This document shows, piece by piece, positions 1 to 64,000 of a stretch of 64,000 bases of DNA. The position numbers and the translations under genes were made by a program. The stretch covers positions 20,404 through 84,403 of the forward strand of contig JAUSKF010000004.1 of assembly GCA_030646995.1 (NCBI GenBank), in the 5' to 3' direction. This stretch comes from a bacterium. GTDB taxonomy: Bacteria > Patescibacteriota > Minisyncoccia > UBA6257 > WO2-44-18. Below the pieces are notes generated by a model, which saw only the letters and a list, made by a program, of their open reading frames with translations, did no database searches and was not told the DNA's origin. Each line of letters begins with the position of its first letter. Positions within the stretch are counted from its first letter, which is position 1.

Positions 1-675
1 CTCCCGATTCTGGCGGAGAAGATTTTTGCGCTGAAAATTCCCGATCTCCACTTAATGGTAATAGATGATAACTCCCCTGACGGTACGGGCAAAATTGCGG
101 ACGAGCTACGTCAGAAGTATCCAATTTCCGTGATTCATCGTGAAAAAAAATCCGGGCTGGGAAAAGCCTACGCGCAAGGTTTCCAATCTTTACCGCCGGA
201 AACGGAAATAGTGATCCAAATGGACGCCGATCTTTCACACGACCCGGCTGTCATACCGGCAATGCTAGAAAAAATAAACTCTTCGGCTGGCTCAGGACAA
301 GTTCCCTGCGACCTGGTGCTAGGTTCACGATACGTTCCGGGTGGGAAAATTGAAAATTGGAATCTGATCCGTAGAATGATTAGCCGCTTTGGAAATTTCT
401 ACGCCCGAACTATTCTCGGACTTCCCTACCGCGACCTGACCGGAGGATTTAAATGTTTCCGTCGCGAAGTTTTAAAAACGATTCAACTCGACTCCTTAAG
501 TTCCACCGGCTATAATTTTCAAATTGAAACAACTTACGCAGCCCACAAAAAGGGATTTAAGATCTGCGAAGTCCCAATCACTTTCGCCGAACGCAAAACC
601 GGAAAATCAAAATTTAATCTTAGGATTATTTTAGAAAGCTTCTGGAAAGTACTGACTTTAAGGTTTAGGAACTAA
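1..675 (+). CDS. Polyprenol-phosphate mannosyl/glucosyltransferase (GT2, DPM1/GtrB-like), 5'-partial; frame open to window start
   Basis: ORF 55..675 continues upstream in frame (LPILAEKIFALKIPDLHLMVIDDNSPDGTG...); DxD-type GT2 motifs (IQMDADLSHDP), C-terminal DPM1-like region. Confidence 0.8.
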   Translation, partial: LPILAEKIFALKIPDLHLMVIDDNSPDGTGKIADELRQKYPISVIHREKKSGLGKAYAQGFQSLPPETEIVIQMDADLSHDPAVIPAMLEKINSSAGSGQVPCDLVLGSRYVPGGKIENWNLIRRMISRFGNFYARTILGLPYRDLTGGFKCFRREVLKTIQLDSLSSTGYNFQIETTYAAHKKGFKICEVPITFAERKTGKSKFNLRIILESFWKVLTLRFRN

Positions 676-2211
676 CTTCAATTTCTTGCTGGTGATTACC
701 AAGTAACGATTTTCAAATAGATTGGCATCAAAGAATCCCGACTGAATGTAGTTATCAATGTAAGTCTGGAACGCCCCCTCGTCTTTAAAGCCGAAGCTAT
801 CACCAAGATCAATGAGCACCATATCCATAAATTTCGGCTCGCTACCCAAAGCGTAAACGTATTCTCGATGCGCCAGATGAGGCACCATATTGGTATTGGC
901 GGCTACGCTTATGCCATCAGGCACTAAAGTAACCATACTTCGATAGGCCAATTTTTGCGGAGTATCCTGAAAATAAGAAATTGGGAAGTTTTTCGGAGAA
1001 AGCGGAGAACGGGTCAGGAATCCCAGCGCCGCCACAATAAGAATGACCCAGAAAAATAATCTTTCCCTCCGCCATCCGCCCTCTCTGGCGGAGGCGGATG
1101 GCCACCTATCAATCAAATTCTTCAACCCATAAACAGAGCCGATCAAAACCGCAGGAATTAAAATGGAATCATAGTGATAGAGGCCGCTAAATTGGAAATT
1201 GTAGTTGGTAAGTAAATTTTCCGGCAGGCCGGGTAGGAATAATATCCAGGTTTTCGGGGAAAAAATAGGCAAAAAAGCCACCGGGAAAAGCAAAATGAGC
1301 AGATAGAACAGTTTTTCCGGAGTAAAAATGGTTTGCGCTACCAACGCGGGATGAGTAACGGCGGTCGCAATCGCCGCGGCCGGAGTGGCGCCAAAATTGG
1401 CGTAACGATCAAAGCGCAACACTCCCCCGCCCAGCGCGGGCATAAAAACTTTGACCGCCAGCAGGAAATAAAATAATGCGAGTACTGCTATTATTATCCC
1501 AAAAGCCTTTTTTTTATTTCTCAAAACTCTAAATCCTAAATTCGAAATTCTAAATAAATTCAAAAGTTTAAAATTTTGAAGGTTAGAATTTTGATCTTGT
1601 TTAGAGTTTAGAGCTTCGGATTTAGGGTTTGTCTCAAGGAATAGAAAATAGATCCCGGCAAAAAATACCGCCAGAATCGCGTCTTCTTTGACGCTGGCCG
1701 CCAAGGCAAAAAATAATCCCGCCCAACCCCATCTTTTGCTTTCAACAAAATAAAACGCCGCCAGAAATAACGGAACGAAGAAAGTGATTTCGTGAAAATC
1801 ATAGAAGTTCGCCCAATGAAGTGAGGGGTACAGGAGGTACGAGAAAACAATGACAAAAGACAACCACTTACGACCGAGGACTTTTTGGGCCAGCAGATAC
1901 AGCGGCCACGCTCCAAGCGCCAAAGCCAACGTCTGAATGAATAATAGATAATAAGGGGTCTGGAAAAGCGCGTAGCCCGGCGCCAGCACCAGCAACCAAG
2001 GGCTCATATGCAAACCGAGATGGTTATGGACCTGCTCTAAATTATTTTCCATTATCCGCCCCTGCGCCGTATTCCAAAAAGTTTGTACGAATGCGGCTAA
2101 ATCCCAAGCTTGAGTCTGGAAATTATAATGGCGCAAGGCAGTCATCACGCCGAAAACAACAAAATAACCGAGGATTAAAAGCCAGATAGACTGCTTCGCG
2201 GTAATTCTCAT
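658..2211 (-). CDS. Polytopic membrane protein, DUF2079-like (putative glycan-related membrane protein)
   Basis: 517 aa, many TM helices, N-terminal similarity pattern to DUF2079; sits between GT2 and GT39 genes; internal AT-rich low-complexity insert around 1500-1620. Confidence 0.5.
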   Translation of the reverse strand: MRITAKQSIWLLILGYFVVFGVMTALRHYNFQTQAWDLAAFVQTFWNTAQGRIMENNLEQVHNHLGLHMSPWLLVLAPGYALFQTPYYLLFIQTLALALGAWPLYLLAQKVLGRKWLSFVIVFSYLLYPSLHWANFYDFHEITFFVPLFLAAFYFVESKRWGWAGLFFALAASVKEDAILAVFFAGIYFLFLETNPKSEALNSKQDQNSNLQNFKLLNLFRISNLGFRVLRNKKKAFGIIIAVLALFYFLLAVKVFMPALGGGVLRFDRYANFGATPAAAIATAVTHPALVAQTIFTPEKLFYLLILLFPVAFLPIFSPKTWILFLPGLPENLLTNYNFQFSGLYHYDSILIPAVLIGSVYGLKNLIDRWPSASAREGGWRRERLFFWVILIVAALGFLTRSPLSPKNFPISYFQDTPQKLAYRSMVTLVPDGISVAANTNMVPHLAHREYVYALGSEPKFMDMVLIDLGDSFGFKDEGAFQTYIDNYIQSGFFDANLFENRYLVITSKKLKLVPKP

Positions 2212-2251
2212 TTCTTTTATTCTACCCCAATTTAGAGCTAAACTTAATTTT

Positions 2252-3976
2252 GTGACTACGAAAAAACTCTTATTCGGAATTCTGCTTGCCGCGGCGATAT
2301 TGCGGCTAGCCGGACTGGGCTCCGGAGATCTGATTGGCAGCGATGAAATTTTTTACGGCGTCCGGGCAATCGGCATGCTGGACTATGACAACGCGCCAAA
2401 ACAATCCACGCCCCTTGAATGGTTCGACCCGATCAATCGGCAGAACCATATAATTCCCCACCCGGCAGATCTTTCGTTGGAGGGTGGCATTCCCTTGTGG
2501 ACAAAACTTTCTTTCCACGACCATCCGCCCCTGGTTTTTCTGGCGCAACATTTTTCAATGCAGATCTTCGGCGAGAATAAATTCGCCTTTCGTCTGCCTT
2601 CCGCGCTCGCCGGAATTTTAACGGTATATCTACTTTATCTGCTCGGGAAACGCCTAACGTCCGAAAAGGCCAGCCTCGCCGAGTCTAGGCGAGCGGGATT
2701 ATTTTCGGCGGCAATCGCTGCGGTAACCGTCAATTCAGTCCACAATTCACGGCTCGGCCTGCAAGAACCAATCCTGATTCTGCTGATGCTGGCGACGGTC
2801 TATTTTTTCACGCTTGCCAAAGATAATAAGAAACATCTCCTGACAACCGGCATCTTCGCGGGGCTGGCGATGCTCGCGAAATACAACGCCATCATCCTCG
2901 CGCCGATCTTTTTTACTTACATCCTGCTATTTCGAAGGGGTTGGCTGAAAGAAAAAAATCTCTGGCTCGGAATACTGCTCGCGATTGCCGTGTTTAGCCC
3001 GGTAATCATTTATAACTTGGGGCTCTATAATGCTACCAGCCACTTCGATTTCCAGCTTTCTTATCTTCTTGGGCAAAATGTGGAAGTCTGGCAATCCGCT
3101 CCCGGCAAAGAAAACGCTGGAACGCTGTTTAACAAAATGACAGCCATCGTTCCAAATCTAGCAAAATTCAACTCTTGGCCATTCCTGTTAATTAGCGTAG
3201 CAGGGCTTTGCTGGCTCACTTATCGCGCTCTAAAAAAAGATCAGCCAGCAACTTTTCTTCTTATAATAAATGGCTTTTTATTCCTGTTGATCGTTGTGGC
3301 TATTGGACCGGCATCAAGATTTCTGGCGATGCTAACTCCATTTCTTGCGCTGGCAGCCGGGAATCTTTTATCCCAGGCGCGCTTATCCGCGAAGCCGGTA
3401 ATCACTATCCTAGTAATATTTTTGGCTTGGGAACTCACCTACACGACAAACACCGACATCCTGAATTATCCGGTCGGACCGAAACATTTTGCCTGGTCGC
3501 GATTGCGTTACGAAAACTACCGCTGGGGATATAACCAACTCGACGATTATTTAGAAAAAGAGCTCGGTGGAAAATTTCCGGCTTTTGTTTTGAATCAAAA
3601 ATATCAATTCCTGGATAAAATAATCGACCGCGATATTACGCAACGGAAACGGCTGGGCGATCAACCCTATTCCGCTCTTTTTATTTATGACGACAATTTA
3701 CGGGATTCGGCAAGATTCTGGAGTCTAGACCGACTACAGATCTACCACGGCTGGCCCGTCATCAAAGCCGAGGGGTTCGCGGAGCTGCAAAAATTCGAAT
3801 TACCTCCCCGCACGACTTATTTCATTGCCCCTACCGACAAAGTACTGGTCAGAGAAGGGGCGAGACTAACCACGGACGGTCCAGCGCTTGAGCAATCTTT
3901 ACTGAAAAAAGGATTATCGCCGATAGAAATCAAAAACCCGAAAGGAGAGGTGGCTTTCAAAGTTTATAAATTTTAA
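2252..3976 (+). CDS. GT-C glycosyltransferase, family 39 / ArnT-PMT-like (dolichyl/undecaprenyl-phosphate-sugar dependent)
   Basis: 574 aa; N-terminal multi-TM region with ArnT/PMT_2-like signature, large C-terminal soluble domain. Confidence 0.7.
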   Translation: MTTKKLLFGILLAAAILRLAGLGSGDLIGSDEIFYGVRAIGMLDYDNAPKQSTPLEWFDPINRQNHIIPHPADLSLEGGIPLWTKLSFHDHPPLVFLAQHFSMQIFGENKFAFRLPSALAGILTVYLLYLLGKRLTSEKASLAESRRAGLFSAAIAAVTVNSVHNSRLGLQEPILILLMLATVYFFTLAKDNKKHLLTTGIFAGLAMLAKYNAIILAPIFFTYILLFRRGWLKEKNLWLGILLAIAVFSPVIIYNLGLYNATSHFDFQLSYLLGQNVEVWQSAPGKENAGTLFNKMTAIVPNLAKFNSWPFLLISVAGLCWLTYRALKKDQPATFLLIINGFLFLLIVVAIGPASRFLAMLTPFLALAAGNLLSQARLSAKPVITILVIFLAWELTYTTNTDILNYPVGPKHFAWSRLRYENYRWGYNQLDDYLEKELGGKFPAFVLNQKYQFLDKIIDRDITQRKRLGDQPYSALFIYDDNLRDSARFWSLDRLQIYHGWPVIKAEGFAELQKFELPPRTTYFIAPTDKVLVREGARLTTDGPALEQSLLKKGLSPIEIKNPKGEVAFKVYKF

Positions 3977-4024
3977 GAAGTTTGCAGTTGTTAGCGGTTA
4001 GTTGTAAGTTTAGACATTGCCAAT

Positions 4025-4762
4025 ATGAAAAAGGACACATCTTGGGGCGTGGAAACTGTCATCGGCCACTATCAAAAAACTTTGATTTTGCCGAACCTGC
4101 TCCGACTGATGAACATCAAGAAAGATGAAGATATTTTGGATATCGGGTCCGGTCCGGGTTTTTTTGCTAATGAATTCGCGAAAAGAGGAGCGGAGGTAAC
4201 AGGCGTAGAGCTTTCTCAAGCTTTGATAGCGGAGGCGAAAAAGAAATATCCCGGCTTGAAGTCCTGCGTTGGTTCGGCCGAGGATATGCCTTTTTTGCAA
4301 AAATCGGAATTCGATAAGGTGGCGGCCGTACTGGCTCTTCAAAATATGGATAACCCTCACAAAATACTGGCGGAATGCGCCCGTATTCTTAAAACTAACG
4401 GCAAGCTATATATAGTAATAACCCATCCGGCCTTCCGAGTTTTGAAAAATAGCGAATGGGGCTGGGACGACACGAAAAAAATCCAATATCGCCGCATTGA
4501 TAGCTATTTATCCGAGTCAAAAGAAAAAATCGCCATGCACCCCTCAATAGGAATGGGCAAAGACCCGAAAGATTATACCATCTCATTCCATAGGCCGCTA
4601 CAAACGTATTTCAAATTACTAAAAAATTCCGGTTTTGTGGTGAGCGCACTTGAGGAATGGGAGTCCAACAAAAAAAGCGAGATGGGGCCTAGGGCCAAGG
4701 CGGAAGATGTGGCGCGAAAAGAAATTCCTTTGTTTTTGTTTATTGAAGCGTCTAAACTGTAG
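4025..4762 (+). CDS. Class I SAM-dependent methyltransferase
   Basis: Motif I DILDIGSGPGFF, Methyltransf_11-like. Confidence 0.8.
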   Translation: MKKDTSWGVETVIGHYQKTLILPNLLRLMNIKKDEDILDIGSGPGFFANEFAKRGAEVTGVELSQALIAEAKKKYPGLKSCVGSAEDMPFLQKSEFDKVAAVLALQNMDNPHKILAECARILKTNGKLYIVITHPAFRVLKNSEWGWDDTKKIQYRRIDSYLSESKEKIAMHPSIGMGKDPKDYTISFHRPLQTYFKLLKNSGFVVSALEEWESNKKSEMGPRAKAEDVARKEIPLFLFIEASKL

Positions 4763-4766
4763 ATAT

Positions 4767-5465
4767 ATGAGACTGCACAGATTTATCGGCGATTTCGATT
4801 TATCGAAAGAATATTTAAAAATCAGCGACCGAGATTTGGTAAACCAGCTAAAGAACGTCTTCCGCCTAAAAACCGGCGATGAAATTCTACTTGGAGACGG
4901 AAAGAAAAATGAAGCGCTGGCTTGCGTAGAAGAAATTTCCAGAGGAGCCGCGACTTTGATTATCAAGCGTACACAGGAAAATACCAACGAACCGGAAATC
5001 TATGGGATTCTTTATTGCTCGATATTAAAAAAGGAAAACTTTGAACTCGCCGCCCAAAAAGCGGTGGAGGCGGGAATCTCTGAAATAGTGCCGATTATCG
5101 GCCAGCGAACGGTCAAAACAGCGATCAATCTTCCTCGTTTAGAGAAAATAGTTAAAGAAGCGGCGGAGCAATCCGGCCGAGGAATTATTCCGAAAGTTCA
5201 CCCGACTCTATCTTTTGAAAAAGCCTTTGAGCATGCCTCAACGAATAACGCGAATATATTTTTCCGCCCCAGCGGATTGCCGATAGCCAAAATAAAAATA
5301 CTGCCCCCGAAAGTCGGCATCTTTATCGGACCGGAAGGTGGCTGGAATGAACTGGAAACTGAATCAGCGGAAAAAAATCAATTTACTATGGCTTCTTTAG
5401 GAAAACTTATCCTCCGAGCAGAAACTGCGGCCTCGATTGCCTCCTACTTGGTACTCAACCGATAA
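4767..5465 (+). CDS. rsmE: 16S rRNA (uracil1498-N3)-methyltransferase RsmE
   Basis: MRLHRFIGDFDL... N-terminal PUA-like region plus C-terminal SPOUT domain; ORF 4650..5465 trimmed to the first ATG after upstream gene stop. Confidence 0.75.
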   Translation: MRLHRFIGDFDLSKEYLKISDRDLVNQLKNVFRLKTGDEILLGDGKKNEALACVEEISRGAATLIIKRTQENTNEPEIYGILYCSILKKENFELAAQKAVEAGISEIVPIIGQRTVKTAINLPRLEKIVKEAAEQSGRGIIPKVHPTLSFEKAFEHASTNNANIFFRPSGLPIAKIKILPPKVGIFIGPEGGWNELETESAEKNQFTMASLGKLILRAETAASIASYLVLNR

Positions 5466-5484
5466 AAGGTGTAGGCTAATCCTG

Positions 5485-6393
5485 ATGAAAAGACTAGTTT
5501 TCGCCCTGACATCTATAATCGCCCTAATAACCGCCTCCGGCGCAATTTTTGTGGGTTACAAGACTTATCAGCAGTTAACCTACCAACTGGAGGCCACACA
5601 AACTCAACTGGCCCTCTTAGAACGCTCCGTCGGCAATATACAAAACAAAACCACCGCCTCTCTCTCGAATCTTCAGGATAAAAACAAAACCCTATCCAAA
5701 GAATTGGAAAAGTCTCAAGGGGAATTGGAAGGCCTGTCTCTACCGCAGGATTTATTGCAGAACCTAATGGCACGTATCGTTTATGTTCAATGTAGGGATT
5801 CAGATAGCGCAGGGGATCGGGCGGGATCCGGAACCATCGGCTTGGTAAAAAGCACGGAAAGTGGCTTAGCGATTACGACCAACCTACACGTCACCGGATA
5901 TCCGACCTCTTTCTGTACCGCCCGACTACCAACTAGCCCAACTTATGAAAAACTTGGAGCAACGCGGCCGGCATTCGTGGGCAAATATGACAGCAATTAT
6001 CCGGATGTTGATGTGGCGCTAGTGCACGCGCAAAATGTGACGGAAAAGTTCGGGGTCTTCCCGATTCCCTTCTGCGCTCCAGCAGATATCAAAACCGGCA
6101 ACCCGATTACTTTATTCGGATACCCAAGCTTCGGCGGGAAAACCCTAACAATCACTGATGGAATTATCAGCGGAGTGCTACAAACTAAATGGGGGCCAAG
6201 ATATAAAACTTCTGCCAAAATTGATTTCGGCAACTCCGGCGGATTGGCGGTAGATAATAAACATCGCTGCGTAATCGGTATACCAACTTGGACTAAATTC
6301 GGCGGAGAGCTTGGGCAAAACCTAAGCACCGGAGAATCTCTGGGTCAAATCCAATCTTGGGAAATGATTAAAAAATCCGGAGAAATTTTCTAA
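5485..6393 (+). CDS. Membrane-anchored trypsin-like serine protease (S1 family) with N-terminal coiled coil
   Basis: N-terminal TM helix, coiled-coil stretch, DFGNSGG active-site serine motif; ORF 5437..6393 trimmed to MKRLVFALTS. Confidence 0.6.
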   Translation: MKRLVFALTSIIALITASGAIFVGYKTYQQLTYQLEATQTQLALLERSVGNIQNKTTASLSNLQDKNKTLSKELEKSQGELEGLSLPQDLLQNLMARIVYVQCRDSDSAGDRAGSGTIGLVKSTESGLAITTNLHVTGYPTSFCTARLPTSPTYEKLGATRPAFVGKYDSNYPDVDVALVHAQNVTEKFGVFPIPFCAPADIKTGNPITLFGYPSFGGKTLTITDGIISGVLQTKWGPRYKTSAKIDFGNSGGLAVDNKHRCVIGIPTWTKFGGELGQNLSTGESLGQIQSWEMIKKSGEIF

Positions 6394-6395
6394 CT

Positions 6396-6602
6396 ATGAA
6401 ACTATTTTCATATCTGATGTTCGCGCTAGGAACTGGCTCGCTCTTGCTAGGCATCTACTATGTGGCCAAATTATCGCAAGGCGCCGGTGGTTTAGCCGCA
6501 ATTCTGCCGCTATTCATTCTGGTCGCTTTTTGCCTGATTGGCGTTCTATTTTTTGGAATAATCGGATTAATTTCGTTTTTATTCGCCAAAAAGAAAAAAT
6601 GA
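6396..6602 (+). CDS. Small hydrophobic membrane protein
   Basis: 68 aa, two predicted TM helices; weak. Confidence 0.3.
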   Translation: MKLFSYLMFALGTGSLLLGIYYVAKLSQGAGGLAAILPLFILVAFCLIGVLFFGIIGLISFLFAKKKK

Positions 6603-6940
6603 TTAATTTTGAAGATTTTTCTAAAATTGAATTAAAGATTGCCAAAATTCTTTCCGCCGAGCGGATAGAAGGCTCGGATAAACTTTTAAAGCTTCAGCTG
6701 GATGCCGGGGATAAAGATGACGCCGGTAATTCCAAAAGCAGGCAGATCGTAGCCGGGATTGGGAAAGTATATGATCCGGCAACACTCGCGGGCAGAGAAA
6801 TCACCATTGTCGCTAATCTGGAGTCCAGAGCTTTAATGGGAATCGAGAGCCAAGGAATGCTCCTCGCCGCAAAAGACGAAAATGGCCCGGTAATTCTTAT
6901 TCCGGAAAAGGAAGTACCTCCGGGATCTGTAGTTGGTTGA
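6599..6940 (+). CDS. tRNA-binding domain protein (CsaA/EMAP-like, MetRS C-terminal domain homolog)
   Basis: MINFEDFSKIELKIAKILSAERIEGSDKLLKLQLDAGD... typical tRNA_bind OB fold signature; in-frame ATG inside ORF 6530..6940. Confidence 0.7.
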   Translation: MINFEDFSKIELKIAKILSAERIEGSDKLLKLQLDAGDKDDAGNSKSRQIVAGIGKVYDPATLAGREITIVANLESRALMGIESQGMLLAAKDENGPVILIPEKEVPPGSVVG

Positions 6941-6990
6941 TTAGTTGTTAGTCATTAGTCATTAGTCGTTAGTTATTGTATATTGAAGGC

Positions 6991-7152
6991 ATGCATCACT
7001 ACATTTGCCTCGGCGGCTGCGAAGGGGTAGCGGAAAAAGAAAGTAAGTGCGGGGATCCTAAATGCCCGGATTATCAAAAAGATCTGAAGCATTGTGATTG
7101 TACTGACGGAAAGCACGAAGGAGAGTTCGAAAAGAAAGACAAGCAGGCATAA
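6991..7152 (+). CDS. Small Cys/Lys/Glu-rich putative metal-binding protein (53 aa)
   Basis: MHHYICLGGCEGVAEKESKCGDPKCPDYQKDLKHCDCTDGKHEGEFEKKDKQA, 8 Cys in CxxxC/CxxxxC/CxC spacing; not on ORF track (<60 aa); weak RBS. Confidence 0.3.
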   Translation: MHHYICLGGCEGVAEKESKCGDPKCPDYQKDLKHCDCTDGKHEGEFEKKDKQA

Positions 7153-7232
7153 TGTAATCCTACGCTATGCTCAGGATTGCTACTGCTTACCAAATTTTTT
7201 GCTTCTTTGAATTGAAAATTTGGAGCAGTAGG
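7153..7232 (+). repeat. ~90-bp double-hairpin element, copy 1 (inverted copy at 55262-55340)
   Basis: AATCCTACGCTATGCTCAGGATT hairpin + long hairpin CTACTGCTTACCAAATTTT..AAAATTTGGAGCAGTAG; ~95% identity to reverse complement of copy 2. Confidence 0.7.
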
Positions 7233-7262
7233 TAAAAAAATCCCCGTAGCAATGCGGGGATT

Positions 7263-7751
7263 TCAAATGAACTCTTCCTGCTCTTCCGGAAATCGATAGA
7301 AAGAGATGGTGCGACCAAGATTCTGATCAAACTCTTCTTTGGTTTGCGCCGCCATACGAATAGCCAACTTAGGGTTTAGACAATCGTGCAAACCGGGAAT
7401 CATCTTTCTCCGAATCACCGAGATAATCAGCCTGCGGGGATCTTCGCCGGTGAAAGTGGCTAATGCCAAGGCGAACGGATAATCCATCGGAAGGATGCCA
7501 TTCAATTCGGCTACCAGACGGAAAAAGACTGATTCTATCTCGGTAATACCAAATCGAGGTTTAGTTATCTGAAGAAGAGCAAAAAGGTTTGCTTGCGCCT
7601 CTTTCCAGATTGGCATTACCGCGGCATGAAAACCCGTCGCGGAATTCGGCCTCTCCTCTTCAGCAAGTTTTTTCATTCGGAGTAGAGAGGCATTCGCCGA
7701 CAAAATAAGAAATTCTTCGAACAAAGATCTGCCGCGATCAACGGTCGACAT
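7263..7751 (-). CDS. Hypothetical protein
   Basis: 162 aa ORF, followed by intrinsic terminator at ~7228-7258. Confidence 0.5.
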   Translation of the reverse strand: MSTVDRGRSLFEEFLILSANASLLRMKKLAEEERPNSATGFHAAVMPIWKEAQANLFALLQITKPRFGITEIESVFFRLVAELNGILPMDYPFALALATFTGEDPRRLIISVIRRKMIPGLHDCLNPKLAIRMAAQTKEEFDQNLGRTISFYRFPEEQEEFI

Positions 7752-7865
7752 GCCGCCTCCTCTCTTTTTAATCTTCTGACTAAATTTTGCGCTGAAAATA
7801 TGTTTAAATCAAGAGTAAGAGCCTTCTTTAAATATTTAAATTTTTAAATAATAAAATATCCTACA

Positions 7866-8708
7866 ATGCCAATAATAGGTGCACACGTATCAACCAATGG
7901 AGGGCTTTCTAAATGTTTTGAAAACGCTGCGGCGATGGGAGCAAAGGCTATCCAAATTTTCGGATCCTCGCCCCAACAGTGGTTCACCAAAATGCCGACT
8001 GCGGAGGCAATACAGGATTTTACTTCTAAAAAAACCAATGCCGGCTCGCCACCGGTATATCTGCACGCCGGCTACCTGGTCAACCTAACAAGCCCAAATC
8101 CCATCAACCGAGAAAAGTCCATTAAGAGCCTCGCCGAGCATTATCAGATAGCCCAATCCCTGAATGCCGAAGGCTTAATTTTCCATCTTGGTTCTTTTGG
8201 AGAAGAGGGCCACGAAAAAGGCCTAAAAAATCTGATTTCCGGAATCCGCGAAGTTTTAAAAAAGGTTCCGGGAAACGCCCGCCTAATATTAGAAAACAGC
8301 GCCGGGGGGGGCAATAAATTAGGAAAAACCCTGGAAGAGCTGGCGGAAATCTTTGAAGGCGTGAATTCACCAAGGGCTAAGTTTTGTTTCGATACGGCGC
8401 ATGCCTTTGAAGCCGGAATGATCGGATATGAGTCAGCGAAAAAAGTTGAAGAATTCTTCAACCTCTGGGATAAAAAAATCGGCATCGGTAATATCGAAGT
8501 CCTGCACTCCAATGACTCAAAAACTATTTTTGAATCACATAACGATAGGCATGAAAATATCGGGCAGGGCGAAATTGGAAAAAAGGGATTCACAAATTTA
8601 GCGAAGGAAAAAAGACTGCACGGCAAGGTATGGCTGCTGGAGGTTCCGGGCGAAGATGACCGGGGGCCGGATAAAGAAAATATTGAGAAACTGAAAGCGC
8701 TGTTTTAA
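7866..8708 (+). CDS. nfo: Endonuclease IV (AP endonuclease family 2)
   Basis: MPIIGAHVSTNGGL...AIQIF.., conserved Nfo metal-binding His/Asp/Glu pattern; contains a G8 tract at 8305-8312. Confidence 0.85.
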   Translation: MPIIGAHVSTNGGLSKCFENAAAMGAKAIQIFGSSPQQWFTKMPTAEAIQDFTSKKTNAGSPPVYLHAGYLVNLTSPNPINREKSIKSLAEHYQIAQSLNAEGLIFHLGSFGEEGHEKGLKNLISGIREVLKKVPGNARLILENSAGGGNKLGKTLEELAEIFEGVNSPRAKFCFDTAHAFEAGMIGYESAKKVEEFFNLWDKKIGIGNIEVLHSNDSKTIFESHNDRHENIGQGEIGKKGFTNLAKEKRLHGKVWLLEVPGEDDRGPDKENIEKLKALF

Positions 8709-8747
8709 ACATTTCAATATTTCCAGATTTAAAATATAATTACTCTT

Positions 8748-9338
8748 ATGAAGAAACTCTTGGTCGCTACACAAAATCCCGGTAAAATATTGGAATACAA
8801 GGAATTGCTGAAAGATCTGCCGCTGGAAGTAATTACGCTACAGGATTTGGGAGTTACCGAAGAAGCTCCGGAAGACGCCCCAACATTTGAAGAAAATGCC
8901 AGATTGAAAGTGGCTTTTTATTCAAAACTCACAGAATTCCCGACGATTGCGGAGGATTCAGGTTTAGAAATCGACCACCTCAACGGAGAACCGGGGGTTA
9001 AATCACGACGCTGGCCGGGCCACCGCGCCACCGATGATGAGCTCGTAAAGCTGATTGAAGAAAAAATGCAGGGCGTGCCGAAAGAACAACGTGGAGCTCA
9101 ATTCCGGGTAGTTATGGCTCTAAAAATTCCCGGAAAAGACATAGTAACCGCAGAAGGCACAATGCGTGGAATTATTACCGATAAGCCGACCGAAACTATA
9201 ATTACCGGATTCCCCTTCCGATCAATGTTCTATGTGCCAGAACTAGATAAAGTACTTGGCGAGATGACTATGAACGAAGAAGCGAAGATTGGGCACCGCA
9301 AGCAGGCATTAGAAAAATTACTCCCCTTTCTTCTCTAA
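8748..9338 (+). CDS. rdgB: dITP/XTP pyrophosphatase (RdgB/HAM1 family)
   Basis: MKKLLVATQNPGKILEYKELL... Ham1p-like signature. Confidence 0.85.
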   Translation: MKKLLVATQNPGKILEYKELLKDLPLEVITLQDLGVTEEAPEDAPTFEENARLKVAFYSKLTEFPTIAEDSGLEIDHLNGEPGVKSRRWPGHRATDDELVKLIEEKMQGVPKEQRGAQFRVVMALKIPGKDIVTAEGTMRGIITDKPTETIITGFPFRSMFYVPELDKVLGEMTMNEEAKIGHRKQALEKLLPFLL

Positions 9339-9361
9339 AACTTCAGTGGACAACTTTTCGA

Positions 9362-9874
9362 TTGAGCCTTAGAGCGGCACCAATTATCATTATGGTAATG
9401 AATAAAAATATAATTGGCGCCGTTTTAATTCTCGCCGGCATCGCTATTGCAGTTTACAATTGGGGATATAAAACAGCGGTTACCCCTTCGCCCGTTCCGC
9501 CACCCGCGCAAATGAACATCATTCCACCGACTCCACCAACCGGCGGAATAAAACCGGCTCCTCCGCCAGCTGGCGGACCAACTCCGGCTCCGAGCTCTAT
9601 TAAACCGCAAGAACCCGCCTTTACCTCCAATATCCAAGTAGCCGTACGAGGTTTCGGGTTCGTTTCGGAAACTGTCCGGGTCAAAGCCGGCACAAAAATA
9701 ACCTGGACCAACTTTGATGCCGCCGGCCACACTGTTACCAGCGACACCGGCCTTTTCGCCAGTAAAATTTTAAGCCAAGGCAAGAGCTTTGAATACATCT
9801 TCAATACTCCAGGCACGTATTCCTATCACTGTATTCCACATCCTTACATGAAGGGGGAGATAGTAGTAGAATAG
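9362..9874 (+). CDS. Secreted cupredoxin (plastocyanin/azurin-like blue copper protein) with Pro-rich linker
   Basis: N-terminal TM/signal, PAPPPAGG linker, C-terminal HxxxxxxxxxxxxCxxHxxM-type copper site (YSYHCIPHPYMKG). Confidence 0.7.
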   Translation: MSLRAAPIIIMVMNKNIIGAVLILAGIAIAVYNWGYKTAVTPSPVPPPAQMNIIPPTPPTGGIKPAPPPAGGPTPAPSSIKPQEPAFTSNIQVAVRGFGFVSETVRVKAGTKITWTNFDAAGHTVTSDTGLFASKILSQGKSFEYIFNTPGTYSYHCIPHPYMKGEIVVE

Positions 9875-9881
9875 TTTCCAG

Positions 9882-10274
9882 ATGAAAAGGATATATTTCT
9901 TAGTTGCCGTTTTAATTGCAGCAATCGCGGCATTAATCTTTTGGTTTACACCAAAAAGTTTAATTGAGGTTTATTCTCCAAAGAATGATTCGATCATCAC
10001 CAGCCCGGTAACTATCAGCGGTCAGGCCCGCGGATTTTGGTACTTTGAAGCTTCTTTCCCCGCAAGATTACTGGACGGAAATGGGAAAGAAATCGCTATC
10101 ATTCCGGTGCAGGCCCTGGATGAGTGGATGACGGAAAGATTCGTCCCCTTCTCCACAAAGATGGAATTCATCGCCCCAAAGACCGACACCGGCACTTTGA
10201 TACTGCAAAAAGACAATCCCTCGGGTTTACCGGAGCACGACGCCGAAATTCGAATCCCAGTTAGATTCCGATAA
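9882..10274 (+). CDS. Hypothetical secreted protein (Ig-like/Gmad2-like?)
   Basis: 130 aa, N-terminal TM/signal. Confidence 0.45.
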   Translation: MKRIYFLVAVLIAAIAALIFWFTPKSLIEVYSPKNDSIITSPVTISGQARGFWYFEASFPARLLDGNGKEIAIIPVQALDEWMTERFVPFSTKMEFIAPKTDTGTLILQKDNPSGLPEHDAEIRIPVRFR

Positions 10275-10307
10275 TTCCGTTAACGGTTTTTTGTTATACT
10301 GGTAGGA

Positions 10308-11936
10308 ATGTCCTTAAAAGAAGAAATTAAATCATTTTTCAAAGGGGAAGTTTTTGACGACAACTCAACTCTAGAAAAATACAGCCGGGATGCCAGCTTA
10401 TTTGTGGTAAAACCGGCGATTGTAGCCGTTCCCCAGAACACGGAAGACATTAAAAATCTTGTAAAATTCGCGGGAAAGCATAAAAAGGAAAAGATTTCCC
10501 TTACCCCCCGTTCAGGTGGTACTTGCATGACCGGCGGCCCGCTTAGCGAATCGGTCATAGTGGACGTGAATCAACACCTCAATCACATAAAAGAGGTGGG
10601 CAATGGCTATGCAGTCACTGAACCAGGAGCTTTTTACCGTGATTTTGAAAAGGCCACTCTGGCGAAAGGGTGGATTTTGCCGTGCTATCCGGCATCCCGA
10701 GAAATTTGCACTGTTGGCGGAATGGTAGGCAATAACGCCGGCGGAGAAAAAACCTTAGCGTATGGGAAAACTGAAAAATACGTTGAAGAGCTAAAAGTAA
10801 TCTTGCGGGATGGCAACGAATACACTGTGAAGCCCCTTGCCGGAATAGAGCTGAAAAAAAAGCTGGACTCAAAAACAATCGAGGGGAAAATCTATAAAGA
10901 AATTTTTACTTTAATAGATAAAAATTATGAGCTTTTGCAGGCCGCAAAACCTAAGGTTTCAAAAAATTCCTCCGGATATTATCTTTGGAATGTTTGGGAT
11001 AAAAAAACCTTTGATCTGACTAAGCTTTTGGTCGGCTCCCAAGGCACTCTCGGCATCACTACTGAAATCAAATTCCGGCTCGTCAAACCAAAACCGCACA
11101 CTAAAATGCTGGCGATATTTTTGAAAGACTTGAAGCCGCTCGCTAAAATTATAAATATTGTACTTTCCTACAAGCCGGAAAGCTTTGAATCCTACGACGA
11201 CAACACTCTAAAATTAGCCATCCGATATCTACCGGACTTCATCAAGCTAATGAAAACTAATCTATTTTCTCTGGCATGGAGCTTCTTGCCGGAATTTTGG
11301 ACCGCCATTACCGGCGGTATACCAAAATTGATTCTAATTGCTGAATTCGCCGGTGATTCGGAGGAGGACGTGACACGTCGCGCCACTAATGCCAGAACTG
11401 CCCTCAAAGAATTTTCTGTGCGCTCCAGAATCACAAAAAGCGACAAGGAATCGAAAAAGTATTGGGTAATCAGACGGGAAAGCTTTAATTTGCTTCGTCA
11501 TCACATCAAAGGTAAACATACGGCTCCGTTTATAGACGATATGACCGTCCGCCCCGAACAGCTTCCGGAATTTCTGCCGCAATTAAACGAAATAATGGCC
11601 CAATACAAGCTGGTTTATACGGTCGCCGGCCACATTGGCGACGGCAATTTCCATATTATTCCATTGATGGACATGACCAATCCGGAGTCCAGAAAAATTA
11701 TTCCGGAGCTGTCCGAGAAGGTTTATGATTTAGTATTCAAATTTCACGGCTCAATGAGCGGTGAGCACAACGACGGCTTGATCCGCACGCCTTTTCTGGA
11801 AAAAATGTACGGCAAAAAGGTGATGGCATTATTCAGAAAAACCAAAAAGATATTCGACCCGGACAATCTATTTAACCCGGGCAAAAAAGTAGATGTTAGT
11901 ATAGAATATTCTATGGGACACCTAGCGGAGAAATAG
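10308..11936 (+). CDS. FAD-linked oxidase (GlcD/D-lactate dehydrogenase-like, PCMH-type FAD binding)
   Basis: FAD_binding_4 N-terminal pattern (VVKPAIVAVPQNTEDIKNLVKFA..), FAD-oxidase C domain. Confidence 0.8.
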   Translation: MSLKEEIKSFFKGEVFDDNSTLEKYSRDASLFVVKPAIVAVPQNTEDIKNLVKFAGKHKKEKISLTPRSGGTCMTGGPLSESVIVDVNQHLNHIKEVGNGYAVTEPGAFYRDFEKATLAKGWILPCYPASREICTVGGMVGNNAGGEKTLAYGKTEKYVEELKVILRDGNEYTVKPLAGIELKKKLDSKTIEGKIYKEIFTLIDKNYELLQAAKPKVSKNSSGYYLWNVWDKKTFDLTKLLVGSQGTLGITTEIKFRLVKPKPHTKMLAIFLKDLKPLAKIINIVLSYKPESFESYDDNTLKLAIRYLPDFIKLMKTNLFSLAWSFLPEFWTAITGGIPKLILIAEFAGDSEEDVTRRATNARTALKEFSVRSRITKSDKESKKYWVIRRESFNLLRHHIKGKHTAPFIDDMTVRPEQLPEFLPQLNEIMAQYKLVYTVAGHIGDGNFHIIPLMDMTNPESRKIIPELSEKVYDLVFKFHGSMSGEHNDGLIRTPFLEKMYGKKVMALFRKTKKIFDPDNLFNPGKKVDVSIEYSMGHLAEK

Positions 11937-11937
11937 C

Positions 11938-12405
11938 ATGTTGAAAAAATACTATATGCACTTCCTCGAAAAACTTGACCGGCAAATAATCTCCAAAATC
12001 AGCGCCGCCTTCCCTTTTGTGGCGCGCCTCGCATTATTTGTGGTTTTTTTCGGATTTGGTGCCCTAAAGCTCTTTGATGCAAGTCCGGCTAATCCACTGG
12101 TTGAAAACTTACTACACAACACCCTCCCTTTCATTGGATTTAACGAATTCATAATCGGTCTCGGAATCTTTGAGATGCTAATCGGAATCTGTTTCGCCAT
12201 TCCTCGCCTAGAGAGGCTGGCAATCCTGCTTTTGGTGCCGCACATGATTACTACCGGAATGCCGCTATTTCTCCTGCCTGAAATTGCCTGGAGCTCTTTC
12301 CTTGTTCCAACTCTTGAGGGGCAGTACATAATAAAAAACTTGGTAATTATCGCTCTCGCGATGGGCATCGCCAGCCAACTAAAACCGATTCACTTTAAGA
12401 AATAG
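11938..12405 (+). CDS. Membrane protein (DoxX-like?)
   Basis: 155 aa, 4 predicted TM helices. Confidence 0.45.
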   Translation: MLKKYYMHFLEKLDRQIISKISAAFPFVARLALFVVFFGFGALKLFDASPANPLVENLLHNTLPFIGFNEFIIGLGIFEMLIGICFAIPRLERLAILLLVPHMITTGMPLFLLPEIAWSSFLVPTLEGQYIIKNLVIIALAMGIASQLKPIHFKK

Positions 12406-12505
12406 TCTAATCCCCCATTCACGCTAGAATGAGGGATTTTTTTATGGCTTTGTGTTACGTGTACCAGACTTATAAAATTAGAGATAAAATGGTATAGTTA
12501 TTAGA

Positions 12506-12982
12506 ATGGAAGCAAAGACCTCCCCGAAAGATGTATTCCTACACCTCCTATCAATTGTTTCGCTATATACGAGCGGAATCGCTTTTTTAGTGCTGATTTT
12601 CCAATATGTGAATGTGCTCTTCCCCGATGCCGTAGCTGGAGATAATTATTATCAACTAGAGTCCGCTTATCGGATGATTCGATGGTCTATTTCTTCTCTA
12701 ATTATAGTTTTCCCGACCTATATTATCGCCACCTGGTTTTTGAATAAATCCTACGACAAAACTCCCGCCAAGAAAAAAATCTGGGTCCGAAAGTGGCTAG
12801 TCTATTTCACGCTCTTTGTCGCCGCGCTGATTATCATCGGCGACTTAGTAAGTCTGATTAACAATCTTCTCAACGGTGAATTAACGATGCGCTTCTTATT
12901 GAAGGTACTGGCTGTATTCTTTGTATCCGGAAATGTTTTTTATTACTACATCTGGGAGTTAAAACATAAAAAAGCTGAGTAA
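12506..12982 (+). CDS. DUF5671-like membrane protein
   Basis: 158 aa, 4 TM helices with DUF5671-like topology common in CPR. Confidence 0.45.
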   Translation: MEAKTSPKDVFLHLLSIVSLYTSGIAFLVLIFQYVNVLFPDAVAGDNYYQLESAYRMIRWSISSLIIVFPTYIIATWFLNKSYDKTPAKKKIWVRKWLVYFTLFVAALIIIGDLVSLINNLLNGELTMRFLLKVLAVFFVSGNVFYYYIWELKHKKAE

Positions 12983-13455
12983 TGAAATACTACGTTTATA
13001 CAATTATCGCAATTGTCGCGACATCGGTAGTAGCCGGTTTCTTTATCGTCGGCTCACCAAAAACTGCCCGCCTTTTCGAGCAAGACAATCAACGGCTCTC
13101 CAGTCTTCAAATGATTCAATCGGAAATAATTAATTTTTGGATTAACAAAGCAAGATTGCCGAAGATGCTTTCTGAATTAGAAGACGATATCCGCGGCGTG
13201 CGCATCCCGAGCGACCCCGAAACCGGCGCGCCTTATACCTACACCGTCACGGGAGCGGAAAGCTTTAAATTATGCGCCGTATTTGCAAAGCCAAGTCTAA
13301 TTTCAACCCGTTCAAATATTAGCCCGAAGCCTATACCGGCAATGTACTACGCAGAGCCGTACGCGCAAGATAATTGGCAACATGGCGAAGGAGAAGTTTG
13401 CTTTGATAGAACTATCGATAAGGAGATATACCGCCCGACCCCAATCAAGAAGTAG
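12982..13455 (+). CDS. Hypothetical secreted/anchored protein (pilin-like N-terminus?)
   Basis: 157 aa, single N-terminal TM; short hairpin terminator at ~13452-13470. Confidence 0.45.
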   Translation: MKYYVYTIIAIVATSVVAGFFIVGSPKTARLFEQDNQRLSSLQMIQSEIINFWINKARLPKMLSELEDDIRGVRIPSDPETGAPYTYTVTGAESFKLCAVFAKPSLISTRSNISPKPIPAMYYAEPYAQDNWQHGEGEVCFDRTIDKEIYRPTPIKK

Positions 13456-13496
13456 CTCGGCTACTTTTTGCTCTCTTACAAAAGGCTTGTTCGTAT

Positions 13497-13620
13497 TGCT
13501 TCTCGGACACAGAATAGCCCCACTCCAACGGTGGGGCTTTCTTCTCTCTCGGCGGTTAATCGTTCGTAAAATAATAACGAACGAACCAAGCTTAACCGCC
13601 TCCGAGATGTTCCTTAAAGC
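13497..13620 (+). repeat. Structured ~125-bp repeat element, copy A (family shared with 34014-34140 and 48568-48704)
   Basis: Shares CTCTCGGCGG-hairpin(GTTCGTTCG..CGAACGAAC)-CCAAGC..AACCGCCTCCGAGATGTTCCT core with copies B and C; 5' hairpin differs by compensatory changes. Confidence 0.7.
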
Positions 13621-13685
13621 AACACGACCAAGCCCCAAGACACCAAGAGAACAAAAAGTAGCCTCACTCATGTTGGGAGGCGTAG

Positions 13686-14462
13686 TTATTTTTTTGCGAA
13701 CAGCGATAACAGAAATACGGCCGCGCTGGATAAGACTACCAACGGCCCGGGGGGGAGATTGAAAGTAAACGCCAATAGAATGCCACCCAAGGCACTGACC
13801 GATCCTAGTATTACGCTCATAAAGCCATAGGTGCTGAAATTTTTCGCGATATTCTTTGAAGCAGCAGCCGGAATAACAACCAGCGCGCCCATTAATAAAG
13901 TTCCTACTACCTTCACGCCCAACGCCACAACCACCGCCACCAACGCCATAAACACAAAATTCCAGACACGCGTGTTAATTCCTTGGGACCGGGCGAGATC
14001 CGACGAAACTATGTCTAATAAAATCCGGCGACGAATTGCAAAAGTTGCCACCAGAACCACCAGCGACAAAACGACTCCCAAAATTGCGTCCATCAAATTA
14101 ACCTTGCTAATATCGCCGAACAACGACTCCAGTAATTCCGGCTCCGGAGTCACCAAGATGCCGACTGCCAGCGCCACGGCGAAAATAATACCCACAATCG
14201 CTTCGGCGGGAATATCCGTTTTCTCTTCTAGTTTCCAAACTAAGAATACTCCTACCGCCAAGGCAGAAAACGCCCCCAAGAAGGGATTTATACCATAAGT
14301 AAGGGCAATGCCAATGCCGGGCAGGGCAACGTGCGATAATGCATCCCCCACTAATGCCATGCGCTTCAAGACCATCAAAGAACCAAGGTAAGCCGAAGCC
14401 GCCCCCACAAATACACCCACTAAAATACTGGCGATTAAATTAGAATCAATGTTGGTGCTCAT
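13686..14462 (-). CDS. znuB: Metal (Zn/Mn) ABC transporter permease, ABC-3 family
   Basis: 258 aa, 7-8 TM helices, ABC-3 signature; overlaps ATPase gene. Confidence 0.75.
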   Translation of the reverse strand: MSTNIDSNLIASILVGVFVGAASAYLGSLMVLKRMALVGDALSHVALPGIGIALTYGINPFLGAFSALAVGVFLVWKLEEKTDIPAEAIVGIIFAVALAVGILVTPEPELLESLFGDISKVNLMDAILGVVLSLVVLVATFAIRRRILLDIVSSDLARSQGINTRVWNFVFMALVAVVVALGVKVVGTLLMGALVVIPAAASKNIAKNFSTYGFMSVILGSVSALGGILLAFTFNLPPGPLVVLSSAAVFLLSLFAKK

Positions 14463-15168
14463 GTGGGTAAATTCCTATCTGCGATCCGTACAACTCTTCC
14501 AAAATTTTCGGATTCAAAGCCTCTTTCGGCGAACCGAAACAAACTTTCTCTTTATTCAAACACAAAACTTTCTCGGCATAACGATATACGATATTAAAAT
14601 CATGGGTAATCAAAATAATAGTGAGGCCATGCTCGCGGTGCAGCTTCCCAAGTAGATTATAGATTGTCTCTTCGCCGCCAATATCAATGCCGGTGGTCGG
14701 CTCATCAAAAAGTAAAACGTCGGGGTGATTCATTAAAGCATAAGCTATCATCACCCTCTGAAATTGACCTCCCGATAGCTCACCAATGCGCGCGCCCAGA
14801 ACATGCCTCCGGAAATGATGTTGATCGGCAGACTCTCCGCGGCGCATTCCCACAGATTCTAAGGCTTCATAAATTTCCGCTTCTGAAGCTCCCTTCAAGC
14901 GCAAAAAATCCAATACACTCATCGGCAAATCCCTATCAATGGATAGCTTTTGAGGCACGTATCCCACCTTTACATTCGGCATCCAATCAATTTTTCCTTC
15001 ATATGGTAAAATACCCAAAAGCGCCCGGAAGAATACGGTCTTTCCGGCTCCATTCGGACCGATTACCGCGACTACTTCTCCCTTTGTTACCTCCAGAGAG
15101 AGATTACTAATCACCGGCTCGCCCCCAAAAACTACCCGTAGATCTTGAACTTTAAGTATTGCAGGCAT
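14446..15168 (-). CDS. znuC: Metal ABC transporter ATP-binding protein
   Basis: Walker A GPNGAGKT, ABC signature LSGGQFQR, Walker B LLFDEPT. Confidence 0.85.
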   Translation of the reverse strand: MPAILKVQDLRVVFGGEPVISNLSLEVTKGEVVAVIGPNGAGKTVFFRALLGILPYEGKIDWMPNVKVGYVPQKLSIDRDLPMSVLDFLRLKGASEAEIYEALESVGMRRGESADQHHFRRHVLGARIGELSGGQFQRVMIAYALMNHPDVLLFDEPTTGIDIGGEETIYNLLGKLHREHGLTIILITHDFNIVYRYAEKVLCLNKEKVCFGSPKEALNPKILEELYGSQIGIYPHEHQH

Positions 15169-15229
15169 AAATAAGTCATTGCTTTCAGTATAACTAAGAT
15201 ATGGTAAAATAAACAGTAATGACTGAACG

Positions 15230-15472
15230 CCCTTTTTCCCAATTGATAAGAGAAATTTTTACTCAAGCCCGAGGCTTGTTTATGCCGTCATATAAACATA
15301 TGACCAATAAACTTAACAAAGGGATTGATAAAAATTTCCTTACCCTTCCGGGAGGCGCGACTATAGCCGATTTCTTTGTCGCTCTTCTTCAGCGTAGAGT
15401 CTACGCTTTCATCGTCGCTTCGCGAAATCTAGGCTATAGTCGTAGCCTTCAATTGGAAAAGGAGGGTATTTA
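15230..15472 (+). repeat. Duplicated ~245-nt structured element, copy 1 (candidate ncRNA/leader), upstream of LOG-family gene
   Basis: ~93% identical 3' 140-bp block and identical 5' 30 bp with copy at 23734-23976; terminal closing helix CCCTTTTTCCCAATTGA/TCAATTGGAAAAGGAGGG; internal long stem CGACTATAGCCGATTTC/GAAATCTAGGCTATAGTCG. Confidence 0.55.
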
Positions 15473-15484
15473 GTCATTACCAAA

Positions 15485-16231
15485 ATGAAAAAAAATAAAA
15501 AACAAGATAAGCCCGTTCGGCAAGCTCAGAGCGAGAAAGATAAATTATTGGTTCCGGCGAAAGAATTGCCGATCCATCTCCACCCGAAAGATTGGCGTCA
15601 TTCTTTCCACTGGCGCATCTTCCGCATTATGGCGGAATTTGTGGACGGCTTTCAATTTTTAGCTGACCTAAAGAATACGGTTACTTTTTTCGGCTCTGCC
15701 CGCCTCAATGAAGGAACCCGCTGGTATGAAGTGGCTCGAGAGCTCAGCAAAATGCTCGCTAAGGCCAAATTTGGCGTAATTACAGGAGGCGGACCGGGTA
15801 TTATGGAAGCCGGTAACCGCGGCGCTTTTGAGGGTAAGGGCGACTCTATCGGAATCAACATCCAACTGCCTTTTGAGCAACGCATCAACGAATATGTAAC
15901 TAAAAGTCATGGTTTCTATTATTTCTTCACCAGAAAAATAATGCTCTCTTTCGCTTCGCAGGCTTATGTTTATTTTCCCGGTGGATTCGGAACTTTAGAT
16001 GAGCTTTTTGAAATCTTAACTTTAGTTCAAACAAAAAAGATTTATGACAAAATTCCGATAATTTTGGTAGGAAAAGAATTCTGGGGAGATATCGATAAAT
16101 GGATGCGCGAGAAACTCCTCTTGCAGCACAAGACAATCGATGCCGAAGATCTGGAGCTCTACACGATTGTAGATACCGCGAAAGAGGCTTTCGAGATAAT
16201 TAAGAAATCTAAACCCCGCGAAGAATTCTAA
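15485..16231 (+). CDS. LOG family protein (TIGR00730, cytokinin riboside 5'-monophosphate phosphoribohydrolase-like)
   Basis: GGGPGIMEA and PGGFGTLDEL LOG motifs. Confidence 0.8.
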   Translation: MKKNKKQDKPVRQAQSEKDKLLVPAKELPIHLHPKDWRHSFHWRIFRIMAEFVDGFQFLADLKNTVTFFGSARLNEGTRWYEVARELSKMLAKAKFGVITGGGPGIMEAGNRGAFEGKGDSIGINIQLPFEQRINEYVTKSHGFYYFFTRKIMLSFASQAYVYFPGGFGTLDELFEILTLVQTKKIYDKIPIILVGKEFWGDIDKWMREKLLLQHKTIDAEDLELYTIVDTAKEAFEIIKKSKPREEF

Positions 16232-16232
16232 T

Positions 16233-16262
16233 AAAAACCCCCTCTTTCGAGGGGGTTTTGTT
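16233..16262. terminator. Bidirectional intrinsic terminator
   Basis: AAAACCCCCTCTTTCGAGGGGGTTTTGTTTT hairpin with flanking A/T runs between convergent genes. Confidence 0.7.
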
Positions 16263-17372
16263 TTATTTCTTAATCTCTCCTTTGTAGCCTTCAGACTTTT
16301 CATAGCGCTCTTTGGCTTCATCTCCGCCAATAAACTGCTCGTAGGCCTGCCAAATCTTAGCGCCGCTCATTTCCTGCGAATCACCGACCGGATGGTTGCG
16401 CTGACGCTCATGAAGATCCCAAAGCACTTGCTGGCCATCCTCAGCCATTTGTACAAATCCCCTCCACGTAGCCTCCATATCGATACGCGCCTGAAGGATT
16501 GTGTGCCAAATCACCTTAAATCCAAGATCGCGCAGTTCGTTGAAGGTCGGGGGCAAACAATTGTGATTTTTTCGATAGTAACTCACCCAATCTTTATTGG
16601 GTGAGTAGTTGATACCCAAGATCATCTTCGGGTCATGCTTGAGCATTTCCGAAACCCAACGCTCAATCTGCTTTTTGCCAATCATAGCGTCCGCCCAAAG
16701 CACAGTTGGGCGCAAACCCCGATAATCCACATCCATGTAGCGCTTAGCTCGGTCGAGTGCGTTATCGATGCCACCGCCCACCGCTGTCAGAGCATCAGTG
16801 CGAACCATGAGACGCATCGAGGTACCGAGAGCTTTAGAAACATTCAACCAAGAACGAATCTTGGCAACCATCTTCTCTGGCGCGATACACTGCTTACCGC
16901 CAAGATTGCCACAGCGACGAGTCGCTTCAGAGTCCTGGTCTTCCATGTGAGCCAAACCCACACCCATCTGGTGATAAAGCTCGACCAATTCAGGAAGAGT
17001 TACCTCGGTTCCGAAGCCAGTTTCTGCGTCCACGATTGTTGGCAAGGGATAGGCCGATGAAACCGCATAACGAGCCATCAGGCTCATCATGGTGCGATCA
17101 TGAAATCCCATATCAGGACGGCGCCAATTCATTGCGCTGATTGACCAGCCACCGATGTAGACTCCATTGAAAACACAGGGTTGACTGACAGCCTTTCGCC
17201 TTAGCATGATTTCCTTGGCGATGTAGGCACCCATGGCGTTATAAACGCCAGGAGCAATAATACAGCCGTCGCGCTTGAGCGTGTTCATAAACACATCCCC
17301 AGGACGCTTGTGTCGGCACTGGAAAAGAACTTCGAAGTCCTTTTCCATGAAATCTTTGGATCCCATGGTCAA
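16263..17372 (-). CDS. Isocitrate lyase / PEP mutase superfamily enzyme (ICL-PEPM family)
   Basis: TIVDAETGFG and RRCGNLGGKQ resemble ICL/PEPM signature K-x-C-G-H (His replaced by Asn); GC-richer than surroundings. Confidence 0.6.
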   Translation of the reverse strand: MTMGSKDFMEKDFEVLFQCRHKRPGDVFMNTLKRDGCIIAPGVYNAMGAYIAKEIMLRRKAVSQPCVFNGVYIGGWSISAMNWRRPDMGFHDRTMMSLMARYAVSSAYPLPTIVDAETGFGTEVTLPELVELYHQMGVGLAHMEDQDSEATRRCGNLGGKQCIAPEKMVAKIRSWLNVSKALGTSMRLMVRTDALTAVGGGIDNALDRAKRYMDVDYRGLRPTVLWADAMIGKKQIERWVSEMLKHDPKMILGINYSPNKDWVSYYRKNHNCLPPTFNELRDLGFKVIWHTILQARIDMEATWRGFVQMAEDGQQVLWDLHERQRNHPVGDSQEMSGAKIWQAYEQFIGGDEAKERYEKSEGYKGEIKK

Positions 17373-17500
17373 CCTCTTAACTAATTAAGAACTGAGAATA
17401 TTCTAAACTTTTCCCTCCTGCAAATCAACTATAGTTCGGCCCTTCGACTAGCTCAGGGTAAACAGGCTCACTATAAATAAAAAATGACCCCTACTTGGGG

Positions 17501-17800
17501 TCATTGCTTAAATTTTATGCCGCATTCCGGACAATATTCGAAAGAGGATTTCTGATGACGACTATGGTCGGTCCGTTTGCAGAAAATTTTACAGAGAGAG
17601 CACCATCCTTCACAAGCCCTAATTAGGCTATGAAAGAAATTCGAGCAAACGCCATTCTCATCCGGCTCCCGCCATTGCTCTGTATCACTGCGCTCTTCCT
17701 CGGAAGGCGGATTTTTAGCTACCGGTAGAATCACTCCGCACATCCCACAAAAATTCGCTACCGAACCCATCTTATATCCGCAATTACCGCAAAGATTCAT
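17501..17800 (-). CDS. Zinc-ribbon domain protein (multiple CxxC pairs)
   Basis: CGNCG...CGMCG...CPECG motifs; intrinsic terminator just downstream (~17481-17505). Confidence 0.5.
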   Translation of the reverse strand: MNLCGNCGYKMGSVANFCGMCGVILPVAKNPPSEEERSDTEQWREPDENGVCSNFFHSLIRACEGWCSLCKIFCKRTDHSRHQKSSFEYCPECGIKFKQ

Positions 17801-18131
17801 GGCGACGCCCCCTTTTCTTATTCCGGCGATTTTCTAAAACCACCCCAACAAGTAGTCTTCCAATACGTGCACTACAATAGATAGCGACACACACAGCCAA
17901 AATACATAGTGGCGTATGGAGTACTCGATCCGGCCCGCCCCACAACATCGGCAAATGATCGATATCAATGAAGACAGCAGCCAGCCCAGCAAAAAGCCCA
18001 GCGCAAAGTGTGAAAGAAAAGCCATCACGGACCATTGCCAGCTCCAGATAGGATTTCTTAAGTCGGTAATAGGCGCTTTTAAGACCTTGAGCACATGATG
18101 TCCAGATGGCCACATTCTGCCTCCCTCTCAA
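17784..18131 (-). CDS. Hypothetical membrane protein (frame ambiguous with overlapping ORF 17834..18115)
   Basis: Two overlapping minus-strand ORFs in different frames both look hydrophobic; cannot choose from sequence alone. Confidence 0.25.
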   Translation of the reverse strand: MRGRQNVAIWTSCAQGLKSAYYRLKKSYLELAMVRDGFSFTLCAGLFAGLAAVFIDIDHLPMLWGGPDRVLHTPLCILAVCVAIYCSARIGRLLVGVVLENRRNKKRGRRHESLR

Positions 18132-18160
18132 TGTTCTAGAGTCAATTTAAACAAAATGCG

Positions 18161-19210
18161 CTAAGAAATCAAATACTTTTCCAAAAAGAAAAACACCAGG
18201 CCAAGCGCGCTAAAAATTGCGGAGATAATCCAAAAACGCATAGTAACTTTAGTTTCCGGCCAACCCAGGGCTTCAAAATGATGATGAATAGGGGCCGACA
18301 AAAAAACTTTCTTCCCACGAAACTTCTTACTAAGAACCTGCACGATAACAGAGAAAGATTCGAACACCATAACCGAAGCGAACAGCGGTAGTAGTAAAGT
18401 GGTGTTGGTCAGCATCGCGATTACGCCCATGGTTATTCCCAATGACATCGAACCGGTGTCTCCCATAAAAAAGCGGGCCGGATAGATATTGAACCATAAA
18501 AACGCGAGCAGGGCGCCGATGGTAACGCCGCTAAAAGCTGCCAAATCATAGCGACCGATGGCGAAGGCCACGACCGTAAGCGCCGAAAAAGCGAAAAGCA
18601 AAACCCCTCCAGCCAAACCATCCAAGCCATCAGTCTCATTGGCTGAAAAAGCGCTGGCTACGATAATAAATACGAATAGCGGTATATACCATAAGCCAAT
18701 TTCCAGATTTCCAACCAAAGGAATATGAAGAACGCTCCAATCCAATCGATAATAGAACCAAAGCGAACCAACTATCGCCAAGGTGAGATAGAGGACCAGT
18801 TTCTGAGTCATCCTCAATCCCCCTCCGTAGGGTCCAATCTTGAGAACCCCAAGTATGTCATCAGATAATCCTAAGATTGCCGCGATAAACATAGCCGCAA
18901 TCGGCAAATAAGTCTGAGCCCGATCCACGAAACTTAAATAGGTCCAGAATCCATCAAAAAGAAGATCGAGAATCAAAAAAAACATTGCTAAACCTAAGAC
19001 CGTAATCCAAATAATCGAGCCGCCCATCGTCGGCGTACCGGCTTTCTTGGCGTGTAAGCTGGAAAATATCGGAGCAGATTCACTGGAACGAATTTGTTTT
19101 GCGGCGTGAAATTTATAAAGCAGCTTGGAAATCAAGGGCGTTAAAGCCAATGCCACTAAAAATGACACTAGCGAAAGACCTATGACTCGGACTGCTTGAA
19201 GAACAATCAT
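18161..19210 (-). CDS. mraY: Phospho-N-acetylmuramoyl-pentapeptide transferase
   Basis: GT4 MraY signatures (DDxxG, NExDGLDGLA, ten TM helices). Confidence 0.9.
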   Translation of the reverse strand: MIVLQAVRVIGLSLVSFLVALALTPLISKLLYKFHAAKQIRSSESAPIFSSLHAKKAGTPTMGGSIIWITVLGLAMFFLILDLLFDGFWTYLSFVDRAQTYLPIAAMFIAAILGLSDDILGVLKIGPYGGGLRMTQKLVLYLTLAIVGSLWFYYRLDWSVLHIPLVGNLEIGLWYIPLFVFIIVASAFSANETDGLDGLAGGVLLFAFSALTVVAFAIGRYDLAAFSGVTIGALLAFLWFNIYPARFFMGDTGSMSLGITMGVIAMLTNTTLLLPLFASVMVFESFSVIVQVLSKKFRGKKVFLSAPIHHHFEALGWPETKVTMRFWIISAIFSALGLVFFFLEKYLIS

Positions 19211-19235
19211 TGGGGTGGTAATTAGTTGCTATTGA

Positions 19236-20153
19236 TTAATTATCGACTAGAAACCAGTCACTTAAAATCTCAGTATCTTCCGCCCGCTGTTTGCTTCCCA
19301 GAACGATGACCGCGAACGCGCGGTTGCGATAATTGAATAATGATACCAAGTTACCACCTGCCTCATCAATAAATCCGGTTTTCCCGCCGATAAAATTAGA
19401 ATATCCCGCAAAAGGATGGGTCGCGCCTTCGATTTTTTCTTGCGAGAGAGTTAATAGGTTTATATGTCTTGTGAATATATAATTCACAAGACGATTCAAA
19501 TCTTCTGCGGTGGTCAAATCCAGCGGCGAAAGTCCGCTTGAATCAAAGAATCGGGTATTAGACATTCCCATCTCCGATGCCTTTTTATTCATCATCGATA
19601 CAAAATTTTCTTTCCCGAAATGCTCTGCGATAGCTACTGCTGCGTCATTACTGGAAAAAACCATCATCACCCTCAAAAGATCCATAAGTGGATAAGATTT
19701 CCCGCTGACTAAATTACCGGCAGAACTTTCCGTGGCGATTGCAGCCGGGCTCACCTTAATAATCTGATCACTGCTTAAATTTTCGATCGCCACCACGGCC
19801 GTAACTAACTTGGCCAAAGAGGCGGCCGACCATTGTTTTTGAGAATTAAAACTAAACACCGGCTTAATAATTCCAATTTCTTGTACTAAGGCGGAAATTC
19901 CTGAAATGGAGGGGGTAAGAATTGCCGACTCTGTTACTTTCACTAATAAAGCGCCCCTCTTGGAAATCAGATCAGGAATAACGACCGCTTTGGCTAGTAT
20001 GTTATCTCGCGAGATAACACCTGATATTCTATCAGCCTGACGGATCTGCTCACGCTGACTGTGCCCGCGCGCGCCTCCGGCTAAAACCAAAATAAAAACC
20101 ACAATCGTAAAAAATAAACCGTGAAAATTATGCTCCTTGTGTTCCTTGGTCAT
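19236..20153 (-). CDS. dacA: D-alanyl-D-alanine carboxypeptidase (peptidase S11, PBP5-like)
   Basis: SxxK motif (SAASLAKL), SxN and KTG-like motifs, N-terminal signal anchor. Confidence 0.7.
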   Translation of the reverse strand: MTKEHKEHNFHGLFFTIVVFILVLAGGARGHSQREQIRQADRISGVISRDNILAKAVVIPDLISKRGALLVKVTESAILTPSISGISALVQEIGIIKPVFSFNSQKQWSAASLAKLVTAVVAIENLSSDQIIKVSPAAIATESSAGNLVSGKSYPLMDLLRVMMVFSSNDAAVAIAEHFGKENFVSMMNKKASEMGMSNTRFFDSSGLSPLDLTTAEDLNRLVNYIFTRHINLLTLSQEKIEGATHPFAGYSNFIGGKTGFIDEAGGNLVSLFNYRNRAFAVIVLGSKQRAEDTEILSDWFLVDN

Positions 20154-20207
20154 TGTAGAATATTTTTATTATTTAAAGATTTAAATATTGAAACATAAAG
20201 CGTGGGT

Positions 20208-20798
20208 TCATTCGGTTGGGAGACCAGCTGAAGTCTCGGGTGCCGCTGGGGGTGGACCAACCTCGGCGGGATTTCTTAATTTTGATATCAGGCTCTGGAA
20301 TTTTTCATAATCAGGTAAATCTTCAACTCTGGCCACGCCCAAAAACTTCAAAAGCTCGAAGTTAGGCTTATACAAATAAACATTCCCCCTCTTCGGGTCA
20401 GGATAACGCTCCACAAGCCCTCGGATAGAAAGATTCCGCAAGCTGAAGCTGGAATTGACGCCTCGGATATAATCCAGCTCTGCGCGAGTCATCGGGCCGG
20501 CATAAGCGACGATGGAAAGCGTCTCTAGGGCGGCCGGTGTCAGATTTTCCCGCAATTCTTCTTTCATCACTGTCTCCAGCAAAGAAGAGAAGTCTGGCTT
20601 GGTAGTTAGTTGAACTTTTTCTTTATCGTAAACCAAAAAAAGTCCGCGATTCCCGGCCTTCAACTCTTCCGCTAATTTCTTAAGCGCCGCCTCTACATCT
20701 TCTTCAGAAGCCTTTAAAGTTTGTGCAATCTTTTTTAAACCAATTGCATCTCCGTAGATAAAAAGTAGCGCCTCAATTTTAGCTATTATTTCAGCCAT
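20208..20798 (-). CDS. scpB: Segregation and condensation protein B
   Basis: Winged-helix ScpB pattern (LEALLFIYGD...TLSIVAYAGPMTRAELDYIRGV); start trimmed to MAEIIAKIE inside ORF 20208..20846; Pro/Ala-rich C-terminal tail. Confidence 0.8.
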   Translation of the reverse strand: MAEIIAKIEALLFIYGDAIGLKKIAQTLKASEEDVEAALKKLAEELKAGNRGLFLVYDKEKVQLTTKPDFSSLLETVMKEELRENLTPAALETLSIVAYAGPMTRAELDYIRGVNSSFSLRNLSIRGLVERYPDPKRGNVYLYKPNFELLKFLGVARVEDLPDYEKFQSLISKLRNPAEVGPPPAAPETSAGLPTE

Positions 20799-21504
20799 TA
20801 GATTTTTGAATAACCATGTCTTCAAACTGACTCCCCTGTTCAACATTAATAATACGCTCTTTCAAAAGATGCAGAATAGCCAAAAATAAAATAATTACTT
20901 CATGCCGAGCCTTCTGGCCGGACATTGTGCGAAAGCTGTGCTGACCAGCATCTTTAAATCTATTTAACAGCTCTTCCATCTTTTGTTCAATAGTTACCAC
21001 CGTCCTTTTGACGGTTTGCTCTTCCGGCAACAATACTTTTAAAATTGCCGCCAGATTATTCACGGCGCGAGCCAGATCAGAAATTTTCAAATCTTCCGGA
21101 GGATAAAAAATTGATTGCTCGCCTAAGCTAAAAAACAACGGCCTCGCATAGGCGGAAACATTCCTATCCCAAAGATTTTTAATGAACCCACTCGCCTGCT
21201 TGAACTCGCGATAAATTCTCAATCTGCCCTCCAAATCTTTAATATCTTCTTCCTCATCTTTAGAAAGCTCCAACATCGGTAAAAGCGCTTTTGATTTTAT
21301 AAGCACCAATTTCGCCGCCACCACCAAAAAATCGGCAATCACTCCTGGAGCCGTTTTCTCTAACGTTTTCACATATCGTAAAAAGTCGGCAGTAACCTCC
21401 GCCAAACTGACGGCGGTGATCTCCAACTTTTTTTCTTCGATTAATTCCAGCAGCTTCCCAAGTGGCCCGGCAAATTGTTGTGTTTTAACTTCGTAATTGG
21501 TCAT
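20791..21504 (-). CDS. scpA: Segregation and condensation protein A
   Basis: ScpA kleisin family pattern; directly upstream of scpB. Confidence 0.8.
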   Translation of the reverse strand: MTNYEVKTQQFAGPLGKLLELIEEKKLEITAVSLAEVTADFLRYVKTLEKTAPGVIADFLVVAAKLVLIKSKALLPMLELSKDEEEDIKDLEGRLRIYREFKQASGFIKNLWDRNVSAYARPLFFSLGEQSIFYPPEDLKISDLARAVNNLAAILKVLLPEEQTVKRTVVTIEQKMEELLNRFKDAGQHSFRTMSGQKARHEVIILFLAILHLLKERIINVEQGSQFEDMVIQKSNG

Positions 21505-21513
21505 AAAATATTC

Positions 21514-22722
21514 CTATGGCGTTTCAGGCTTCAGCGCATCTTTAGTATAAATGTTTGATGCGTTCCAAAGCATCCAGCCGCCATCAAGATCGGGGTGGCC
21601 GGCTACTGAATCTTCCCAAGCCTGAATCTGGGCCTTCACTTTCACGGCGTCATAGTCAGCCCCCAAATCAAAATCCTGAAACCACGGCCGAAGCTTGGCC
21701 CGAATCGGAGTAGTAGAAGCATAGACTTTAAATTCTTCAATTCTTTTCACCGCAGTGTCCATAGAGTATTTTATCACTTCATAAGGATACTCTGCCGGCT
21801 TTTCAAATCCGATGAATCCCGTGAAGTAATGAGATGGGTAAGTCATCGGAGCGATGGCATCTAAGTACGGCAGAGCGAATTCCAGATGCTGACCGATGCC
21901 CAATCCGTCTTTGTTTATAGTCACCAATCCGAACAAATCACCGGAAATTTTACCGTCAGGAATCTGCGCGTGAAGATACTCAAGAAATTGCCGAACGATT
22001 TTCGTTTTTAAAGTTTTCTCATCCCAAAAAGGATACTTGATATCATCCATATCGCCGTCGGAAGCAAAACGAATATAATCAAAATTCGCCTCATCCACTC
22101 CCCTGGCCAGAATCTCTTTAGCGATATCGGCATTGTATTGCCAAACTTCCGTAGAAGCCGTATCCATCCACATCAAACCTTTGAAATCTTTCCATAGTCC
22201 TCCGGTTGAAGAACTATAAAGAGCGAGGTCCGGACGGGCCAAGGCCAGACGTTGATCCTGAAAGACCGAAATACGGCCGATTACATAAATTCCTTCGTCA
22301 TGAAAACGCTTCACTAGTTGGTTCAGCTTGGGAATTCTAATTTCAATAGCGTCGTATTTTTTAGGAAGCTCTAAATCAGTGTTGTATGCCACGTAACCGG
22401 AATAATCCTTAATATCAATAACTATCGCATTTAATTCCGTTTCTTTTATCAGATCAATTAAATATTTTAATTTTTTTTCACTGCCGGCTGACCAGCTAGT
22501 AGCGTAGATAGCTTTGATTTTTTCCGGAGGATTGATCAGTGGCTTCTGCGGGGCAATATCAACAATTTTTGGAACAACCGGTTCCGCCGGAGCAACTTTT
22601 TTCTCTACCCCCATGTCTTCCGTAGATAGAATAATTATCTTATTGGATTCCTGTGAAAATAAAAAAAGCCCGAGGCCGGCTAAAAATATCCCTATTGAAA
22701 TTATCATATTCCTCACGCGCAT
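21514..22722 (-). CDS. Putative glycoside hydrolase-like protein (GHL/DUF4015 family), signal-anchored
   Basis: 402 aa, N-terminal TM, TIM-barrel GH-like motifs (YPSHYF, WFQDFDLGADYD). Confidence 0.45.
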   Translation of the reverse strand: MRVRNMIISIGIFLAGLGLFLFSQESNKIIILSTEDMGVEKKVAPAEPVVPKIVDIAPQKPLINPPEKIKAIYATSWSAGSEKKLKYLIDLIKETELNAIVIDIKDYSGYVAYNTDLELPKKYDAIEIRIPKLNQLVKRFHDEGIYVIGRISVFQDQRLALARPDLALYSSSTGGLWKDFKGLMWMDTASTEVWQYNADIAKEILARGVDEANFDYIRFASDGDMDDIKYPFWDEKTLKTKIVRQFLEYLHAQIPDGKISGDLFGLVTINKDGLGIGQHLEFALPYLDAIAPMTYPSHYFTGFIGFEKPAEYPYEVIKYSMDTAVKRIEEFKVYASTTPIRAKLRPWFQDFDLGADYDAVKVKAQIQAWEDSVAGHPDLDGGWMLWNASNIYTKDALKPETP

Positions 22723-22916
22723 GAATTTACCTTAATTTTACCTCACCCGAGGCCGACTGCCAATAAGACTTATAAGTCCTATGTGACGTATTTGTCCTAT
22801 GACACTCCTAGGTATTGACGGGTTCGAGAAAGTGTTGTAGGATGGCGGTAGCGAGATTTGGCGTGGTGCCAAGTCCTTACCAATTTTCAATAAGTTTCAG
22901 ATGAAGGAGGCGGCAG

Positions 22917-23666
22917 ATGGCCAGAGAAGAGAAGGCTAGAACGAAAGGTACGGGATTCGTTAAGCTGGTGAAGAAAGGCAAAGATGGTGAGTGGATCGAG
23001 TTGCTTCTCGTGCACAATCTTTCCAAGCCAATGCCCGATGGCAAACCCAAGAATGTTGGCTGGGGAACACCGGGCGGTGGAGTTCGCGAAGATGAAAATG
23101 AGTATGAGGGAACGCTCCGTGAGTTGTTTGAAGAAAGCAATGCATTCCTCAATGTCGTCAGAGAGCTGATGAAAGAATTTATCGGACGCGAGCATGAGTT
23201 CGGCTATCTGGAGTATATGAACGAGGAAGATCAGAAAAAAGTTCTCACCATTCACCGGTTTGAAAAAATGCCGGAAAGGCTGGACAGTCTCACAAGGGAG
23301 ATCAAGCGACTGAAGATCGAAGATCCTCGGCTGAAGCCGGCTGTTGAGGAACGCAATGCGATCATCACGGAATATGCCTCTGCCGCAAAGAAATTCGGCC
23401 TGATAAAAATGATCGGCCAGCCGACGCCAGAAAATGGCCGCGACGGTGGGACTCATACGACCTGGCTGTTTGAGGTAGATGCCGCCGACATCCTCAACAT
23501 CGATGATCTAGGAACTCGCAACGAGATCGCCGGGAACGTAGACGGCTGGATGTGGGCGATGCGCGAATATCTCGAAGAGCGCGGAAGAAATTACAAGAAC
23601 TCTTTCGGCAAACCCGACTACATCTACGTAAAACACCTGCGCCGTCTTGGATTGATTCAAGACTAA
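22917..23666 (+). CDS. Nudix-box containing protein (N-terminal Nudix-like domain, C-terminal unknown)
   Basis: GGVREDENEYEGTLRELFEESNA fits GX5EX7REUXEEXGU except G->N; strong RBS AAGGAGG; intrinsic terminator at ~23668-23705; GC-rich relative to neighbours. Confidence 0.5.
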   Translation: MAREEKARTKGTGFVKLVKKGKDGEWIELLLVHNLSKPMPDGKPKNVGWGTPGGGVREDENEYEGTLRELFEESNAFLNVVRELMKEFIGREHEFGYLEYMNEEDQKKVLTIHRFEKMPERLDSLTREIKRLKIEDPRLKPAVEERNAIITEYASAAKKFGLIKMIGQPTPENGRDGGTHTTWLFEVDAADILNIDDLGTRNEIAGNVDGWMWAMREYLEERGRNYKNSFGKPDYIYVKHLRRLGLIQD

Positions 23667-23733
23667 CAATCACCCGCCCCCCACAGGGGCGGTTTTTTTA
23701 CTTTTGTTATAGAATAATAGCAATGTCCAAATA

Positions 23734-23976
23734 CCCTTTTTCCCAATTGATAAGAGAAATTTTTATTCAATCTCCAAGGCGCGAGAGTGTAGCTGTAGAC
23801 TCTACTGCAAGCTTGAGCAACGAAGGAGTTTATAAAAATTTCCTTACCCATCCGGGAGGCACGACTATAGCCGATTTCTTTGTCGCTCCTCTTCAGGGTA
23901 GAGTCTACGCTTTCATCGTCGCTTCGCGAAATCTAGGCTATAGTCGTAGCCTTCAATTGGTAAAGGAGGGTATTTA
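23734..23976 (+). repeat. Duplicated ~245-nt structured element, copy 2, immediately upstream of dnaX
   Basis: See copy 1 at 15230-15472; all 5 substitutions in the shared 140-bp block would be non-synonymous in the ORF-track frame. Confidence 0.55.
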
Positions 23977-23987
23977 GACATTGCCGT

Positions 23988-25094
23988 ATGGCACTCGCTA
24001 TATATAGAAAGTACCGCCCGAAAAGTTTTGACGAGCTTTTGGGTCAAAAAGAAATAATCGAGGTACTCCGCAACGCGGCGCGGCAAAATAAAATCGCCCA
24101 CGCCTATCTTTTCTATGGCCCAAAGGGCACCGGCAAAACCACCGTCGCCCGCCTCGTTGCCAAACTCGCCAACTGCGAGACTCGCAAAGAAGACAAAGCT
24201 TTCGGCCAGAAAGGCGAACCCTGCAACAAATGCGCTCACTGTTCGGAGATAGATTCCGGCCGGGCGCTAGACGTAATTGAAATTGACGCCGCCTCCAACC
24301 GCGGCATAGACGACGTGCGCGAACTGCGCGAAGGCATCCGCCTCTCCCCTTCTTCTTACGACTACAAGGTGGTCATTCTAGACGAGGTCCACATGTTGAG
24401 CCGCGACGCATTTAACGCGCTTTTGAAAACTCTGGAAGAGCCGCCGGCGCACGCGATAATTATTTTGGCGACCACCGAACTGGAAAAGGTCCCTCCGACC
24501 ATCATCTCCCGCACCCAGCGATTTCATTTCCGAAAACTGACCGTGGAAGAAATTATTGAGAAGTTGAACCGGATTGCCGCCACGGAAAAATTCAAAGTCG
24601 CCGAAGATGCCATAGAATTGATTGCCGCCTCAGCCGAAGGTAGCTTGCGCGACGCCGAATCTCTGCTGGACCAGATGGCCAGCATCAAAACGGAGATCTC
24701 CGTTGAAGATATAGAAAAAATTATCGGCAAAGTGGGCCTCGCTCGCACTGCCGACTTCTCCGAACTGGTACTCTCCACCGATCTAGCGGGCGCTTTGAAA
24801 TATATTTCCGACCTGAACTCGGGCGGCTATAACTTAGTGGACTTCAACAAGGAACTGATAAATTACTGGCGCCGGTTGTTGAGTCTGAAATTTGACCCAA
24901 AGCTGGATGAGTTATATAAAAACGAACTGACGAAAAAAGAATTGGAAAAAATGAAAGCGCAAAGCGTGAAAGTCGTCGCCGATAAACACATTAATTTCAT
25001 AAAATCCCTCATCCGCGCCTACAGCGAAATGCGCTACTCCCCTTTTGCAATCGTCCCGCTGGAAATCGCGATAATTGAGAATTTGCAGAAATAG
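23988..25094 (+). CDS. dnaX: DNA polymerase III subunit gamma/tau (short form)
   Basis: AAA+ clamp-loader motifs (GPKGTGKTT, DEVHML, SRTQRF), zinc module CxxC...CxxC. Confidence 0.85.
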   Translation: MALAIYRKYRPKSFDELLGQKEIIEVLRNAARQNKIAHAYLFYGPKGTGKTTVARLVAKLANCETRKEDKAFGQKGEPCNKCAHCSEIDSGRALDVIEIDAASNRGIDDVRELREGIRLSPSSYDYKVVILDEVHMLSRDAFNALLKTLEEPPAHAIIILATTELEKVPPTIISRTQRFHFRKLTVEEIIEKLNRIAATEKFKVAEDAIELIAASAEGSLRDAESLLDQMASIKTEISVEDIEKIIGKVGLARTADFSELVLSTDLAGALKYISDLNSGGYNLVDFNKELINYWRRLLSLKFDPKLDELYKNELTKKELEKMKAQSVKVVADKHINFIKSLIRAYSEMRYSPFAIVPLEIAIIENLQK

Positions 25095-25095
25095 T

Positions 25096-25167
25096 TCCGG
25101 GGCAGGGAATCGAACCCCAATATCATCCTTCAAAGGGATGCGTCCGACCATTAGACGACCCCGGAAT
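25096..25167 (-). tRNA. tRNA-Gln (anticodon TTG)
   Basis: Reverse complement folds as cloverleaf: acceptor TCCGGGG/CCCCGGA, D-arm GTCT..GGAC, anticodon stem CATCC/GGATG with loop CTTTGAA, T-loop TTCGATT (T-stem has two G-U pairs). Confidence 0.65.
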
Positions 25168-25536
25168 AAACCTACTTTAACTCAAAAAAGCCATTCATTC
25201 AATCATTGAGGATTGCTGGGATTTTTATTCCTCCGTAGTTATGTATAATATATTTATGATGAATTTTAATTTTTCAACGATGAATTGGAGCCTCTGGACA
25301 CCGCTTATGGGGGCGGGAATGATTTTAAGCTTGGCTTTCGTAGTATGGTCTCTATTTGGAAGGGAATGTCGATGTGGAAAGCGGCTCAAAAAGGAGACCG
25401 TAATTGGTTTATTGCTCTATTGATACTCAATACGGCCGGAATTTTGGACATTCTTTATATCTATCATTTCAGCAAGAAGAACGAGGCGCCTGCAGAAGTA
25501 AAGCAATAAACGTTAAAATCGTGTAAAGTAGCAGTA

Positions 25537-27060
25537 ATGTCTAAGTATCTTACTTTCGGAGCTATTTTAGCTGTGATTATCAGCGCGGGACTTTTCTCTC
25601 TTGGCGACCCAGCTGAGCTGGGTCAGGCCACGCTTAGCGTGGCGAACAAAAAAACCGAAAATGTAGCAGCAAATCCCTCAACAAGCGGAGCAGGTTTTGT
25701 CATCAAGATGAGCGATGCCGGCTATGACAAGTTGGCTTTGGAAATAAAGCAGGGCGATACGGTCACTTTTGAAAATACTGGGACAACCAAATACCGCTGG
25801 CCGGCTTCCAACATCCATCCGACTCATCAAATATATTCGGAGTTTGATCCGAAGAAAAAAATGGCGCCCGGAGAATCCTGGAGCTTCACCTTTAACAAAC
25901 CCGGAACCTGGAAATTCCACGACCACCTCGCCCCCGGTATCGTTGGGGACATCAAAGTAATCCCGGTTGCCGGAGCGATCGAAAATATCGCGTCGGAAAA
26001 AGTTGAACCGAAAAAATCTGTTCCAAAACCGACCACTAAAACTGAAACTGATTTCGCCTCCATAAATATCATGGCGGCCCTGAAAGATAACGAACAGCTG
26101 ACCAAATGGCTGAACGCGGTCGGCCCGAAAAAAATAATGGAAAAACTACTGAAAGACACCAACGGCGGTTCGTTGGTGGACTGCCATCAGGAATCCCACA
26201 CCGTCGGACGATTAGCATTTAAAATATACGGCGCCTCGGCTTTCGGCGACGGCAATTCTTCCTGCCACTCCGGCTATTATCACGGAGCAATGGAAGAGTT
26301 GCTAAAAGAAAAGGGCACCGCCAATCTATCAAAAACCATCAATGATGTCTGTGATACTTTCAACACCAGCTTCGGACGCTTTGAATGTCTGCACGGTGTC
26401 GGCCATGGCGTCCTGGCCTATGATAACTACGACCTTCCGAAGGCCATAAAAACCTGCCGGCTCCTAAAGGATGACTACTCTGTCTCCTCCTGCTACGGCG
26501 GAATGTTTATGGAAAATATCATCACCGGCCAGGGTTCCGGCGGGAGTAAGGACCACGACACGGAATGGGTCAGCAAAGATCCGCAGTTCCCCTGTAATGC
26601 CATTGATCAGGACCACGAAGTTCAATATCAGTGCTATCAGATGCAGACCAGCTGGATGCTGACGCTGTTTAGTTATGACTTCAATAAAGTCTCTGAAGAA
26701 TGCCTGAAATCCCGCCCGGATATGGTTGAGGTCTGCTTTAAAAGCTATGGCAGGGACGCGGCCGGCCACACCCTGCGCAATCCGCAAAAGATTAAAGAAT
26801 TATGCGGAAAAATTCCGGACATCCAAAACTACTACTACATCTGCGTAGTGGGCGCGGTGAACGTGGTCGTTGATTTCTGGGGCGACCTGCTCACCACCCA
26901 AGCCACCGAGCTTTGCCAAATCCTTCCCGAAACCGGAAAACGCTCCTGCTACACTACACTCGCCTCTCGCCTGCTGGATGTATTCAACACACCAGAGCGC
27001 CGAAAACTTATCTGTGACGGCTTTGAGGCTGATTATAAAAATCTATGTCTAGCCAATTAG
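25537..27060 (+). CDS. Secreted two-domain protein: N-terminal cupredoxin-like domain fused to Cys/His-rich C-terminal domain
   Basis: Signal anchor; cupredoxin beta-sandwich pattern (TVTFENTGTTKYRWPASNIHPTH...HDHLAPGIVGDIKVI); C-terminal region with ~20 Cys. Confidence 0.55.
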   Translation: MSKYLTFGAILAVIISAGLFSLGDPAELGQATLSVANKKTENVAANPSTSGAGFVIKMSDAGYDKLALEIKQGDTVTFENTGTTKYRWPASNIHPTHQIYSEFDPKKKMAPGESWSFTFNKPGTWKFHDHLAPGIVGDIKVIPVAGAIENIASEKVEPKKSVPKPTTKTETDFASINIMAALKDNEQLTKWLNAVGPKKIMEKLLKDTNGGSLVDCHQESHTVGRLAFKIYGASAFGDGNSSCHSGYYHGAMEELLKEKGTANLSKTINDVCDTFNTSFGRFECLHGVGHGVLAYDNYDLPKAIKTCRLLKDDYSVSSCYGGMFMENIITGQGSGGSKDHDTEWVSKDPQFPCNAIDQDHEVQYQCYQMQTSWMLTLFSYDFNKVSEECLKSRPDMVEVCFKSYGRDAAGHTLRNPQKIKELCGKIPDIQNYYYICVVGAVNVVVDFWGDLLTTQATELCQILPETGKRSCYTTLASRLLDVFNTPERRKLICDGFEADYKNLCLAN

Positions 27061-27788
27061 TAATTCTGGCGGGTGGTCAGGGAAAACGGATGAATCATCA
27101 CCTGCCCAAACCGCTCGTTCCTATCGCAGGCAAAAGCATAATTGAGCGACTTCTGGAGCGAATGCGCGACCTCTTCCCGAAACCGGTGATTGTCATCGGC
27201 CACAAAAGCCAGGAAATCAGGAATGCTCTCGGATCTTCATACACCTACGCCGAGCAGAAGGAACAGCGTGGCACAGGCGACGCCCTGCTATCAGCCAAAG
27301 AAGCTCTATCCGATTTTGAAACCATCGTGGTAATTCCCGGAGACAATCCCCTGGTCAGCCGGGAAACAATAGAAGCAATGCTCGCCGATCAGGAGGGAAA
27401 CAACAGCGTGATGGCAATGGCAACGATTAAGGTACCGAATTTCGAAAATGAATTTAAAGTCTGCGAACGCTATGGGCGGGTCATCCGAAGCAGTGATGGT
27501 TCGGCCAACCGAATCGTGGAGTTCAAAGATGCCACAGACGAAGAGAAAAAGATCACCGAAGTTAATCCTAGTTATTATGTTTTTGATACCAATTGGCTCT
27601 GGGAAAATATCGGAAAAATAAAACCCAATAACGCCGCCGGCGAGTATTATTTAACTGATCTTTTGAATATCGCAACCGAGCAGGGTCATAAAGTCCCGGC
27701 CGTTAAAGTAAAAAATCCTATTGAAGGAATGGGTGTAAATAACCCGGAGGAGCTCGCGATAGTTGAGAAATATATTCAAAATTTGTAA
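27045..27788 (+). CDS. Sugar-phosphate nucleotidyltransferase (GlmU N-terminal/MobA-like NTP transferase)
   Basis: LAGGQGKRM pyrophosphorylase motif, PKPLVPIAGKSIIE. Confidence 0.75.
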   Translation: MSSQLVILAGGQGKRMNHHLPKPLVPIAGKSIIERLLERMRDLFPKPVIVIGHKSQEIRNALGSSYTYAEQKEQRGTGDALLSAKEALSDFETIVVIPGDNPLVSRETIEAMLADQEGNNSVMAMATIKVPNFENEFKVCERYGRVIRSSDGSANRIVEFKDATDEEKKITEVNPSYYVFDTNWLWENIGKIKPNNAAGEYYLTDLLNIATEQGHKVPAVKVKNPIEGMGVNNPEELAIVEKYIQNL

Positions 27789-27829
27789 GATAGAGGCAGT
27801 TCTTGCCTAGCTTCTAGGAGAAAACCAGA

Positions 27830-28672
27830 ATGGCAATGCCAAGGAGTCTACTGCTGGTGCGCCACGGAGAATCGGAAGGTAACGTCGCAAAAAAATTATC
27901 TGAAAAACGCGACCACAGTCTATTCACGGAAGCGTTTATGAAACGCCACAGCTCCACTTTCCGCCTTACAAACAAAGGCAGGAAGCAGGCAGAAATGGCC
28001 GGCGATTGGATTCGCAAGAACGTTGGCTTAGAATTCGACCGATGTTACACATCCGTATATCTACGCGCGATTGAAACAGCTTGCATCCTGCAACTTCCGT
28101 TCGCGGAATGGCGAGCAGAGATTTTTCTCCGCGAAAGGGACTGGGGCGATCTCGATGTAGTTTCTCAAGAAGAAAAGGAGACTAAATATAAAGAGATTAT
28201 GGAGGCGCGGAAATCAGATGGAATATTCTGGCGGCCACCAAACGGCGAGTCTATGTCGAACCTCTGCATTAGGGTAGATCGAGTTATTCAAACGATGGCT
28301 CGTGAATGTAGCGGCAAAAATGTGATTGTAGTCTGCCACGGGGAGACAATGAGGGCTTTCCGAATCATCTTGGAAAGAATGTCGCCTTGGGAATATGCCC
28401 GCCTTGATGCCTCGACCGATAAAAAAGACCGCATTCTCAACTGCCAAATCCTACAATATACCCGAGAAGATCGAGTGTTTAGCACGAACCCCGCCATCGG
28501 CGGGGCCACTAAAAAATCCAAAAAGCTTCTCCCCCACTTCACCTGGATGCGCTCCGTCTGCCCGACCAATACCGCCTTATCGAGTAATATCTGGACACCC
28601 ATCCAAAGAAAAAAATACAGCAACAGTGATCTTTGGGAAATCGCCGAACAGACAAAAAGAATGATTGAATAA
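27830..28672 (+). CDS. Histidine phosphatase family protein (phosphoglycerate mutase-like)
   Basis: LVRHGESEGN catalytic RHG motif. Confidence 0.75.
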   Translation: MAMPRSLLLVRHGESEGNVAKKLSEKRDHSLFTEAFMKRHSSTFRLTNKGRKQAEMAGDWIRKNVGLEFDRCYTSVYLRAIETACILQLPFAEWRAEIFLRERDWGDLDVVSQEEKETKYKEIMEARKSDGIFWRPPNGESMSNLCIRVDRVIQTMARECSGKNVIVVCHGETMRAFRIILERMSPWEYARLDASTDKKDRILNCQILQYTREDRVFSTNPAIGGATKKSKKLLPHFTWMRSVCPTNTALSSNIWTPIQRKKYSNSDLWEIAEQTKRMIE

Positions 28673-28705
28673 AAAAACCCGCTAAACGCGGGATTTTTGT
28701 TTTTC
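28673..28705. terminator. Bidirectional intrinsic terminator
   Basis: AAAAAACCCGCTAAACGCGGGATTTTTGTTTTT. Confidence 0.7.
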
Positions 28706-29449
28706 CATTCTTTCGTTAATTGTTGGCTTAACTTTCACGGCCAACCGCAACTTAATCAAAGCCCAGATAACTACCCAAGAGGGATCAAATTCACTCTTGA
28801 GAAATCCAAGCTTGGGCGAATTCTGATCATGATGATGATTGTTGTGCCACCCTTCTCCGGCACCCCACAATCCCAGCCACCAAACATTGGTAGCCGTATT
28901 ATCAAAATTTTTATACCCACGCGTATGGCCAATGCTATTGATGGCCGCAGCAGTTCTCAAATAAAGGTAGAGTTGGGCCACGAAAGCGAGGCCACCCGCC
29001 AGAACGCCCCACCAGCCGTAAAGCAAACCGAATGCCGACATTGAAGCAACAAATCCGATAGCTACGCCAAGCGGTCCATTTTCCAAAAGAACATCCGCTT
29101 TCGTTTTCGGAATGCCCCAGCAATACTCCTCCACCAATTGCGCGTTGTTAGCCGCCTCGGTGTAATACTTTTCATGCGTCCAGAAAAGACGCCAAAGACC
29201 AATTAGTACCGGGCTATGGGGATCTCCTTCAACGTCAGTAAAACGGTGATGCTTGCGATGTACTGCCACCCAGCTTCTCATCGCCTGCCAGGTAAACAAC
29301 CAGAGCCAAACCCTCATCATAAATGCCACAGCCGAATTCAATTTGATTCCTTGATGAGTCATAGCCCGATGCAAATAGATAGAAGTGAGTAGGCCGTCCA
29401 TCTGATGAGCAACCAAAACATAGCAGATCGCTGCGATGAAAAGATTCAT
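28682..29449 (-). CDS. Membrane fatty-acid desaturase (acyl-lipid/acyl-CoA delta-9 desaturase family)
   Basis: Three His boxes: HRAMTH, HRKHHRF, WHNNHH; 4 TM helices. Confidence 0.75.
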   Translation of the reverse strand: MNLFIAAICYVLVAHQMDGLLTSIYLHRAMTHQGIKLNSAVAFMMRVWLWLFTWQAMRSWVAVHRKHHRFTDVEGDPHSPVLIGLWRLFWTHEKYYTEAANNAQLVEEYCWGIPKTKADVLLENGPLGVAIGFVASMSAFGLLYGWWGVLAGGLAFVAQLYLYLRTAAAINSIGHTRGYKNFDNTATNVWWLGLWGAGEGWHNNHHHDQNSPKLGFLKSEFDPSWVVIWALIKLRLAVKVKPTINERMEKQKSRV

Positions 29450-29643
29450 CTCGGCCTCCTCTTACCCCTCAACGTCTGTCAAAGAATCTGGCTTCAGGGT
29501 AGCACTAAAGCATGCTCCGACACCAGAACGAGCGCCAATCTTCTCCAACATCGTCTTCGCCAAACAAAGCGCTACTCAATAAACTTAATTTGCGAACAAC
29601 TAGCTCCAGTATCAAAAGAACGGCTGGACGATGCAGCGCTCGG

Positions 29644-31167
29644 CTAGGTGCGGAGCTCCCCCATATCCAACTGATAATCAAAATTAATCTGCGCGGCGAA
29701 TTCCTTCATGTGACTGACTACAATCATCGCGCCATCATATTTACTCAATGCTTCGGCGATGACCGGCAGATGACGGAAATTAATATGGTTAGTCGGCTCA
29801 TCTAAAATCAATAATCCCGGCCTCTGCAGAACGAAGCGGGCGAAAGAAAGGAGCCCTTTCTGACCCTCCGACAACGAACCAACTTTATTTTTCAGAAGAT
29901 CATCAGTCAAAAGAAAATTCGCCGCTGCCGAACGCAAAGACTCTTCCGATCCCCCTTCCATAACATCCGCCAGAGATTTATAAACCGTCTGCTCAAAATC
30001 CAAGCCGGCAAAATCCTGCTGATAGTATCCGATTTTCACACCATCGCTAATTGAAGCCCCTTTAGCTTTTCCGGAAGCAATCAGCTGCAAAAAAGTACTC
30101 TTACCGATTCCGTTCGGACCTTTTAAAAGTAATTTGTTTTTCCGCTTCAAAATGACATTAACCTTTTTTTGAGTCGGCTTGTGATTTTCCATCACCGTCA
30201 CGGCTTTAATCTCGGCAATCTTCCATTCCGGCAATTCGGAATCTATGAAAGTCTGTACCGGAATCGCAAAATTCCGAATTGTTTTGTCTTCCTGTCTCAT
30301 ATCCACCAGTTGGGATTCCAGTTCTTCTATCGCCTCTCCCATCTTGCGGGCCACATCACGCATCTTGCCTCCTTTCTGGGCGAAAAAATTGAATTGTTCT
30401 TTGCGATTAGTAATATCCCGCTCCAAACGAACGTTGGCCTGACGCTCCCTTTCAATCCGACGGGCGATTTCCGCCACCACATCCAAATAATCACCGACAT
30501 ACTGCTCCATTTTTCTGGTAAAAGAATCCAGATATAAAACCCCATGCGTAAATGCATTTAAAAATTTCGCGTCGTGAGAAATAACAATGCAAGTCTTTTC
30601 ATAATCCACCAAAAACTTCGTTAATCGCTCAATGCCCTCTTTGTCGAGATTGTTAGTCGGCTCATCGAGCAACAAAATATCCGGATTTTGAATCAACGCA
30701 AAGGCCAACAATAAACGCGCCTGTTGGCCGCCGGAAAATTCCCGGACTTTCTTTTTTTCATCGAACTTCAAATTCACCACATTCAAGATTTTCTTTACCT
30801 TCGGCTCAATATCATAAACCTTCTCCTGAAATGCCTTTTCGAAAAATTGAATTACCGTCAAATCCAACTGATCACGAGGAATTACCTGCTTAGCAGTAGC
30901 AATAGTCGCGCCGTCTTTTATATTAATTGCGCCTTCTTCCGGCTCCACCTCTCCGGAAATCATTTTGAAAATGGTACTTTTTCCGGCGCCGTTCTGCCCC
31001 ATTAAAGTCATTTTGGCTCCTTCCCGTATGCTAAAATCCACCTCATCCAAAAGAGTCTTGGCGGCTGTGAATCCGAAAGTAACTTTATTAAACCTTAAAA
31101 CCACATCTCCGTGGTCGTAGTTTTTAGCCTCTTTTTGCGGTTGTTTAGCTTCCTTCTCCTTAGCCAT
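29644..31167 (-). CDS. ABC-F family ATPase (tandem ABC domains, translation-associated EttA/Uup-like)
   Basis: Two Walker A (GQNGAGKST, GPNGIGKST) and two ABC signatures (FSGGQQARL, LSEGQKGLL), no TM domain. Confidence 0.85.
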   Translation of the reverse strand: MAKEKEAKQPQKEAKNYDHGDVVLRFNKVTFGFTAAKTLLDEVDFSIREGAKMTLMGQNGAGKSTIFKMISGEVEPEEGAINIKDGATIATAKQVIPRDQLDLTVIQFFEKAFQEKVYDIEPKVKKILNVVNLKFDEKKKVREFSGGQQARLLLAFALIQNPDILLLDEPTNNLDKEGIERLTKFLVDYEKTCIVISHDAKFLNAFTHGVLYLDSFTRKMEQYVGDYLDVVAEIARRIERERQANVRLERDITNRKEQFNFFAQKGGKMRDVARKMGEAIEELESQLVDMRQEDKTIRNFAIPVQTFIDSELPEWKIAEIKAVTVMENHKPTQKKVNVILKRKNKLLLKGPNGIGKSTFLQLIASGKAKGASISDGVKIGYYQQDFAGLDFEQTVYKSLADVMEGGSEESLRSAAANFLLTDDLLKNKVGSLSEGQKGLLSFARFVLQRPGLLILDEPTNHINFRHLPVIAEALSKYDGAMIVVSHMKEFAAQINFDYQLDMGELRT

Positions 31168-31254
31168 ATGTTTGGAAATGATATCATAATTGCCTTATTT
31201 TGTCCCGTCGCGCCAATTTTAAATATAAAGAAGGCGGGATCCCGCGCAGCGGGA

Positions 31255-31285
31255 TAAAAAAACCCCCGAATTCGGGGGGTATTCT
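31255..31285 (-). terminator. Intrinsic terminator
   Basis: CCCCCGAATTCGGGGGG hairpin with T-run on minus strand after PP2C-like gene. Confidence 0.65.
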
Positions 31286-31904
31286 ATTTCAGTGGAACGA
31301 CTACGGCGGAGTAGTTCGGCCGGGGCAGCTTTTTCTGAGCCGCCTTCACCAAAGCCTCCGCAGACTTTTCGGGATCACAACATTCACGAACGATGCGGGA
31401 AATCTCGGAGATATCTAAAACCGAAAAAAGATTGGAATTTCCGGAAACCAGATAGAGGTCTTGGTCGTCAATCATCTCCCAATCGATCTTCGGCCGCGTG
31501 AATCCACTTTCCAGCACTTGCTGGGCAGGAGGACGAATCTTTATCAAACTGCTTTCACCATCCACCCGGACCCGCAATAGCTTAGCTTCGTCAGCAGCAG
31601 CAAACCAAATCCCATCGCCGGAAACCAAGAAGCATACGAAATTTTCAATACGCCGGCCGCTTTCCATCAAGACGTCATAGCCCTCCTGAAACGCCGAAAT
31701 CTGCGACCTGGTGGAATTCAACACTCTTAGAAACCGTCCGGTGAATTCGGTGACCAAACAGCTCGCTTCCTGAATTCCCGGATCAGCTTCCTCATAGAAG
31801 ACCCCGAACACCCATCCAGGCCGGTAAAAATCTCCAATCACATCGCCGGGCGACATCAACGAATCATCGCCACGCGACCGGAGAAAGCCTACAACTCTTT
31901 TCAT
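31284..31904 (-). CDS. PP2C-family Ser/Thr phosphatase-like protein (possibly degenerate)
   Basis: 206 aa; LVSGDGIW, LVSGNSNLFSVLD and C-terminal NYSAVVVPL resemble PP2C motifs. Confidence 0.4.
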   Translation of the reverse strand: MKRVVGFLRSRGDDSLMSPGDVIGDFYRPGWVFGVFYEEADPGIQEASCLVTEFTGRFLRVLNSTRSQISAFQEGYDVLMESGRRIENFVCFLVSGDGIWFAAADEAKLLRVRVDGESSLIKIRPPAQQVLESGFTRPKIDWEMIDDQDLYLVSGNSNLFSVLDISEISRIVRECCDPEKSAEALVKAAQKKLPRPNYSAVVVPLK

Positions 31905-31922
31905 TGCAAGCTCCTTATTCTA

Positions 31923-32480
31923 ATGAACCGATGGTTATATTACCAACTCTCCAGAAGAACGTCAAATATTCGCAATAGTGCTATAATTACCTTAATGATT
32001 GGAGAAATACTTTTAGTTTTAGCGGTGTTCGCCCTATTCGCAATCGGACTATTAGGCACGGTGCTACCGATATTGCCGGGGGTGCCACTAGCATGGCTTG
32101 GTTTATTTATTTACGCCTACGTGAAACATTTCGAACCGATTTCCCTGACTACCATCCTAGTCTCCCTTGGTCTAACCATCCTTACTCTGATTACCGACAT
32201 AATCGCTCCGCTGATTGGAGCCAAGCGATATCACGCTACCAAATATGGAGTAGTGGGCTCTTCGTTGGGTTTGCTGTTTGGAATATTCGCCCTCGGACCG
32301 CTGGGAGTAATCGTTGGTCCATTCTTGGGAGCGCTAATCGGAGAAGTTGCCGCGGGAAGAAAATCGAAGGACGCGATCCACTCCGCTATGGGAACCTTTC
32401 TCGGGTTCCTCGCCGGCTCACTGATTAAATTGATAGTCATTTTCGTAATGCTGGGATTTTTCATCGTTGCCTTGTTCTAG
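31923..32480 (+). CDS. DUF456-like membrane protein
   Basis: 185 aa, 4-5 TM helices, Gly-rich helices. Confidence 0.45.
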   Translation: MNRWLYYQLSRRTSNIRNSAIITLMIGEILLVLAVFALFAIGLLGTVLPILPGVPLAWLGLFIYAYVKHFEPISLTTILVSLGLTILTLITDIIAPLIGAKRYHATKYGVVGSSLGLLFGIFALGPLGVIVGPFLGALIGEVAAGRKSKDAIHSAMGTFLGFLAGSLIKLIVIFVMLGFFIVALF

Positions 32481-32483
32481 AAG

Positions 32484-32530
32484 AGTAATCGCTAATAATG
32501 CTAATTAAAGATTTAATATTGCGAATGGGC
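32484..32530 (+). repeat. 47-bp TGCGAAT-triplet motif, copy 1 (copies also at 47541-47587 and 62233-62283)
   Basis: AGTAATCGCTAATAATGCTAATTAAAGATTTAATATTGCGAAT; three spaced A(T/A)NGC(G/T)AAT half-sites. Confidence 0.6.
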
Positions 32531-32588
32531 TTAAATACTCATTATTTGCATTATTTGCCAAAATTCGTATTATTAGCGAAAACTAACT

Positions 32589-33557
32589 ATGTTAATTGAC
32601 GACGTTACAATCAAAATCGCCGCTGGGCATGGAGGCAAAGGTGCCGTGGCTTTTGATAAAAATAAATTAGCCCTCGGCCCGGCCGGAGGCAGTGGAGGCA
32701 AAGGAGGTAGCATCTTTTTTCAGGGCGTGGCCGACATCGGAGCACTGCGTCATTTTCGTTTCAGAAAAGTAGTAGAAGCAGAAAACGGCCAAGAGGGTCG
32801 CGGTCAATATCGCGACGGCCAAGATGGGCAGGATTTGGTCTTAAAAGTCCCCGCCGGCACAGTCATCCACAATCTCGCGACCGGAGCACACACGGAGGTC
32901 ACAAAAATTGGGGAGAAGATTTTAATCGCGCAAGGGGGCAAAGGAGGCAAGGGCAACTTTCAATTCCGCTCCCCTCGCGATACCAGCCCAGTCAGATTCC
33001 AATCTGGACTACCGGGAGATGAATTTCCTGTACGGCTAGAGCTCAAACTGATTGCCGGTGTTGGTTTAGTTGGCCTGCCGAATGCCGGTAAGTCCAGCTT
33101 GATAAATGAATTAACGGCCGCGAATAGTAAGGTGGCCAATTACCCCTTCACCACACTGGAGCCAAGTTTGGGCGCTTATTATGACCTAATTATCGCTGAC
33201 ATTCCGGGACTAATCGAAGGAGCATCGGGCGGCAAAGGCCTAGGAATAAAATTCCTTCGCCACGTAGAGCGCACGCAGACGATTTTCCATTTAGTTTCCG
33301 CCGAATCAGCGAATGTAGCCAAAGATTACAAAATTATCCGCGGTGAGCTGGGAGAATACAACCAAGAATTACTGGAAAAGAAAGAATATGTTTTCCTTAC
33401 AAAAAGCGACATGCTGGATGCCGCCGGATTGAAGAAAAAACTCGCCACCCTGAAAAAACTAAATAAAAACGCCATCGCCATTTCTATCCACGACTCCGAC
33501 AGCCTCGAGAAAGTAAAGAAAATCTTAAACAAGCTCATCGACGCGAAGAAATCTTAG
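32589..33557 (+). CDS. obgE: GTPase Obg/CgtA
   Basis: Obg-fold Gly-rich N-terminus (GGKGGSIFF), G1-G4 GTPase motifs. Confidence 0.9.
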   Translation: MLIDDVTIKIAAGHGGKGAVAFDKNKLALGPAGGSGGKGGSIFFQGVADIGALRHFRFRKVVEAENGQEGRGQYRDGQDGQDLVLKVPAGTVIHNLATGAHTEVTKIGEKILIAQGGKGGKGNFQFRSPRDTSPVRFQSGLPGDEFPVRLELKLIAGVGLVGLPNAGKSSLINELTAANSKVANYPFTTLEPSLGAYYDLIIADIPGLIEGASGGKGLGIKFLRHVERTQTIFHLVSAESANVAKDYKIIRGELGEYNQELLEKKEYVFLTKSDMLDAAGLKKKLATLKKLNKNAIAISIHDSDSLEKVKKILNKLIDAKKS

Positions 33558-33566
33558 GTATTTGAC

Positions 33567-33600
33567 AAAAAAACTAGCTAGAGTATGATAAACGAGTTCG
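33567..33600 (+). promoter_or_regulatory. Sigma70-like promoter for RRM gene
   Basis: TTGACA-16nt-TATGAT, ~65-nt 5'UTR. Confidence 0.4.
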
Positions 33601-33663
33601 TAGGTTTCTCAGTCAAGTTAAGTCTTCTGAGTGGTCGCCCTATGAAAATTAATTAAATTACAC

Positions 33664-33942
33664 ATGGCAAAGAAATTGTATGTTGGTAACTTGCCTTACA
33701 GCGCTAACGACGAATCTCTAAAGGAGATGTTCGCAGCTGCTGGCAGCGTAGAGTCCGCTACCATTATCATGGATCGCGCCACTGGCCGGTCAAAGGGCTT
33801 CGGTTTCGTCGAGATGACGAATGACGAGGAAGCTACTAAAGCTATTGAAATGTTCAATGGCAAAGATATGGGTGGTCGCGCTCTCACTGTTAACGAGGCA
33901 CGTCCAATGGAGCCCCGCGCTCCTCGCGAGTCCCGCTACTAA
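33664..33942 (+). CDS. RRM-domain RNA-binding protein
   Basis: RNP-2 LYVGNL and RNP-1 KGFGFVEM; terminator hairpin at ~33957-33992. Confidence 0.8.
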   Translation: MAKKLYVGNLPYSANDESLKEMFAAAGSVESATIIMDRATGRSKGFGFVEMTNDEEATKAIEMFNGKDMGGRALTVNEARPMEPRAPRESRY

Positions 33943-33971
33943 GCGCGACTTACACAAAAACCGCTCTCGAT

Positions 33972-35105
33972 TTATCGGAGCGGTTTTTGGTTGCAGAACA
34001 CCCTACATCTTTCGGCCAGACAGCTTCTCGGAAACAGAATAACTTTTCTCCTGCGGAAAAGTTTTCTTCGCTCTCGGCGGTTGTTCGTTCGATTATATAA
34101 ACGAACGAACCAAGCCCAACCGCCTCCGAGATGTTCCTCAAACCAATCTGACCGAAAGATGGGTACTTCCGTCGACGGAAGTAATAAATTTAGCCTCGCT
34201 TTTATTTTATTCGCGTTCCCATGCCCCAACATCCCCAAATATGACTGCCGGGATTGCTCATTTGGATTCTCTTTCAATCTCCGGAACATTTTCCACTTTG
34301 TGACGAAGCGAATAACCCTATGATCCGGGAAATGCACCCAGCCGAGAAAATCCACTCCCGAAACAAGGGTCTTCAGAAATAACTTGTCTTTGTGAATGAA
34401 TAATTTGAGATTCTCCTCAAGGAAATCCTGAATTTTCGGGATTATTTCCACAAGTCGTTCCTTGTCCGGAGACAAAAACACAAAGTCATCGGCGTATCTT
34501 ACGTAATGTCGGGCTTTGAGTTTATGCTTCACGAACTGGTCAAATTGATTCATATAAACATTAGCGAATAACTGGGAAGTGAGATTGCCGAGGGGCAGAC
34601 CAAAACCCGGCTTGGTGGAGAAACTACTTATGACATTCTCTAACAGCCAAATTATTTTCTGGTCGGGAATATATGCCTTCAGAATTTTGAGAAGAATCTG
34701 ATGATTAATGCTGTCAAAAAACTTTTTGATATCACACTTTAATACCCAGCAGGTTTTGGTGTGATTTTTGCTAACTTTATATGCTATCGCTCGGAAACGA
34801 TTAAGCGCTCGATGGGTTCCCTTTTTGATCCGGCAGGAAAACGAATCGGCAAAGAAAGTTTTATCAAAAAATGGATAAAGCAATCGGTGAATGGCGTGAT
34901 GAACGAGACGATCGCGAACTTCCGCCTTGTGAATGATGCGTGGTTTGGGGTCGGCGATTCGGAATTGATAATAGCCGCCGTGACGGTATCTTTGACTTGC
35001 CAACTCCCCGTGAAGCGATAGAATGTTATCCATAAGATTGAAACCGAATTCCTGCACATCCTTTTTACCTCGCTTCCCCTTCAAGAATTCCTGCCAAGCA
35101 ACCAA
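33972..35105 (-). CDS. Diversity-generating retroelement reverse transcriptase
   Basis: RT motifs incl. YADDFVF (motif C), GNLTSQLFANVY (DGR-type motif 4 with SQ), VDFLGW; N-terminal region colinear with Bordetella-phage-type bRT; last ~60 codons read through repeat element B and are probably not genuine. Confidence 0.85.
   Translation of the reverse strand: MVAWQEFLKGKRGKKDVQEFGFNLMDNILSLHGELASQRYRHGGYYQFRIADPKPRIIHKAEVRDRLVHHAIHRLLYPFFDKTFFADSFSCRIKKGTHRALNRFRAIAYKVSKNHTKTCWVLKCDIKKFFDSINHQILLKILKAYIPDQKIIWLLENVISSFSTKPGFGLPLGNLTSQLFANVYMNQFDQFVKHKLKARHYVRYADDFVFLSPDKERLVEIIPKIQDFLEENLKLFIHKDKLFLKTLVSGVDFLGWVHFPDHRVIRFVTKWKMFRRLKENPNEQSRQSYLGMLGHGNANKIKARLNLLLPSTEVPIFRSDWFEEHLGGGWAWFVRLYNRTNNRRERRKLFRRRKVILFPRSCLAERCRVFCNQKPLR
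34014..34140 (+). repeat. Structured ~125-bp repeat element, copy B; overlaps 3' end of RT ORF on opposite strand
   Basis: ~90% identical to copy C (48568-48704 reverse complement) and core-identical to copy A. Confidence 0.7.
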
Positions 35106-35166
35106 AAGATTTTCAATAGAAATTATATCCTCAAAACTATGACGGAATTGAATTCTACCTATAACG

Positions 35167-35176
35167 CCCCCCCCCC
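35167..35176. repeat. Homopolymeric C10 tract in divergent RT/avd promoter region
   Basis: ACGCCCCCCCCCCAGCC between RT start (35105) and avd start (35191). Confidence 0.8.
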
Positions 35177-35190
35177 AGCCGATTTTTCCG

Positions 35191-35532
35191 TTGTTGCATA
35201 AAATAAAAGATGCTTACGCGCTTTGGTATTCCTACTACCAGATTCTACCAAAAACCCACCGCTACTCGCTCGGCCAGAAAATTGACTCTCTTTTTGTAGA
35301 AATTATAGAAACCGTGGCTGCTGCCGGCTTTATCGCCAAGGAAAAGAAGCTGGCATATTTAAGTTTGGCGATTATGAAAGTAGATACGCTAAAAGTTTTG
35401 ATGATGGTTCTCTGGGAGAATAAATCGCTGAACGATAAAAAATATATTCAAATATCTTTTAAAATAAGCGAACTAGGAAAAATGCTTGGCGGCTGGCTGG
35501 GAAAGATTCAGAAACAAAACTCTCCCCGCTAA
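35191..35532 (+). CDS. avd: Avd-like accessory variability determinant (four-helix-bundle protein, TIGR02436-like)
   Basis: 113 aa, basic helical protein with pattern resembling 23S-IVS/four-helix-bundle family; divergent to RT and adjacent to TR. Confidence 0.65.
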   Translation: MLHKIKDAYALWYSYYQILPKTHRYSLGQKIDSLFVEIIETVAAAGFIAKEKKLAYLSLAIMKVDTLKVLMMVLWENKSLNDKKYIQISFKISELGKMLGGWLGKIQKQNSPR

Positions 35533-35544
35533 AAAGCGGGGAGA
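35521..35544. other. GC-rich hairpin flanking TR (DGR hairpin/cruciform candidate)
   Basis: CTCCCCGCTAAAAAGCGGGGAGAG; avd stop codon lies in loop. Confidence 0.6.
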
Positions 35545-35555
35545 GAAATAGATAG

Positions 35556-35690
35556 ATTTGCGACGACCGAACACCCAGACGTTGTCGGGATTCCAGAAGT
35601 TGTCAGCGTTGCCGTTGTTCGCGTTGAGCCAATGCTCATCGCTATTATGCTCCACGTTGAACACGTTCGGGTTGCCGTTCGAGTCAGTTA
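35556..35690 (-). repeat. DGR template repeat (TR), Asn/AAC-rich
   Basis: ~135 bp; coding-strand reads ...NGNPNVFNVEHNSDEHWLNANNGNADNFWNPDNVWVFGRRK; 24 of 25 mismatches vs VR lie at TR adenines. Confidence 0.85.
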
Positions 35691-35935
35691 TATATAAGAG
35701 GCTGCCTATGCCACCGCCCATTGAATACTCTCTGGGTTGTATCGAATTCCGTACCTAAAGTACGATAGCCTCTTATACCAAGTATCTCTATTTTTTTAGA
35801 GTTCTGCGCGCGCCACTCTATCTCCAACCTTGATCAGAAACACACTCGACACGCGGATACTGGATTCGGCAGCAAGGAACCTTAGTCCCCCGCGTATTCG
35901 CCTAATACCAAAATTATATTAACATACGCTAAAAA

Positions 35936-35970
35936 CAAAAACCCCCGCGCTCGAAAGCGCGGGGACAAAG
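35936..35970 (-). terminator. Intrinsic terminator after DGR target gene; doubles as VR-proximal hairpin
   Basis: CCCCCGCGCTCGAAAGCGCGGGG with T-run on minus strand. Confidence 0.65.
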
Positions 35971-36008
35971 AGTCAAAGGGCCAGGTCAAAAGTTCCAAGG
36001 ACTAAGAG

Positions 36009-36764
36009 CTACTTGCGACGACCGAACACCCAGACGTCGTCGGGATCCCAGAAGCGGCCAGCGTCGCCGTCGCTCGCGTGGAGCCAATGCCCACCGCCAT
36101 CCGGCTCCACGCAGAACACGAACGGGTAGCCGCTCGAGTCAGAAATCGGCTCCATTCCGACCAGAATCCATTCCCCGTAAGGCTGGTCCTGGTATTGGAG
36201 GCGGAGCTGGGGGCCGACTTCGGCAGGGCAGCGATCCAAGCCAAGCTCTTTGGCTTCGGCGTAGATCTGCTCGCGAGTGCCGCCACTGGGAAGTCCCAGT
36301 TGGGCGACCGTCATCTTGACCAGATCGATCTCTATCTCCTTGGGGTTGACCGAGATCTTTTTCAGAATGTCGTTGCCCCAGTCAGAGACCCGGTTTTTCT
36401 TGCCGATGATGGCCTTTCGGAGAGCCTCCGGAGACGGATGCGTTCCCAGCTTGAGGGTCTTCCAGACAGGAAGAGCGGAAGAGCATCGAATCGGCTTGAT
36501 CTCGCCAACCCTGGCAATCGCCTGGTCGATTCGGTCGCAGAACTGCTGAAGTCCGGTGATTTTTTCACCGAGCTCAGAACGAAGCACCTCCAAATCATTC
36601 TTGTGTGCCTGCTTCGCTTCCGAAAGCTGGTTTTCCAACTCTCCGATTTTCTTCACCTCTTCCTTGGCCTCCTCGCAAACTTTCGTCAAATCCCCACTCA
36701 AGTCGACGTCTTCTTCAGACTTCTTTTTTCCGCTCACCGGAGCTCTCCTGAATTGGGTTATCAA
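36009..36764 (-). CDS. DGR variable (target) protein: N-terminal coiled coil, C-terminal ligand-binding domain ending in VR
   Basis: C-terminus ...GYPFVFCVEPDGGGHWLHASDGDAGRFWDPDDVWVFGRRK encoded by VR; perfect TTGACA-17-TATATT promoter upstream. Confidence 0.8.
   Translation of the reverse strand: MITQFRRAPVSGKKKSEEDVDLSGDLTKVCEEAKEEVKKIGELENQLSEAKQAHKNDLEVLRSELGEKITGLQQFCDRIDQAIARVGEIKPIRCSSALPVWKTLKLGTHPSPEALRKAIIGKKNRVSDWGNDILKKISVNPKEIEIDLVKMTVAQLGLPSGGTREQIYAEAKELGLDRCPAEVGPQLRLQYQDQPYGEWILVGMEPISDSSGYPFVFCVEPDGGGHWLHASDGDAGRFWDPDDVWVFGRRK
36012..36147 (-). repeat. DGR variable repeat (VR)
   Basis: Matches TR over ~135 bp with adenine-specific substitutions (AAC->AGC/TAC/TTC/GAC/CAC etc.). 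Confidence 0.85.
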
Positions 36765-36803
36765 TTTTTATCCGCCGAATAGCGGATTTGTGAACTGCCG
36801 TAA

Positions 36804-36832
36804 ATATAGCAGAGTTGAGGCTATTTGTCAAC
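36804..36832 (-). promoter_or_regulatory. Sigma70 consensus promoter of DGR target gene
   Basis: TTGACA-17-TATATT on minus strand; paralogous promoter at 38407-38436. Confidence 0.6.
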
Positions 36833-36862
36833 CCCAACCTTTGGCCCTCCTTAGGGGGCAAC

Positions 36863-36950
36863 GGGGGGGGATATTGACTTAGTCCAAATGGAACGCTATA
36901 ATGGGGATACTAAACGTGAAGGGCATCCTATATGGGTGCCCTTCGTTTTT
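36863..36950 (+). promoter_or_regulatory. G8 tract + TTGACT-17-TATAAT promoter followed immediately by intrinsic terminator (tiny transcript unit)
   Basis: G8 36863-36870, -35 36874-36879, -10 36897-36902, hairpin GAAGGGCATCCTATATGGGTGCCCTTC 36918-36944 + T6. Confidence 0.5.
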
Positions 36951-37573
36951 TATTCCATTTTTATACGCTCTCTAAGATATTCGAAGTCCCTGAAATCACT
37001 GCCTGCAAACTGCTTGATTTCTTTAGCAGTCCTCGCTCCTCTACCTAAAACCACAACCTCTTTCTTCTCAGATCGAAGATGTTTCAATACGGGAAGGAAG
37101 TCTCCATCGCCTGACAAAACAAGAACTCTATCAAAATTGTCTTTTTCTCTCATTAAGTGAAAGGCCATATCCACATCACAATTAGCTTTTCTTTTTGTGG
37201 AACCGTCATCTTGGTTATATAGCTTTACTGGTTTAAGAAAAAGTTTGTATCCGAACTTCTCAAGACGAATATAGAATTTAACTCTTTGAAGATGTCTACT
37301 GATTAAAGCGAGCTGCGCTTCATTGAGCTTCCTGTCTTTGTTCTCGGGTAGCTGTCTCAAATACTTCTCTAGCTCTTTTAGAGGAACGGTCTCATTGGAT
37401 TGGTAATCATATGGAAATTCATAAATTTCCACGCCGCCAAAATAAAAAACCGTATCTACTCCATATTTTTCTTTTAGATACTCAAGGAGTTTTTTGTAGT
37501 CTATTTTCCAACCTAAACTCTTTTCGCCGCCATAAAAAAGATTGGATGCATCCACAAAACCATATGCTTTCAT
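36950..37573 (-). CDS. NYN-domain (LabA-like, PIN-fold) ribonuclease
   Basis: GFVDASNL..., ANCDVDMAFHLM, VLSGDGDF motifs of PF01936; AT-rich, sandwiched between the two DGR target paralogs. Confidence 0.7.
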   Translation of the reverse strand: MKAYGFVDASNLFYGGEKSLGWKIDYKKLLEYLKEKYGVDTVFYFGGVEIYEFPYDYQSNETVPLKELEKYLRQLPENKDRKLNEAQLALISRHLQRVKFYIRLEKFGYKLFLKPVKLYNQDDGSTKRKANCDVDMAFHLMREKDNFDRVLVLSGDGDFLPVLKHLRSEKKEVVVLGRGARTAKEIKQFAGSDFRDFEYLRERIKME

Positions 37574-37654
37574 GCGTCTATTTTATAATAAAAGCTCGCA
37601 ATAAAAAAGCCCTCATGAAGCTAGCTTCATGAGGGCGCCCAAGTGTCCAAGGGC

Positions 37655-38341
37655 CTAAGACTTGCGGACGGCGAGGAAACGATAGCTGCCGTACCAATCG
37701 CTGCCGAACCAGTAGAGATTGAGCTTCCGAACGTCGAACCAGTACAGATACGGCACGCGGCGGTTGCCGAACGAGCCCCGCCAAGGATTCCCGAGCCCGA
37801 CGATCGGATATTGCTTGTGCTCGTCGGGATGGGCCATCTGGTAGTGGAGGAGCGTCTTCAGGGAGGCCGGTTCGAAGCCGTCACGCTTCATCTCGGCGAC
37901 CACGTTGTCGGAATTCATGTCCCGACTGAAGTGATACATCTTGCACTCCAGCGTTTCCGTGCCGTCCGTCTTCTCCTGATTGAAATGCTTTTCCGTGATG
38001 TCGGAGTTGACGTAGCTAAACCCGGCTTCGCCGATGAGCTGAGAGATGGACTTTCCGTAGTTCACGATCAAGGAATTGTCCGGAGGCTTTCCGGATTTCG
38101 CGCGACCGAACTTGTCGATCACTGCCTGAATCTTCTCGGCCGTCGCTTTCGCGCTGGCCGCCACCTGCTCCATCTCCGACTTGGCTTCCTGAAGAACCTG
38201 CTCAGCTTCCTGCGACATCGTGTCTAGCTTGCCCTTGAGATCCTTATTGATCTCTTCCAAAGCAGCAATCACCGGGTCCCACATGTTCTGGCTGTTCTCC
38301 ACTGCCTCCTCCACGTCGGAAGACTTCTTTTCTTCGCTCAC
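37655..38341 (-). CDS. Paralog of DGR target protein (coiled-coil N-terminus; C-terminal region diverged from TR)
   Basis: Colinear with target 1 (…YQ..Y.IVG.G.P… then W/F/G-rich tail ending RKS); near-identical promoter/5'UTR to target 1 (TTGACA-18-TACATT). Confidence 0.6.
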   Translation of the reverse strand: MSEEKKSSDVEEAVENSQNMWDPVIAALEEINKDLKGKLDTMSQEAEQVLQEAKSEMEQVAASAKATAEKIQAVIDKFGRAKSGKPPDNSLIVNYGKSISQLIGEAGFSYVNSDITEKHFNQEKTDGTETLECKMYHFSRDMNSDNVVAEMKRDGFEPASLKTLLHYQMAHPDEHKQYPIVGLGNPWRGSFGNRRVPYLYWFDVRKLNLYWFGSDWYGSYRFLAVRKS

Positions 38342-38541
38342 GGCAATCTCCTTGAATTGGGTTTTCAGTTATTTTCCGCTTAATTGCGGACTTCAGAACT
38401 GCGGTAAATGTAGCACACTTTAGGCCTATTTGTCAAGAAGTCTGTTTAAGCACGCTAAAACCTCCTCAACGTCAACACCGCCTTCTCTAATAGACGTAAA
38501 ATCTATGATTGTTTCCCAGCCCTCTTCTTGTTTCTTTGACT

Positions 38542-38775
38542 CTAAAAATTTAGCCATTTGTCCTTTGGAATACCGGACTGCGCAATCATACCCTTGAAAG
38601 TTCGAGGTTTAAAAGTTTTTGATGAATGAAACGGTACGCAAACTTGCATCAATTTTCCCTCATAGACTCCGGTGAAAAAATGATGACTCCCCTCCGTATG
38701 ATTCAGGCGAAAACCGTGCTCTTTTAAAAACTCTACAACATCATGAAACGTCCAATTAAAAACCTTTCTAGGCAT
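38542..38775 (-). CDS. hicA: HicA-family toxin (mRNA interferase)
   Basis: 77 aa, YcfA/HicA pattern (…HTEGSHHFF…). Confidence 0.7.
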   Translation of the reverse strand: MPRKVFNWTFHDVVEFLKEHGFRLNHTEGSHHFFTGVYEGKLMQVCVPFHSSKTFKPRTFKGMIAQSGIPKDKWLNF

Positions 38776-39109
38776 GCACCAAGCTACGGTTACTCATGCT
38801 GCCAAAAGTAAACACGTTTGACGGCACATCTTCTTTATTAGACTTTTTTACCTCCAATGAGTTCCACATATTTTCATATTCGGAATCAGTTTTTTGATTC
38901 AAAATATGATTGATTCGAGCTTTGGCCTTTTTAGCTGATTTTAAATATCCACGGGTGGCTTCAAGCAAAAGGAACAGAGCCTCATCGGGCGTGTCGCCCG
39001 ATTCCACAATATTAAATTCCAAACCAACGCCATACCAAACACCCTCTTCGCGAAAGATTATATACCTTAAAGACCCTTTTTGCAGAGTATTTTGATGTAG
39101 TTTAGTCAT
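38768..39109 (-). CDS. hicB: HicB-family antitoxin (N-terminal HicB/UPF0150 domain)
   Basis: 113 aa, overlaps hicA start by 8 bp. Confidence 0.6.
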   Translation of the reverse strand: MTKLHQNTLQKGSLRYIIFREEGVWYGVGLEFNIVESGDTPDEALFLLLEATRGYLKSAKKAKARINHILNQKTDSEYENMWNSLEVKKSNKEDVPSNVFTFGSMSNRSLVHA

Positions 39110-39166
39110 TGACTGTTAGTTTAATTTTAACAGAGGGAGGGGGAGGGGTCAATCAGCTACCAAGCC

Positions 39167-40399
39167 CTACATCTGCCTTATTTCCTCCACTATCTTATCC
39201 AACCCAATCGCGCGGGAACCTTTTATCAATATCAAATCCCCTTTTTTCAATAAATCCTGCACCGGAATCCTTGCTTCATCTGCGAAGTCGAAAGTAAAAA
39301 TATTTTTCCTAGCCAGCCCGGCTTTCTGCGCGGCATCGGCAATAAACTTCGCTCTCGGCCCAACAGTTATGATAATATCAAAAACTTTTTCGGCTAACCG
39401 ACCGACGTTCTCATGAGCTTCAATTGCATACTTTCCAATCTCCAACATATCTCCCAGCACCGCTATTTTTCTTAGTGCCTTAAAATCTTTCATCGTATCA
39501 ATGGCGGCGTGCATTGAAAGCGGAGAGGCGTTATAGCTATCATCAAAAATTAAAGTATCTTTTATTCCTTTAATAATTCTACCGCGACGCTGTGGCACCT
39601 GATAATAAGCCAAGGCCTCCGAGATACGCACAAGATTCATACCGAAAGAAAATCCTACTGCTGCTGCTGCGGCGGCGGCATAAGCCTGAGCCCTACCAAA
39701 GGCTCCATCAAGACGAACCGGCACGAAACTGCCTCCATATTCCAATTTAAAAGTAAGACCGACAGGATGGCCGTCTTCCATTCTGTTTTCAAAATTAGTA
39801 ATCCGCACTTCGGCGCCACTCGCAAAACCAAAAGTAATCACGTGAGCGCGAGTCTTCTCCCTCATTTCATATACCGCCTCATCATCAAAATTCAGAACTG
39901 AAAAACCGATAGCCGGCAAAGCTTCAACCAATCTGGCTTTTTCCCGCGCCACCGCATCGGGCCCGCTATAAAACTCAACGTGCACAGGAATATCGCCGAT
40001 TGCCGTCACCACTCCGATCTGCGGCCGGGCCATCTCCAAAAGATATTTCAAATCGCCGGGCTTATCGGCTCCGTACTCCAATACCAAAATTTCCGGATAA
40101 GAGCCGCGAATCACTAGCCTCATCAAAGAGGAAAGAATCACTTTAATCCAGAAAAAAATACCCCCCGATTTTTCCCAAGTTCCTAAAATTGTGAGCGGCA
40201 AACCAAATTCATTATTAAAATTTCCGGTTGAGGCCCGAACTTTCCGGATTGAGCGTAGGGTCGTCAAAATCGCTTCTTTGGTAGAAGTCTTCCCTACGGT
40301 ACCGGTAATGCCCACAATTCCCGGCTGATACTTACGTAAAGTCCATCGCACCAGCAACCTCAAAATCCCCCTCAATTGATTGCGTAAAAATGATCGCAT
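39167..40399 (-). CDS. murF: UDP-N-acetylmuramoyl-tripeptide--D-alanyl-D-alanine ligase
   Basis: Mur ligase P-loop GITGTVGKTSTKE, Mur ligase C domain. Confidence 0.85.
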   Translation of the reverse strand: MRSFLRNQLRGILRLLVRWTLRKYQPGIVGITGTVGKTSTKEAILTTLRSIRKVRASTGNFNNEFGLPLTILGTWEKSGGIFFWIKVILSSLMRLVIRGSYPEILVLEYGADKPGDLKYLLEMARPQIGVVTAIGDIPVHVEFYSGPDAVAREKARLVEALPAIGFSVLNFDDEAVYEMREKTRAHVITFGFASGAEVRITNFENRMEDGHPVGLTFKLEYGGSFVPVRLDGAFGRAQAYAAAAAAAVGFSFGMNLVRISEALAYYQVPQRRGRIIKGIKDTLIFDDSYNASPLSMHAAIDTMKDFKALRKIAVLGDMLEIGKYAIEAHENVGRLAEKVFDIIITVGPRAKFIADAAQKAGLARKNIFTFDFADEARIPVQDLLKKGDLILIKGSRAIGLDKIVEEIRQM

Positions 40400-41994
40400 T
40401 AGTTTTTATCGGCCAAATCGTCTGCCGGAATATTATAGTAGTTTAGTATAAATTGAGCTAATTCCCTAAAAGCGGGCACCACGGTAGAGCCAGCAAGGCT
40501 CGCGCCTTTGGGTTTATCAATTTTCATCAGAATTGAAAACTTCGGATCAGAGGCCGGCCCAAATCCGACATAGCTATGAATATATTGGTCGCCGTATCCT
40601 CCCCTCTTAAAATCCGGAACCTGCGCAGTACCGGTTTTGCCGGCAATTTCATATCCATTAATTCTGGCAATCTCGGCCTTGTCTACGGCGGAGACCATCA
40701 TCGCAGTAACCAAATCAGCGGACTCTTTGGAAATTACATCATTCATTTTTTCGGCCGGCAAACCCTTGACGATGTGGGGCCGCATTAACTCTCCATCGTT
40801 AGCGATAGCAGAAACAGCGTTAATCAACTGCATGGGCGTTACCGAAACACCCTGACCGAAAGCGGCGGTAGCAAAATTGATATCCCGAGTGGCAGTTTTC
40901 AAATTAGTCAGTTTGCCCGATAATTCGCCGGGCAAAGTAATGCCGGTAGGATCATCAAAGCCAAACTTCAAAAGATAATTATAAAATATATCATGGCCGG
41001 TCTTTTTTTCCGCGAAAGATGCTCCGGTATTAATAGACTGCTCGATAACTTCGGTCATAGTGACATTGCCATGAGCTTTGCCGTCCCAGTTTTTAATTGT
41101 CTTCCCATTCAGAGTCAGGGAACCGCTGTCGTAAAATTTCGTAGTCGGAGTAATTTTGCCAGAATCAATTCCGGCCGCCATCGTCAACACCTTGAACACC
41201 GAACCGGGCTCATACACGCCCTGAATCGCCGGATTAGTGAAAGACCGAATCGGGTAATCAGCATATGCGTTAGGATCAAAATTCTCGAAACTTCCCATAG
41301 CTAGAATCTCTCCGGTCTTAGGCACCTGCACAATCACTGTGCCACCCTCTGCTCCATGTTTATCAATTAAAGCTTTTAGAATCTTTTCGGCCTGCGCCTG
41401 AATGTTTCGGTCGATGGTCAAGTAGACATCATCGCGGCCTAAAGAATCTTCGTAATAGGCTTCTACACCATAACGGCCCGTCAGGGCCCCATCTTCACTG
41501 CCCTGACCCACGAAACCAAGAACTTGAGATGCCAGATTAGCGAAAGGGTAGAATCGGAAATATTCACTGTCGATGTAAATACCCTTGAGGCCCAATGCCC
41601 GAACCTTTGACACCTGTTCGTTGGTTGCCTTGGAAGATAATAATTCATATTGATCGTTCGGCGTGGAAGGCTTCAGGTGAATTTTGCCGGCCGCAATATT
41701 CAAAATCGACGACAGGGCATTGGCTGCTTCATCGGGATCTTCCACGTCTTTCGGCACGGCAAAAATCACCGGAAATTGTCGGTTAAAAACCGCCGGAATC
41801 TCATTACCGCTTTTATCCGTAAAATAAATAGTGCCCCGAGTGGAATTTAAATAAGAAACACCCCGCGATTGCGAAACGGCTTTGGCGGCATAAATACTCC
41901 CCTTCTTAATCTGTAAATTATAGATATTCAGGATCAGCGCGGAATAAGTGAAAAATATTGAGGCGGTAATCAGCCATAATCTCCAAGTTTTCAT
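40399..41994 (-). CDS. ftsI: Penicillin-binding protein (class B transpeptidase, FtsI/PBP2-like)
   Basis: SVFK (SxxK), SxN, KTGTA motifs; N-terminal TM + dimerisation domain. Confidence 0.85.
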   Translation of the reverse strand: MKTWRLWLITASIFFTYSALILNIYNLQIKKGSIYAAKAVSQSRGVSYLNSTRGTIYFTDKSGNEIPAVFNRQFPVIFAVPKDVEDPDEAANALSSILNIAAGKIHLKPSTPNDQYELLSSKATNEQVSKVRALGLKGIYIDSEYFRFYPFANLASQVLGFVGQGSEDGALTGRYGVEAYYEDSLGRDDVYLTIDRNIQAQAEKILKALIDKHGAEGGTVIVQVPKTGEILAMGSFENFDPNAYADYPIRSFTNPAIQGVYEPGSVFKVLTMAAGIDSGKITPTTKFYDSGSLTLNGKTIKNWDGKAHGNVTMTEVIEQSINTGASFAEKKTGHDIFYNYLLKFGFDDPTGITLPGELSGKLTNLKTATRDINFATAAFGQGVSVTPMQLINAVSAIANDGELMRPHIVKGLPAEKMNDVISKESADLVTAMMVSAVDKAEIARINGYEIAGKTGTAQVPDFKRGGYGDQYIHSYVGFGPASDPKFSILMKIDKPKGASLAGSTVVPAFRELAQFILNYYNIPADDLADKN

Positions 41995-42281
41995 CGCTGC
42001 GCTAAATACTCCGGCTTGCGCTCCTTTATCAATCCTAATTTTCCGGCCAGAACATCAGCGTTTTCTATATCCAACGCCAAATAAAGCTGATTTTTCAAAT
42101 CGGCGTTCTCTGCCCGCACAATCTCTGTTTTTTTATGATTTTCTTTTAAAGAATAATTCAACTGCACGCTCTGATTATAAGCAAAAATACTTAAACCCGC
42201 TTCAAATAAAACCAAACCCATAAGCAAATAGGCTACTATTTTAGATTTAAAACTATTTTTATTTGGTTCAATGATTGTCAT
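41991..42281 (-). CDS. ftsL: Cell division protein FtsL-like (septum formation initiator)
   Basis: 96 aa, single TM then coiled coil; position between rsmH and ftsI. Confidence 0.55.
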   Translation of the reverse strand: MTIIEPNKNSFKSKIVAYLLMGLVLFEAGLSIFAYNQSVQLNYSLKENHKKTEIVRAENADLKNQLYLALDIENADVLAGKLGLIKERKPEYLAQR

Positions 42282-43168
42282 ATGATTTGTGCGGCCCGTA
42301 TCTTGGCCGAGCGAGAGCGTGGATTACTCCTCACCTCTTCGTCGCTGGCCTCAACCGGTTTTTTGGTCAGAATTTTCAATTTCTCTTCCTTGGCATAATC
42401 ACGGAAATAATTTTTGACTATCTTGTCTTCCAAAGAATGGAACGAAATTATCGCGACTCGCCCGCCGGATTTAACTATCTTGAACAAATCCTTCAAAACT
42501 TTTTCCAGATTGCCCAGCTCGTTGTTGGCATAAATGCGCAGCGCTTGGAAAGTACGGGTCGCGGGATGAATTCTTCCATGCTCATAATTTCCTGGCACTG
42601 CTGATTTCACCGCCTCCGCTAAATCGAAGGTGGTGTTAATTCCCCGTCGGTGAATGATCTCTTTGATTACTCGGGCGATTCTCCCCGAAAATTTCTCTCC
42701 TCCCAAATCCCGAATGATTCCTGCTAACTCTTTCTCGGTCAGCTCTTTTAAAATCGTGCGGACGGGATTTTGATTGATGTCATAAACCATCGCCAACGGT
42801 TCATTGATCTGAAAGCTGAAGCCCTTGCCACCGCCAAGCTGCTCGGAAGAGAAACCTAAATCAAGAAGAAGACCATCGGCTTTGCCCAGTTTTTTGGCTT
42901 TCAAAATCTCCACAAGGTCGGCGTAATTTTCTCCGGTCTTTTCCCAATCAATGGCCAGTAGCCTCCCTCCGCCGGCTGGCGGACCAATCCGTTCCTGAAT
43001 CGCCCGACTATGACCACCGGCTCCGAAGGTTCCGTCAATGAAAAATTCTCCCGGCTTCGGTTCGAGAAATTTCAGAACTTCATTTAAAAGAACGGGCACG
43101 TGACCACCGACTGACGACTTATGACTGGCGACTGAAGGACTTGTCGTTAGTTGTTTGTCGTAAGTCAT
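42278..43168 (-). CDS. rsmH: 16S rRNA (cytosine1402-N4)-methyltransferase
   Basis: HVPVLLNEVL...FIDGTFGAGGHS MraW signature. Confidence 0.9.
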   Translation of the reverse strand: MTYDKQLTTSPSVASHKSSVGGHVPVLLNEVLKFLEPKPGEFFIDGTFGAGGHSRAIQERIGPPAGGGRLLAIDWEKTGENYADLVEILKAKKLGKADGLLLDLGFSSEQLGGGKGFSFQINEPLAMVYDINQNPVRTILKELTEKELAGIIRDLGGEKFSGRIARVIKEIIHRRGINTTFDLAEAVKSAVPGNYEHGRIHPATRTFQALRIYANNELGNLEKVLKDLFKIVKSGGRVAIISFHSLEDKIVKNYFRDYAKEEKLKILTKKPVEASDEEVRSNPRSRSAKIRAAQII

Positions 43169-43171
43169 TTG

Positions 43172-43603
43172 TTAAATTCCGAGCTCTCCCAACTTTTCGG
43201 CTATGTCGTCGGAAGAGGCTTCGGTTTTAGATTTGTAGGACTTCCAGTTTGCTTCATCCCAAATTTCAATTCGGTCGTAGAGTCCGGCAAAAATCGCCTG
43301 CTTTTTTAGCGATGCATAAATTCGCAAATATTCCGGAATCAGAATTCTTCCCTGATTATCAAATTCCACTTCACTCGCGCCGGCGAGCATCAAACGAGCA
43401 AACGCCCGAGAGTCGGATTTCATAAAAGACATAGCCGCAATCTTGGCAGTTAATTTTTCCCAGCTCTCTTTCGTGAATACAAATAAACAATGATCAAGTC
43501 CACGCGCGATAATTGCTCCATCGCCAAGCTTCGGCCGAAATTTAGCGGGTAAAGCTACTCGCCCCTTAGTATCTAAGCTATGTGTGTATTCTCCAATGAA
43601 CAT
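43172..43603 (-). CDS. mraZ: Transcriptional regulator MraZ
   Basis: Duplicated DxxxR(V/I)xLP MraZ motifs. Confidence 0.85.
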   Translation of the reverse strand: MFIGEYTHSLDTKGRVALPAKFRPKLGDGAIIARGLDHCLFVFTKESWEKLTAKIAAMSFMKSDSRAFARLMLAGASEVEFDNQGRILIPEYLRIYASLKKQAIFAGLYDRIEIWDEANWKSYKSKTEASSDDIAEKLGELGI

Positions 43604-43817
43604 TTTTTATATTTTTTAAGCTCGTTTAAGCTTAATTACTCTCCTATCAGTTGTCCCCAGATTCGGCGGTTATCCCCACCTTTATCCACTTTTCACCACT
43701 ACCAACTAAATATAGCTTAAAGTGAGCTCATGCAAAACCCACTTTATCCCCAAAAGTTAATCACGACTTTTTAGGCATTGAAAAAGAACCAATTAAGCAT
43801 TAGATTAAATAAATCTT

Positions 43818-43890
43818 GCGCCCTTAGCTCAGTGGTAGAGCGTTCCATTCACATTGGAAAGGCCGTTGGTCCGATTCCAACAGGGCGCAC
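43818..43890 (+). tRNA. tRNA-Val (anticodon CAC)
   Basis: GCGCCCT acceptor, GCTCAGTGGTAGAGC D-arm, anticodon loop TTCACAT, T-arm GTTGGTCCGATTCCAAC, 3' AGGGCGC+A; followed by hairpin CCGCCCGGTTAGGGGCGGG. Confidence 0.75.
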
Positions 43891-43925
43891 AATAAAAAAA
43901 TCCGCCCGGTTAGGGGCGGGGGCTA

Positions 43926-44255
43926 TCAACTGATGAACTTTCGTGCACTGCGAATCCACGGCCTTTTTTCTCTGTGTCCATTCTGACAAGACGAAAGATT
44001 GACGAGCAATTTCTTAGCCAGCATGTCCACGGGTGTCGCCAGGAAACGCTTCAAAATATTAAGACGATTTTGCAGATGAAGACTGCGACCTTCCGGCAAC
44101 GGCTCGGGGGTAATCATCAAATTTGATCCCCGATTCGTCGCAGAGTGATCCCGCAAAGCTTTACGCATTTCATGGGATCGAGCGTAAACCTTCATTCCTC
44201 TTCGATTCGCCCAGCCTTTCTTGAGAACTGATCCTTCGCCGGGAAACTGCAGCAT
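43926..44255 (-). CDS. Hypothetical basic protein downstream of rplL
   Basis: 109 aa ORF bracketed by two terminators; no recognisable family. Confidence 0.3.
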   Translation of the reverse strand: MLQFPGEGSVLKKGWANRRGMKVYARSHEMRKALRDHSATNRGSNLMITPEPLPEGRSLHLQNRLNILKRFLATPVDMLAKKLLVNLSSCQNGHREKRPWIRSARKFIS

Positions 44256-44295
44256 CCGTTTCTCCTTAATTTGAAACCGAAAAGATTATAAATCA

Positions 44296-44330
44296 AAAAG
44301 ACCCCACAGTCAAGGGGGTCTTTTTGATAG
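44296..44330 (-). terminator. Intrinsic terminator after rplL
   Basis: AAAAGACCCCACAGTCAAGGGGGTCTTTTTGA. Confidence 0.7.
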
Positions 44331-44333
44331 AAT

Positions 44334-44705
44334 TTATTTCAATTCCACAGTCGCGCCGGCAGCTTCCAACTTTTTCTTCAAGTCTTCGGCTTCCTCTTTC
44401 TTCATTCCGGCTTTCACAACTTTCGGGGCGGCATCTACGATGTCCTTAGCTTCTTTCAAGCCAAGACCTGTGACTTCGCGGATAACCTTGATGACCTGGA
44501 TTTTCTGGCCACCACCCACAGTCAACATGACATCCCAAGCGGTTTTCTCTTCCGCTTCGGCGCCACCTGCTCCACCACCTACTCCGGCAGCGGCCGGCAT
44601 CGAGGCAGAAACTCCGAACTTCTCTTCCATTGCTTTTACTAACTCAGCAAGCTCGGTAACTTTCATATCGCCAATCTTAGTGAGTAAATCTTGATATTTT
44701 TCCAT
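44334..44705 (-). CDS. rplL: 50S ribosomal protein L7/L12
   Basis: Classic L12 NTD, Ala/Gly hinge, CTD (…[22 protein letters not shown]…). Confidence 0.9.
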
Positions 44706-44734
44706 TGTTTTGTTTATTTATTATTTCGACTTTT

Positions 44735-45379
44735 TTATTGACTAGCTGGGGCTGGCTCAACCGCAGGGGCTCCGCCAGTTGGCGGATGGACTGCTTCCGA
44801 AGCTGGCACTACAGACGTTTCCGCTGAAGATTCAACGGGGGCTGGAACGCTAGCCACAGGAGCTTTATCCGCCGAGGCGGAGGCTTTCTTTGCTAACTCG
44901 CCAAGCATGTACATGAACGCGCGAAGCGGACCTGTAATACCACTAATCACCATCGAAAGCAGAACCTCGCGGCCCGGCAATTTGGCGATTACAGCAAACT
45001 CTTCTACGGAAACGGCTTGCTTGTTCGCTAAGTCATAAGCCCCCAAGACGATAAAATTTTTCTTGGTTCTGGCCAACTCTTTAGCAAACTTGTGAATCGT
45101 AGCCGCGATAGAACTCAAATCTTCAGGAATAAAGAAGGTGCCGACTTGGGTTTTAAATTGCAAAGGATCAAACGCCACTCCCATTTCTTTCAGGGTGATG
45201 TTCAATAAACGCTTTTTGAAAACCTTGAAGGACGCGCCAACTTTCTTCGCCTCGATCTTGATTCTGCGGATGGAAGCGGTGTCTACGCCGGTAAAATCAG
45301 CAAATACCAAAGTCTTGCTCCCCTTCACCATCTCTGCGCTCTTATCTATGTGCTGTTTTTTCTGCGCTTTAGTTAACAT
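44735..45379 (-). CDS. rplJ: 50S ribosomal protein L10 with Ala/Pro-rich C-terminal extension
   Basis: L10 core plus ~45-aa A/P/S-rich tail. Confidence 0.85.
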   Translation of the reverse strand: MLTKAQKKQHIDKSAEMVKGSKTLVFADFTGVDTASIRRIKIEAKKVGASFKVFKKRLLNITLKEMGVAFDPLQFKTQVGTFFIPEDLSSIAATIHKFAKELARTKKNFIVLGAYDLANKQAVSVEEFAVIAKLPGREVLLSMVISGITGPLRAFMYMLGELAKKASASADKAPVASVPAPVESSAETSVVPASEAVHPPTGGAPAVEPAPASQ

Positions 45380-45624
45380 TTATTTTTTGAACGAAGTGAA
45401 ATGAATCACTCCGCTATCTAGCATTTCGACCTTTTTTATTTTTGTAATTCAGGCCTCCGCTAACAAAAATGGACCTTTACGGTCCACAGGTGAATTCAGT
45501 AACTAGTAACTAGAAAATAGTAACTAGAACTTGGATTTCCTAGGCGGGACTTGTTTCGCTTTTTCGCGAATGCCCACCGTCTGCGGATTACGAATAATAT
45601 ACTCCACCTCCTCACAAAAGTCAA
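45380..45624 (-). promoter_or_regulatory. rplJ promoter (TTGACT-18-TATATT at ~45595-45624) and ~200-nt structured leader (candidate L10 leader)
   Basis: Long untranslated stretch upstream of rplJ with hairpins and TAGTAAC heptad repeats; position equivalent to L10 autoregulatory leader. Confidence 0.35.
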
Positions 45625-45754
45625 CGTCGCTATTCAGTCATTGCGAGCGAAGCGCGGCAATCTTACGATAGTGCTATTTATAAATAACATCAGTGTAAGA
45701 TTACTTCATTTCACTCGTAATGACGGATAGAGTAAGTGCCTCGCGATGACATAT

Positions 45755-45790
45755 AAAAAAATCCCCGTGTTTAACGCGTTGAACACGGGG
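45755..45790 (-). terminator. Intrinsic terminator
   Basis: TCCCCGTGTTTAACGCGTTGAACACGGGGA hairpin, T-run on minus strand. Confidence 0.7.
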
Positions 45791-45800
45791 ATTTGAAATT

Positions 45801-46568
45801 CTAGTGAACGACTGCCGTACTGGGAGCTCGATCGCAAATCATCTTGGCCAGATGAGGCACGTCGCCAAGCTTCATCTTGCCGTTCTTGCCAACCTCGACA
45901 GCCTCTCCGAGAAGCGTCCAGCCTTCCTCCTCGGAAACCTTGTCCTTATCCTGGATCTTGCTGAACATCGTCAGATGACTTTGCGGAGCCATGACCTTCG
46001 CCTCCGGAATCTCTTCTTTTGGACTGGGCTTCGGACTCATCAGGTACCTGTAGTAGGCCCCGCCAGCCATGAAGAGACCCACGAAGACGTTGCTGGCCAG
46101 GAGGAGAGCCGATGCGGCGAAAACATAATGCAACGGCTGGATCATCCCCATCTGATGCAATTTCCACACGGAACTCGGCAGGCTGGCAAGCGGAGTCTCT
46201 GCAAGAGCAATCCAGGGAACGCTCGAGGAAGTGGTGAGCGCAGCCGTAACGAGACAATATAGGTAAAAGACCATCGCGCCAAACACGACACCCCCATCAG
46301 AGCCCTCATCCTTCGCGACTTTGATGGAGGCGAACGGAAAGATCGCGATTGATCCGCGATTGCGGATTGCCCACTTCCCCACCGCGATCGGCACGGTAAT
46401 CGGCAACTTCAGGATAGAACCGAGATTCCACAGGATCAGCATCGGAAGCTGGACGAGAGCCACATAAGCTCCCGACCCGATCACCTGCAAGATCGCCATC
46501 GGCACCATCAGCGGGTACACCACCAGCTTGACCGGGAACAGCGCGGACGAACCGAGAAACTTCAGCAT
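45801..46568 (-). CDS. GC-rich integral membrane protein, unknown function
   Basis: Start set at MLKFLGSS with strong RBS GGGAGAAAGG; ~6 TM helices; local GC clearly above window average. Confidence 0.5.
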   Translation of the reverse strand: MLKFLGSSALFPVKLVVYPLMVPMAILQVIGSGAYVALVQLPMLILWNLGSILKLPITVPIAVGKWAIRNRGSIAIFPFASIKVAKDEGSDGGVVFGAMVFYLYCLVTAALTTSSSVPWIALAETPLASLPSSVWKLHQMGMIQPLHYVFAASALLLASNVFVGLFMAGGAYYRYLMSPKPSPKEEIPEAKVMAPQSHLTMFSKIQDKDKVSEEEGWTLLGEAVEVGKNGKMKLGDVPHLAKMICDRAPSTAVVH

Positions 46569-46867
46569 TGCCTTTCTCCCTAAATCAAACTTGTTTGATC
46601 GGGCGATCAATCCGCAATGGATTAATCTAGCCTTTCGAGGGACTGGCGGTATAATAAACAAAAAACTCCGCAAAGTCAATAGCGGAGCTACTCATAGTTT
46701 TTCGGATTCACGAAAATTCGGAAAGCAATTAAAGCGGCAATGATGCCCATTACTACCAACAAACTCCACGGCGGATTCAGAAACCAGACCAGCAGAAGCC
46801 CTGTAACCATGATTGCCAACGGCACGAATCGGATCATCGCGATCGCCTCCAGAGAACTAATATAAAT

Positions 46868-47536
46868 CTAAGCCTTCCCCCGCTCCTGGTCAATTTTCTT
46901 ATGATGCCCACTCACGAGAACCTTGGGGACGCGCCAGATTTTTGACTTACGACCAACGACAGCCTTGAATTCCTCGGGGCGAGTGTAGACTTCATACGAG
47001 CCTTTTATTTCTTCCAGAGATTCCATTTTTCCCAATACTCCTTGGATTTGGCGAGAGACGGCGTCTAGCAAAACCAGCGCCGGCAACTCCCCTCCCGACA
47101 ACACATAATCCCCGATAGAAATTTCTTCATCTGCCACATATTTCGCCACTCGTTCATCTACGCCTTCATAGCGACCGCAGATTAAAATCAGCTGGTCGTA
47201 TTTAGATAATCTTTTCGCGATTGTGTTATCAAACTTCTTCCCGCGGGTACTAAAAAGAATTGTCCTAACTTTCGGCTTCTTCCCCCGCTTCCCCATACTT
47301 AATACTTGATACTTAATACTTGATACTGCTTTGTAGATTGGCTCCACCTTCATCACCATCCCCGGCCCACCGCCGTAAACCTTATCGTCTACTTTATTGT
47401 GCTTATCGGTAGCGTAGTCGCGGATATTATGCGCCTGAATTTTAATAAGGCCTTTTTCTTGAGCGCGCTTAATAATGGACTCGGAAATATAGGAGTCAAA
47501 AATTTTCGGGAAAATTGTGAGAATGTGGAATTTCAT
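46868..47536 (-). CDS. trmD: tRNA (guanine37-N1)-methyltransferase
   Basis: SPOUT TrmD motifs (YGGGPGMVM, CGRYEGVDERV, GDYVLSGGELPA); linker encoded by a 14-bp tandem duplication. Confidence 0.9.
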   Translation of the reverse strand: MKFHILTIFPKIFDSYISESIIKRAQEKGLIKIQAHNIRDYATDKHNKVDDKVYGGGPGMVMKVEPIYKAVSSIKYQVLSMGKRGKKPKVRTILFSTRGKKFDNTIAKRLSKYDQLILICGRYEGVDERVAKYVADEEISIGDYVLSGGELPALVLLDAVSRQIQGVLGKMESLEEIKGSYEVYTRPEEFKAVVGRKSKIWRVPKVLVSGHHKKIDQERGKA

Positions 47537-47540
47537 ATGG

Positions 47541-47587
47541 AGTAATCGCGAATAATGCTAATTAAAGATTTAATAATGCGAATAAGC
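47541..47587 (+). repeat. 47-bp TGCGAAT-triplet motif, copy 2 (abuts trmD start codon)
   Basis: AGTAATCGCGAATAATGCTAATTAAAGATTTAATAATGCGAAT. Confidence 0.6.
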
Positions 47588-47616
47588 TCATGGTACTGCG
47601 GATCCGGGAAAACTAA

Positions 47617-47642
47617 AACCCCGCAATAATCGGGGTTTTAGT
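47617..47642. terminator. Bidirectional intrinsic terminator
   Basis: AAAACCCCGATTATTGCGGGGTTTTAG. Confidence 0.65.
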
Positions 47643-47667
47643 TATGTAAGATCCGCCAGCTGGCGGA

Positions 47668-47961
47668 CTACTCTTTTTCCTGACGTTCACGAGGAACGTG
47701 AGTGGAACCTTCCGGCTCTTCAATTTTTAAGTTCACGCGGGCATTATTCTTAATGCCAACGATTCTCAAAAGAGAGCGGATGGCCTTGGCGGTAGCGCCT
47801 TCGCGGCCGACTACCTGACCCATGTCCTGGAGATGTACTTTCAAAGAAAGTAGAACTCCCATTTCATCTACCGTGCGCTTCACCACGACATCATCGGGAT
47901 GATCAACGATAGATTTGACAAGGTATTCCAAGAACTCAAGATCTGTAGATTTTTCTGCCAT
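47668..47961 (-). CDS. KH-domain RNA-binding protein (YlqC/UPF0109)
   Basis: GxxG KH motif (VVGREGATAKAI); conserved rpsP-KH-(rimM)-trmD neighbourhood. Confidence 0.75.
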   Translation of the reverse strand: MAEKSTDLEFLEYLVKSIVDHPDDVVVKRTVDEMGVLLSLKVHLQDMGQVVGREGATAKAIRSLLRIVGIKNNARVNLKIEEPEGSTHVPRERQEKE

Positions 47962-47983
47962 TTCTTTCTATTCAGAATTTTAT

Positions 47984-48382
47984 TTACGCGACCTTTTCTG
48001 CGGGGGCTTCAGCGGCTGGATCTGCGGCGGCCGGAGCTTTATCCGCCGAGGCGGGAGCTGCTGGAGCAGCTGCGGCGGGTCCGCCAGCTGGCGGATTCGC
48101 ATCCCCTTCTTTCTTCTTCGGCTGGCTATGAACTGCAATCTTTTTTCCGGAAAGAATCCCGGCGGTAATCAGCAAATTGTAGACGGTGTCGGTCGGCTTA
48201 GCGCCGGTTTTCATCCAATATTCCACTCGGTCTTTCTTAATTTCAGATTTATCCGTGCGGGGATTGTACCAGCCCAAATCTTCAACGTGCCTACCAAAAA
48301 GCTTGTGGCGCTTTTCATCCACAATAAGGCGGAAGCTCGCTTGGTGCTTCTTGCCAATCCGTTTTAGCTTTAACATCAACAT
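47984..48382 (-). CDS. rpsP: 30S ribosomal protein S16 with Ala/Pro-rich C-terminal extension
   Basis: MLKLKRIGKK…S16 core (~80 aa) plus ~50-aa A/P-rich tail containing PPAGG. Confidence 0.9.
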   Translation of the reverse strand: MLMLKLKRIGKKHQASFRLIVDEKRHKLFGRHVEDLGWYNPRTDKSEIKKDRVEYWMKTGAKPTDTVYNLLITAGILSGKKIAVHSQPKKKEGDANPPAGGPAAAAPAAPASADKAPAAADPAAEAPAEKVA

Positions 48383-48425
48383 TGATAGATATTCTATATC
48401 AGTCTGAGGACAAAGTCAAAGGGCT

Positions 48426-48547
48426 ACGGGAATAGCCCCTCGGAAACGGCATAATTTGCTTCCGGCGAGCAAATTTGCCTCTCCCTCGCTTCGCCACTAT
48501 TAAGACCAAGCTGGCGAAGCTCCGGCATGTTCCTCGAAACTATTCCC
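48426..48547 (+). repeat. ~125-bp hairpin-rich element L with 8-bp terminal inverted repeats (GGGAATAG/CTATTCCC)
   Basis: ~85% identical to reverse complement of 49429-49556; internal stems show compensatory changes between copies. Confidence 0.7.
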
Positions 48548-48567
48548 TTCGCTCTTTTTAAGAGTAA

Positions 48568-48704
48568 GGCTAGACAGCTTTAAGGAACATCTCGGAGGCG
48601 GTTGTGCTTGGCTCGTTCGTTATGTCCGAACGAACAGCCGCCGAGAGAGAAGGAAACTTTTCCGCAGGAGAAAAGTTATTCTGCTTCCAAGAAGCTGTCT
48701 GGCC
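48568..48704 (-). repeat. Structured ~125-bp repeat element, copy C, with 13-bp terminal inverted repeats (GGCCAGACAGCTT/AAGCTGTCTAGCC)
   Basis: Reverse complement ~90% identical to copy B at 34014-34140. Confidence 0.7.
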
Positions 48705-48768
48705 GAGCCATTGACTTGAAAATACTGTAGGCGTACTTTTAAGGCAGCTACTTTTCAAGGAAAAGCCG

Positions 48769-49377
48769 ATGAAAAGCTTCATTGCTCTACTCGTTTCCGC
48801 GACTGCGATTTTTGCCTATCCCGACGAAGAAGTCAAAGAGGAAGCAAAGGCTCCTAACATCGAAGGCTGGACGGTTTCCGATGCGGATCCGCCCAAGCAC
48901 GGCTTCCAGGCCGTGCGTATGAGCAAGACCGGCACCGCCCTGAAGCCCGACGATGCACGCCAGCCCGTGATGGAAAGTGTTTTTTATGAAGACCCGGATA
49001 ACCCCGGCGAATACGGCGGCATCTACCGCTCCAAGAACGATAGGGGTGAATGGGTGACCTTCGCTAAGGTCTGGGGCATCAAAAAAGTTGAAGGTAAATA
49101 TATGCAGGATGAAGACAGGGACGGCAACGGCGTACCCGACGGCAACGGCGAGATGAACTATGCAGTTCTCGACGAAAACGGGAAATGGGTTCCCGGCTTG
49201 CCCGGAAAAACCATCATGGCCTGGAAGACCGTCTGGAACGACTCGGATACGAAAGACTATCCAGTCGGTTTCAGCTACTGCCTGTGTTATGAAGATGAAG
49301 GCGACGCCAGCGGTCTCTTTATGAAGACCGGAAATGTCTGGATTGAAAAGCCGGAAGCCGAAAAAGACGAAGAGTAA
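48769..49377 (+). CDS. GC-rich secreted acidic protein, unknown function
   Basis: Signal peptide MKSFIALLVSATAIFAY; Asp/Glu-rich; terminator at ~49381-49410; flanked by inverted copies of element L/R. Confidence 0.55.
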   Translation: MKSFIALLVSATAIFAYPDEEVKEEAKAPNIEGWTVSDADPPKHGFQAVRMSKTGTALKPDDARQPVMESVFYEDPDNPGEYGGIYRSKNDRGEWVTFAKVWGIKKVEGKYMQDEDRDGNGVPDGNGEMNYAVLDENGKWVPGLPGKTIMAWKTVWNDSDTKDYPVGFSYCLCYEDEGDASGLFMKTGNVWIEKPEAEKDEE

Positions 49378-49428
49378 AACCAAAACCCCTCTCATGAGGG
49401 GCTTTTTGTTGTTTTCAAATTAACCAAA

Positions 49429-49556
49429 GCGAAGGAAATAGCTTCGAGGAACATGCCGGAGTTTCGCCAGCTGGGTCTTTCAGAAGTGGCGAAACGAGGG
49501 AGAGGCAAATTGAGCCGCTGGAGCTCAATTATGCCGTTTCCGAGGAACTATTCCCG
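49429..49556 (-). repeat. Element R, inverted copy of element L
   Basis: Reverse complement aligns with 48426-48547 end to end. Confidence 0.7.
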
Positions 49557-49561
49557 GAGCC

Positions 49562-51760
49562 CTATTCTAGTTTTAATGAAAGCACCCGCGAAGTCCCATC
49601 ATCTCCCATAGTCACACCATACATCACGCTGGCGGCTTCCATTGTGGCGCGGTTATGAGTAACCAATAAGAACTGGGTTTTTTCGGAAAAAGTTTTAATT
49701 AAGTCGGAGAAGCGGCGAGCGTTGCGTTCATCAAGCGGCGCATCTATTTCATCAAGCACCAGAAATGGCGGGGGGCTGACCGAGATAAGAGCAAAAAGCG
49801 CGGCGATAGAAACCAAACTCTTTTCTCCGCCCGAGAGCATTTCCAAACTACTGATTTTCTTACGGGGAATGCTGACGTGCACCTCCAAGCCACCATGGTC
49901 TACTTTGTGACCCGCATCTTCGTCCTCACTGGGAACCTCATCGCCCGGAGTCGCATTTTCCATATTAACCTCATCAGAAACTTCCGGCTTCGGCTCATCC
50001 TTTACCAATTTCAAGCTAGCCTTCCCGCCTCCGAACATCAGTTTAAAATACCTATCAAATTCATCGTTAATTGACGACATCGCTCTATCAAATTCGGTAT
50101 GAATTTTCTCATCCAAATCATTAATCAAAACTCCCAAGTCATCGGAAGCTTTATCCAAATCCGCCATTTGGGTAGACAAGAAATTATGTCGCGCCTCAGT
50201 ATCTTGGGCTTCTTTTACCAAAGCCGGATCCAAATCCCCTATTCCGGCCAACTCGGCCCGCAACTTAAACATCTTCTTCTCTAATTCCGCTAATCCGCCT
50301 CCGCCAACCAGGGCGGATGACGGACTCCCACCCACCAATTCCTTCGCAGAGAAATCACTCAACTTACGACCGGCCTGCGCCGCCAAATTATGCAATTCTT
50401 GCCGCCGAATAGTTATCCTTTCCCTATCAAAAAGCAGTCTATTTTTCTCATTTTCCAACTTCTGAATCTCATCTTTCTTTGCCTCCACTAATTCAAAAGC
50501 CTTCTTAAACACCGCGTTAAACCCGCGCAAATCTTCTGCTAACTTATCTTCCATGCCGGTCAACTGACCAAGCTCGGCATCCACTGCCGCCAAATCGGAA
50601 AATAATTTTTCTTTAGACTTTTCCAATTCTTTTACCTTTCCTTCGCGATTATCTGAACCAACGGAAAGTACACGCTCAATCTTATCTGAAAGCTCGCGCA
50701 AAATTGATTTCAAGCCCACTAGGTCGTCCTCTACTAGGGCTTCACCAATCTTTTCCCTCGTTTCTTCAAGCAGTTTCACCGCTTCGGCAGCCTTCATCTC
50801 CGACTTTGGCTGATTCACCAAAAATTCCATCTGCGCCTCCAAACGGCCGATGTCTTTTTGAAAAATAGACTTCTTAAAGAGAAAATCTGCCTGCTTCTTT
50901 TTAAAATCCTGAAAATTCTGGTCCCCTTTCGGGCCTGATTTATCGACTTTCGCCAACTCGCCCTGCACGTCTTTTAGTTCTCGTCGTTTGTCGTTGGTCT
51001 CTTTGTCTAAGCCGTTAAGTTGCGGCTCCAAATCTTTTAAATCCTTTTCTATATCAAATAAACGACCGCCGAAATAAATGGCCTCCAGGTCGTGGAGTTC
51101 TTTTTCCACATCTGCCTGCTTCTCCCACTTGGCGGCCTGACGACGGAGTAAACGTAAATGCGGGGTTAACTCATCAATCATCGCTTTCACTTTTTCCAAA
51201 TTAAATTTAGTAGAAACTAGTTTCCGTTCCGCCTCATGCTTTTTTAATTGGAACTGGCGCAATCCCAAAACCTCCTCAATCATCGCGCGGCGTTCCTTCG
51301 GAGTAGCGCGCACAAAAATATCGCTATTGCCCTGATTTACTATAGTAAGGCCACGGGTTCCAAGACGGGCTTTGGCAAAAAAATCTATGATATCTTTCAG
51401 GCGAACCGAGGCTTCATTTAAAAAATATTCCGAATCACCTCCGCGGCTGACTTTGCGGGTGATGGAAACTTCATCATAATCCACGGGAAAGAAATGATCG
51501 CTGTTTTCAAAAATCATTGTTGCCTGCGCCATACCCATGCGCGGCTTCTGTGGCGTGCCCGCGAAAATAAGATCTTCAGATTTAGTGCCGCGGATATTTT
51601 TCGCGTCACGCTCTCCTAGGAGCCAACGAATCGCATCAATCACGTTAGATTTACCCGAACCATTCGGGCCGACAATGGCCGTAATTCCTGCCGGAAAATC
51701 CAAAACCGTCTTTTGGGCAAAAGACTTAAAACCGACTAGTTCTAGCCGCTTCAACTGCAT
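49562..51760 (-). CDS. smc: Chromosome segregation protein SMC (short-coil form)
   Basis: N-terminal Walker A GPNGSGKSN, long coiled coils, C-terminal LSGGEKSLVSIA signature and Walker B LVLDEIDA; scpA/scpB present elsewhere in window. Confidence 0.75.
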   Translation of the reverse strand: MQLKRLELVGFKSFAQKTVLDFPAGITAIVGPNGSGKSNVIDAIRWLLGERDAKNIRGTKSEDLIFAGTPQKPRMGMAQATMIFENSDHFFPVDYDEVSITRKVSRGGDSEYFLNEASVRLKDIIDFFAKARLGTRGLTIVNQGNSDIFVRATPKERRAMIEEVLGLRQFQLKKHEAERKLVSTKFNLEKVKAMIDELTPHLRLLRRQAAKWEKQADVEKELHDLEAIYFGGRLFDIEKDLKDLEPQLNGLDKETNDKRRELKDVQGELAKVDKSGPKGDQNFQDFKKKQADFLFKKSIFQKDIGRLEAQMEFLVNQPKSEMKAAEAVKLLEETREKIGEALVEDDLVGLKSILRELSDKIERVLSVGSDNREGKVKELEKSKEKLFSDLAAVDAELGQLTGMEDKLAEDLRGFNAVFKKAFELVEAKKDEIQKLENEKNRLLFDRERITIRRQELHNLAAQAGRKLSDFSAKELVGGSPSSALVGGGGLAELEKKMFKLRAELAGIGDLDPALVKEAQDTEARHNFLSTQMADLDKASDDLGVLINDLDEKIHTEFDRAMSSINDEFDRYFKLMFGGGKASLKLVKDEPKPEVSDEVNMENATPGDEVPSEDEDAGHKVDHGGLEVHVSIPRKKISSLEMLSGGEKSLVSIAALFALISVSPPPFLVLDEIDAPLDERNARRFSDLIKTFSEKTQFLLVTHNRATMEAASVMYGVTMGDDGTSRVLSLKLE

Positions 51761-51811
51761 TGCTATTATTTTAACTAAAAAAGCCGCGTATTGCTACGCG
51801 GCTTCATATTT

Positions 51812-53632
51812 TTACGTCGGATTAGCACAACCGGCAATCACTGCATCAATTTCATCACCGGTCAGAACCTTCTTTTCCAGTAGTTCGGCAACCAACGCGT
51901 CGCGCTGACGCAAATTATCCTTAACAATCTGCTGGGCGCGCTCAAAGGCATCATCCAGAATCTTTTTAATCTCTTCGTCCACAATCTGAGCAAAAGCATC
52001 AGAACAGCTTAGATTGTTGGAGGACGCTCCCAAGAAATCACTACGCTGGGCAATCACCGCCAAACCAATGCGCTCGCTCATTCCGAATTCACAGACCATA
52101 CGACGAGCAAGGTCAGTGGCCATTTTACGATCCTGATGATCACCAATACAAGATTTTCCGTACTTAGCAATCTCTCCGGCTTTTCCGCCAAAGAGCATGT
52201 CGAGCATATTTTTGAAGTATTGCAGGTGAGCGCGGGTCATCTGATTTTCTTCCATAACCAGTCCGGTATAACCACCGGCTTTAGCTCGCGGAAGATTTGT
52301 AACTTTGCGCACAGAAATCTTGTGATGTCTCGCAACGATTGTATGTCCGATCTCATGATGGGTCACCAATTCCAAATCATCATCTGTCATCTCCCGACTC
52401 TTTTTAATCGGGCCCCAAGCGACTCGGTCAATCGCTTCGTCAAACTCCTTCATTCCGATCTCGTCTTTTTTGGCCCGAATAGCCATGAATGCGGCTTCAT
52501 TCGCAACCGCTTCCAACTTGGCGCCGGAATGATTAGGAGTCCACTTCGCGACTTGCATAAGGTCAACTTCTGGAGCCTTGGGTTTATTTCTGGTATGAAT
52601 CTTCAAGATTAATTCGCGGGCCTTCAAGTCAGGCAAATCAATACTGATTTCCCTATCCAAGCGGCCAGGCCTCTTCACCGCTTCATCCAGATTTTCCGGA
52701 CGATTAGTGGCGGCAATCACCAGAACACGTTCGTCGGTTTTGAATCCGTCCATCTCATCCAGCAGCGCCGTTACAGTCTGGGCTTTTTCGTCATTTCCAC
52801 CCGGACCAGGCATCCGCTGCGATGCAACCGCGTCAAACTCATCGAAAAAAATAATTGATGGGGCATGAGCGCGAGCCATGGCGAATGTTTCACGAATACG
52901 CATTGCGCCGACACCAACGAAAACCTGCACAAAATCCGAACCGCTCAAAGCATAGAAGGAGGCGCCGCATTCACCGGCCATAGCTTTAGCCATCAGGGTC
53001 TTGCCGACTCCGGGAGAACCCGTGAGCAAAATACCGCGCGGAGCCTTCGCTCCAAACTTCCGGTAAATTTCCGGGCGCTTCAAGGCATCAATCGCTTCCT
53101 GCGTTTCCTCAATCGCCTCATCGCAACCGGCAACATCAGAGAATCTTTCTTTCCGAGCCTTACTGGTCAAATTTCCTACACTAAGCATTGCCTTCTGCCG
53201 TCTAGAATTGAACCAGAAAAAGAAAACTATTAGCAAAACCAAAATCCCCCAAGAAGCAAAGAATTGCAAAGCATACACCCACCATTCAGTACCAAGGGGC
53301 TTGGCAGTCAGCTTCACGTTTTTGGCCAGCGCTATGGCTTCCAGCTTCTCGACGTCGGCGACTTGAGTATGGAAAAGTTTATTGCTGGAAAATTTTCCAG
53401 CGACCACTCCGGTGTTTCGATCGATGTTCATTTCTTTCACCGAACCACTGTCAATTTCCTTATACAACTCATCAATCGTGATGGCCTTGTCTTCAACATT
53501 CGGACCGCCGAAGAATCGATCATAGGCTCCGATTATCAACAAAGAGATAATAAAAATCATCAACAGCCGAAAAGAAGGAGGGCGAAATTTAGGGGAACGA
53601 CCCGGCGGAATTCCCTGCTGATTGGCAGGCAT
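51812..53632 (-). CDS. ftsH: ATP-dependent zinc metalloprotease FtsH
   Basis: AAA+ motifs (GSPGVGKTL, DEFDA), SRH, HEIGHT zinc site. Confidence 0.9.
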   Translation of the reverse strand: MPANQQGIPPGRSPKFRPPSFRLLMIFIISLLIIGAYDRFFGGPNVEDKAITIDELYKEIDSGSVKEMNIDRNTGVVAGKFSSNKLFHTQVADVEKLEAIALAKNVKLTAKPLGTEWWVYALQFFASWGILVLLIVFFFWFNSRRQKAMLSVGNLTSKARKERFSDVAGCDEAIEETQEAIDALKRPEIYRKFGAKAPRGILLTGSPGVGKTLMAKAMAGECGASFYALSGSDFVQVFVGVGAMRIRETFAMARAHAPSIIFFDEFDAVASQRMPGPGGNDEKAQTVTALLDEMDGFKTDERVLVIAATNRPENLDEAVKRPGRLDREISIDLPDLKARELILKIHTRNKPKAPEVDLMQVAKWTPNHSGAKLEAVANEAAFMAIRAKKDEIGMKEFDEAIDRVAWGPIKKSREMTDDDLELVTHHEIGHTIVARHHKISVRKVTNLPRAKAGGYTGLVMEENQMTRAHLQYFKNMLDMLFGGKAGEIAKYGKSCIGDHQDRKMATDLARRMVCEFGMSERIGLAVIAQRSDFLGASSNNLSCSDAFAQIVDEEIKKILDDAFERAQQIVKDNLRQRDALVAELLEKKVLTGDEIDAVIAGCANPT

Positions 53633-53691
53633 GCGTACACCTCTCTTAATTTCAAAGAGCTGAAAACTAGCCCAAGTAAAGCAATAATTTA

Positions 53692-54375
53692 CTAGTCGAG
53701 CAAGGACAAAGCCTCTTTCGCGGCATCTGCTTCCGCCTCTTGTTTAGACTGGCCGGTGCCTTTAGCAATCATTTTTTCCCCGAAATAAACTCCCACAGTA
53801 AATACCTTCGCATGATCCGGTCCGATTTCCGACAATACTTTATAAACCGGCGTGACTCGCTTGGTTTCCTGCACTTTTTCCTGAAGCTTGCTCTTCGGAT
53901 CCTTATAAGACCCGGCCCGTAAAACTTCTTCCAAATGCTCTAAAACAAATTTATTTACAAAGCTGTTTGCTACATCCTGTCCGCCATCAAGGTATATCGC
54001 GCCAATCAACGCCTCCATCGCGTTCGCCAGAATAACCTCACGCGCTTTTCCGCCATCTCTTGCCTCTCCACGGGAAAGCAAAACAAATTTCTCCAAGCCT
54101 ATATCTCCGGCAATCCGAGCCATCATCACATAATTCACTAAAGCGGCTCGATAACTCGTGAGCGCTCCTTCTTTCTGCTCCGGAAAACGCTTGTACAATT
54201 CTTCGGTAACCGATAATTCTAAAACCGCATCTCCCAAAAATTCCAATCGCTCATTGTCCGGCACATCCCACTTAGGATTTTCATTCAAATAAGAACGGTG
54301 AGTTACCGCCTCTTTCAAAAGGTTTTTTTCTTCAAACTTATAACCGATTACTTTTTCTAATTTAGATAACTCCAT
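53692..54375 (-). CDS. rnc: Ribonuclease III
   Basis: ERLEFLGDAVLEL RNase III signature + C-terminal dsRBD. Confidence 0.9.
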   Translation of the reverse strand: MELSKLEKVIGYKFEEKNLLKEAVTHRSYLNENPKWDVPDNERLEFLGDAVLELSVTEELYKRFPEQKEGALTSYRAALVNYVMMARIAGDIGLEKFVLLSRGEARDGGKAREVILANAMEALIGAIYLDGGQDVANSFVNKFVLEHLEEVLRAGSYKDPKSKLQEKVQETKRVTPVYKVLSEIGPDHAKVFTVGVYFGEKMIAKGTGQSKQEAEADAAKEALSLLD

Positions 54376-54459
54376 TTGTTTGGAGTTATTAAGTAACTAA
54401 GTAATTTCGTCATTCAACCGCCAAATAACCAAATTACTTAACAACTTAATAACTGAATT
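54376..54459. repeat. Intergenic inverted repeat between rnc and nusB
   Basis: TTATTAAGTAACTAAGTAATTT ... AAATTACTTAACAACTTAATAA. Confidence 0.5.
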
Positions 54460-54924
54460 TTATTCTTCTTTTTTCTCTTCTTTTGGCTTTTCCACTATCT
54501 GCCCAGAAGCCAACATTTCTTTATAAATGGTGCCGAGAACACCGTTGATGAACTTTCCGGAGTTCGGCCCACCGTAATTCTTGGAAATTTCGATGGCTTC
54601 ATTTATAGCAACCTTTGGCGGAACCTCCTCATGGTCCGCATGCAGCAACTCATAAAGACCTATGCGCAAAGCATTGCGATCGATAATGGCAATCTGCTCA
54701 ATCGGCCAGTCCGGCGCGGCGCGAGTGATAATGGTGTCCAGCTCTTCCAGATTATCCACGATTCCTTTCATCAATCTCCAAGCAAATTCCGGCTCATCAA
54801 TGCCGGGAGCAAATTCCGCAAGGTTTCTTTCCAAGACTTTCGTCAAATCTTCTTTCTTGTGGTAAAAGTCCCACTCAAAGAGTGATTGGAGGACTACTGA
54901 TCTTGCAAGTTGTCGAGTTGCCAT
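54460..54924 (-). CDS. nusB: Transcription antitermination factor NusB
   Basis: NusB all-helical fold pattern; Lys/Glu-rich C-terminal tail. Confidence 0.85.
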
Positions 54925-54982
54925 TCTTTCAGTTTGTAATTTTCAAACTTTCTATTTTCTACTTACTACTCTCTACTTACTG

Positions 54983-55147
54983 CTATTTCGCCTTCTCGTA
55001 CACTCCACACTGCGGGCAAGCCTTATGTGGAAGCATCGGACCCTGACACTTCAGGCAAGCGATAATCATGTGTTTTTTCAAAGCCAAATGCGACCGGCGA
55101 CGGCCGACTTTCGATTTAGAATGATGTTTTACTGGTACGCCACCCAT
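54983..55147 (-). CDS. rpmF: 50S ribosomal protein L32
   Basis: 54 aa: MGGVPVKHHSKSKVGRRRSHLALKKHMIIACLKCQGPMLPHKACPQCGVYEKAK (CxxC…CxxC zinc ribbon); not on ORF track (<60 aa). Confidence 0.75.
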   Translation of the reverse strand: MGGVPVKHHSKSKVGRRRSHLALKKHMIIACLKCQGPMLPHKACPQCGVYEKAK

Positions 55148-55261
55148 ATGAATAGTAGCTAGTGGCTAGTAGATAGTAGCTAGAACAGCCAATAGCAATA
55201 CTTTTAAGATAGCGGGTTTCAAGAAAATTGTCAAAGAGTCAGAGGATACTTGATTTTTTTA

Positions 55262-55340
55262 CCTACTGCTCCAAATTTTCAATTCAAAGAAGCAGAAAAT
55301 TTGGTTAGCAGTAGCAATCCTGAGCGTAGCGTAGGATTAC
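55262..55340 (-). repeat. ~90-bp double-hairpin element, copy 2
   Basis: See copy 1; lies in rpmF upstream/divergent region. Confidence 0.7.
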
Positions 55341-55414
55341 ATTTACCGTGTTGCCAAAATTAAAAGCCTATGCGACATTAATTATAGCGTTTTGACATAG
55401 AGAAAGGTCAGAAC

Positions 55415-56386
55415 ATGAAACCTCGCAATGCCCTGATTGCCGGTACGCTTGCCGTACTTGTTGCTACTTTTTGCTTCGTTTACGTACAGAAAAAGATTGA
55501 AAATACGCGCAAAGATAGCGAACAGGCCAATGTCATACTTACCGAAAGAGTGCTGGAACTTGAAGATGCCCGTGTCGCAACGGAAAAAGAAAAAGCCGAA
55601 ATGAATCTGCAGATTGGTTTTCTTCTTTATGCGCTCGGCGAAAACGTCGGACATCTGACTGACCAAAATACGAATCTGGCGGACCAGAACGATGATCTGC
55701 GCGATGAACTGAACAAGCTCCGCGAAGATTTCGAAAGCTACAAGAACTGCATCGTCAAGATCTATGGCGAAGCCGGCTACCTGACCCATCTGATGGTGGA
55801 TTATAGCAACACAAAAGAACCCACTAAGAAGGCGCGGTCCTGCCTGTCGGGCTCGATCATCCGCTACGAAGGCAACACCTACATCCTGACTGCCGGCCAT
55901 CTGGATATGGCGGGCTACACGGTCTCCAAGATCACGGCGACCTTCAACTTCGGAGTCAGCACCCAGGAAGCGGAGATCGTGGGCTACGATCATAGCTATG
56001 ACGTGATGCTGCTCAAGTTCAAAGACCCGAACTTCAAATATGAAGGCTACACCCCAGGCTTCGCCGATAAGGACAGTCTGAAGGTGGGCCATCGGGTCGT
56101 GGCAATGGGCTCCCCTCTCTGCAAACCTTTCGTGCTGTCGGTGGGGTGTATCGGTAAAATTTACCGGGATTCCCCGGCCACTCGGGACCTGCTGATGCAT
56201 AATGCCCTAATCAACCCCGGCAACTCCGGCGGACCGCTACTCAACGAAGATGGCCAAATCGTCGGCATCAACACGATGGTCACCGGCGACCCCGTCAATA
56301 ACTTCGTTTCGGCAATGGGGATCGCGGTATCCGTAAGAAGCATTCTGGAAGTCATGCCCGAACTGATCAGAGGACAAAAAAATTAA
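55415..56386 (+). CDS. Membrane-anchored trypsin-like serine protease (S1C/HtrA-like catalytic domain, no PDZ) with N-terminal coiled coil
   Basis: LTAGHL (His), catalytic GNSGGPL; N-terminal TM + coiled coil; GC-rich; antisense ORF 55382..56200 is a shadow. Confidence 0.7.
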   Translation: MKPRNALIAGTLAVLVATFCFVYVQKKIENTRKDSEQANVILTERVLELEDARVATEKEKAEMNLQIGFLLYALGENVGHLTDQNTNLADQNDDLRDELNKLREDFESYKNCIVKIYGEAGYLTHLMVDYSNTKEPTKKARSCLSGSIIRYEGNTYILTAGHLDMAGYTVSKITATFNFGVSTQEAEIVGYDHSYDVMLLKFKDPNFKYEGYTPGFADKDSLKVGHRVVAMGSPLCKPFVLSVGCIGKIYRDSPATRDLLMHNALINPGNSGGPLLNEDGQIVGINTMVTGDPVNNFVSAMGIAVSVRSILEVMPELIRGQKN

Positions 56387-56454
56387 TAAAAATCCCCGCG
56401 CGAAACCTGCCTACCAGCAGGCAGGCGCGGGGCTTTTATTTTAAGAAAATTTTA

Positions 56455-59400
56455 TTGATAAAAACCGGTGCGCCGAGTAAAATTAGTCCAACGAACTCAA
56501 TGCCTAAATTTACTCACTTACATACCCACTCCCATTACTCTCTTCTTGATGGCCTCGCTAAAATTGACCAGCTAGTAGACCGCGCCAAGGAGTTAGGAAT
56601 GGATTCGCTAGCCCTAACCGACCACGGCAATCTTTACGGCGCCATCGAATTTTATAAAGTCGCCAAAGCCGCAGGCATCAAACCGATTATCGGCGTGGAG
56701 GCCTACATCATGCCGGAAAAAGAAAACGCCACGGAAAGATATTTCCATATGATTTTGCTCTGCCAGAACGAAACCGGCTGGAAGAATCTTTTAAAACTGA
56801 TTACTCACGCCAACTTCGAAGGCTTCTATTATAAGCCGCGTATCAACAAAGATTTTTTACGAAAACACAGCGAAGGGCTGATTGCACTCTCCGCTTGCCT
56901 GTCTGGTGAAGTCGGGCGAAATATTTTGAATAACCAAAATGCGGAGGCAGAAAGGGTGGCGCTGGATTATGAAAGTATTTTCGGCAAAGGAAAATTCTTT
57001 CTTGAAACCGGCTATCACCCCGGCATTAAAGAAACCATCAAAGTTCACAAGGGCGTAGTTGAGCTATCTAAAAAAACCGGCATTCCTCTGATCGCGACTC
57101 ACGATGTTCATTATTTAAAAGCTGAAGATGCGAAATATCACGACATTTTGTTGGCGGTTCAGACCGGCAACAAACTTGACGACCCTGATCGCCTCTCGCT
57201 GAAAGACGACGACTTCTCAATGAAGTCTCCTGACGAAATGGCGGAAATGTTCAAAGATTTGCCGGAGGCTATCAGCAATACGCAGGTGGTTGCAGACCAA
57301 TGCAATCTGGAAATCGAATTAAATAAAATCCGATTGCCGAAATTTGAAGTTCCGGAAGGCGAAACACCCAATACTCACATGCGAAAGTTGGTAGCCGAGC
57401 GGCTGGCTTACCGCTACCCGAATCCAACACAAGAAGTAAAAGACCGCATAGAATTTGAAATGAGCGTGGTGGAGAAGATGGGTTTTGCCGATTATTTCTT
57501 GATTGTGCAGGATTTTGTGAATTGGGCGAAAGACCGAGGGGTAGTCGTAGGGCCGGGCCGTGGTTCCGCCGCCGGTAGCATTCTCTCCTATATACTGCGC
57601 ATTACCGATATTGACCCGATTAAATACGACCTCCTTTTTGAACGCTTCTTGAACCCAGACCGTATCCAGATGCCTGATATCGACATAGATATCACCGACA
57701 AACGCCGCGACGAGGTGTTCGGATATCTGCGCGAAAAATACGGCGAAGATCACGTCGCCCACATTATTACCTTCGGAACGATGGCAGCGCGCGCCGCAGT
57801 CCGTGACGTAGGTCGCGCGATGGGCATCAGTTATGGATTTTGCGACCAACTCGCCAAGCTAATCCCCTTCAACCAAGACCTCGAAGAGGCGATGGAGAAT
57901 GAAGACTTGAAAAAACTTTACGACACCCAACCCGACGCCAAAAAGATTCTTGATGCCGCGCGGAAAATGGAAGGCGTTGCCCGTCATGCTTCGGTGCACG
58001 CCTGCGGCACAGTTATTTCCGGCGCCCCGCTGACGGATTATATGCCGCTCCAAAAAGCTCCGCAGGATCCGGATGTGACCGTCACTCAATTTGAAATGCA
58101 CAGCGTTGAAGACCTTGGCCTTTTAAAAATGGACTTACTGGGATTAAAAAACCTGACCATCATCGAAGACGCCGTCCGCCTGATTAATGAAACCTATCCC
58201 GATAAAGTTGATATCAACAAACTTCCGGAAAATGACCCGAAGGCTTTCAAGCTTTTCCAAGCTGGCGACACCACCGGCGTCTTCCAGTTGGAATCTTCAG
58301 GAATGAAGCGCTACCTCAAAGAATTAAAACCGACCGAGCTAGAAGACATCATCGCCATGGTTTCTCTATATCGCCCGGGTCCGATGGAACTTATCCCAAG
58401 CTACATTGCCCGCAAGCATGGCTTGGAAAAAGTCGTCTACCTCCATCAGAAGCTGGAGCCAATCATGAGAAAGACTTACGGCGTGGGCGTTTATCAGGAG
58501 CAAATGATGAGAATCGCGCGTGATTTGGCCGGCTTTACTCTTGCTGAAGCCGACGGACTTCGAAAAGCTATCGGCAAAAAAATCAAAGCTCTGTTGGATC
58601 AGCAGAAGGGCAAGTTAATAAACGGGATGATTGCGAATGGAATTGATAAAAAAATCGCCGAGGAAATCTGGGAATTGTTCCCGCCATTCGCCCGCTACGG
58701 CTTCAACCGCTCACACGCCGCCTGCTACGCCACCATCGCCTACCAAACCGCCTACCTGAAAGCTCATTATCCCGTGGAGTTTATGGCCAGCCTGCTCAAT
58801 TCCGAATCCGGAGATGTAGATCGTATCGCCGAGCTGATGTCGGAGTGCAAGAAAATGAGCATCGCCGTTTTGCCGCCGGATATAAACAAAAGCTCGGCGG
58901 ATTTCACTGCCGATAACGGCAATATCCGCTTCGGATTGGCGGCGATTAAAAACGTGGGCGAAAATATCGTACAGGTAATTATTGAGGAGCGTCAGCGTGG
59001 AGGTGAATTTAAAAAACTTTCCGAGATGATTTACCGTGTGCTTCACCGCGATTTGAACAAAAAATCAATGGAAAGCTTGGCGAAATGCGGCGCCTTTGAC
59101 TCCTTCGGCTTAGAACGCAATGCCATTCTTACGAATATGGAAGAGATTTTGAAGTTCAGCCAAGGCATCAGGAAAAATAAAGAAAGTTCTCAAGTTGGCC
59201 TCTTCGCCAATCCATTCGCCAACCTTTCTATTAAATTCCAGCCGGCCACTCCTGCTACCTCGCACGAGAAGCTGACTTGGGAGCGCGAATTGCTGGGTCT
59301 TTATGTGTCGGACCATCCGTTGAACGTGCACCGCGAAAAAATTGCCGCCAAGGGCGCTAAGCCTATCAAACAGGTAAAGCTAATGACCTCCGGCGTCGTG

Positions 59401-59634
59401 AATATTGCCGGCCTCATCTCCACGGCGAAAAAAATTATGACTAAAAATGGGAAGCCGATGATGTTTGTGAAAGTGGATGGCTTAGATGATTCGGTGGAAG
59501 TGGTGGTCTTCCCCGATATAATGGCAAAATACGCCAATCTTTGGGTGGAAAATAAGATTGTGCTAGTCTCCGGCAAAGTCTCCCCCCGCGACGGTGAATG
59601 TAAGATCATTTGTGATTGGGTGCAGGAACTATAA
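56455..59634 (+). CDS. dnaE: DNA polymerase III alpha subunit (compact form)
   Basis: PHP domain HLHTHSHYSLLDG, Pol III alpha palm/fingers motifs, C-terminal OB; probable true start at MPKFTHLH (~56500). Confidence 0.9.
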   Translation: MIKTGAPSKISPTNSMPKFTHLHTHSHYSLLDGLAKIDQLVDRAKELGMDSLALTDHGNLYGAIEFYKVAKAAGIKPIIGVEAYIMPEKENATERYFHMILLCQNETGWKNLLKLITHANFEGFYYKPRINKDFLRKHSEGLIALSACLSGEVGRNILNNQNAEAERVALDYESIFGKGKFFLETGYHPGIKETIKVHKGVVELSKKTGIPLIATHDVHYLKAEDAKYHDILLAVQTGNKLDDPDRLSLKDDDFSMKSPDEMAEMFKDLPEAISNTQVVADQCNLEIELNKIRLPKFEVPEGETPNTHMRKLVAERLAYRYPNPTQEVKDRIEFEMSVVEKMGFADYFLIVQDFVNWAKDRGVVVGPGRGSAAGSILSYILRITDIDPIKYDLLFERFLNPDRIQMPDIDIDITDKRRDEVFGYLREKYGEDHVAHIITFGTMAARAAVRDVGRAMGISYGFCDQLAKLIPFNQDLEEAMENEDLKKLYDTQPDAKKILDAARKMEGVARHASVHACGTVISGAPLTDYMPLQKAPQDPDVTVTQFEMHSVEDLGLLKMDLLGLKNLTIIEDAVRLINETYPDKVDINKLPENDPKAFKLFQAGDTTGVFQLESSGMKRYLKELKPTELEDIIAMVSLYRPGPMELIPSYIARKHGLEKVVYLHQKLEPIMRKTYGVGVYQEQMMRIARDLAGFTLAEADGLRKAIGKKIKALLDQQKGKLINGMIANGIDKKIAEEIWELFPPFARYGFNRSHAACYATIAYQTAYLKAHYPVEFMASLLNSESGDVDRIAELMSECKKMSIAVLPPDINKSSADFTADNGNIRFGLAAIKNVGENIVQVIIEERQRGGEFKKLSEMIYRVLHRDLNKKSMESLAKCGAFDSFGLERNAILTNMEEILKFSQGIRKNKESSQVGLFANPFANLSIKFQPATPATSHEKLTWERELLGLYVSDHPLNVHREKIAAKGAKPIKQVKLMTSGVVNIAGLISTAKKIMTKNGKPMMFVKVDGLDDSVEVVVFPDIMAKYANLWVENKIVLVSGKVSPRDGECKIICDWVQEL

Positions 59635-59639
59635 ATAAA

Positions 59640-59672
59640 AAAACGCCGCCCAGATAGGGCGGCGGATCTACT
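59640..59672. terminator. Bidirectional intrinsic terminator
   Basis: AAAAAACGCCGCCCAGATAGGGCGGCG. Confidence 0.7.
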
Positions 59673-60381
59673 AATAAAAAGAGTCCCAGCTAGCGGCGTA
59701 CTTGATGGCGAACTTCTTCTGAGCCTCGGTCCAAGGAATTACTTCCGGTGTTCCTTTGAACGGGCCAGAGGCTTTCTGAAAGGCGGCCTGATAAAGATTC
59801 CAGTTGTCGCTATCTTTGACGAACTCGCCACACTGCCTAACAAGCTTAATCCTTTTCTTCTCAAGAAGATCACGCTGGATCCGACTCATCACTTCCTCAG
59901 CGTAAAGAGGAGTCTGACAGATTTGAATGACGAGATGACCGTCGTCACGCAAAATACGCAAGGCCTCCTTGATCATCGCCCACTTAGCCCCTTCGGTGAT
60001 ACAGGTTTCATCCGGATAAGGCTCTGAAACTGGCGTAGTGCCTGGGATCGGAGCCGAAAGTATATCCGAAAGAAGCACAACATCTGCAGAGCCAGTTGCG
60101 ATCCTAAGGCTTCTCGCATCTCCGGCTTTAAAAGAAATCTTAGATGTGTCAAACCATGACCACTTTTTCTCCTTGATGGATTTCTTACAAGAAGCAATCG
60201 ACTCTTTATGCCGATCAATCCCGATATATCGATCCCCTTCCTTGATTGCCAAAAAATCCCTTGAAAGCGGCGTTGAGTAAATCAAACGCTCCTTAGATCT
60301 TGCCTCCTGTTCAATATCAACAAAAACCGGCCTCGCGCCACAACCGATATCGACGACCAGCCGACCTTTCGTTTCAGGCAT
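59671..60381 (-). CDS. Putative SAM-dependent methyltransferase
   Basis: VVDIGCGARP Gly-rich motif I; otherwise unassigned. Confidence 0.4.
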   Translation of the reverse strand: MPETKGRLVVDIGCGARPVFVDIEQEARSKERLIYSTPLSRDFLAIKEGDRYIGIDRHKESIASCKKSIKEKKWSWFDTSKISFKAGDARSLRIATGSADVVLLSDILSAPIPGTTPVSEPYPDETCITEGAKWAMIKEALRILRDDGHLVIQICQTPLYAEEVMSRIQRDLLEKKRIKLVRQCGEFVKDSDNWNLYQAAFQKASGPFKGTPEVIPWTEAQKKFAIKYAASWDSFY

Positions 60382-60472
60382 ACGATATTCCTTTTTAAGA
60401 GGATTGAGATGTTAAGCTTCTGCTTGATATATTACAAGATTATTAGATTAAAGTCAAGCTCAATGGACTTGA

Positions 60473-62248
60473 TTGTATTTTATGAGTAAAATTGTATCTA
60501 TGGCTTCCGAAACTAATCTAGAAAATATTCGCCACTCGCTCGCCCATTTGTTAGCGGCGGCGGTTTTAAAAAAATATCCGAAAGTAAAACTCGGTATTGG
60601 CCCCGTCATTGAGAACGGGTTTTATTATGATTTTGACCTGCCCGAAGCGCTGACTCCCGAAGACCTGCAAGATTTCACAAAAGAAATGCGGAAAATGATT
60701 AACGCCAAACTCCCCTTCTCGGGCGAGGAAGTTACAGCCGCGGCCGCCACCAAGCGGATGAAGGGCCAGAAATATAAGCTGGAATTAATCAAAGATTTTT
60801 CCAAAGAAGATCAGAAGCTTTCTATATATAAAACCGGCGATGTCTTTGAAGACCTTTGCCGCGGAGGCCATGTGGCCGACACTTCGGAAATAAATGCCGA
60901 AGGTTTTAAGTTGGATTCCATCGCCGGAGCTTATTGGAAAGGCAGCGAGAAAAATGCCCAGCTTCAACGTATCTATGGATTGGCCTTCGCCAACAAAAAC
61001 GAACTGGAAGCCTTCTTAAAAATGCGCGAAGAGGCCCAGAAGCGGGACCACCGCAAACTCGGCAAAGAGCTAGAACTTTTTGAGATCATTGATGAAGTCG
61101 GCCCAGGATTGCCGTTGTTCCATCCGAAAGGCGCGATCTTGCGCCGCGTCGTAGAAAACTACATCACCGAACTTCAGGAAAGCCGAGGCTACCAACCGAT
61201 CTGGATCCCCCACATTACCAAAGGCGAGCTCTACAAGATCTCCGGCCATTTGGATAAATACGACGCGATGTACCCGCCAATGAAGCTCAAAGACGAGGCG
61301 GATTACTACATCAAACCGATGAACTGCCCGCACTTTATGATGCTTTATAAAGCTCAACAGCATTCATATAAAGAGCTACCAGTGCGCTGGACCTGCACCA
61401 CCACCAACTATCGCCACGAAAAATCCGGCGAGCTTTCCGGCTTAACTCGCGTGCGCTCACTCACCCAAGACGATTGCCACGTGTTTGCCCGACCGGATCA
61501 GATAGAACCAGAAATTAATCTGATGCTGGATATGATAGAAGAGGTTTATAAAAAATTCGGCTTCAACGATTTCTGGGTCCGCATCTCCACGCGCGATCCG
61601 AATCCGCCAGCTGGCGGATCGAAAGATAAATATATCGGCGATGAGAAGGTCTGGCAGGAATCCGAAGAAGCTCTGGCTCGGCTCATCCAAAAGCGCGGCT
61701 GGAAGCATGAGATCGGCGTGGGCGAGGCCGCCTTCTATGGTCCAAAGTTGGATTTCATTTTCAAAGACGTGATTGGCCGCGATTGGCAGCTTTCCACAAT
61801 TCAATTAGATATGAACCTGCCGAAAAGATTTGATTTGGAATACACCGACACCGATGGCACCAAAAAAGCTCCAGTGGTCATTCATCGCGCAATCTTAGGC
61901 TCTACCGAGCGCTTCTTGGGAATACTCATTGAGCACTATGGCGGCGCCTTCCCTGCTTGGCTCGCTCCTGTGCAGGTAAAAATCGTGCCGATTTCAGAAA
62001 AGCATCTGGCCTATGCGGAAAAAATCAAAAAGGAATTGGTTGGCTATCGCGTAGAAATTGCTTCCGAAAACGACACGCTTGGGAAAAAAATCCGCAACGC
62101 TGAAAAGGAAAAAGTGCCGTTCTTGGCGGTGGTTGGAGATAAAGAAATGGAAAGCGGCATGGTTAGCCTGCGCGAACACGGCGGCAAAGACCACGGCTCG
62201 ATAAGTGTAGAAAAACTGAAAGAAATGCTCCGGAGTAATCGCGAATAA
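60473..62248 (+). CDS. thrS: Threonine--tRNA ligase (lacking N-terminal TGS domain)
   Basis: Class II aaRS motifs, second additional domain (HxxxH…CGGxH), anticodon-binding domain; contains in-frame CCGCCAGCTGGCGG (NPPAGG). Confidence 0.9.
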   Translation: MYFMSKIVSMASETNLENIRHSLAHLLAAAVLKKYPKVKLGIGPVIENGFYYDFDLPEALTPEDLQDFTKEMRKMINAKLPFSGEEVTAAAATKRMKGQKYKLELIKDFSKEDQKLSIYKTGDVFEDLCRGGHVADTSEINAEGFKLDSIAGAYWKGSEKNAQLQRIYGLAFANKNELEAFLKMREEAQKRDHRKLGKELELFEIIDEVGPGLPLFHPKGAILRRVVENYITELQESRGYQPIWIPHITKGELYKISGHLDKYDAMYPPMKLKDEADYYIKPMNCPHFMMLYKAQQHSYKELPVRWTCTTTNYRHEKSGELSGLTRVRSLTQDDCHVFARPDQIEPEINLMLDMIEEVYKKFGFNDFWVRISTRDPNPPAGGSKDKYIGDEKVWQESEEALARLIQKRGWKHEIGVGEAAFYGPKLDFIFKDVIGRDWQLSTIQLDMNLPKRFDLEYTDTDGTKKAPVVIHRAILGSTERFLGILIEHYGGAFPAWLAPVQVKIVPISEKHLAYAEKIKKELVGYRVEIASENDTLGKKIRNAEKEKVPFLAVVGDKEMESGMVSLREHGGKDHGSISVEKLKEMLRSNRE

Positions 62249-62283
62249 TGCGAATTAAAGAGGTAATATTGCGAATAATAAAC
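62233..62283 (+). repeat. 47-bp TGCGAAT-triplet motif, copy 3 (overlaps thrS last four codons)
   Basis: AGTAATCGCGAATAATGCGAATTAAAGAGGTAATATTGCGAATAATAAAC. Confidence 0.6.
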
Positions 62284-62289
62284 TCTTAA

Positions 62290-62325
62290 GAAAAAGCCCC
62301 CCGTTAACCCGGGGGTCTTTTGAAT
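62290..62325. terminator. Bidirectional intrinsic terminator
   Basis: AAAAAGCCCCCCGTTAACCCGGGGGTCTTTTG. Confidence 0.7.
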
Positions 62326-62747
62326 GCCTGCGCCATTATGCCGTCTTTATTGTGAATTGCCAGAGTAATTTCTTTAAAGGGCGCGACCTTTTCTCTAGAA
62401 TTCATCTCCAACTCATCACCTTTTTCCATTAGGAACCAGCGCCCGCCCAAACACACCGCCTGTTGCCCTCCACTCGATTCCAGCTCACTGAAGAAGCCCC
62501 AATTCTGCATCGCAAGCTCCTTTCCGAAAACCTTGAAAGCATGACAGACGACCATATTGTCATCATTAAGCTTTCCCTGCGAGTCATCCAAAAAATATAC
62601 ATCAGTATGACCAATCCAGTATTTATCTTTGGTTCTCGTAGAAAATAAGCTTGAGTCCAGTCCGGACCCCCGGATTGAAAGATAAAAATTATCCACGAAA
62701 ACCCATTTCCGATCGGGGTTGCCGATCGGAGAAACGATTTCTCTCAT
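62304..62747 (-). CDS. Hypothetical protein
   Basis: 147 aa ORF, no recognisable motif. Confidence 0.4.
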   Translation of the reverse strand: MREIVSPIGNPDRKWVFVDNFYLSIRGSGLDSSLFSTRTKDKYWIGHTDVYFLDDSQGKLNDDNMVVCHAFKVFGKELAMQNWGFFSELESSGGQQAVCLGGRWFLMEKGDELEMNSREKVAPFKEITLAIHNKDGIMAQAFKRPPG

Positions 62748-62790
62748 CGGTGGTCCCCTAAATGTTCTACGCCAATTTTAACACAAAAAA

Positions 62791-64000
62791 TTACTTTTTT
62801 AAGGTCTCCTCGAAAATCTTCCGCAACACCTCCGGATTACCCGAACCCTTCAAAGCGCCCATTGCCCGGCCAACTAAAAATTGCACCGCCGCCATTTTTC
62901 CTTTGCGATAATCCTCGATTGCCTTCGGATTCTCGGCGATAATTTTATCCACAATCGGTTGTAGAGCTCCTTCATCAGAAACCTGCGCCAACCCTTCCTT
63001 TTTCATAATCTCCCTCGGGTCTAATCCTGTTTCCATCATTTTTACCAAGATATCCTTAGCGCCACGGCTGGAAATTTCCTTTTTACTGATTAACACAATC
63101 AAATCAGCGAAGTTTTCCGCGTCAATCTTCAATTCCGAGAAAGTCAGCCCTTTATCCATAATCAAACCCCAAAGATCGCTGGTCAGATAATTAAAGGCCA
63201 ATTTTATTTTTTCCAGTGCTCCCGATTCATCTTCCTCGCGGATTTCCGAAACCGTTTCTTCAAAAAATTGCGCCGCTTCACGATTTTGAATCAAAGCCTC
63301 CGCCTGCTCCGGCAGGAGACCATATTCTTTTGTGAAGCGCAGACGCTTGGCGTGCGGCAATTCAGGAACTTCCAACTTCAATTTTTTCAAATCAAAACCG
63401 GCCAAGTCCAACGGCGGTAGATCAGGCTCCGGGAAATATCGATAATCGTGCGCCTCTTCTTTCAAGCGCTGGGAGAAGGTGGAATTTTTTGCATCATCCC
63501 AACCCCTCGTCTCCTGCACCACTTTTCCTCCGGACTTTATAAGTTCTTCCTGCCTCTTTAGTTCGTAATTAATCGCGCCAAAAACCGCCCTAAAAGAATT
63601 GATGTTTTTCACCTCAACTTTAGTCCCCATATTCAAGCTAATATTGGCCTCCACGCGCATCTGACCCTTTTCCATATCCGCATCCGAAATGCCCAAATAA
63701 CGCAAAATTAGCTGTAATTCCTTGCCAAACTGCACCGCCTGCTCGGCGCTGGTGATATCCGGCTCGGTTACCAATTCCATCAATGGGACGCTGGAACGGT
63801 TATAGTCCACATAAGAAGATTTACCGTCTTCAGAGTGAGCTAATCGGCCAGTGTCTTCTTCAAGGTGAATACGACGCAAGCGGACTCCCAATAATGAACC
63901 ACCGAATACAAACGGCAGGTCGTATTGAGAAAGTTGATAAGCTTTGGGCAGGTCAGGGTAAAAATAATTTTTCCGGTCGAATTTAGAAAACTGCGGAATA
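62791..64000 (-). CDS. gatB: Asp/Glu-tRNA(Asn/Gln) amidotransferase subunit B, 5'-partial (continues beyond window end)
   Basis: GatB catalytic and YqeY-like tail domains; frame stays open to position 64000 (…GVRLRRIHLEED). Confidence 0.85.
   Translation of the reverse strand, partial: IPQFSKFDRKNYFYPDLPKAYQLSQYDLPFVFGGSLLGVRLRRIHLEEDTGRLAHSEDGKSSYVDYNRSSVPLMELVTEPDITSAEQAVQFGKELQLILRYLGISDADMEKGQMRVEANISLNMGTKVEVKNINSFRAVFGAINYELKRQEELIKSGGKVVQETRGWDDAKNSTFSQRLKEEAHDYRYFPEPDLPPLDLAGFDLKKLKLEVPELPHAKRLRFTKEYGLLPEQAEALIQNREAAQFFEETVSEIREEDESGALEKIKLAFNYLTSDLWGLIMDKGLTFSELKIDAENFADLIVLISKKEISSRGAKDILVKMMETGLDPREIMKKEGLAQVSDEGALQPIVDKIIAENPKAIEDYRKGKMAAVQFLVGRAMGALKGSGNPEVLRKIFEETLKK

Follow-up and report, generated by a model that had tools for sequence, protein, structure and literature searches.

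The diversity-generating retroelement (DGR) in the 64 kb window (the whole stretch of DNA analysed here) raises two questions: where does its reverse transcriptase (RT) begin, and what is the role of an uninterrupted run of ten G/C pairs placed exactly where the genes for the RT and for its accessory protein, Avd, diverge?

The avd/RT junction carries a rare simple-sequence repeat

The RT gene lies on the minus strand (33972-35166; RVT_1 E = 1.6e-26), its frame is open from the tract downward, and its closest homologues are the DGR-type RTs of Patescibacteria. Divergent from it on the plus strand is avd (35191-35532), encoding a bAvd-like accessory protein (bAvd E = 2.2e-12, above the Pfam cut-off). 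The template repeat (TR, 35558-35687, minus strand), followed by a terminator-like hairpin at 35545-35520, is 84% identical to the VR (36013-36142) at the 3' end of the target gene (36009-36737, minus strand, GTG start at 36737), which is itself followed by a terminator at 35966-35941. This 130-nt repeat contains 21 TR/VR mismatches, 20 of which are at TR adenines (on the RT strand), the pattern that defines a DGR. The target gene is preceded by the minus-strand promoter TTGACA-17-(TG)CTATATT (36803-36831), a conserved 5'UTR hairpin and an SD sequence. The promoter is conserved in the related loci L003, L005 and L008, where homology stops just upstream of the -35 box. With the DGR of the Bordetella phage BPP-1 (mtd-avd-TR-brt) the locus shares RT, Avd, adenine-specific TR/VR mismatches and a VR at the 3' end of the target, but in the Patescibacteria family avd is inverted between TR and RT and the junction carries a repeat. 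This repeat has no counterpart among the described cis elements of DGRs (IMH, IMH* and a GC-rich inverted repeat; PMC5758913).

The tract reads C10 on the plus strand and G10 in the RT sense and occupies positions 35167-35176, as the preliminary description of this DNA had placed it. It is the single G/C run of at least 10 in the window, where a third-order Markov model predicts 0.02. By the same model, three G/C runs of at least 8 are observed for 0.73 expected, while A/T runs of that length are depleted (6 observed vs 28). The other two G/C runs are the G8 tract discussed below and a G8 at 8304, which forms in-frame Gly codons within an ordinary gene. The Logan assembly of run SRR13727527, which may stem from the window's own reads, is 100% identical and contains the same C10 and G8, so that the tract lengths are not one assembler's slip. 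An assembly artefact was rejected, as such tracts are internal to contigs of many projects and sequencing eras and the independent assembly is identical. Contingency loci are recognised by a mutable tract of at least 7-8 G/C in the promoter or 5' coding region, and C10 is of this kind, at the 5' edge of the RT frame. It had been described as part of a DGR promoter region, and it does lie between the divergent RT and avd genes, but we found no promoter consensus spanning C10 in the window, nor the placement between -35 and -10 boxes that characterises repeats of the porA/hifAB type.

The repeat is conserved and unstable in related DGRs

Comparison with related loci leaves little room for chance. 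Among 83 related Patescibacteria DGR entries with upstream DNA, 74 have a G run of at least 6 (range 6-14, mode 9-10) upstream of RT and five more have (GA)n/(CT)n in its place, so that a G tract or a dinucleotide repeat is found in 79. The gene order is equally constant, with avd divergent from and adjacent to RT in 81 of 82 loci, and the sole locus with a co-directional avd (L060) lacks the tract. Long G/C runs are also highly specific to this position: within 559 kb around the related loci, the junction tract accounts for 67 of the 72 G/C runs of at least 8, and the remaining five likewise adjoin the starts of DGR transcription units. The flanks of the tract are only weakly conserved (<0.8 bit), and therefore it is the repeat itself that is kept. 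In a pattern scan of metagenomes, 17 of 20 matches were unrelated G6-7 runs and the other three were avd/RT junctions.

The length of the tract, in turn, changes between very close relatives. L112 and L114 differ by two substitutions in 4,988 bp, yet their tracts are G11 and G9, and the same G11 and G9 distinguish L112 from L113, which is 99.8% identical to it. Three loci from one groundwater site, L003, L095 and L093, have tracts of G10, GGTG8 and G9, with two substitutions in 4.2 kb for L095 and about eight differences in 2 kb for L093. RT clusters at 90% identity include several tract alleles as well as frame-broken variants, some of the variant tract alleles coming from assemblies of 4-12x coverage. 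Since length differs among contigs that are 99.8-99.9% identical, the tract is hypermutable. C10 is thus no chance feature but the local representative of an unstable repeat that accompanies the RT start in ~90% of related DGRs from the ultra-small Patescibacteria. The preliminary description had proposed C10 as a slipped-strand switch, to be checked by length polymorphism in assemblies. At the level of the family the proposal stands well, with a conserved and specific tract that varies in length among near-identical contigs, but this genome itself is represented by one allele, of length 10, in two assemblies that possibly share reads, and neither C10 nor G8 changes length between them.

Tract length sets the frame of an upstream ATG relative to the RT

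In the window the first canonical in-frame RT start downstream of the tract is TTG 35105, used in the NCBI annotation (377 aa). This codon lies inside the N-terminal motif 'FEDIISIENLL', so a protein starting there would lose residues that are conserved in an alignment of ~120 homologues. As the RT frame extends across the tract, the number of Gs determines whether an upstream ATG is in phase with it. The lone nearby ATG is at 35199 and, with G10, it is +1 nt out of the RT frame, opening a 14-codon ORF (35155-35199, minus strand; MQQRKNRLGGGRYR) that passes through the tract and ends at TAG 35157-35155. In silico, G9 or G12 fuses ATG 35199 to RT, giving a protein of 408 or 409 aa, respectively. 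The ATG is similarly out of frame in L005, L008, L089, L090 and L091 and in frame in L003, L004 and L092. Two sets of loci look like a toggle caught in both positions. L092 (G10, 345-aa ORF) and L089 (G11, ORFs of 15-20 codons) have the same upstream peptide, and the second set is formed by L003 (336 aa) as opposed to L093 and L095. In the (GA)n loci an in-frame ATG reads across the repeat for 25-36 codons in three of four cases. Within the subclade of the window most tracts are G10 (8 of 11 entries) whether or not the ATG is in frame, which indicates that something besides frame may fix tract length.

The window shares with five or more other clades an RT that lacks a start codon past the tract. 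Overall, a canonical start after the tract is missing from 14 of 68 loci. Every one of these 14 has an RT frame that stays open across the tract, compared to 41 of the 54 others, numbers that rest on perhaps 4-6 independent clades. Those 54 relatives have ATG, GTG or TTG after the tract, the protein typically beginning MKIQL..., and so frame-setting cannot be the general role of the tract. An ATT codon (AGA ATT CAA, 'RIQF') was considered as the RT start, a proposal weakened by the presence of ACC in L090 and of ATC in L091 and L069 at this position. On the other side of the junction, the first canonical start of avd (TTG) is 14 nt past the C tract, and in 31 of 55 loci avd has no canonical start between the tract and a conserved Pro. 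Non-canonical initiation may therefore be normal at the avd/RT junction. The idea that avd translation begins on the far side of the C tract and crosses it is unsupported, as an in-frame start is found there inconsistently (9 of 55).

A possible frame switch on the reverse transcriptase

What does the tract do in this lineage then? We give about even odds (a probability of roughly 0.5) to the reading that the junction repeat is a hypermutable contingency element that sets the RT frame and acts as a stochastic switch on the diversity generator. The RT frame continues through the tract, as Gly-Gly-Gly, towards start codons antisense to the 5' end of avd. On this view the length of the run decides whether ATG 35199 is joined to RT, and the ten Gs of the assembly are the 'off' state. 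Slipped-strand mispairing at replication, with the loss of one G or the gain of two, would produce the 408/409-aa RT, and the same protein could perhaps arise if RNA polymerase slips there. The predicted outcome is that the mutagenic RT is made in only a fraction of cells (or transcripts). The conservation, specificity and length variation of the tract and the frame relationships are observed, whereas translation from the upstream ATG, frequent and reversible switching, and control of DGR activity are inferred. Nearly all out-of-frame lineages share the +1 offset, a uniformity that random switching explains no better than coincidence or programmed slippage. That the conserved repeat slips and so turns on the mutagenic RT, possibly with Avd, in a subpopulation, making a hypermutation device the gatekeeper of the DGR, is a proposal we make tentatively, as close to an even call; it would be the first natural regulator of mutagenic retrohoming.

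Contingency loci such as the poly-G genes of Campylobacter jejuni and pilC and lgt of Neisseria are familiar examples of genes with homopolymeric G/C tracts early in the coding sequence. The junction tract resembles these in being a G/C run of ~8-13 near the 5' end of an ORF, where +/-1 would toggle the frame, in the coexistence of in-frame and out-of-frame alleles in close relatives, and in a length peak at 9-10. The differences are that the gene is a DGR RT, which is a mutagenesis engine and not a surface structure, that the hosts are Patescibacteria, and that the tract sits exactly at a divergent junction, upstream of the start codon in most members. There is also a similarity to phasevarions, in which repeats control mod methyltransferases, as a simple repeat would switch an enzyme with many downstream effects. 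However, the enzyme here is a different one, diversifying a target protein, and the output would be sequence diversification rather than an epigenetic regulon.

The restraint and timing of DGR mutagenesis in cells is an acknowledged open question, and an unstable, conserved repeat at the RT 5' edge across a very large DGR clade is a candidate for stochastic RT on/off switching. If this is true, it would explain why many CPR DGR RT genes, including the RT of this window (with its internal TTG), are annotated as N-terminally truncated, and it would bear on DGR surveys that class such RTs as intact or degraded. A homopolymer or other repeat at the avd/RT junction is not mentioned in the DGR literature that we searched, which included Wu 2018 and Roux 2021 and did not extend to Paul et al. 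2017, the key paper on CPR DGRs.

Other roles for the tract

The strongest alternative to a frame switch, although still an unlikely one, is that the tract works at the level of transcription or of the 5' leader, so that its length tunes RT and/or avd via promoter spacing or leader structure and the effect on frame is incidental. In most relatives (54 of 68) 13 or 19 nt separate the tract from the RT ATG downstream of it, and there it could act only before translation, and its association with the divergent avd arrangement also fits a shared control region. Repeats in promoter spacers are well known: a (TA)n repeat lies in the overlapping divergent promoters of H. influenzae hifA/hifB, and a poly-G tract is found between the -35 and -10 boxes of N. 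meningitidis porA. As in these systems, a single repeat occupies the short control region of two divergent genes, and hence both could be co-regulated. One subclade of nine loci has the arrangement G(n)-TAGAAT-7 nt-ATG, the G run being directly upstream of a -10-like box, consistent with a leaderless mRNA and a tract within the spacer. In seven of eight loci of this subclade the distance from TGGYAA to TAGAAT, counted by eye, stays at 16-18 nt while the G run varies from 8 to 13. L056 has G10, a -10-like box and an ATG both before the target operon of a second DGR and before its avd. In contrast to hifA/hifB and porA, the window has no -35/-10 pair around the tract. Nor is the -10-like box widespread among family members: 12 of 69 loci have TANNNT immediately behind the tract, which equals the shuffle mean, and tract length is not compensated overall by flank length. 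A general promoter-spacer model was therefore dropped and is retained for the one subclade only. Moreover, action on transcription or leader leaves RT translation in the 14 start-less loci unexplained.

The uniform direction of the frame error suggests another, rather improbable, possibility, namely programmed recoding, in which a low, constitutive supply of RT would start from the upstream ATG via RNA polymerase slippage or a ribosomal +1 shift, no change of the DNA allele being required. Runs of at least nine identical bases are known slippage sites, and there are precedents for both routes: prfB undergoes programmed +1 frameshifting, and dnaX of Thermus and IS elements use transcriptional slippage. 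All out-of-frame lineages of the subclade need -1 nt (equivalent to a +1 shift), despite having G11 (L089) or ATG distances of 14, 17, 23 and 31 nt, and in each of them the zero-frame ORF stops 6-12 nt past the tract. As in prfB and dnaX, there is a G-rich or homopolymeric run with a zero-frame stop close by and a one-nucleotide correction to be made, and the G-rich, SD-like run with an in-frame stop soon after it recalls the prfB +1 site. This likeness is loose, since the G run is followed by CGT TAT AGG TAG here or by CGT TAA (L005, L089, L091) and no slippery codon was identified. Two observations weigh against recoding and set the tract apart from prfB and dnaX. The first is that lineages with an in-frame ATG exist next to out-of-frame ones, three of them in the window's own subclade and with an identical G10. 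The second is that the tract demonstrably varies in populations at the DNA level. In addition, transcriptional slippage is best documented on A/T runs.

Least probable of all is that the tract is a tolerated mutational hot spot devoid of regulatory function, with RT (and avd) starting at non-canonical downstream codons and its location a by-product: canonical starts are commonly absent for both genes at the junction, many start-less loci have a conserved ATT/ATC codon (R-I-Q-F) after AGG/AGA, and modal length is independent of frame, but ~90% conservation (or dinucleotide replacement) at one precise position over phylum-level diversity, with such runs near-absent elsewhere, is hard to achieve without selection, and neither the ACC of L090 in place of ATT nor the open frame in all start-less loci favours this explanation.

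The G8 run and the promoter-terminator unit

The second tract, G8 at 36863-36870, lies where the preliminary description had it, 3 nt (ATA) before the -35 box of the plus-strand promoter TTGACT-17-TATAAT (36874-36902; -35 box 36874-36879, -10 box 36897-36902). The position and spacer of this orphan promoter are right, but with 11 of 12 consensus bases it is near-consensus rather than perfect, as had been stated. It is followed by an intrinsic terminator (36916-36952), consisting of a 13-pair stem (36916-36946) and T6, with a folding energy of -21.6 kcal/mol (z = -6.2) on the plus strand. The stem begins 13-15 nt beyond the -10 box, hence the transcript is estimated at ~43-47 nt, the earlier suggestion having been ~50 nt. 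On the minus strand the hairpin folds with -18.7 kcal/mol, has a tail of merely ACGTTTAGTAT and starts 4 nt past the stop codon of a converging NYN-domain gene (36950-37573, minus strand; PF01936 E = 5e-18), so that it doubles as the terminator of this gene. The unit is indeed back-to-back with the target promoter, the minus-strand TTGACA-17-TATATT at 36831-36803.

G8 thus sits between two back-to-back promoters, 31 nt upstream of the minus-strand -35 box, and as it is upstream of both -35 boxes a change in its length cannot alter either -35/-10 spacing. Cassette homology does not extend beyond the target -35 box, which places both G8 and the promoter-terminator unit in flanking DNA. No counterpart of G8 was found in relatives, and its status as a conserved DGR feature was rejected because there is none upstream of the targets in L003, L005 and L008. 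The suggestion of a phase-variation switch is therefore not borne out for G8, which lacks counterparts, lies outside the cassette and both spacers, and has the same length in the second assembly. We regard G8 and the adjoining unit as lineage-specific flanking DNA, separate from the junction repeat element.

Does the promoter-terminator unit have a function of its own? A small RNA or a promoter insulator had been proposed, and the promoter and terminator are real and strong, but these roles are still conjecture, with neither an Rfam match nor a homologous region. At gathering score Rfam finds two tRNAs alone in the whole window and no family for the unit or any part of 35000-37100 (the best overlap is SprD, 17.5 bits against a gathering score of 100). 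The hairpin was not found again in IMG/VR, and within the window there is no convincing trans target for the 5' tail of the RNA. It is possible, although somewhat doubtful, that the plus-strand promoter makes an RNA of ~45 nt and, together with the hairpin, shields NYN from antisense transcription coming from the promoter region of the DGR target, G8 being passive. Promoter matches of at least 11/12 number four in the window for 1.4 expected, and the other three are correctly upstream of genes, which speaks for an active promoter as does the strong plus-strand terminator; on the other hand, about 1.4 such matches would be expected by chance, and the negative searches above also count against such an RNA. 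The end of cassette homology at the target -35 box is consistent with a passive G8, but the other G/C runs of at least 8 in the 559 kb all adjoin DGR unit starts, and G8 may have a role after all. We also considered that the hairpin and T6 were possibly once the terminator of the RRM gene (33664-33942), split off by insertion of the DGR cassette.

A repeat tract at the avd/RT junction

On every feature tested the locus is a diversity-generating retroelement (DGR), with 20 of the 21 mismatches between template repeat (TR) and variable repeat (VR) falling on TR adenines (minus strand). The reverse transcriptase gene (RT, RVT_1; 33972–35105, minus strand) diverges from the accessory variability determinant avd (bAvd; 35191–35532, plus strand), beyond which lie the TR (35558–35687, minus strand) and the target gene (36009–36737, minus strand) with its VR (36013–36142). 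Homologues of the RT are DGR RTs of Patescibacteria (CPR), and the neighbours of the DGR are Obg, a 92-aa RRM protein and a NYN-domain gene. Between RT and avd sits a C10 run (35167–35176), G10 on the RT (minus) strand. This run, the G8 run and the promoter and terminator next to the latter are all where the preliminary description had placed them, its coordinates being correct for every feature.

C10 is the only G/C run of at least 10 in the window (0.02 expected); at a threshold of at least 8 there are three such runs versus 0.73 expected, the third (8304) being Gly codons within an ordinary gene. A/T homopolymers of at least 8 are depleted about five-fold across the window (6 versus 28 expected under a third-order Markov model). 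The genome avoids long homopolymers generally, and the DGR-adjacent G/C runs stand out all the more. The sequence is identical in an independent assembly (Logan, SRR13727527), which may draw on the same reads, including the lengths of C10 and G8.

Relatives (loci with L numbers) were gathered by exact-protein look-ups, a scan of GTDB species genomes (80 loci) and a pattern scan of metagenomes. A G run of at least 6 (range 6–14, mode 9–10) is found upstream of RT in 74 of the 83 entries having upstream DNA, and (GA)n or (CT)n occupies the same position in five further entries, while conservation is poor in the sequences flanking the tract. Of 82 loci, 81 have avd next to RT in divergent orientation; the sole locus with co-directional avd (L060) has no junction tract. 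The specificity is high: 67 of the 72 G/C runs of at least 8 in 559 kb (85 loci) are the junction tract, the other five being two at the L030 junction, two at the starts of the target operon and avd of a second DGR in L056, and the G8 of the window. The L030 junction (about 4800–4900) reads G17, an N run and then C51, probably because scaffolding or assembly failed at the repeat, so the tract is able to break assemblies.

In a Microgenomates-type clade (L046, L057, L068 and L086) (GA)10–16 replaces the G tract, about 20–90 nt upstream of the RT core, and is read as ERERER inside the RT frame, which is open through the repeat for 37–59 codons; three of the four loci have an in-frame ATG 25–36 codons before the conserved core. 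L012 has (CT)n at this site and its own ATG. Since the type of repeat is swapped at one site, this suggests that the repeat character at the junction, rather than the sequence itself, is under selection. In L056, from a MAG labelled Saccharibacteria, the first DGR is closely followed on its downstream side by another, co-directional one (PG-binding gene, Lcl_C target, avd, RT), and each of the G10 runs of this second DGR (3404–3413 and 5253–5262) directly precedes a -10-like box and ATG, as G10 TATAAT AATAGA ATG at the target operon and G10 TGATAT TTTTCT ATG at avd. By these positions, G tracts also mark the starts of further DGR transcription units.

Two features of the cassette deserve mention. 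The RT C-terminus (33972–34145, minus strand) is about 45–60 aa longer than in homologues (377 versus about 330 aa) and overlaps, antisense, the 92-aa RRM-domain gene (33664–33942, plus strand), which has a near-consensus promoter (33562–33589) immediately 3' of obg; the extra residues probably come from reading on past the cassette end into flanking DNA. For the hairpin directly after the TR (35545–35520, minus strand), the U tail is on the strand of TR and RT (TTTTGTTTCT), and the 5' arm of the hairpin coincides with the final avd codons on the opposite strand. The TR RNA thus probably ends here as a transcript of its own, distinct from the RT mRNA, unlike the Bordetella avd-TR-brt arrangement.

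Tract length among close relatives

Tract length differs between nearly identical loci: L112 (G11) and L114 (G9) have two substitutions in 4,988 bp outside the tract, L112 and L113 (G9) are 99.8% identical outside it, L003 (G10) and L095 (GGTG8) have two substitutions in 4.2 kb outside it, and L003 and L093 (G9) about eight differences in 2 kb of avd-RT. L003, L095 and L093 come from a single groundwater site. We estimate the chance of a difference in a given 10-bp stretch at about 0.5% each for L112/L114 and L003/L095. RT clusters at 90% identity contain multiple alleles in the predicted N-terminal extensions (in one, ...HSCGGGN, ...HSCGGGGN, MTGSTPAGGGN and MTGSTPAGGN), and a cluster lacking a downstream start has extended versus frame-broken truncated forms in roughly equal numbers. 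Judged by these alleles, some from assemblies with only 4–12x coverage, the junction tract is hypermutable. Slipped-strand variability, as first proposed for C10, is supported among near-identical relatives, but a single allele (10) is known from the window's genome; of the 11 entries of its subclade, 8 have a tract of 10.

Between L112 and L113 the sole indel outside the tract is an AC dinucleotide, TTTAC(AC)CACC, between target gene and avd (L112:763, L113:1820). In L112, L113 and L114 avd is called merely as 40–46-aa fragments (L112:1107–1369, L113:2287–2427, L114:2103–2243), and may be frameshifted or decayed despite the intact RT.

The tract and the RT reading frame

What is the role of the tract then? 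In the window the RT frame is open across G10. The first canonical in-frame start, TTG 35105, sits within the motif xIQLxHxFEDIISxENLL, conserved in about 120 homologues, and the one ATG in the vicinity (35199) is shifted by a single nucleotide from the RT frame: with G10 it opens 14 codons, MQQRKNRLGGGRYR, ended by a stop, while in silico a G9 allele would give 408 aa and a G12 allele 409 aa. A canonical start follows the tract in 54 of 68 loci, mostly an ATG 13 or 19 nt downstream (MKIQL...); the remaining 14, among them the window, lack one, and each of these 14 keeps an open RT frame across the tract. Within the window's subclade, L003, L004 and L092 have the upstream ATG in the RT frame (336–345-aa ORFs), and it is off by an identical +1 in the window, L005, L008, L089, L090 and L091, where the short ORFs terminate 6–12 nt past the tract. 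The ATG lies 46 nt before the tract both in L092, where it is in frame with G10, and in L089, where it is out of frame with G11, and the two loci have the upstream peptide ...SDLANFRWGGG in common.

Because the repeat would lie within the 5' coding region of RT, we favour for the window's lineage, at about even odds (roughly 0.5), a switch in which repeat length would set the RT frame and G10 would be the 'off' allele. Against it, the majority class of loci, with their own start after the tract, cannot operate so, and the modal G10 is unrelated to frame. Moreover, the uniform +1 offset among the out-of-frame lineages fits equally well with transcriptional slippage or a +1 ribosomal shift at the tract. 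In 31 of 55 loci avd, too, has no canonical start; unusual translation initiation may therefore be normal at the junction. A promoter-spacer role fits a subclade of nine loci with the layout G(n)-TAGAAT-7 nt-ATG and the second DGR of L056, but it is not general, and in the window the tract does not lie between the -35 and -10 boxes of a promoter.

In its proposed working the tract most resembles the repeat of a contingency locus, a membership established in part: tract and position are found in the window, polymorphism in relatives only. The literature, whose coverage of DGRs in our search was incomplete, yielded no account of repeats at the avd/RT junction or of DGR control by a repeat; according to a recent study, how retrohoming is regulated is not yet known.

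The G8 run and the promoter-terminator unit

L003, L005 and L008 conserve the target promoter (TTGACA-17-TATATT, 36831–36803, minus strand), 5'UTR hairpin, SD and first codons, and homology to these loci stops a few nucleotides upstream of the target -35 box; G8 (36863–36870) and the plus-strand unit are therefore part not of the cassette but of a lineage-specific flank. G8 has no counterpart among the relatives, and since it is upstream of both -35 boxes a slip cannot alter either promoter spacer. Its length is also equal in the second assembly, and the suggestion that G8 is a slipped-strand switch finds no support. Some role is still conceivable, because G/C runs of at least 8 are so rare outside DGR unit starts. 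The target 5'UTR hairpin (36768–36792, minus strand; CCGC-loop-GCGG, between promoter and SD) is kept in all three loci while loop and flanks vary, and may regulate or stabilise the target transcript.

The plus-strand promoter (TTGACT-17-TATAAT, 36874–36902) is indeed back-to-back with that of the target and followed by a terminator, but matches 11 of 12 consensus positions and is not perfect, as had been claimed. A chance match is possible; the promoter is probably real, because the other three matches of like quality in the window all correctly precede genes (the RRM gene, the target and ORF 43926–44255, with an AAGGAG SD). The hairpin (13-pair stem, 36916–36946, then T6; -21.6 kcal/mol, z = -6.2) is predicted to be a strong plus-strand terminator. 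It starts 4 nt past the NYN stop codon, with -18.7 kcal/mol and a poor U tail on that strand. The reading we tentatively prefer is an orphan promoter with a short transcript that would be stopped by a bidirectional terminator shielding NYN. A true small RNA, raised at the outset along with a promoter insulator, is possible, although for the predicted RNA of about 45 nt there was no matching Rfam family, no recurrence in IMG/VR and no convincing target within the window.

A compact terminator-promoter overlap is also seen at 44285–44330 (minus strand), where the terminator hairpin of the upstream gene (GACCCC...GGGGTC and a T run) has in its loop the -35 box (TTGACT) of a near-consensus promoter.

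Follow-up and report, generated by a model that had tools for sequence, protein, structure and literature searches.

A CPR-type diversity-generating retroelement with a conserved multi-helix RNA upstream of its template repeat

Analysis of the window (the whole stretch of 64,000 nucleotides), from an ultra-small bacterium of the CPR (Patescibacteria), revealed a template repeat (TR) and a variable repeat (VR) belonging to a diversity-generating retroelement (DGR). Both the TR/VR reading of the repeats and the DGR reading of the locus are fully supported, the latter because the locus combines a reverse transcriptase (RT) of the RVT_1 type, the accessory protein bAvd, an open reading frame whose 3' end holds the VR, adenine-specific mismatches and a GC-rich invariant 3' stretch. 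Taken as a whole, the locus is very likely best explained as a complete CPR-type DGR core with a structured template RNA that would operate by the RT-Avd mechanism proposed below.

Repeat pair, target protein and gene order

The genes and repeats of the locus are as follows.

33972..35162, minus strand: reverse transcriptase (RVT_1, 1.6e-26)
35167..35176, minus strand: G10 run in the short divergent avd/RT intergenic region
35191..35532, plus strand: avd (accessory variability determinant), 113 aa (Pfam bAvd PF22296, E 2.2e-12)
35556..35691, minus strand: TR, 136 nt with 39 adenines
36009..36764, minus strand: target (variable-protein) gene, a 251-codon ORF
36011..36146, minus strand: VR, the last 45 codons of the target gene
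36013-36037, minus strand: invariant GC-rich, IMH-like stretch in the 3' part of VR

Ungapped alignment of TR (35691..35556) with VR (36146..36011) on the minus strand, at an offset of 455, revealed 24 mismatches over 136 nt, 23 of which fall at TR adenines (A to G 14, A to T six, A to C three). With 39 adenines among the 136 TR bases, a hypergeometric test gives P = 1.2e-14 for 23 or more of the 24 mismatches falling at A. The preliminary description had claimed adenine-specific mismatches, and the exact pairwise alignment bears this out (P about 1e-14), as the substitutions are not evenly spread over the four TR bases. Its statement that nearly all mismatches lie at A stands, while its count of 25 with 24 at A has to be corrected to the figures given here; likewise, its VR interval (36012-36147) is one base off relative to its TR interval (35556-35690). 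The sole non-adenine mismatch, T to G at 35647 within CAT to CCG, is the one it had reported. Nearly all TR adenines (37 of 39) occupy codon positions 1 or 2, with ten AAC and two AAT codons. The part of TR that lies 5' of the invariant stretch has 35 adenines, of which 22 are changed in VR.

The invariant 3' stretch (TR 35582..35558, ACGTCTGGGTGTTCGGTCGTCGCAA) measures 25 nt at 60% G+C and includes the identical, GC-rich repeat end recognized earlier. Beyond it, VR reads CGCAAGT and TR CGCAAAT, and the same difference occurs in two related loci, L007 and L009. As this last A to G difference (35557, AAA to AAG) is common to three related elements, it represents a fixed IMH/IMH* difference rather than a product of mutagenesis, and judged by this pattern VR would carry the IMH and TR a non-identical IMH* after the GC-rich invariant stretch. 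Pooling of 27 related loci placed 487 of 512 TR/VR mismatches at TR adenines. TR is 94% identical to that of L007 and 90% to that of L009, whereas the VRs share only 78% and 77%. For this TR, the window holds a single VR. An 82-codon ORF over TR (35473-35721) is spurious, because TR copies coding sequence.

The target gene is annotated by NCBI from a GTG at 36737 (242 aa; hypothetical protein Q7S83_01835). Its product consists of a long N-terminal helix and a C-terminal domain of ~155 aa with a C-type-lectin-like (CLec-like) fold, and VR is located at the C-terminal end of this domain, as in Mtd (1yu0), TvpA (2y3c) and FGE-type CLec proteins. In the VR region the scaffold residues W, L and F are conserved and the AAC-coded variable positions lie between them; the CLec-like fold bears the variable residues, the defining trait of a C-type-lectin-fold DGR variable protein. 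The protein is without any Pfam or transmembrane domain, and exact look-up returned no record, as expected because it is hypervariable. A neighbouring target-like gene (38341..37655) has no second TR in the window, and exact look-up of the NYN neighbour returned only one 1.5-kb Logan contig.

The RT contains the motifs LGNLTSQ and YADD, and I/LGxxxSQ is a signature of DGR RTs. The start annotated by NCBI, a TTG at 35105 (377 aa), drops about 17 conserved residues: conserved N-terminal residues extend in frame as far as about 35162 or 35153, where no canonical start codon is present, while the homologous start in relatives is ATG or GTG. The last ~45 RT codons derive from a repeated element. 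Across the clade, the G-run of the avd/RT intergenic region is kept at 6-13 nt. Two other start sites were rejected. Translation of RT from an upstream ATG (35199-35197) via a frameshift in the G-run is at odds with L007, in which the frame relation is the same and the G-run is interrupted, and this ATG lies antisense to a non-conserved His codon of avd. An avd start upstream of the poly-C, giving a poly-proline N-terminus and a phase switch, is excluded as a general rule by L024, in which only two non-start codons separate the stop from the C-run.

With avd on the strand opposite to VR, TR and RT, the gene order is target-VR, TR, avd (opposite strand), RT. This is the B3 (CPR-type) architecture, TR-(avd)-RT with a reversed avd, to which Wu et al. 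2018 (PMC5758913) assigned 90% of their CPR set. The same order and the reversed avd characterize 'DGR clade 2' of Roux et al. 2021 (PMC8144416), and the CPR-type DGRs further share the kind of host (CPR/Patescibacteria MAG), adenine-specific mutagenesis and a target without Pfam or transmembrane domain; the architecture found here shows no difference from theirs. About 32 of 38 RT-anchored related loci have this architecture, reversed avd included, and the nearest RT homologues all come from CPR MAGs, in loci with TR/VR pairs. In its gene arrangement the DGR is thus a further case of a known type with an ordinary architecture.

Hairpins following the two repeats

A strong hairpin follows each repeat, 44 nt after VR and 11 nt after TR, as had been described.

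35931..35966, minus strand: VR-side GC-rich hairpin and T-run, CCCCGCGCU-UUCG-AGCGCGGGG
35511..35545, minus strand: TR-side stem-loop and tail, 11 bp with a UUUU loop (35545-35520), then UUUUGUUUC

The VR-side hairpin (35966..35941) has 11 pairs as scanned and nine with a UUCG loop as folded, eight of them G-C; it begins 44 nt after the end of VR, and TTTTGTTTTT stands behind it. Such a hairpin occurs in only 15 of 27 related loci, 14 of these with a T-run. Its offset from VR ranges from 11 to 69 nt (32-69 in every locus but one), and L007, the closest relative, is without it. The element is probably the intrinsic terminator of the target gene, a reading that fits because of the distance of 44 nt, the UUCG loop, the T-run, the presence in 15 of 27 loci and the absence in L007. 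In a terminator scan of the minus strand both hairpins pass, each with a G+C-rich stem followed by a T-run, although the six such sites found compare with 6.3 expected in shuffled sequence and represent no excess.

The earlier assignment of both hairpins to the type known to promote Bordetella phage retrohoming found no support in that form. In BPP-1, the retrohoming hairpin lies after VR only, at a distance of 4-34 bp, and consists of a 7-10 bp GC stem with a 4-nt GRNA loop, its absence after TR being thought to help distinguish donor from recipient (PMC3240598, PMC5758913). That both hairpins of the locus act as DNA hairpin or cruciform elements of target recognition could be argued from the GC-rich stems of 9-11 bp after both repeats, the VR-side one fitting the stem length and composition of BPP-1, and from the fact that BPP-1 needs a structure after VR whose distance has been described as flexible. 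However, donor and recipient would be harder to tell apart if TR, too, had such an element behind it, the VR-side hairpin lies 44 nt away instead of 4-34, its loop is UUCG and not GRNA (nor is any loop among the 15 related VR-side hairpins), a T-run follows it, and its lack of conservation adds to the mismatch, as 12 of 27 related loci, the closest relative among them, are without it. We therefore regard this explanation as improbable.

The TR-side hairpin (35545..35520) is a different element. It has 11 pairs and a UUUU loop (−22.8 kcal/mol, z = −6.8), begins 11 nt after the end of TR and is followed by TTTTGTTT. On the opposite strand, the stem-loop covers the end of the avd coding sequence together with its stop codon (TAA, plus strand 35530-35532), which is situated in or at the loop, in line with the earlier description. 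Per-sequence folds anchored on the TR end revealed that it is kept in 24-25 of 27 related loci with 22 distinct stem sequences, starting 11-16 nt after TR in most of them, with a T-rich tail behind 21 of 25 and without conservation of the loop sequence; a MAFFT and RNAalifold alignment (A3) was unusable because the stems differ too much. The hairpin is hence a clade-conserved RNA element distinct from the one on the VR side.

In shape and place, with a stem of ~9-11 bp and a tetraloop just downstream of TR, this stem-loop resembles the Avd-binding element of BPP-1. According to a preprint (bioRxiv 10.1101/2023.10.23.563531), nucleotides Sp 3-33 at the 5' end of the BPP-1 spacer RNA form an 11-bp stem with a tetraloop that binds Avd, the Avd pentamer contacting the DGR-RNA stem-loop through flipped-out bases, and a stem-loop occurs just downstream of TR in 207 of 278 avd-containing DGRs, CPR ones included. 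By this analogy, the TR-side stem-loop is a candidate Avd-binding stem-loop in terminator-like form. It might instead be an intrinsic terminator and nothing else, ending the TR transcript and shielding the convergent avd, with no part in RT-Avd function and with its conservation stemming from the need to stop before the antisense avd. The stem and T-run, the T-rich tail at 21 of 25 related hairpins and the unconserved loops all suit such a purely terminating role, but it leaves aside that the position after TR is fixed at 11-16 nt in most loci, that the hairpin directly adjoins the covarying helix K described below, and that the BPP-1 element with the same place, stem length and tetraloop binds Avd. 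We thus consider termination as the sole role to be unlikely, albeit with a real share of the probability; termination and Avd docking are not mutually exclusive.

Structured RNA around the template repeat

The region of ~210-230 nt between the terminator and TR is a conserved multi-helix RNA, composed of the following elements.

35692..35905, minus strand: conserved structured 5' domain of the template RNA (RNAalifold and pair counts)
35893-35872, minus strand: helix Pa
35855-35850 with 35812-35807, minus strand: helix Pc
35842-35819, minus strand: helix Pb
35793-35785, minus strand: 5' strand of helix K
35778-35767 with 35703-35692, minus strand: helix P1, its 3' strand abutting TR
35763-35751, minus strand: helix P2
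35737-35716, minus strand: helix P3
35546..35555, minus strand: linker after TR, CUAUCUAUUU, 10 nt, 3' strand of the long-range closing helix K

The 5' domain comprises 48 pairs, 42 of them with compensatory changes. Across the alignment 91% of cells are paired, compared with 39-50% in slid controls, and none of 500 shuffles reaches 91%; these shuffles ignore phylogeny, a limit that the slid-register controls and the matches at unseeded loci soften but do not remove. The covariance model R1 gave one match per locus, always just upstream of TR, including ten loci outside the seed. Folding of the single sequence (z = −4.2) recovered all helices except the long-range K. Hand-built alignments (A7, A8) were mis-registered and were left out of the counts.

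P1 ends exactly at the 5' boundary of TR. Helix K, formed by 35793-35785 and the post-TR linker, has 7-10 bp with a constant register in 20 of 22 loci. It was detected by comparison of matched with unmatched duplex energies (means of −6.27 and −4.05 kcal/mol, respectively), the matched value being reached in none of 5000 permutations, while a column-pair scan of concatenated alignments missed it because of register shifts. A TATAAT-like box is conserved at 35916-35911, from which the 5' end of the RNA is placed, by sequence, at about 35905. GATACT at 35786-35781 was dropped as a -10 promoter box, since this segment belongs to K and the approach to P1.

A search of Rfam 15 returned no family matching 35150-36050, even at E up to 10, and no match over the whole window at gathering thresholds. 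The Rfam motifs RT-1 to RT-19 are likewise structured RNAs beside reverse transcriptase genes, at least one being part of a DGR (in BPP-1, RT-10 is located between TR and brt; Weinberg et al. 2017, PMC5737381), and none of them matches the RNA found here. Within the CPR-type DGR literature, which we covered in part, we found no description of helices around TR, and the RNA scaffold may thus be undescribed so far.

Comparison with the BPP-1 DGR, arranged as mtd-avd-TR-brt (Handa et al. 2018, PMC6182149; bioRxiv 10.1101/2023.10.23.563531), revealed agreement in the TR/VR pair with a GC-rich invariant 3' end, in RT and Avd, and in the CLec-fold target. The two RNAs also have in common an 11-bp stem with a tetraloop directly after TR, a duplex between the upstream and downstream flanks of TR (helix K in the present locus), and a helix that marks the 5' edge of TR, the expected stop of cDNA synthesis. 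In contrast to BPP-1, avd lies here on the other strand, downstream of TR, and the VR-side hairpin falls outside the GRNA-loop and 4-34 bp rule. The large structured portion of the RNA (about 210 nt) lies here 5' of TR, whereas BPP-1 has it in a 3' spacer of 140 nt. Furthermore, about 95 nt separate TR from the upstream strand of the long-range duplex, which in BPP-1 is adjacent to TR, the tetraloop after TR is UUUU instead of UNCG, a U-run stands behind the stem-loop, and no template:primer duplex was identified.

A search for a covariation-supported template:primer duplex found none. Segments of the 5' domain and the U-tail had no matched-locus complementarity to the 3' end of TR (best linker p 0.03, tail p 0.10), and we accordingly claim no primer:template duplex; RNAduplex runs with long flanks (60 nt upstream, or the 35-nt TR end, against 140 nt downstream) yielded spurious long duplexes with z about 0.

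Proposed mechanism, activity and significance

In the mechanism we propose, transcription of the minus strand would begin a short way past the target-gene terminator and yield a non-coding RNA consisting of the multi-helix 5' domain of ~210 nt, the 136-nt TR, the 10-nt linker and the 11-bp stem-loop with its U-rich tail. As P1 ends at the 5' edge of TR and the linker at its 3' edge pairs with the segment just 5' of P1 (K), the two helices would enclose TR as a loop. Aided by an Avd pentamer docked on the stem-loop, RT would copy TR into cDNA and misincorporate opposite adenines. This cDNA would replace VR, and the GC-rich invariant stretch at the 3' end would serve as the IMH. In the ligand-binding face of the C-type-lectin-like domain, as many as 35 adenine positions, most of them in AAC codons, could be recoded in this way.

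A more far-reaching proposal, for which we see a reasonable chance but which we advance only tentatively, concerns the large CPR DGR clade as a whole. Here, a previously undescribed and self-contained ncRNA of ~395 nt would embed TR, and its 5' domain (Pa, Pb, Pc, P1-P3) would take over the roles of the BPP-1 3' spacer, namely docking RT and stopping or positioning cDNA synthesis. P1 and K would bracket TR to the nucleotide, the stem-loop and U-run would serve as Avd dock and terminator, and the terminated 3' end may adjoin the 3' end of TR and could prime. If true, the RNA would found a new family, and cis-primed reverse transcription would here be achieved with a rearranged set of parts.

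As RT is without a canonical start codon at the homologous position, activity of this particular copy is not assured. The DGR could be decayed or silent, with RT no longer made and the TR/VR differences a fossil of past activity, and, besides the start codon, the repeated element that invaded the 3' end of RT and lengthened the ORF by about 45 codons, the one non-adenine mismatch and the failure to find a second VR allele (a metagenome scan with an A-to-N pattern gave no match) would agree with decay. However, the RT ORF is otherwise intact with its catalytic motifs present, all RNA helices are intact in the window, and 22 of 35 mutable adenines are changed in VR with almost nothing else. L007 and L009 share the same RT start arrangement and have intact RT ORFs at 79-82% identity, which argues for purifying selection. 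The contrast between conserved TRs and diverged VRs among relatives would be an indirect sign of ongoing mutagenic retrohoming. Decay appears to us a rather remote explanation.

The DGR by itself is routine, being one more beside the thousands catalogued in CPR bacteria. The comparative RNA result is worth more, as the sole mechanistic model of DGR reverse transcription rests on one phage. The covariation-supported scaffold appears to follow the logic of BPP-1 with its parts differently arranged, the shared parts being the post-TR stem-loop, the duplex linking the TR flanks and the helix at the cDNA stop site. It offers constructs for reconstitution of a CPR DGR (RNA 35905-35511 with Avd and RT), a covariance model for direct TR searches and a means of testing which features of the RNA hold universally, with a bearing on the engineering of DGRs as targeted mutagenesis tools.

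Template and variable repeats in a CPR element

[quoted passage not shown] The parts of the element lie as follows:

36764..36009, minus strand: target gene, a 251-codon ORF whose last 45 codons are the VR
36146..36011, minus (coding) strand: VR, 136 nt
35691..35556, minus (coding) strand: TR, 136 nt
35191..35532, plus (opposite) strand: avd, between TR and RT; 113 aa, bAvd PF22296 (E 2.2e-12)
35105..33972 as annotated, minus strand: reverse transcriptase (RT), downstream of VR and TR; RVT_1 (E 1.6e-26)

Counting by TR base revealed an adenine-specific pattern: of 24 mismatches, 23 fall on adenines of TR, which VR replaces by G in 14 cases, by T in 6 and by C in 3 (P = 1.2e-14 for at least 23 of 24 on A, given 39 A in 136 TR bases). 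The preliminary description had rightly interpreted the locus as a DGR, and the adenine bias it reported is borne out, as is the sole exception, a T to G exchange at 35647 within a CAT to CCG codon; its count of 25 mismatches, 24 at A, was one too high in both figures, and its VR interval was off by one base, while everything else it described of the repeats and hairpins is present. Read in the frame of VR, 37 of the 39 adenines fall on the first or second base of a codon, and TR contains ten AAC and two AAT codons. The last internal mismatch (35583) is followed by 25 identical bases (60% G+C) and then by AAA in TR versus AAG in VR; because the two closest related elements have this difference too, we regard it as a fixed difference between IMH (in VR) and IMH* (in TR) and not as a product of mutagenesis. 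Scanning the whole window with TR, adenines being treated as wildcards, returned no further copies. An 82-codon ORF over TR (35473-35721, minus) is only a by-product of TR being a copy of coding sequence, and its 84-aa counterpart in the related locus L005 is annotated by gene callers.

For comparison, 38 related loci from CPR genomes were assembled, anchored on the RT. About 32 carry avd immediately upstream of RT on the opposite strand, as in the window, and in 27 a TR/VR pair is clearly recognisable upstream; in these, TR adenines account for 487 of 512 mismatches (95%). The window TR is 94% identical to that of the closest relative, L007, and 90% to that of L009, compared with only 78% and 77% for VR, the pattern expected when a template is conserved while its target diversifies. 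The element, from a CPR/Patescibacteria MAG, is a CPR B3 DGR and as such of an already known type: it shares the TR-(avd)-RT architecture of 90% of CPR DGRs (PMC5758913) and corresponds to the CPR-restricted clade with targets lacking known domains (PMC8144416).

Target, reverse transcriptase and neighbouring genes

The target, a hypothetical protein at NCBI, has no Pfam match, and no Pfam domain was found among its about 300 homologues in CPR genomes. Its conserved C-terminal domain of ~155 aa, in which invariant scaffold residues alternate with variable positions in VR, was modelled by AlphaFold2 with a pLDDT of 96. A 78%-identical homologue in Parcubacteria bacterium Gr01-1014_19 (L002/L003), followed by a radical SAM gene, lacks TR, avd and RT in its vicinity and is either a paralogue left undiversified or a remote target; that MAG holds a DGR RT (P0156) on another contig. 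Two genes upstream of the VR gene, a 228-aa gene (37655-38341, minus) shares with it the promoter, the opening codons and the 5' UTR, in which a small hairpin lies (38321-38425 versus 36717-36821, 105 nt, 76% identity), the proteins being otherwise unrelated by BLASTP. The 228-aa family is the DGR target in other loci (L010, L036, L040), and no TR for this gene was found in the window. Between the two target-type genes lies an NYN-domain gene (predicted RNase; 36950-37573, minus); a Logan contig from SRR13727527 contains it unchanged, together with the first part of the target gene.

The RT, named "reverse transcriptase/maturase family protein" at NCBI, carries LGNLTSQ and YADD motifs. Its annotated start, TTG 35105, cuts ~17 conserved N-terminal residues (IQFRHSFEDIISIENL; 35105-35162, minus), and GGT stands at 35159-35157 where relatives have ATG or GVG, leaving no canonical start codon there. 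As L007 and L009 show the same arrangement with intact ORFs, this argues against decay of the copy, and a start at ATA or ATT is possible; this DGR copy may be active. The tiny divergent avd/RT intergenic region contains a G10 homopolymer (35167-35176, minus), which reads as poly-C on the avd strand and precedes the avd start, TTG 35191, by 14 nt. It is kept across the clade at varying length (G6, G8, G8, G8, G9, G10, G10, G10, G10, G12, G13), with (GA)6 in its place in L005; in other loci it precedes the RT ATG by 12-27 nt. It may serve as an SD-like element or as a switch prone to slippage. A repeated element of ~130 nt with a very stable fold (about -97 kcal/mol for 240 nt) and no Rfam match at gathering thresholds occurs at 34012-34142, at 48579-48706 (89%, opposite strand) and at 13498-13622 (80%); one copy makes up the end of the RT ORF, adding a C-terminal extension of ~45 aa missing from homologues, and another, in a different genome (L002/L003, about 1130-1290, 74%), adjoins the orphan target homologue.

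Hairpins following the two repeats

35966..35941, minus strand: VR-side hairpin, 9-11 bp GC stem, UUCG loop, then TTTTGTTTTT; starts 44 nt after VR
35545..35520, minus strand: TR-side hairpin, 11-bp stem, UUUU loop, then UUUUGUUU; starts 11 nt after TR

Both hairpins are present as previously described, but that description's account of them is only partly right, since the retrohoming role it suggested for both is not supported as stated. In the DGRs of Bordetella phage BPP-1 and of other phages, retrohoming is enhanced by a 7-10 bp stem with a GRNA tetraloop 4-34 bp after VR (PMC3240598), whereas here the loop is UUCG and the distance 44 nt. When the 120 nt after VR were surveyed in 27 related loci for stems of 7 bp or more, such hairpins turned up in only 15, none with a GRNA loop and none at all in L007; 14 of the 15 have a T-run, and the distance from VR is 32-69 nt in all except one. 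The simplest reading is an intrinsic terminator of the target gene, which may still have a secondary role in target recognition.

The TR-side hairpin (-22.8 kcal/mol, z -6.8), whose loop contains the avd stop codon on the other strand, as had been noted, recurs in 24-25 of 27 loci with 7-15 bp (median 10) and a 4-5 nt loop, in most loci starting 11-16 nt after TR. Its stems comprise 22 different sequences, and 21 of the hairpins have a T-rich tail. BPP-1 has no inverted repeat after TR at the DNA level. Its RNA directly after TR (spacer, Sp 3-33) folds into a tetraloop-capped stem of 11 bp to which all five Avd protomers bind, and such a stem-loop occurs in 207 of 278 avd-containing DGRs, CPR included (bioRxiv 10.1101/2023.10.23.563531). 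The window's hairpin corresponds to it in place and shape, and by analogy would be bound by Avd.

The RNA scaffold around the template repeat

The stretch between the putative target terminator and TR is no plain spacer, but a conserved multi-helix RNA:

35893-35872, minus strand: helix Pa
35855-35850 with 35812-35807, minus strand: helix Pc
35842-35819, minus strand: helix Pb
35778-35767 with 35703-35692, minus strand: helix P1
35763-35751, minus strand: helix P2
35737-35716, minus strand: helix P3
35555-35546 with 35793-35785, minus strand: long-range helix K, pairing the 10-nt linker from TR to stem-loop with a strand just 5' of P1

The consensus, derived from alignments of 110 nt and then 240 nt upstream of TR, comprises Pa, Pc, Pb, P1, P2 and P3 with 48 pairs, 42 showing compensatory changes; 91% of cells are paired, versus 39-50% with partners slid 1-3 columns, and 0 of 500 shuffles reached the observed values. 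A covariance model built on the 110 nt nearest TR and searched over 355 kb gave 31 matches (E down to 4e-24), one per locus and always directly upstream of TR, ten of them in loci outside its building set. Folding the window RNA (35905..35511) alone recovered all helices save K (z -4.2), and Rfam 15, including the RT-associated motifs of Weinberg et al., holds no matching family. The transcript would probably begin at about 35905, judging by a conserved TATAAT-like box at 35916-35911, and end at the U-run.

K forms a 7-10 bp duplex, constant in register, in 20 of the 22 loci; it lies four bases ahead of the conserved GG opening P1, is flush with the stem-loop at its other end, and shows G:C to A:U and further exchanges from locus to locus. 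The mean energy is -6.27 kcal/mol for matched partners, a value that 0 of 5000 permutations reached, versus -4.05 with other-locus partners. TR is thus bracketed by P1, whose 3' strand runs to 35692, directly before TR, on the 5' side, and by K on the 3' side. K is the counterpart of the BPP-1 upstream:spacer duplex ("cPRT stop"), although about 95 nt separate its upstream strand from TR, unlike in BPP-1. A local hairpin (35786-35801, minus; CUCUA-AAAAAA-UAGAG), weaker than K, uses its 5' strand and could compete with it, and may act as a folding switch; many loci contain comparable linker mimics, though with weak support (174 of 5000 permutations). Duplex and covariation searches of the TR flanks yielded no supported template:primer duplex. 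The part of this element worth follow-up is the conserved RNA scaffold around TR.

Follow-up and report, generated by a model that had tools for sequence, protein, structure and literature searches.

A probable mosaic island at the murF site of a CPR genome, with a DGR, a hicBA pair and an NYN nuclease gene linked to a putative small RNA

The stretch of DNA that we analysed, which is 64 kb long and is called the window here, contains a DGR whose reverse transcriptase (RT) is encoded at 33972-35105 on the minus strand (Pfam RVT_1, 1.6e-26). Its conserved core stops near 34213, and the C-terminal ~55 aa are a read-through into a repeat at the left edge of the inserted block discussed below, while relatives of this protein are about 320 aa long. 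The accessory protein Avd is encoded at 35191-35532 on the plus strand (Pfam bAvd, 2.2e-12; NCBIfam DivGenRetAVD, 7.8e-18), and a template repeat (TR) of 130 nt lies at 35558-35687 on the minus strand. Across its 130 nt, the TR differs from the variable repeat VR1 (36013-36142) at 21 positions, 20 of which are TR adenines. VR1 belongs to the target gene T1 (36009-36764, minus strand; promoter at 36803-36831 and terminator at 35941-35966), for which the true start is probably the GTG at 36737. The locus has both the RT and the TR/VR pair with differences at TR adenines by which a DGR is recognised. It resembles the Avd-containing DGRs of the Bordetella phage BPP-1 type in its RT, Avd, TR, VR at the 3′ end of the target, adenine-specific mismatches and hairpin after the VR, but its Avd gene is on the strand opposite to the RT and TR. 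DGRs with Avd have been reported from CPR bacteria (Paul et al. 2017, as cited in PMC6602519), and the accessory genes named in PMC6602519 are Avd and HRDC-domain proteins.

A second gene with the appearance of a DGR target, T2, is found at 37655-38341 on the minus strand, with a promoter at 38407-38436 and a terminator at 37609-37636. A reading made earlier from the letters of the window and its open reading frames (the sequence-only reading) took T1 and T2 for paralogs, which our comparison does not bear out: a BLASTP search of one protein against the other gives E = 4.7, which is not significant, and what the two genes have in common is only a leader of ~105 nt covering the promoter, 5′UTR and start codon (76% identity) and a short 3′ trailer. 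This common promoter/5′UTR leader ahead of otherwise unrelated target-type genes suggests that cassettes have been exchanged behind it. We also considered a second TR serving T2, but an A-tolerant scan of the whole window on both strands found no TR match for it, the best candidate having 33 non-A mismatches in 120 nt. T2 is nevertheless 40% identical to a bona fide DGR target in locus L071, and in L071, L013 and L118, TRs are present for VR types homologous to that of T2. By these comparisons, we classify T2 as a DGR-type target without a cognate TR in the window, a gene that, unlike the targets of BPP-1-type DGRs, would have lost its local TR or never had one.

Beyond T2, hicA (38542-38775, minus strand) encodes a predicted toxin that scores 45.5 bits against Pfam HicA_toxin (cutoff 27; 8.4e-12) and has the GSHH motif; its partner lies directly upstream at 38768-39109 on the same strand, overlapping it by 8 bp and preceded by a promoter at 39124-39152. 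By its profile score and this partner, the protein qualifies as a HicA toxin. The proposal of a hicB-hicA pair thus stands for HicA and for the 8-bp overlap, but not for any sequence-level identification of the partner, as this protein matches no HicB sequence model. No sequence match to it was found in Pfam (even with E values up to 10), NCBIfam, PADLOC or the PDB sequences; an hhalign comparison with a PF15919 protein gave a probability of 15.7%, and Pfam detects no RHH or HTH domain in its C-terminal part, the last 35 residues of which are poorly conserved. An alignment-based AlphaFold model (pLDDT 86.9; a single-sequence model with pLDDT 52.7 was discarded as too poor) has the HicB structure 6g1c as its top Foldseek match, a weak one (probability 0.94, TM 0.50/0.65, E 0.28), with 3k6q, 6g1n and 6u0i as the other top matches and none with E below 0.001. 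Given the operon context with hicA, these weak fold matches and the fact that JGI names some of the homologs HicB, we refer to the protein as HicB-like.

The pair resembles type II HicAB toxin-antitoxin (TA) systems in its HicA profile match above the threshold, its GSHH motif, the upstream position of the antitoxin gene with the 8-bp overlap, the weak structural matches of the antitoxin model to HicB N-terminal domains and its variable or mobile contexts, but differs from them in having an antitoxin without a HicB sequence match or a detectable C-terminal RHH/HTH domain, which belongs to a subfamily apparently restricted to CPR bacteria (44 homologs detected). In every context examined (L155, L160, L161/L162, L163 and L169), hicA directly follows the gene of the HicB homolog, and the neighbourhoods otherwise comprise IS200-type transposase genes, a restriction-modification system or housekeeping genes. 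For instance, the hicBA DNA is 89% identical in L155, where it occupies a different locus, between two phosphoglucomutase gene fragments. We find it doubtful that hicBA makes up a single mobile cassette with the leader-plus-target gene beside it, in which the TA pair would specifically accompany DGR-type targets. The window and L155 do share hicB-hicA and the downstream leader at 81-89% DNA identity with a variable-repeat-type gene next in both, and in L155 the pair is flanked by two paralogous ORFs (252 and 254 aa) with VR-like 3′ ends; however, this pattern comes from just two genomes, which are related, and three further contexts of HicB homologs show neither such genes nor an RT. In addition, the genes after the leader are mutually unrelated (tblastn with T2 finds nothing in L155), and in L172 the leader and a T2-like gene are present but hicBA is absent. 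The sequence-only reading also suggested that these genes could stabilise the locus, which is plausible for hicBA as an addiction module; its most likely role would be to stabilise the whole inserted block post-segregationally.

Between T1 and T2, at 36950-37573 on the minus strand, lies a gene for a 207-aa protein with an NYN domain of the LabA-like type (Pfam NYN PF01936, 66.4 bits against a cutoff of 24.2, 5.1e-18, spanning profile positions 5-138 of 145). The ORFs that the sequence-only reading placed here and at hicA and its upstream partner are indeed present, with NYN and HicA above their Pfam thresholds, and the NYN gene is AT-rich as described (GC 0.36-0.42 versus 0.53-0.60 in both flanking genes). 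The position of this gene between two DGR targets, however, does not hold in the sense intended: T2 has no TR match, and the NYN gene therefore stands beside the DGR, not inside it. The acidic metal-binding set D8, N11, D133, D156 and D158 is at least 97% conserved in 82 family sequences, as are 86 of the 207 positions, and by profile and active-site residues the protein is a predicted ribonuclease of the NYN family. It shares its domain and acidic active-site residues with known LabA-like NYN proteins (PF01936; PDB 2qip, VPA0982, E = 1.3e-5; the PADLOC NYN, 3e-11, and HEC-09 models), but scores far under the cutoff of NCBIfam TIGR00288, and its subfamily differs in being found in CPR bacteria, in its very tight conservation, in an insert of ~60 aa and in an apparently obligatory convergent small RNA. 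The gene has a -10 box 6-8 nt ahead of its ATG and lacks a Shine-Dalgarno sequence, so that the mRNA is probably leaderless and transcribed from an extended -10 promoter. In L053, direct repeats of 44 nt around the NYN gene are similar terminator-like hairpins; no equivalent repeats surround the NYN gene in the window.

The convergent small RNA is predicted at 36907-36952 on the plus strand, where a covariance model built for it scores 68.9 bits. Its promoter (TTGACT-17-TATAAT, 36874-36902, plus strand) matches the consensus at 11 of 12 positions, and the -35 TTG and -10 TA...T are invariant across 80 NYN loci. The RNA, of about 45 nt, would consist of a 5′ tail with the conserved 10-mer ACUAAACGUG (seven positions kept in 90% or more of the sequences), a hairpin of 11 bp and a U-run that overlaps the NYN stop codon; every one of the 80 NYN loci that we sampled from CPR bacteria has the promoter, tail, hairpin and U-run. 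The hairpin (MFE of -21.6 kcal/mol for the RNA) is 99.9% paired, with compensatory changes in 10 of its 11 pairs and an invariant U-G pair, while the opposite strand is only 86% paired. Covariation reaches 0.629 versus 0.247 in shuffled alignments (none of 500 shuffles reaches the observed value) and at most 0.165 in slid controls. The model matches beside NYN in every NYN locus in which downstream DNA is present, with one extra match (L050, 968-1009), and has no match at sites without NYN in 730 kb of DGR, hicBA and window DNA. Rfam contains nothing that reaches its gathering score with this RNA, the best sub-threshold match having E of 0.5 or more. Conservation and covariation thus strongly support a structured RNA gene that is previously undescribed and absent from Rfam, and the NYN gene appears to be strictly linked with this dedicated RNA gene.

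The NYN gene and the small RNA form a block of ~0.75-0.9 kb whose flanks are unrelated between loci. We found 2,822 NYN homologs, 66-93% identical, across many CPR phyla, and their immediate neighbours (n = 145) match 137 Pfam families. On the upstream side of the ORF, DNA similarity between NYN loci is lost after ~0-30 nt, and on the downstream side after 50-110 nt; this holds even for pairs with 88-92% identity for which 3 kb of flank could be compared. A conserved synteny with obg or the dcw cluster was considered and rejected, as the apparent Obg matches are other GTPases (YchF) and occur in a few Microgenomates only. NYN counts among the most conserved and yet most context-free genes of CPR bacteria. 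A vertically inherited CPR housekeeping RNase, followed by a bidirectional terminator and promoter-like AT-rich DNA, would account for the 86 nearly invariant positions, the wide occurrence of the family and the resemblance of the hairpin and T-run to a terminator. We nevertheless consider this quite unlikely: the syntenic relative L170 has no NYN gene at its murF site, loci with 88-92% identical NYN genes have unalignable flanks, and one genome has two copies, L004 and L078. Nor would such a gene be expected to have a promoter that faces it only ~45 nt ahead of the terminator and whose -35 and -10 elements are kept in all 80 loci, a nearly invariant 10-nt tail, or a hairpin that is selected on the strand opposite to NYN, as the difference in pairing and the U-G pair indicate.

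The combination of a putatively harmful protein gene with a small RNA gene of its own, compact and found in unrelated contexts, is analogous to type I and type III TA systems, and NYN and its RNA may constitute a TA-like module. Type I systems with convergent antisense RNAs that overlap at the 3′ end include bsrG/SR4 and txpA/RatA of B. subtilis, while ToxIN is a type III system with an RNA antitoxin. By analogy, NYN and the small RNA are likewise convergent with a common terminator region, but the window protein is a 207-aa NYN nuclease and not the small membrane peptide of type I systems, and the candidate RNA is a single ~45-nt hairpin and not the processed repeat array of type III. The most likely logic of the module would be an RNase that is restrained by, or works with, the dedicated small RNA, which could act either as a cis-antisense to the 3′ end of the NYN mRNA (type I-like) or by binding to the NYN protein (type III-like). 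As cis-antisense complementarity requires no sequence conservation, a 5′ tail that hardly varies and a U-G pair that is invariant would speak for recognition by a protein. Pairing of the tail in trans with the NYN coding region was rejected: only 12 of 78 ORFs have the GTTTAG at codon 18, a site where synonymous variation is unconstrained. As a tentative proposal, in our view possible though short of probable, NYN and its RNA would be an undescribed mobile module that is widespread in CPR bacteria, either an RNA-antitoxin TA or a defence-type system with NYN as its effector. In it, the small RNA would control the activity or expression of the RNase or direct it, and the recurrence of the module beside DGRs and hicBA would reflect co-assembly in islands. 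If the small RNA is the partner of the nuclease, RNA-controlled toxin or defence modules would gain a new class of effector, and a gene family with thousands of members would acquire a function.

A further question is whether NYN or hicBA is coupled to the DGR, as the sequence-only reading suggested when it proposed that these genes could act on the TR RNA. NYN, HicA and HicB occur in none of 71 RT-anchored DGR relatives, 48 of which have a flank long enough to tell, and the closest relative, L085 (RT 81%, Avd 91% and T1 71% identical; order NadE-Nudix-T1-TR-Avd-RT), has neither NYN nor hicBA, a finding that had been named beforehand as evidence against the proposal. The converse was found as well, as DGR parts lie within 4 kb of NYN in only 5 of 79 distinct loci (within 600 bp in four of these), HicB homologs occur in unrelated contexts, and neither HicA nor HicB was found in any of 80 NYN loci. 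NYN and hicBA do not co-occur consistently with related DGRs, and their role as DGR accessories is not supported; in the window, they are neighbours of the DGR and not components of it. MSL and CH1 are reportedly also listed among DGR accessory genes.

A non-obligatory link between NYN and the DGR is nonetheless possible, as their adjacency exceeds the expectation from naive chance, RVT_1 is a frequent neighbour of NYN (the second commonest immediate-neighbour family) and the nearest NYN relative, L167 (93%), also has a T2-like gene next to it. Taken together, the adjacencies are suggestive of such a link. The most specific form of this idea, in which NYN is a facultative accessory of this DGR clade that trims the TR transcript or removes RNA from the cDNA intermediate, for example, appears very improbable to us. 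NYN does recur beside DGRs in three arrangements (L013/L047, L023, L025, L062 and L071, as well as the window and L167), the NYNs next to a DGR come from scattered positions in the NYN tree, and the adjacency is tighter than expected from uniform placement in the sampled flanks (P ~0.002), but this naive value becomes about 0.05 if the three arrangement-A loci go back to a single ancestral event, as they may. Moreover, 74 of the 79 NYN loci have no DGR, just as the related DGR loci have no NYN, the gene is convergent with the RT in arrangement A, and it has its own promoter, terminator and dedicated small RNA everywhere, with or without a DGR. In the literature that we searched, no link between NYN and DGR function was found, and the term NYN came together with DGR or CPR only in a general survey of domains common to bacterial and metazoan immunity and cell-death systems. 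The answer is a deflationary one, in which a DGR needs neither an NYN RNase nor hicBA and usually occurs without either. NYN and this DGR clade were also considered as phage genes and rejected as such, with only one and two IMG/VR matches, respectively.

The proposal that the block is a mobile island, by contrast, is supported. The syntenic relatives L170/L171 are collinear with 29654-33992 and 39167-43913 of the window by blastn (identities of 87% for MurF, 87% for Obg and 99% for RRM), the alignment stopping at 33992 and restarting at 39167, and they carry 8 bp where the window carries the 5,174 bp of 33993-39166. The gene order in L170 is MraZ-MraW-FtsL-PBP-MurF, followed on the opposite strand by RRM, Obg and DUF456. 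A 10-bp direct repeat, CCCTACATCT, is present in exact copies at the left junction (34001-34010, plus strand) and the right junction (39165-39174, plus strand), where it overlaps the murF stop codon, and nowhere else in the window; the 8-mer CTACATCT, which occurs once at the empty site of L170/L171, is the reverse complement of the murF end (...ATG TAG). The block is missing from syntenic relatives, its junction is precise and direct repeats flank it, all of which identify it as a genomic island, although no integrase or transposase was found in 33993-39166 among the ORFs or by Pfam and NCBIfam domains. Promoters and terminators flank each gene across it, marking independent transcription units.

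We therefore prefer, with a probability of about 0.72, to read 33993-39166 as a mosaic island of autonomous modules in which NYN and hicBA do not serve the DGR. According to this reading, the island would have been inserted at the murF stop codon, between the cell-division cluster and RRM-obg of a Parcubacteria-type CPR genome, and would be made up of four self-contained units that all have promoters and terminators of their own: a DGR in working order (RT, Avd, TR and T1), the orphan T2, beyond rewriting by a local TR, the hicBA type II TA pair and the NYN module, in which a probably leaderless nuclease gene would be accompanied by an opposite-strand hairpin RNA of ~45 nt with a terminator abutting the NYN stop. 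NYN and hicBA would then be horizontally moving modules that use the same kind of variable region, and the apparent interleaving arises because several autonomous modules are packed into one 5.2-kb island. In sum, the arrangement first described from the sequence is confirmed in part, and its interpretation is likewise supported in part.

As a small element that carries a DGR but no integrase, and that has a precise empty site and a junction repeat of 8-10 bp, the island is a clean case from a CPR genome and is relevant to the spread of DGRs and their target genes in such reduced genomes. Instead of a single insertion, several nested ones may have given rise to it. In L172, a nearer relative (MurF 93% identical), this murF site is occupied by another T2-like gene. 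The left edge of the island in the window is formed by a palindrome-containing, MITE/REP-like repeat of ~130 nt (34012-34142) that lengthens the RT ORF, and further copies of this repeat are found in the window at 48579-48706 (89% identity) and 13498-13622 (80%).

The interleaving of an NYN-domain ribonuclease gene and a hicBA toxin-antitoxin pair with a diversity-generating retroelement (DGR) had been taken to suggest either a functional link or a common mobile island. Our analysis does not support the former and supports the latter. The sequence-only observation is partly confirmed, and the finding as posed, mobile modules in a common island, is fairly ordinary. The proposed gene coordinates were borne out: the products of the NYN gene (36950-37573, minus strand; 207 aa) and hicA (38542-38775, minus) exceed their Pfam cutoffs (NYN, 66.4 bits against 24.2; HicA_toxin, 45.5 against 27), and the hicB-like gene upstream (38768-39109, minus) overlaps hicA by 8 bp. 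The contrast in composition is also real, with a GC content of 0.36-0.42 in NYN and hicBA versus 0.53-0.60 in T1 and T2, the genes flanking NYN, and about 0.45 in the surrounding window.

The DGR beside NYN is genuine. Profile matches identify its reverse transcriptase (RT; 33972-35105, minus) and accessory protein Avd (35191-35532, plus), and a 130-nt template repeat (TR; 35558-35687, minus) matches the variable repeat VR1 (36013-36142) within the 3′ end of T1 (36009-36764, minus), 20 of the 21 mismatches falling at TR adenines. Avd lies between RT and TR on the opposite strand, a position kept throughout this RT clade in every locus with Avd (50 of 71). T1 and T2 (37655-38341, minus) had been called target paralogs, but their proteins are not recognizably related (BLASTP E = 4.7); what they have in common is a promoter/5′UTR/start region of about 105 nt (76% identity) and a short 3′ trailer, that of T2 (37640-37660) resembling T1's in the pattern CGCAAGT...CTTAG.CC.TTGGA. 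A scan of the 64-kb window found no A-tolerant counterpart of T2, in the TR or elsewhere. Its retained C-terminal region (3′ end, 37655-37800) is of a VR type with cognate TRs at other DGR loci (L071, L013, and L118), which makes T2 an orphan DGR-type target, perhaps retired or perhaps served by a TR beyond the window. NYN does lie between T1 and T2, but, as T2 has no TR match, it is beside the DGR and not inside it.

A tie between the DGR and either module is not borne out by their distribution. Among 71 metagenome loci anchored on RTs 41-81% identical to that of the window, 48 of which have flanks long enough to reveal the arrangements known elsewhere, T1- or T2-like genes occur in 14, and NYN, HicA, and HicB in none. 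The closest relative (L085; RT 81%, Avd 91%, T1 71%, same leader) has the order NadE-Nudix-T1-TR-Avd-RT. Conversely, NYN and hicBA are found elsewhere without a DGR. There are 2,822 NYN homologs at E below 1e-5; they are 66-93% identical to the window protein and come from Harrison-, Giovannoni-, Nomura-, Wolfe-, Gottesman-, Roizman-, and Doudnabacteria, among other groups. The 145 genes directly adjacent to NYN at 80 genome loci matched 137 different Pfam families (three encode NYN-domain proteins themselves), with neither HicA nor HicB at any locus. Both observations that the sequence-only reading had given as refuting it, this DGR in relatives without the two modules and the modules unlinked to DGRs, were thus made. 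Nor was there any indication of the proposed action of NYN or hicBA on the TR RNA.

A facultative functional link between NYN and DGRs could be argued from the 5 of 79 distinct NYN loci with DGR parts within 4 kb, four of them within 600 bp (P about 0.002 if placement within the sampled flanks is taken as uniform). There are three arrangements: in L013/L047, L023, and L025 an RT converges on NYN, in L062 and the window NYN lies upstream of a T1-like target, and in L071 NYN is 3.7 kb from the RT. Downstream of the nearest NYN relative (L167, 93%) comes a T2-like gene. However, by our own arithmetic the signal weakens to P near 0.05 if the three convergent cases descend from one event. The DGR-adjacent NYNs are dispersed over the NYN tree, with closest relatives that lack DGRs. 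We consider a facultative link very unlikely and read the residual signal as the joint accumulation of such modules in shared variable regions.

The island itself is delimited by two contigs, L170 and L171 (MurF 87%, Obg 87%, and RRM 99% identical), that are collinear with window positions 29654-33992 and 39167-43913 and carry 8 bp in place of 33993-39166. The 10-mer CCCTACATCT has only two copies in the window (34001-34010 and 39165-39174), one at each junction, and its 8-nt core occurs once at the empty site as the reverse complement of the murF stop region. No integrase or transposase was found on the island. In a closer relative, L172 (MurF 93%), murF is followed by another T2-like gene, headed by the same leader, and hicBA is absent; the site is therefore variable in this lineage.

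The upstream partner of hicA had been called hicB, yet no sequence model in Pfam, NCBIfam, PADLOC, or PDB sequences matched it, and no DNA-binding domain was detected. A HicB-like product is nonetheless supported because hicA is next in every fetched context of its 44 homologs, some of these are named HicB at JGI, and the best Foldseek matches of its alignment-based AlphaFold model (pLDDT 86.9) are HicB structures, although weakly so (6g1c, probability 0.94, E 0.28). Related pairs have as neighbours IS200-type transposase genes and a further hicBA in L161, a restriction-modification system in L163, and housekeeping genes in L160. In L155, which shares part of its samples with L170, hicBA DNA is 89% identical and the downstream leader 81%, at a different locus (8615-12456) that has a PGM_PMM_I fragment of a phosphoglucomutase gene on one side and a PGM_PMM_II-IV fragment on the other. 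There, paralogous ORFs of 252 and 254 aa (54% identical) flank hicBA, with VR-like 3′ ends (about 120 nt highly similar, differences clustered), and the nearest 10 kb contain no RT; the ORFs could be remote targets of a DGR, carried by an insertion that splits the gene. We infer that hicBA is probably an addiction module for the island.

NYN, in turn, forms with a predicted small RNA (sRNA) a compact two-gene unit of about 0.75-0.9 kb, strictly linked and with unrelated flanks between loci. DNA similarity ends about 0-30 nt before the ORF (in occasional cases 80-260 nt) and 50-110 nt after it, even in pairs 88-92% identical with 3 kb of flank available. The conserved 3′ stretch reads, on the strand opposite NYN, as a sigma-70 promoter (TTGACA, 17 nt, TGnTATAAT; -35 TTG and -10 TA...T invariant in 80 of 80 loci), a spacer of about 6 nt, the near-invariant tail ACTAAACGTG, an 11-bp hairpin, and a T-run overlapping the NYN stop codon. 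In the window, the promoter (36874-36902, plus) matches 11 of 12 consensus positions, and the sRNA would span about 36907-36952 (plus). Pairing in the hairpin reaches 99.9% over 72 distinct sequences, with compensatory double changes in 10 of 11 pairs and one invariant U-G wobble; its covariation score of 0.629 compares with 0.165 or less in slid controls and 0.247 in shuffles, none of 500 shuffles attaining it. Read on the NYN strand, the hairpin pairs in only 86% of cells, so selection acts on the opposite-strand RNA. A covariance model matches beside NYN at every NYN locus with downstream DNA present. The single extra copy (L050 968-1009, minus; 47.2 bits) lies about 1 kb upstream of that locus's NYN and is possibly preceded by a divergent or decayed NYN; the model has no other match in 730 kb (DGR- and hicBA-anchored loci plus the window). 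Nothing similar was found in Rfam.

Of 82 sequences, 97% or more retain the acidic active-site residues of NYN. The sRNA may control or partner this nuclease. Cis-antisense pairing with the NYN 3′ end would be automatic and require no sequence conservation; the conserved tail and wobble therefore suggest recognition by a protein, in a type III-like manner, or a dual role. We regard the pairing as a new form of a known RNA-partnered toxin or defence logic. The NYN mRNA itself appears leaderless, as an extended -10 box, often TGnTATAAT-like, ends 6-8 nt ahead of the ATG, while a Shine-Dalgarno sequence and a conserved -35 are both lacking (window 37574-37600, minus, and equivalents in 79 loci). 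Some genomes have two NYN copies, as in one Harrisonbacteria assembly (L004 and L078, with 85% and 67% identity to the protein of the window), and at some loci a second, divergent NYN-like ORF lies beside the first (for example, L074 11676-11867). In L053, a 76-nt sequence occurs three times upstream of NYN (3184-3259, 3844-3919, and 4833-4908), and 44-nt hairpin-containing direct repeats (4780-4823 and 5695-5738) flank the block; these repeats may be a sign of its mode of movement.

The leader of T1 and T2 comprises TTGACAAATAG, TAYATT, a TCCGC-loop-GCGGA hairpin, AACCCAATTCA, GGAG, and a GTG start followed by Ser-x-Lys-Lys-Lys-Ser. Copies lie at 36740-36845 and 38320-38440 (minus) in the window, L085 1912-2003, L155 10591-10697, and L172 at about 5000-5120, and they head unrelated DGR-target-type genes (T1, T2, the 254-aa ORF of L155, and the T2-like gene of L172), which suggests cassette exchange behind a common expression signal. 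A MITE/REP-like repeat of about 130 nt with an internal palindrome occurs in the window at 34012-34142, 48579-48706, and 13498-13622, and in L084 at 4155-4268. The first copy, at the left edge of the island and directly 3′ of the conserved RT core, lengthens the RT ORF to 377 aa, compared with about 320 aa in relatives.
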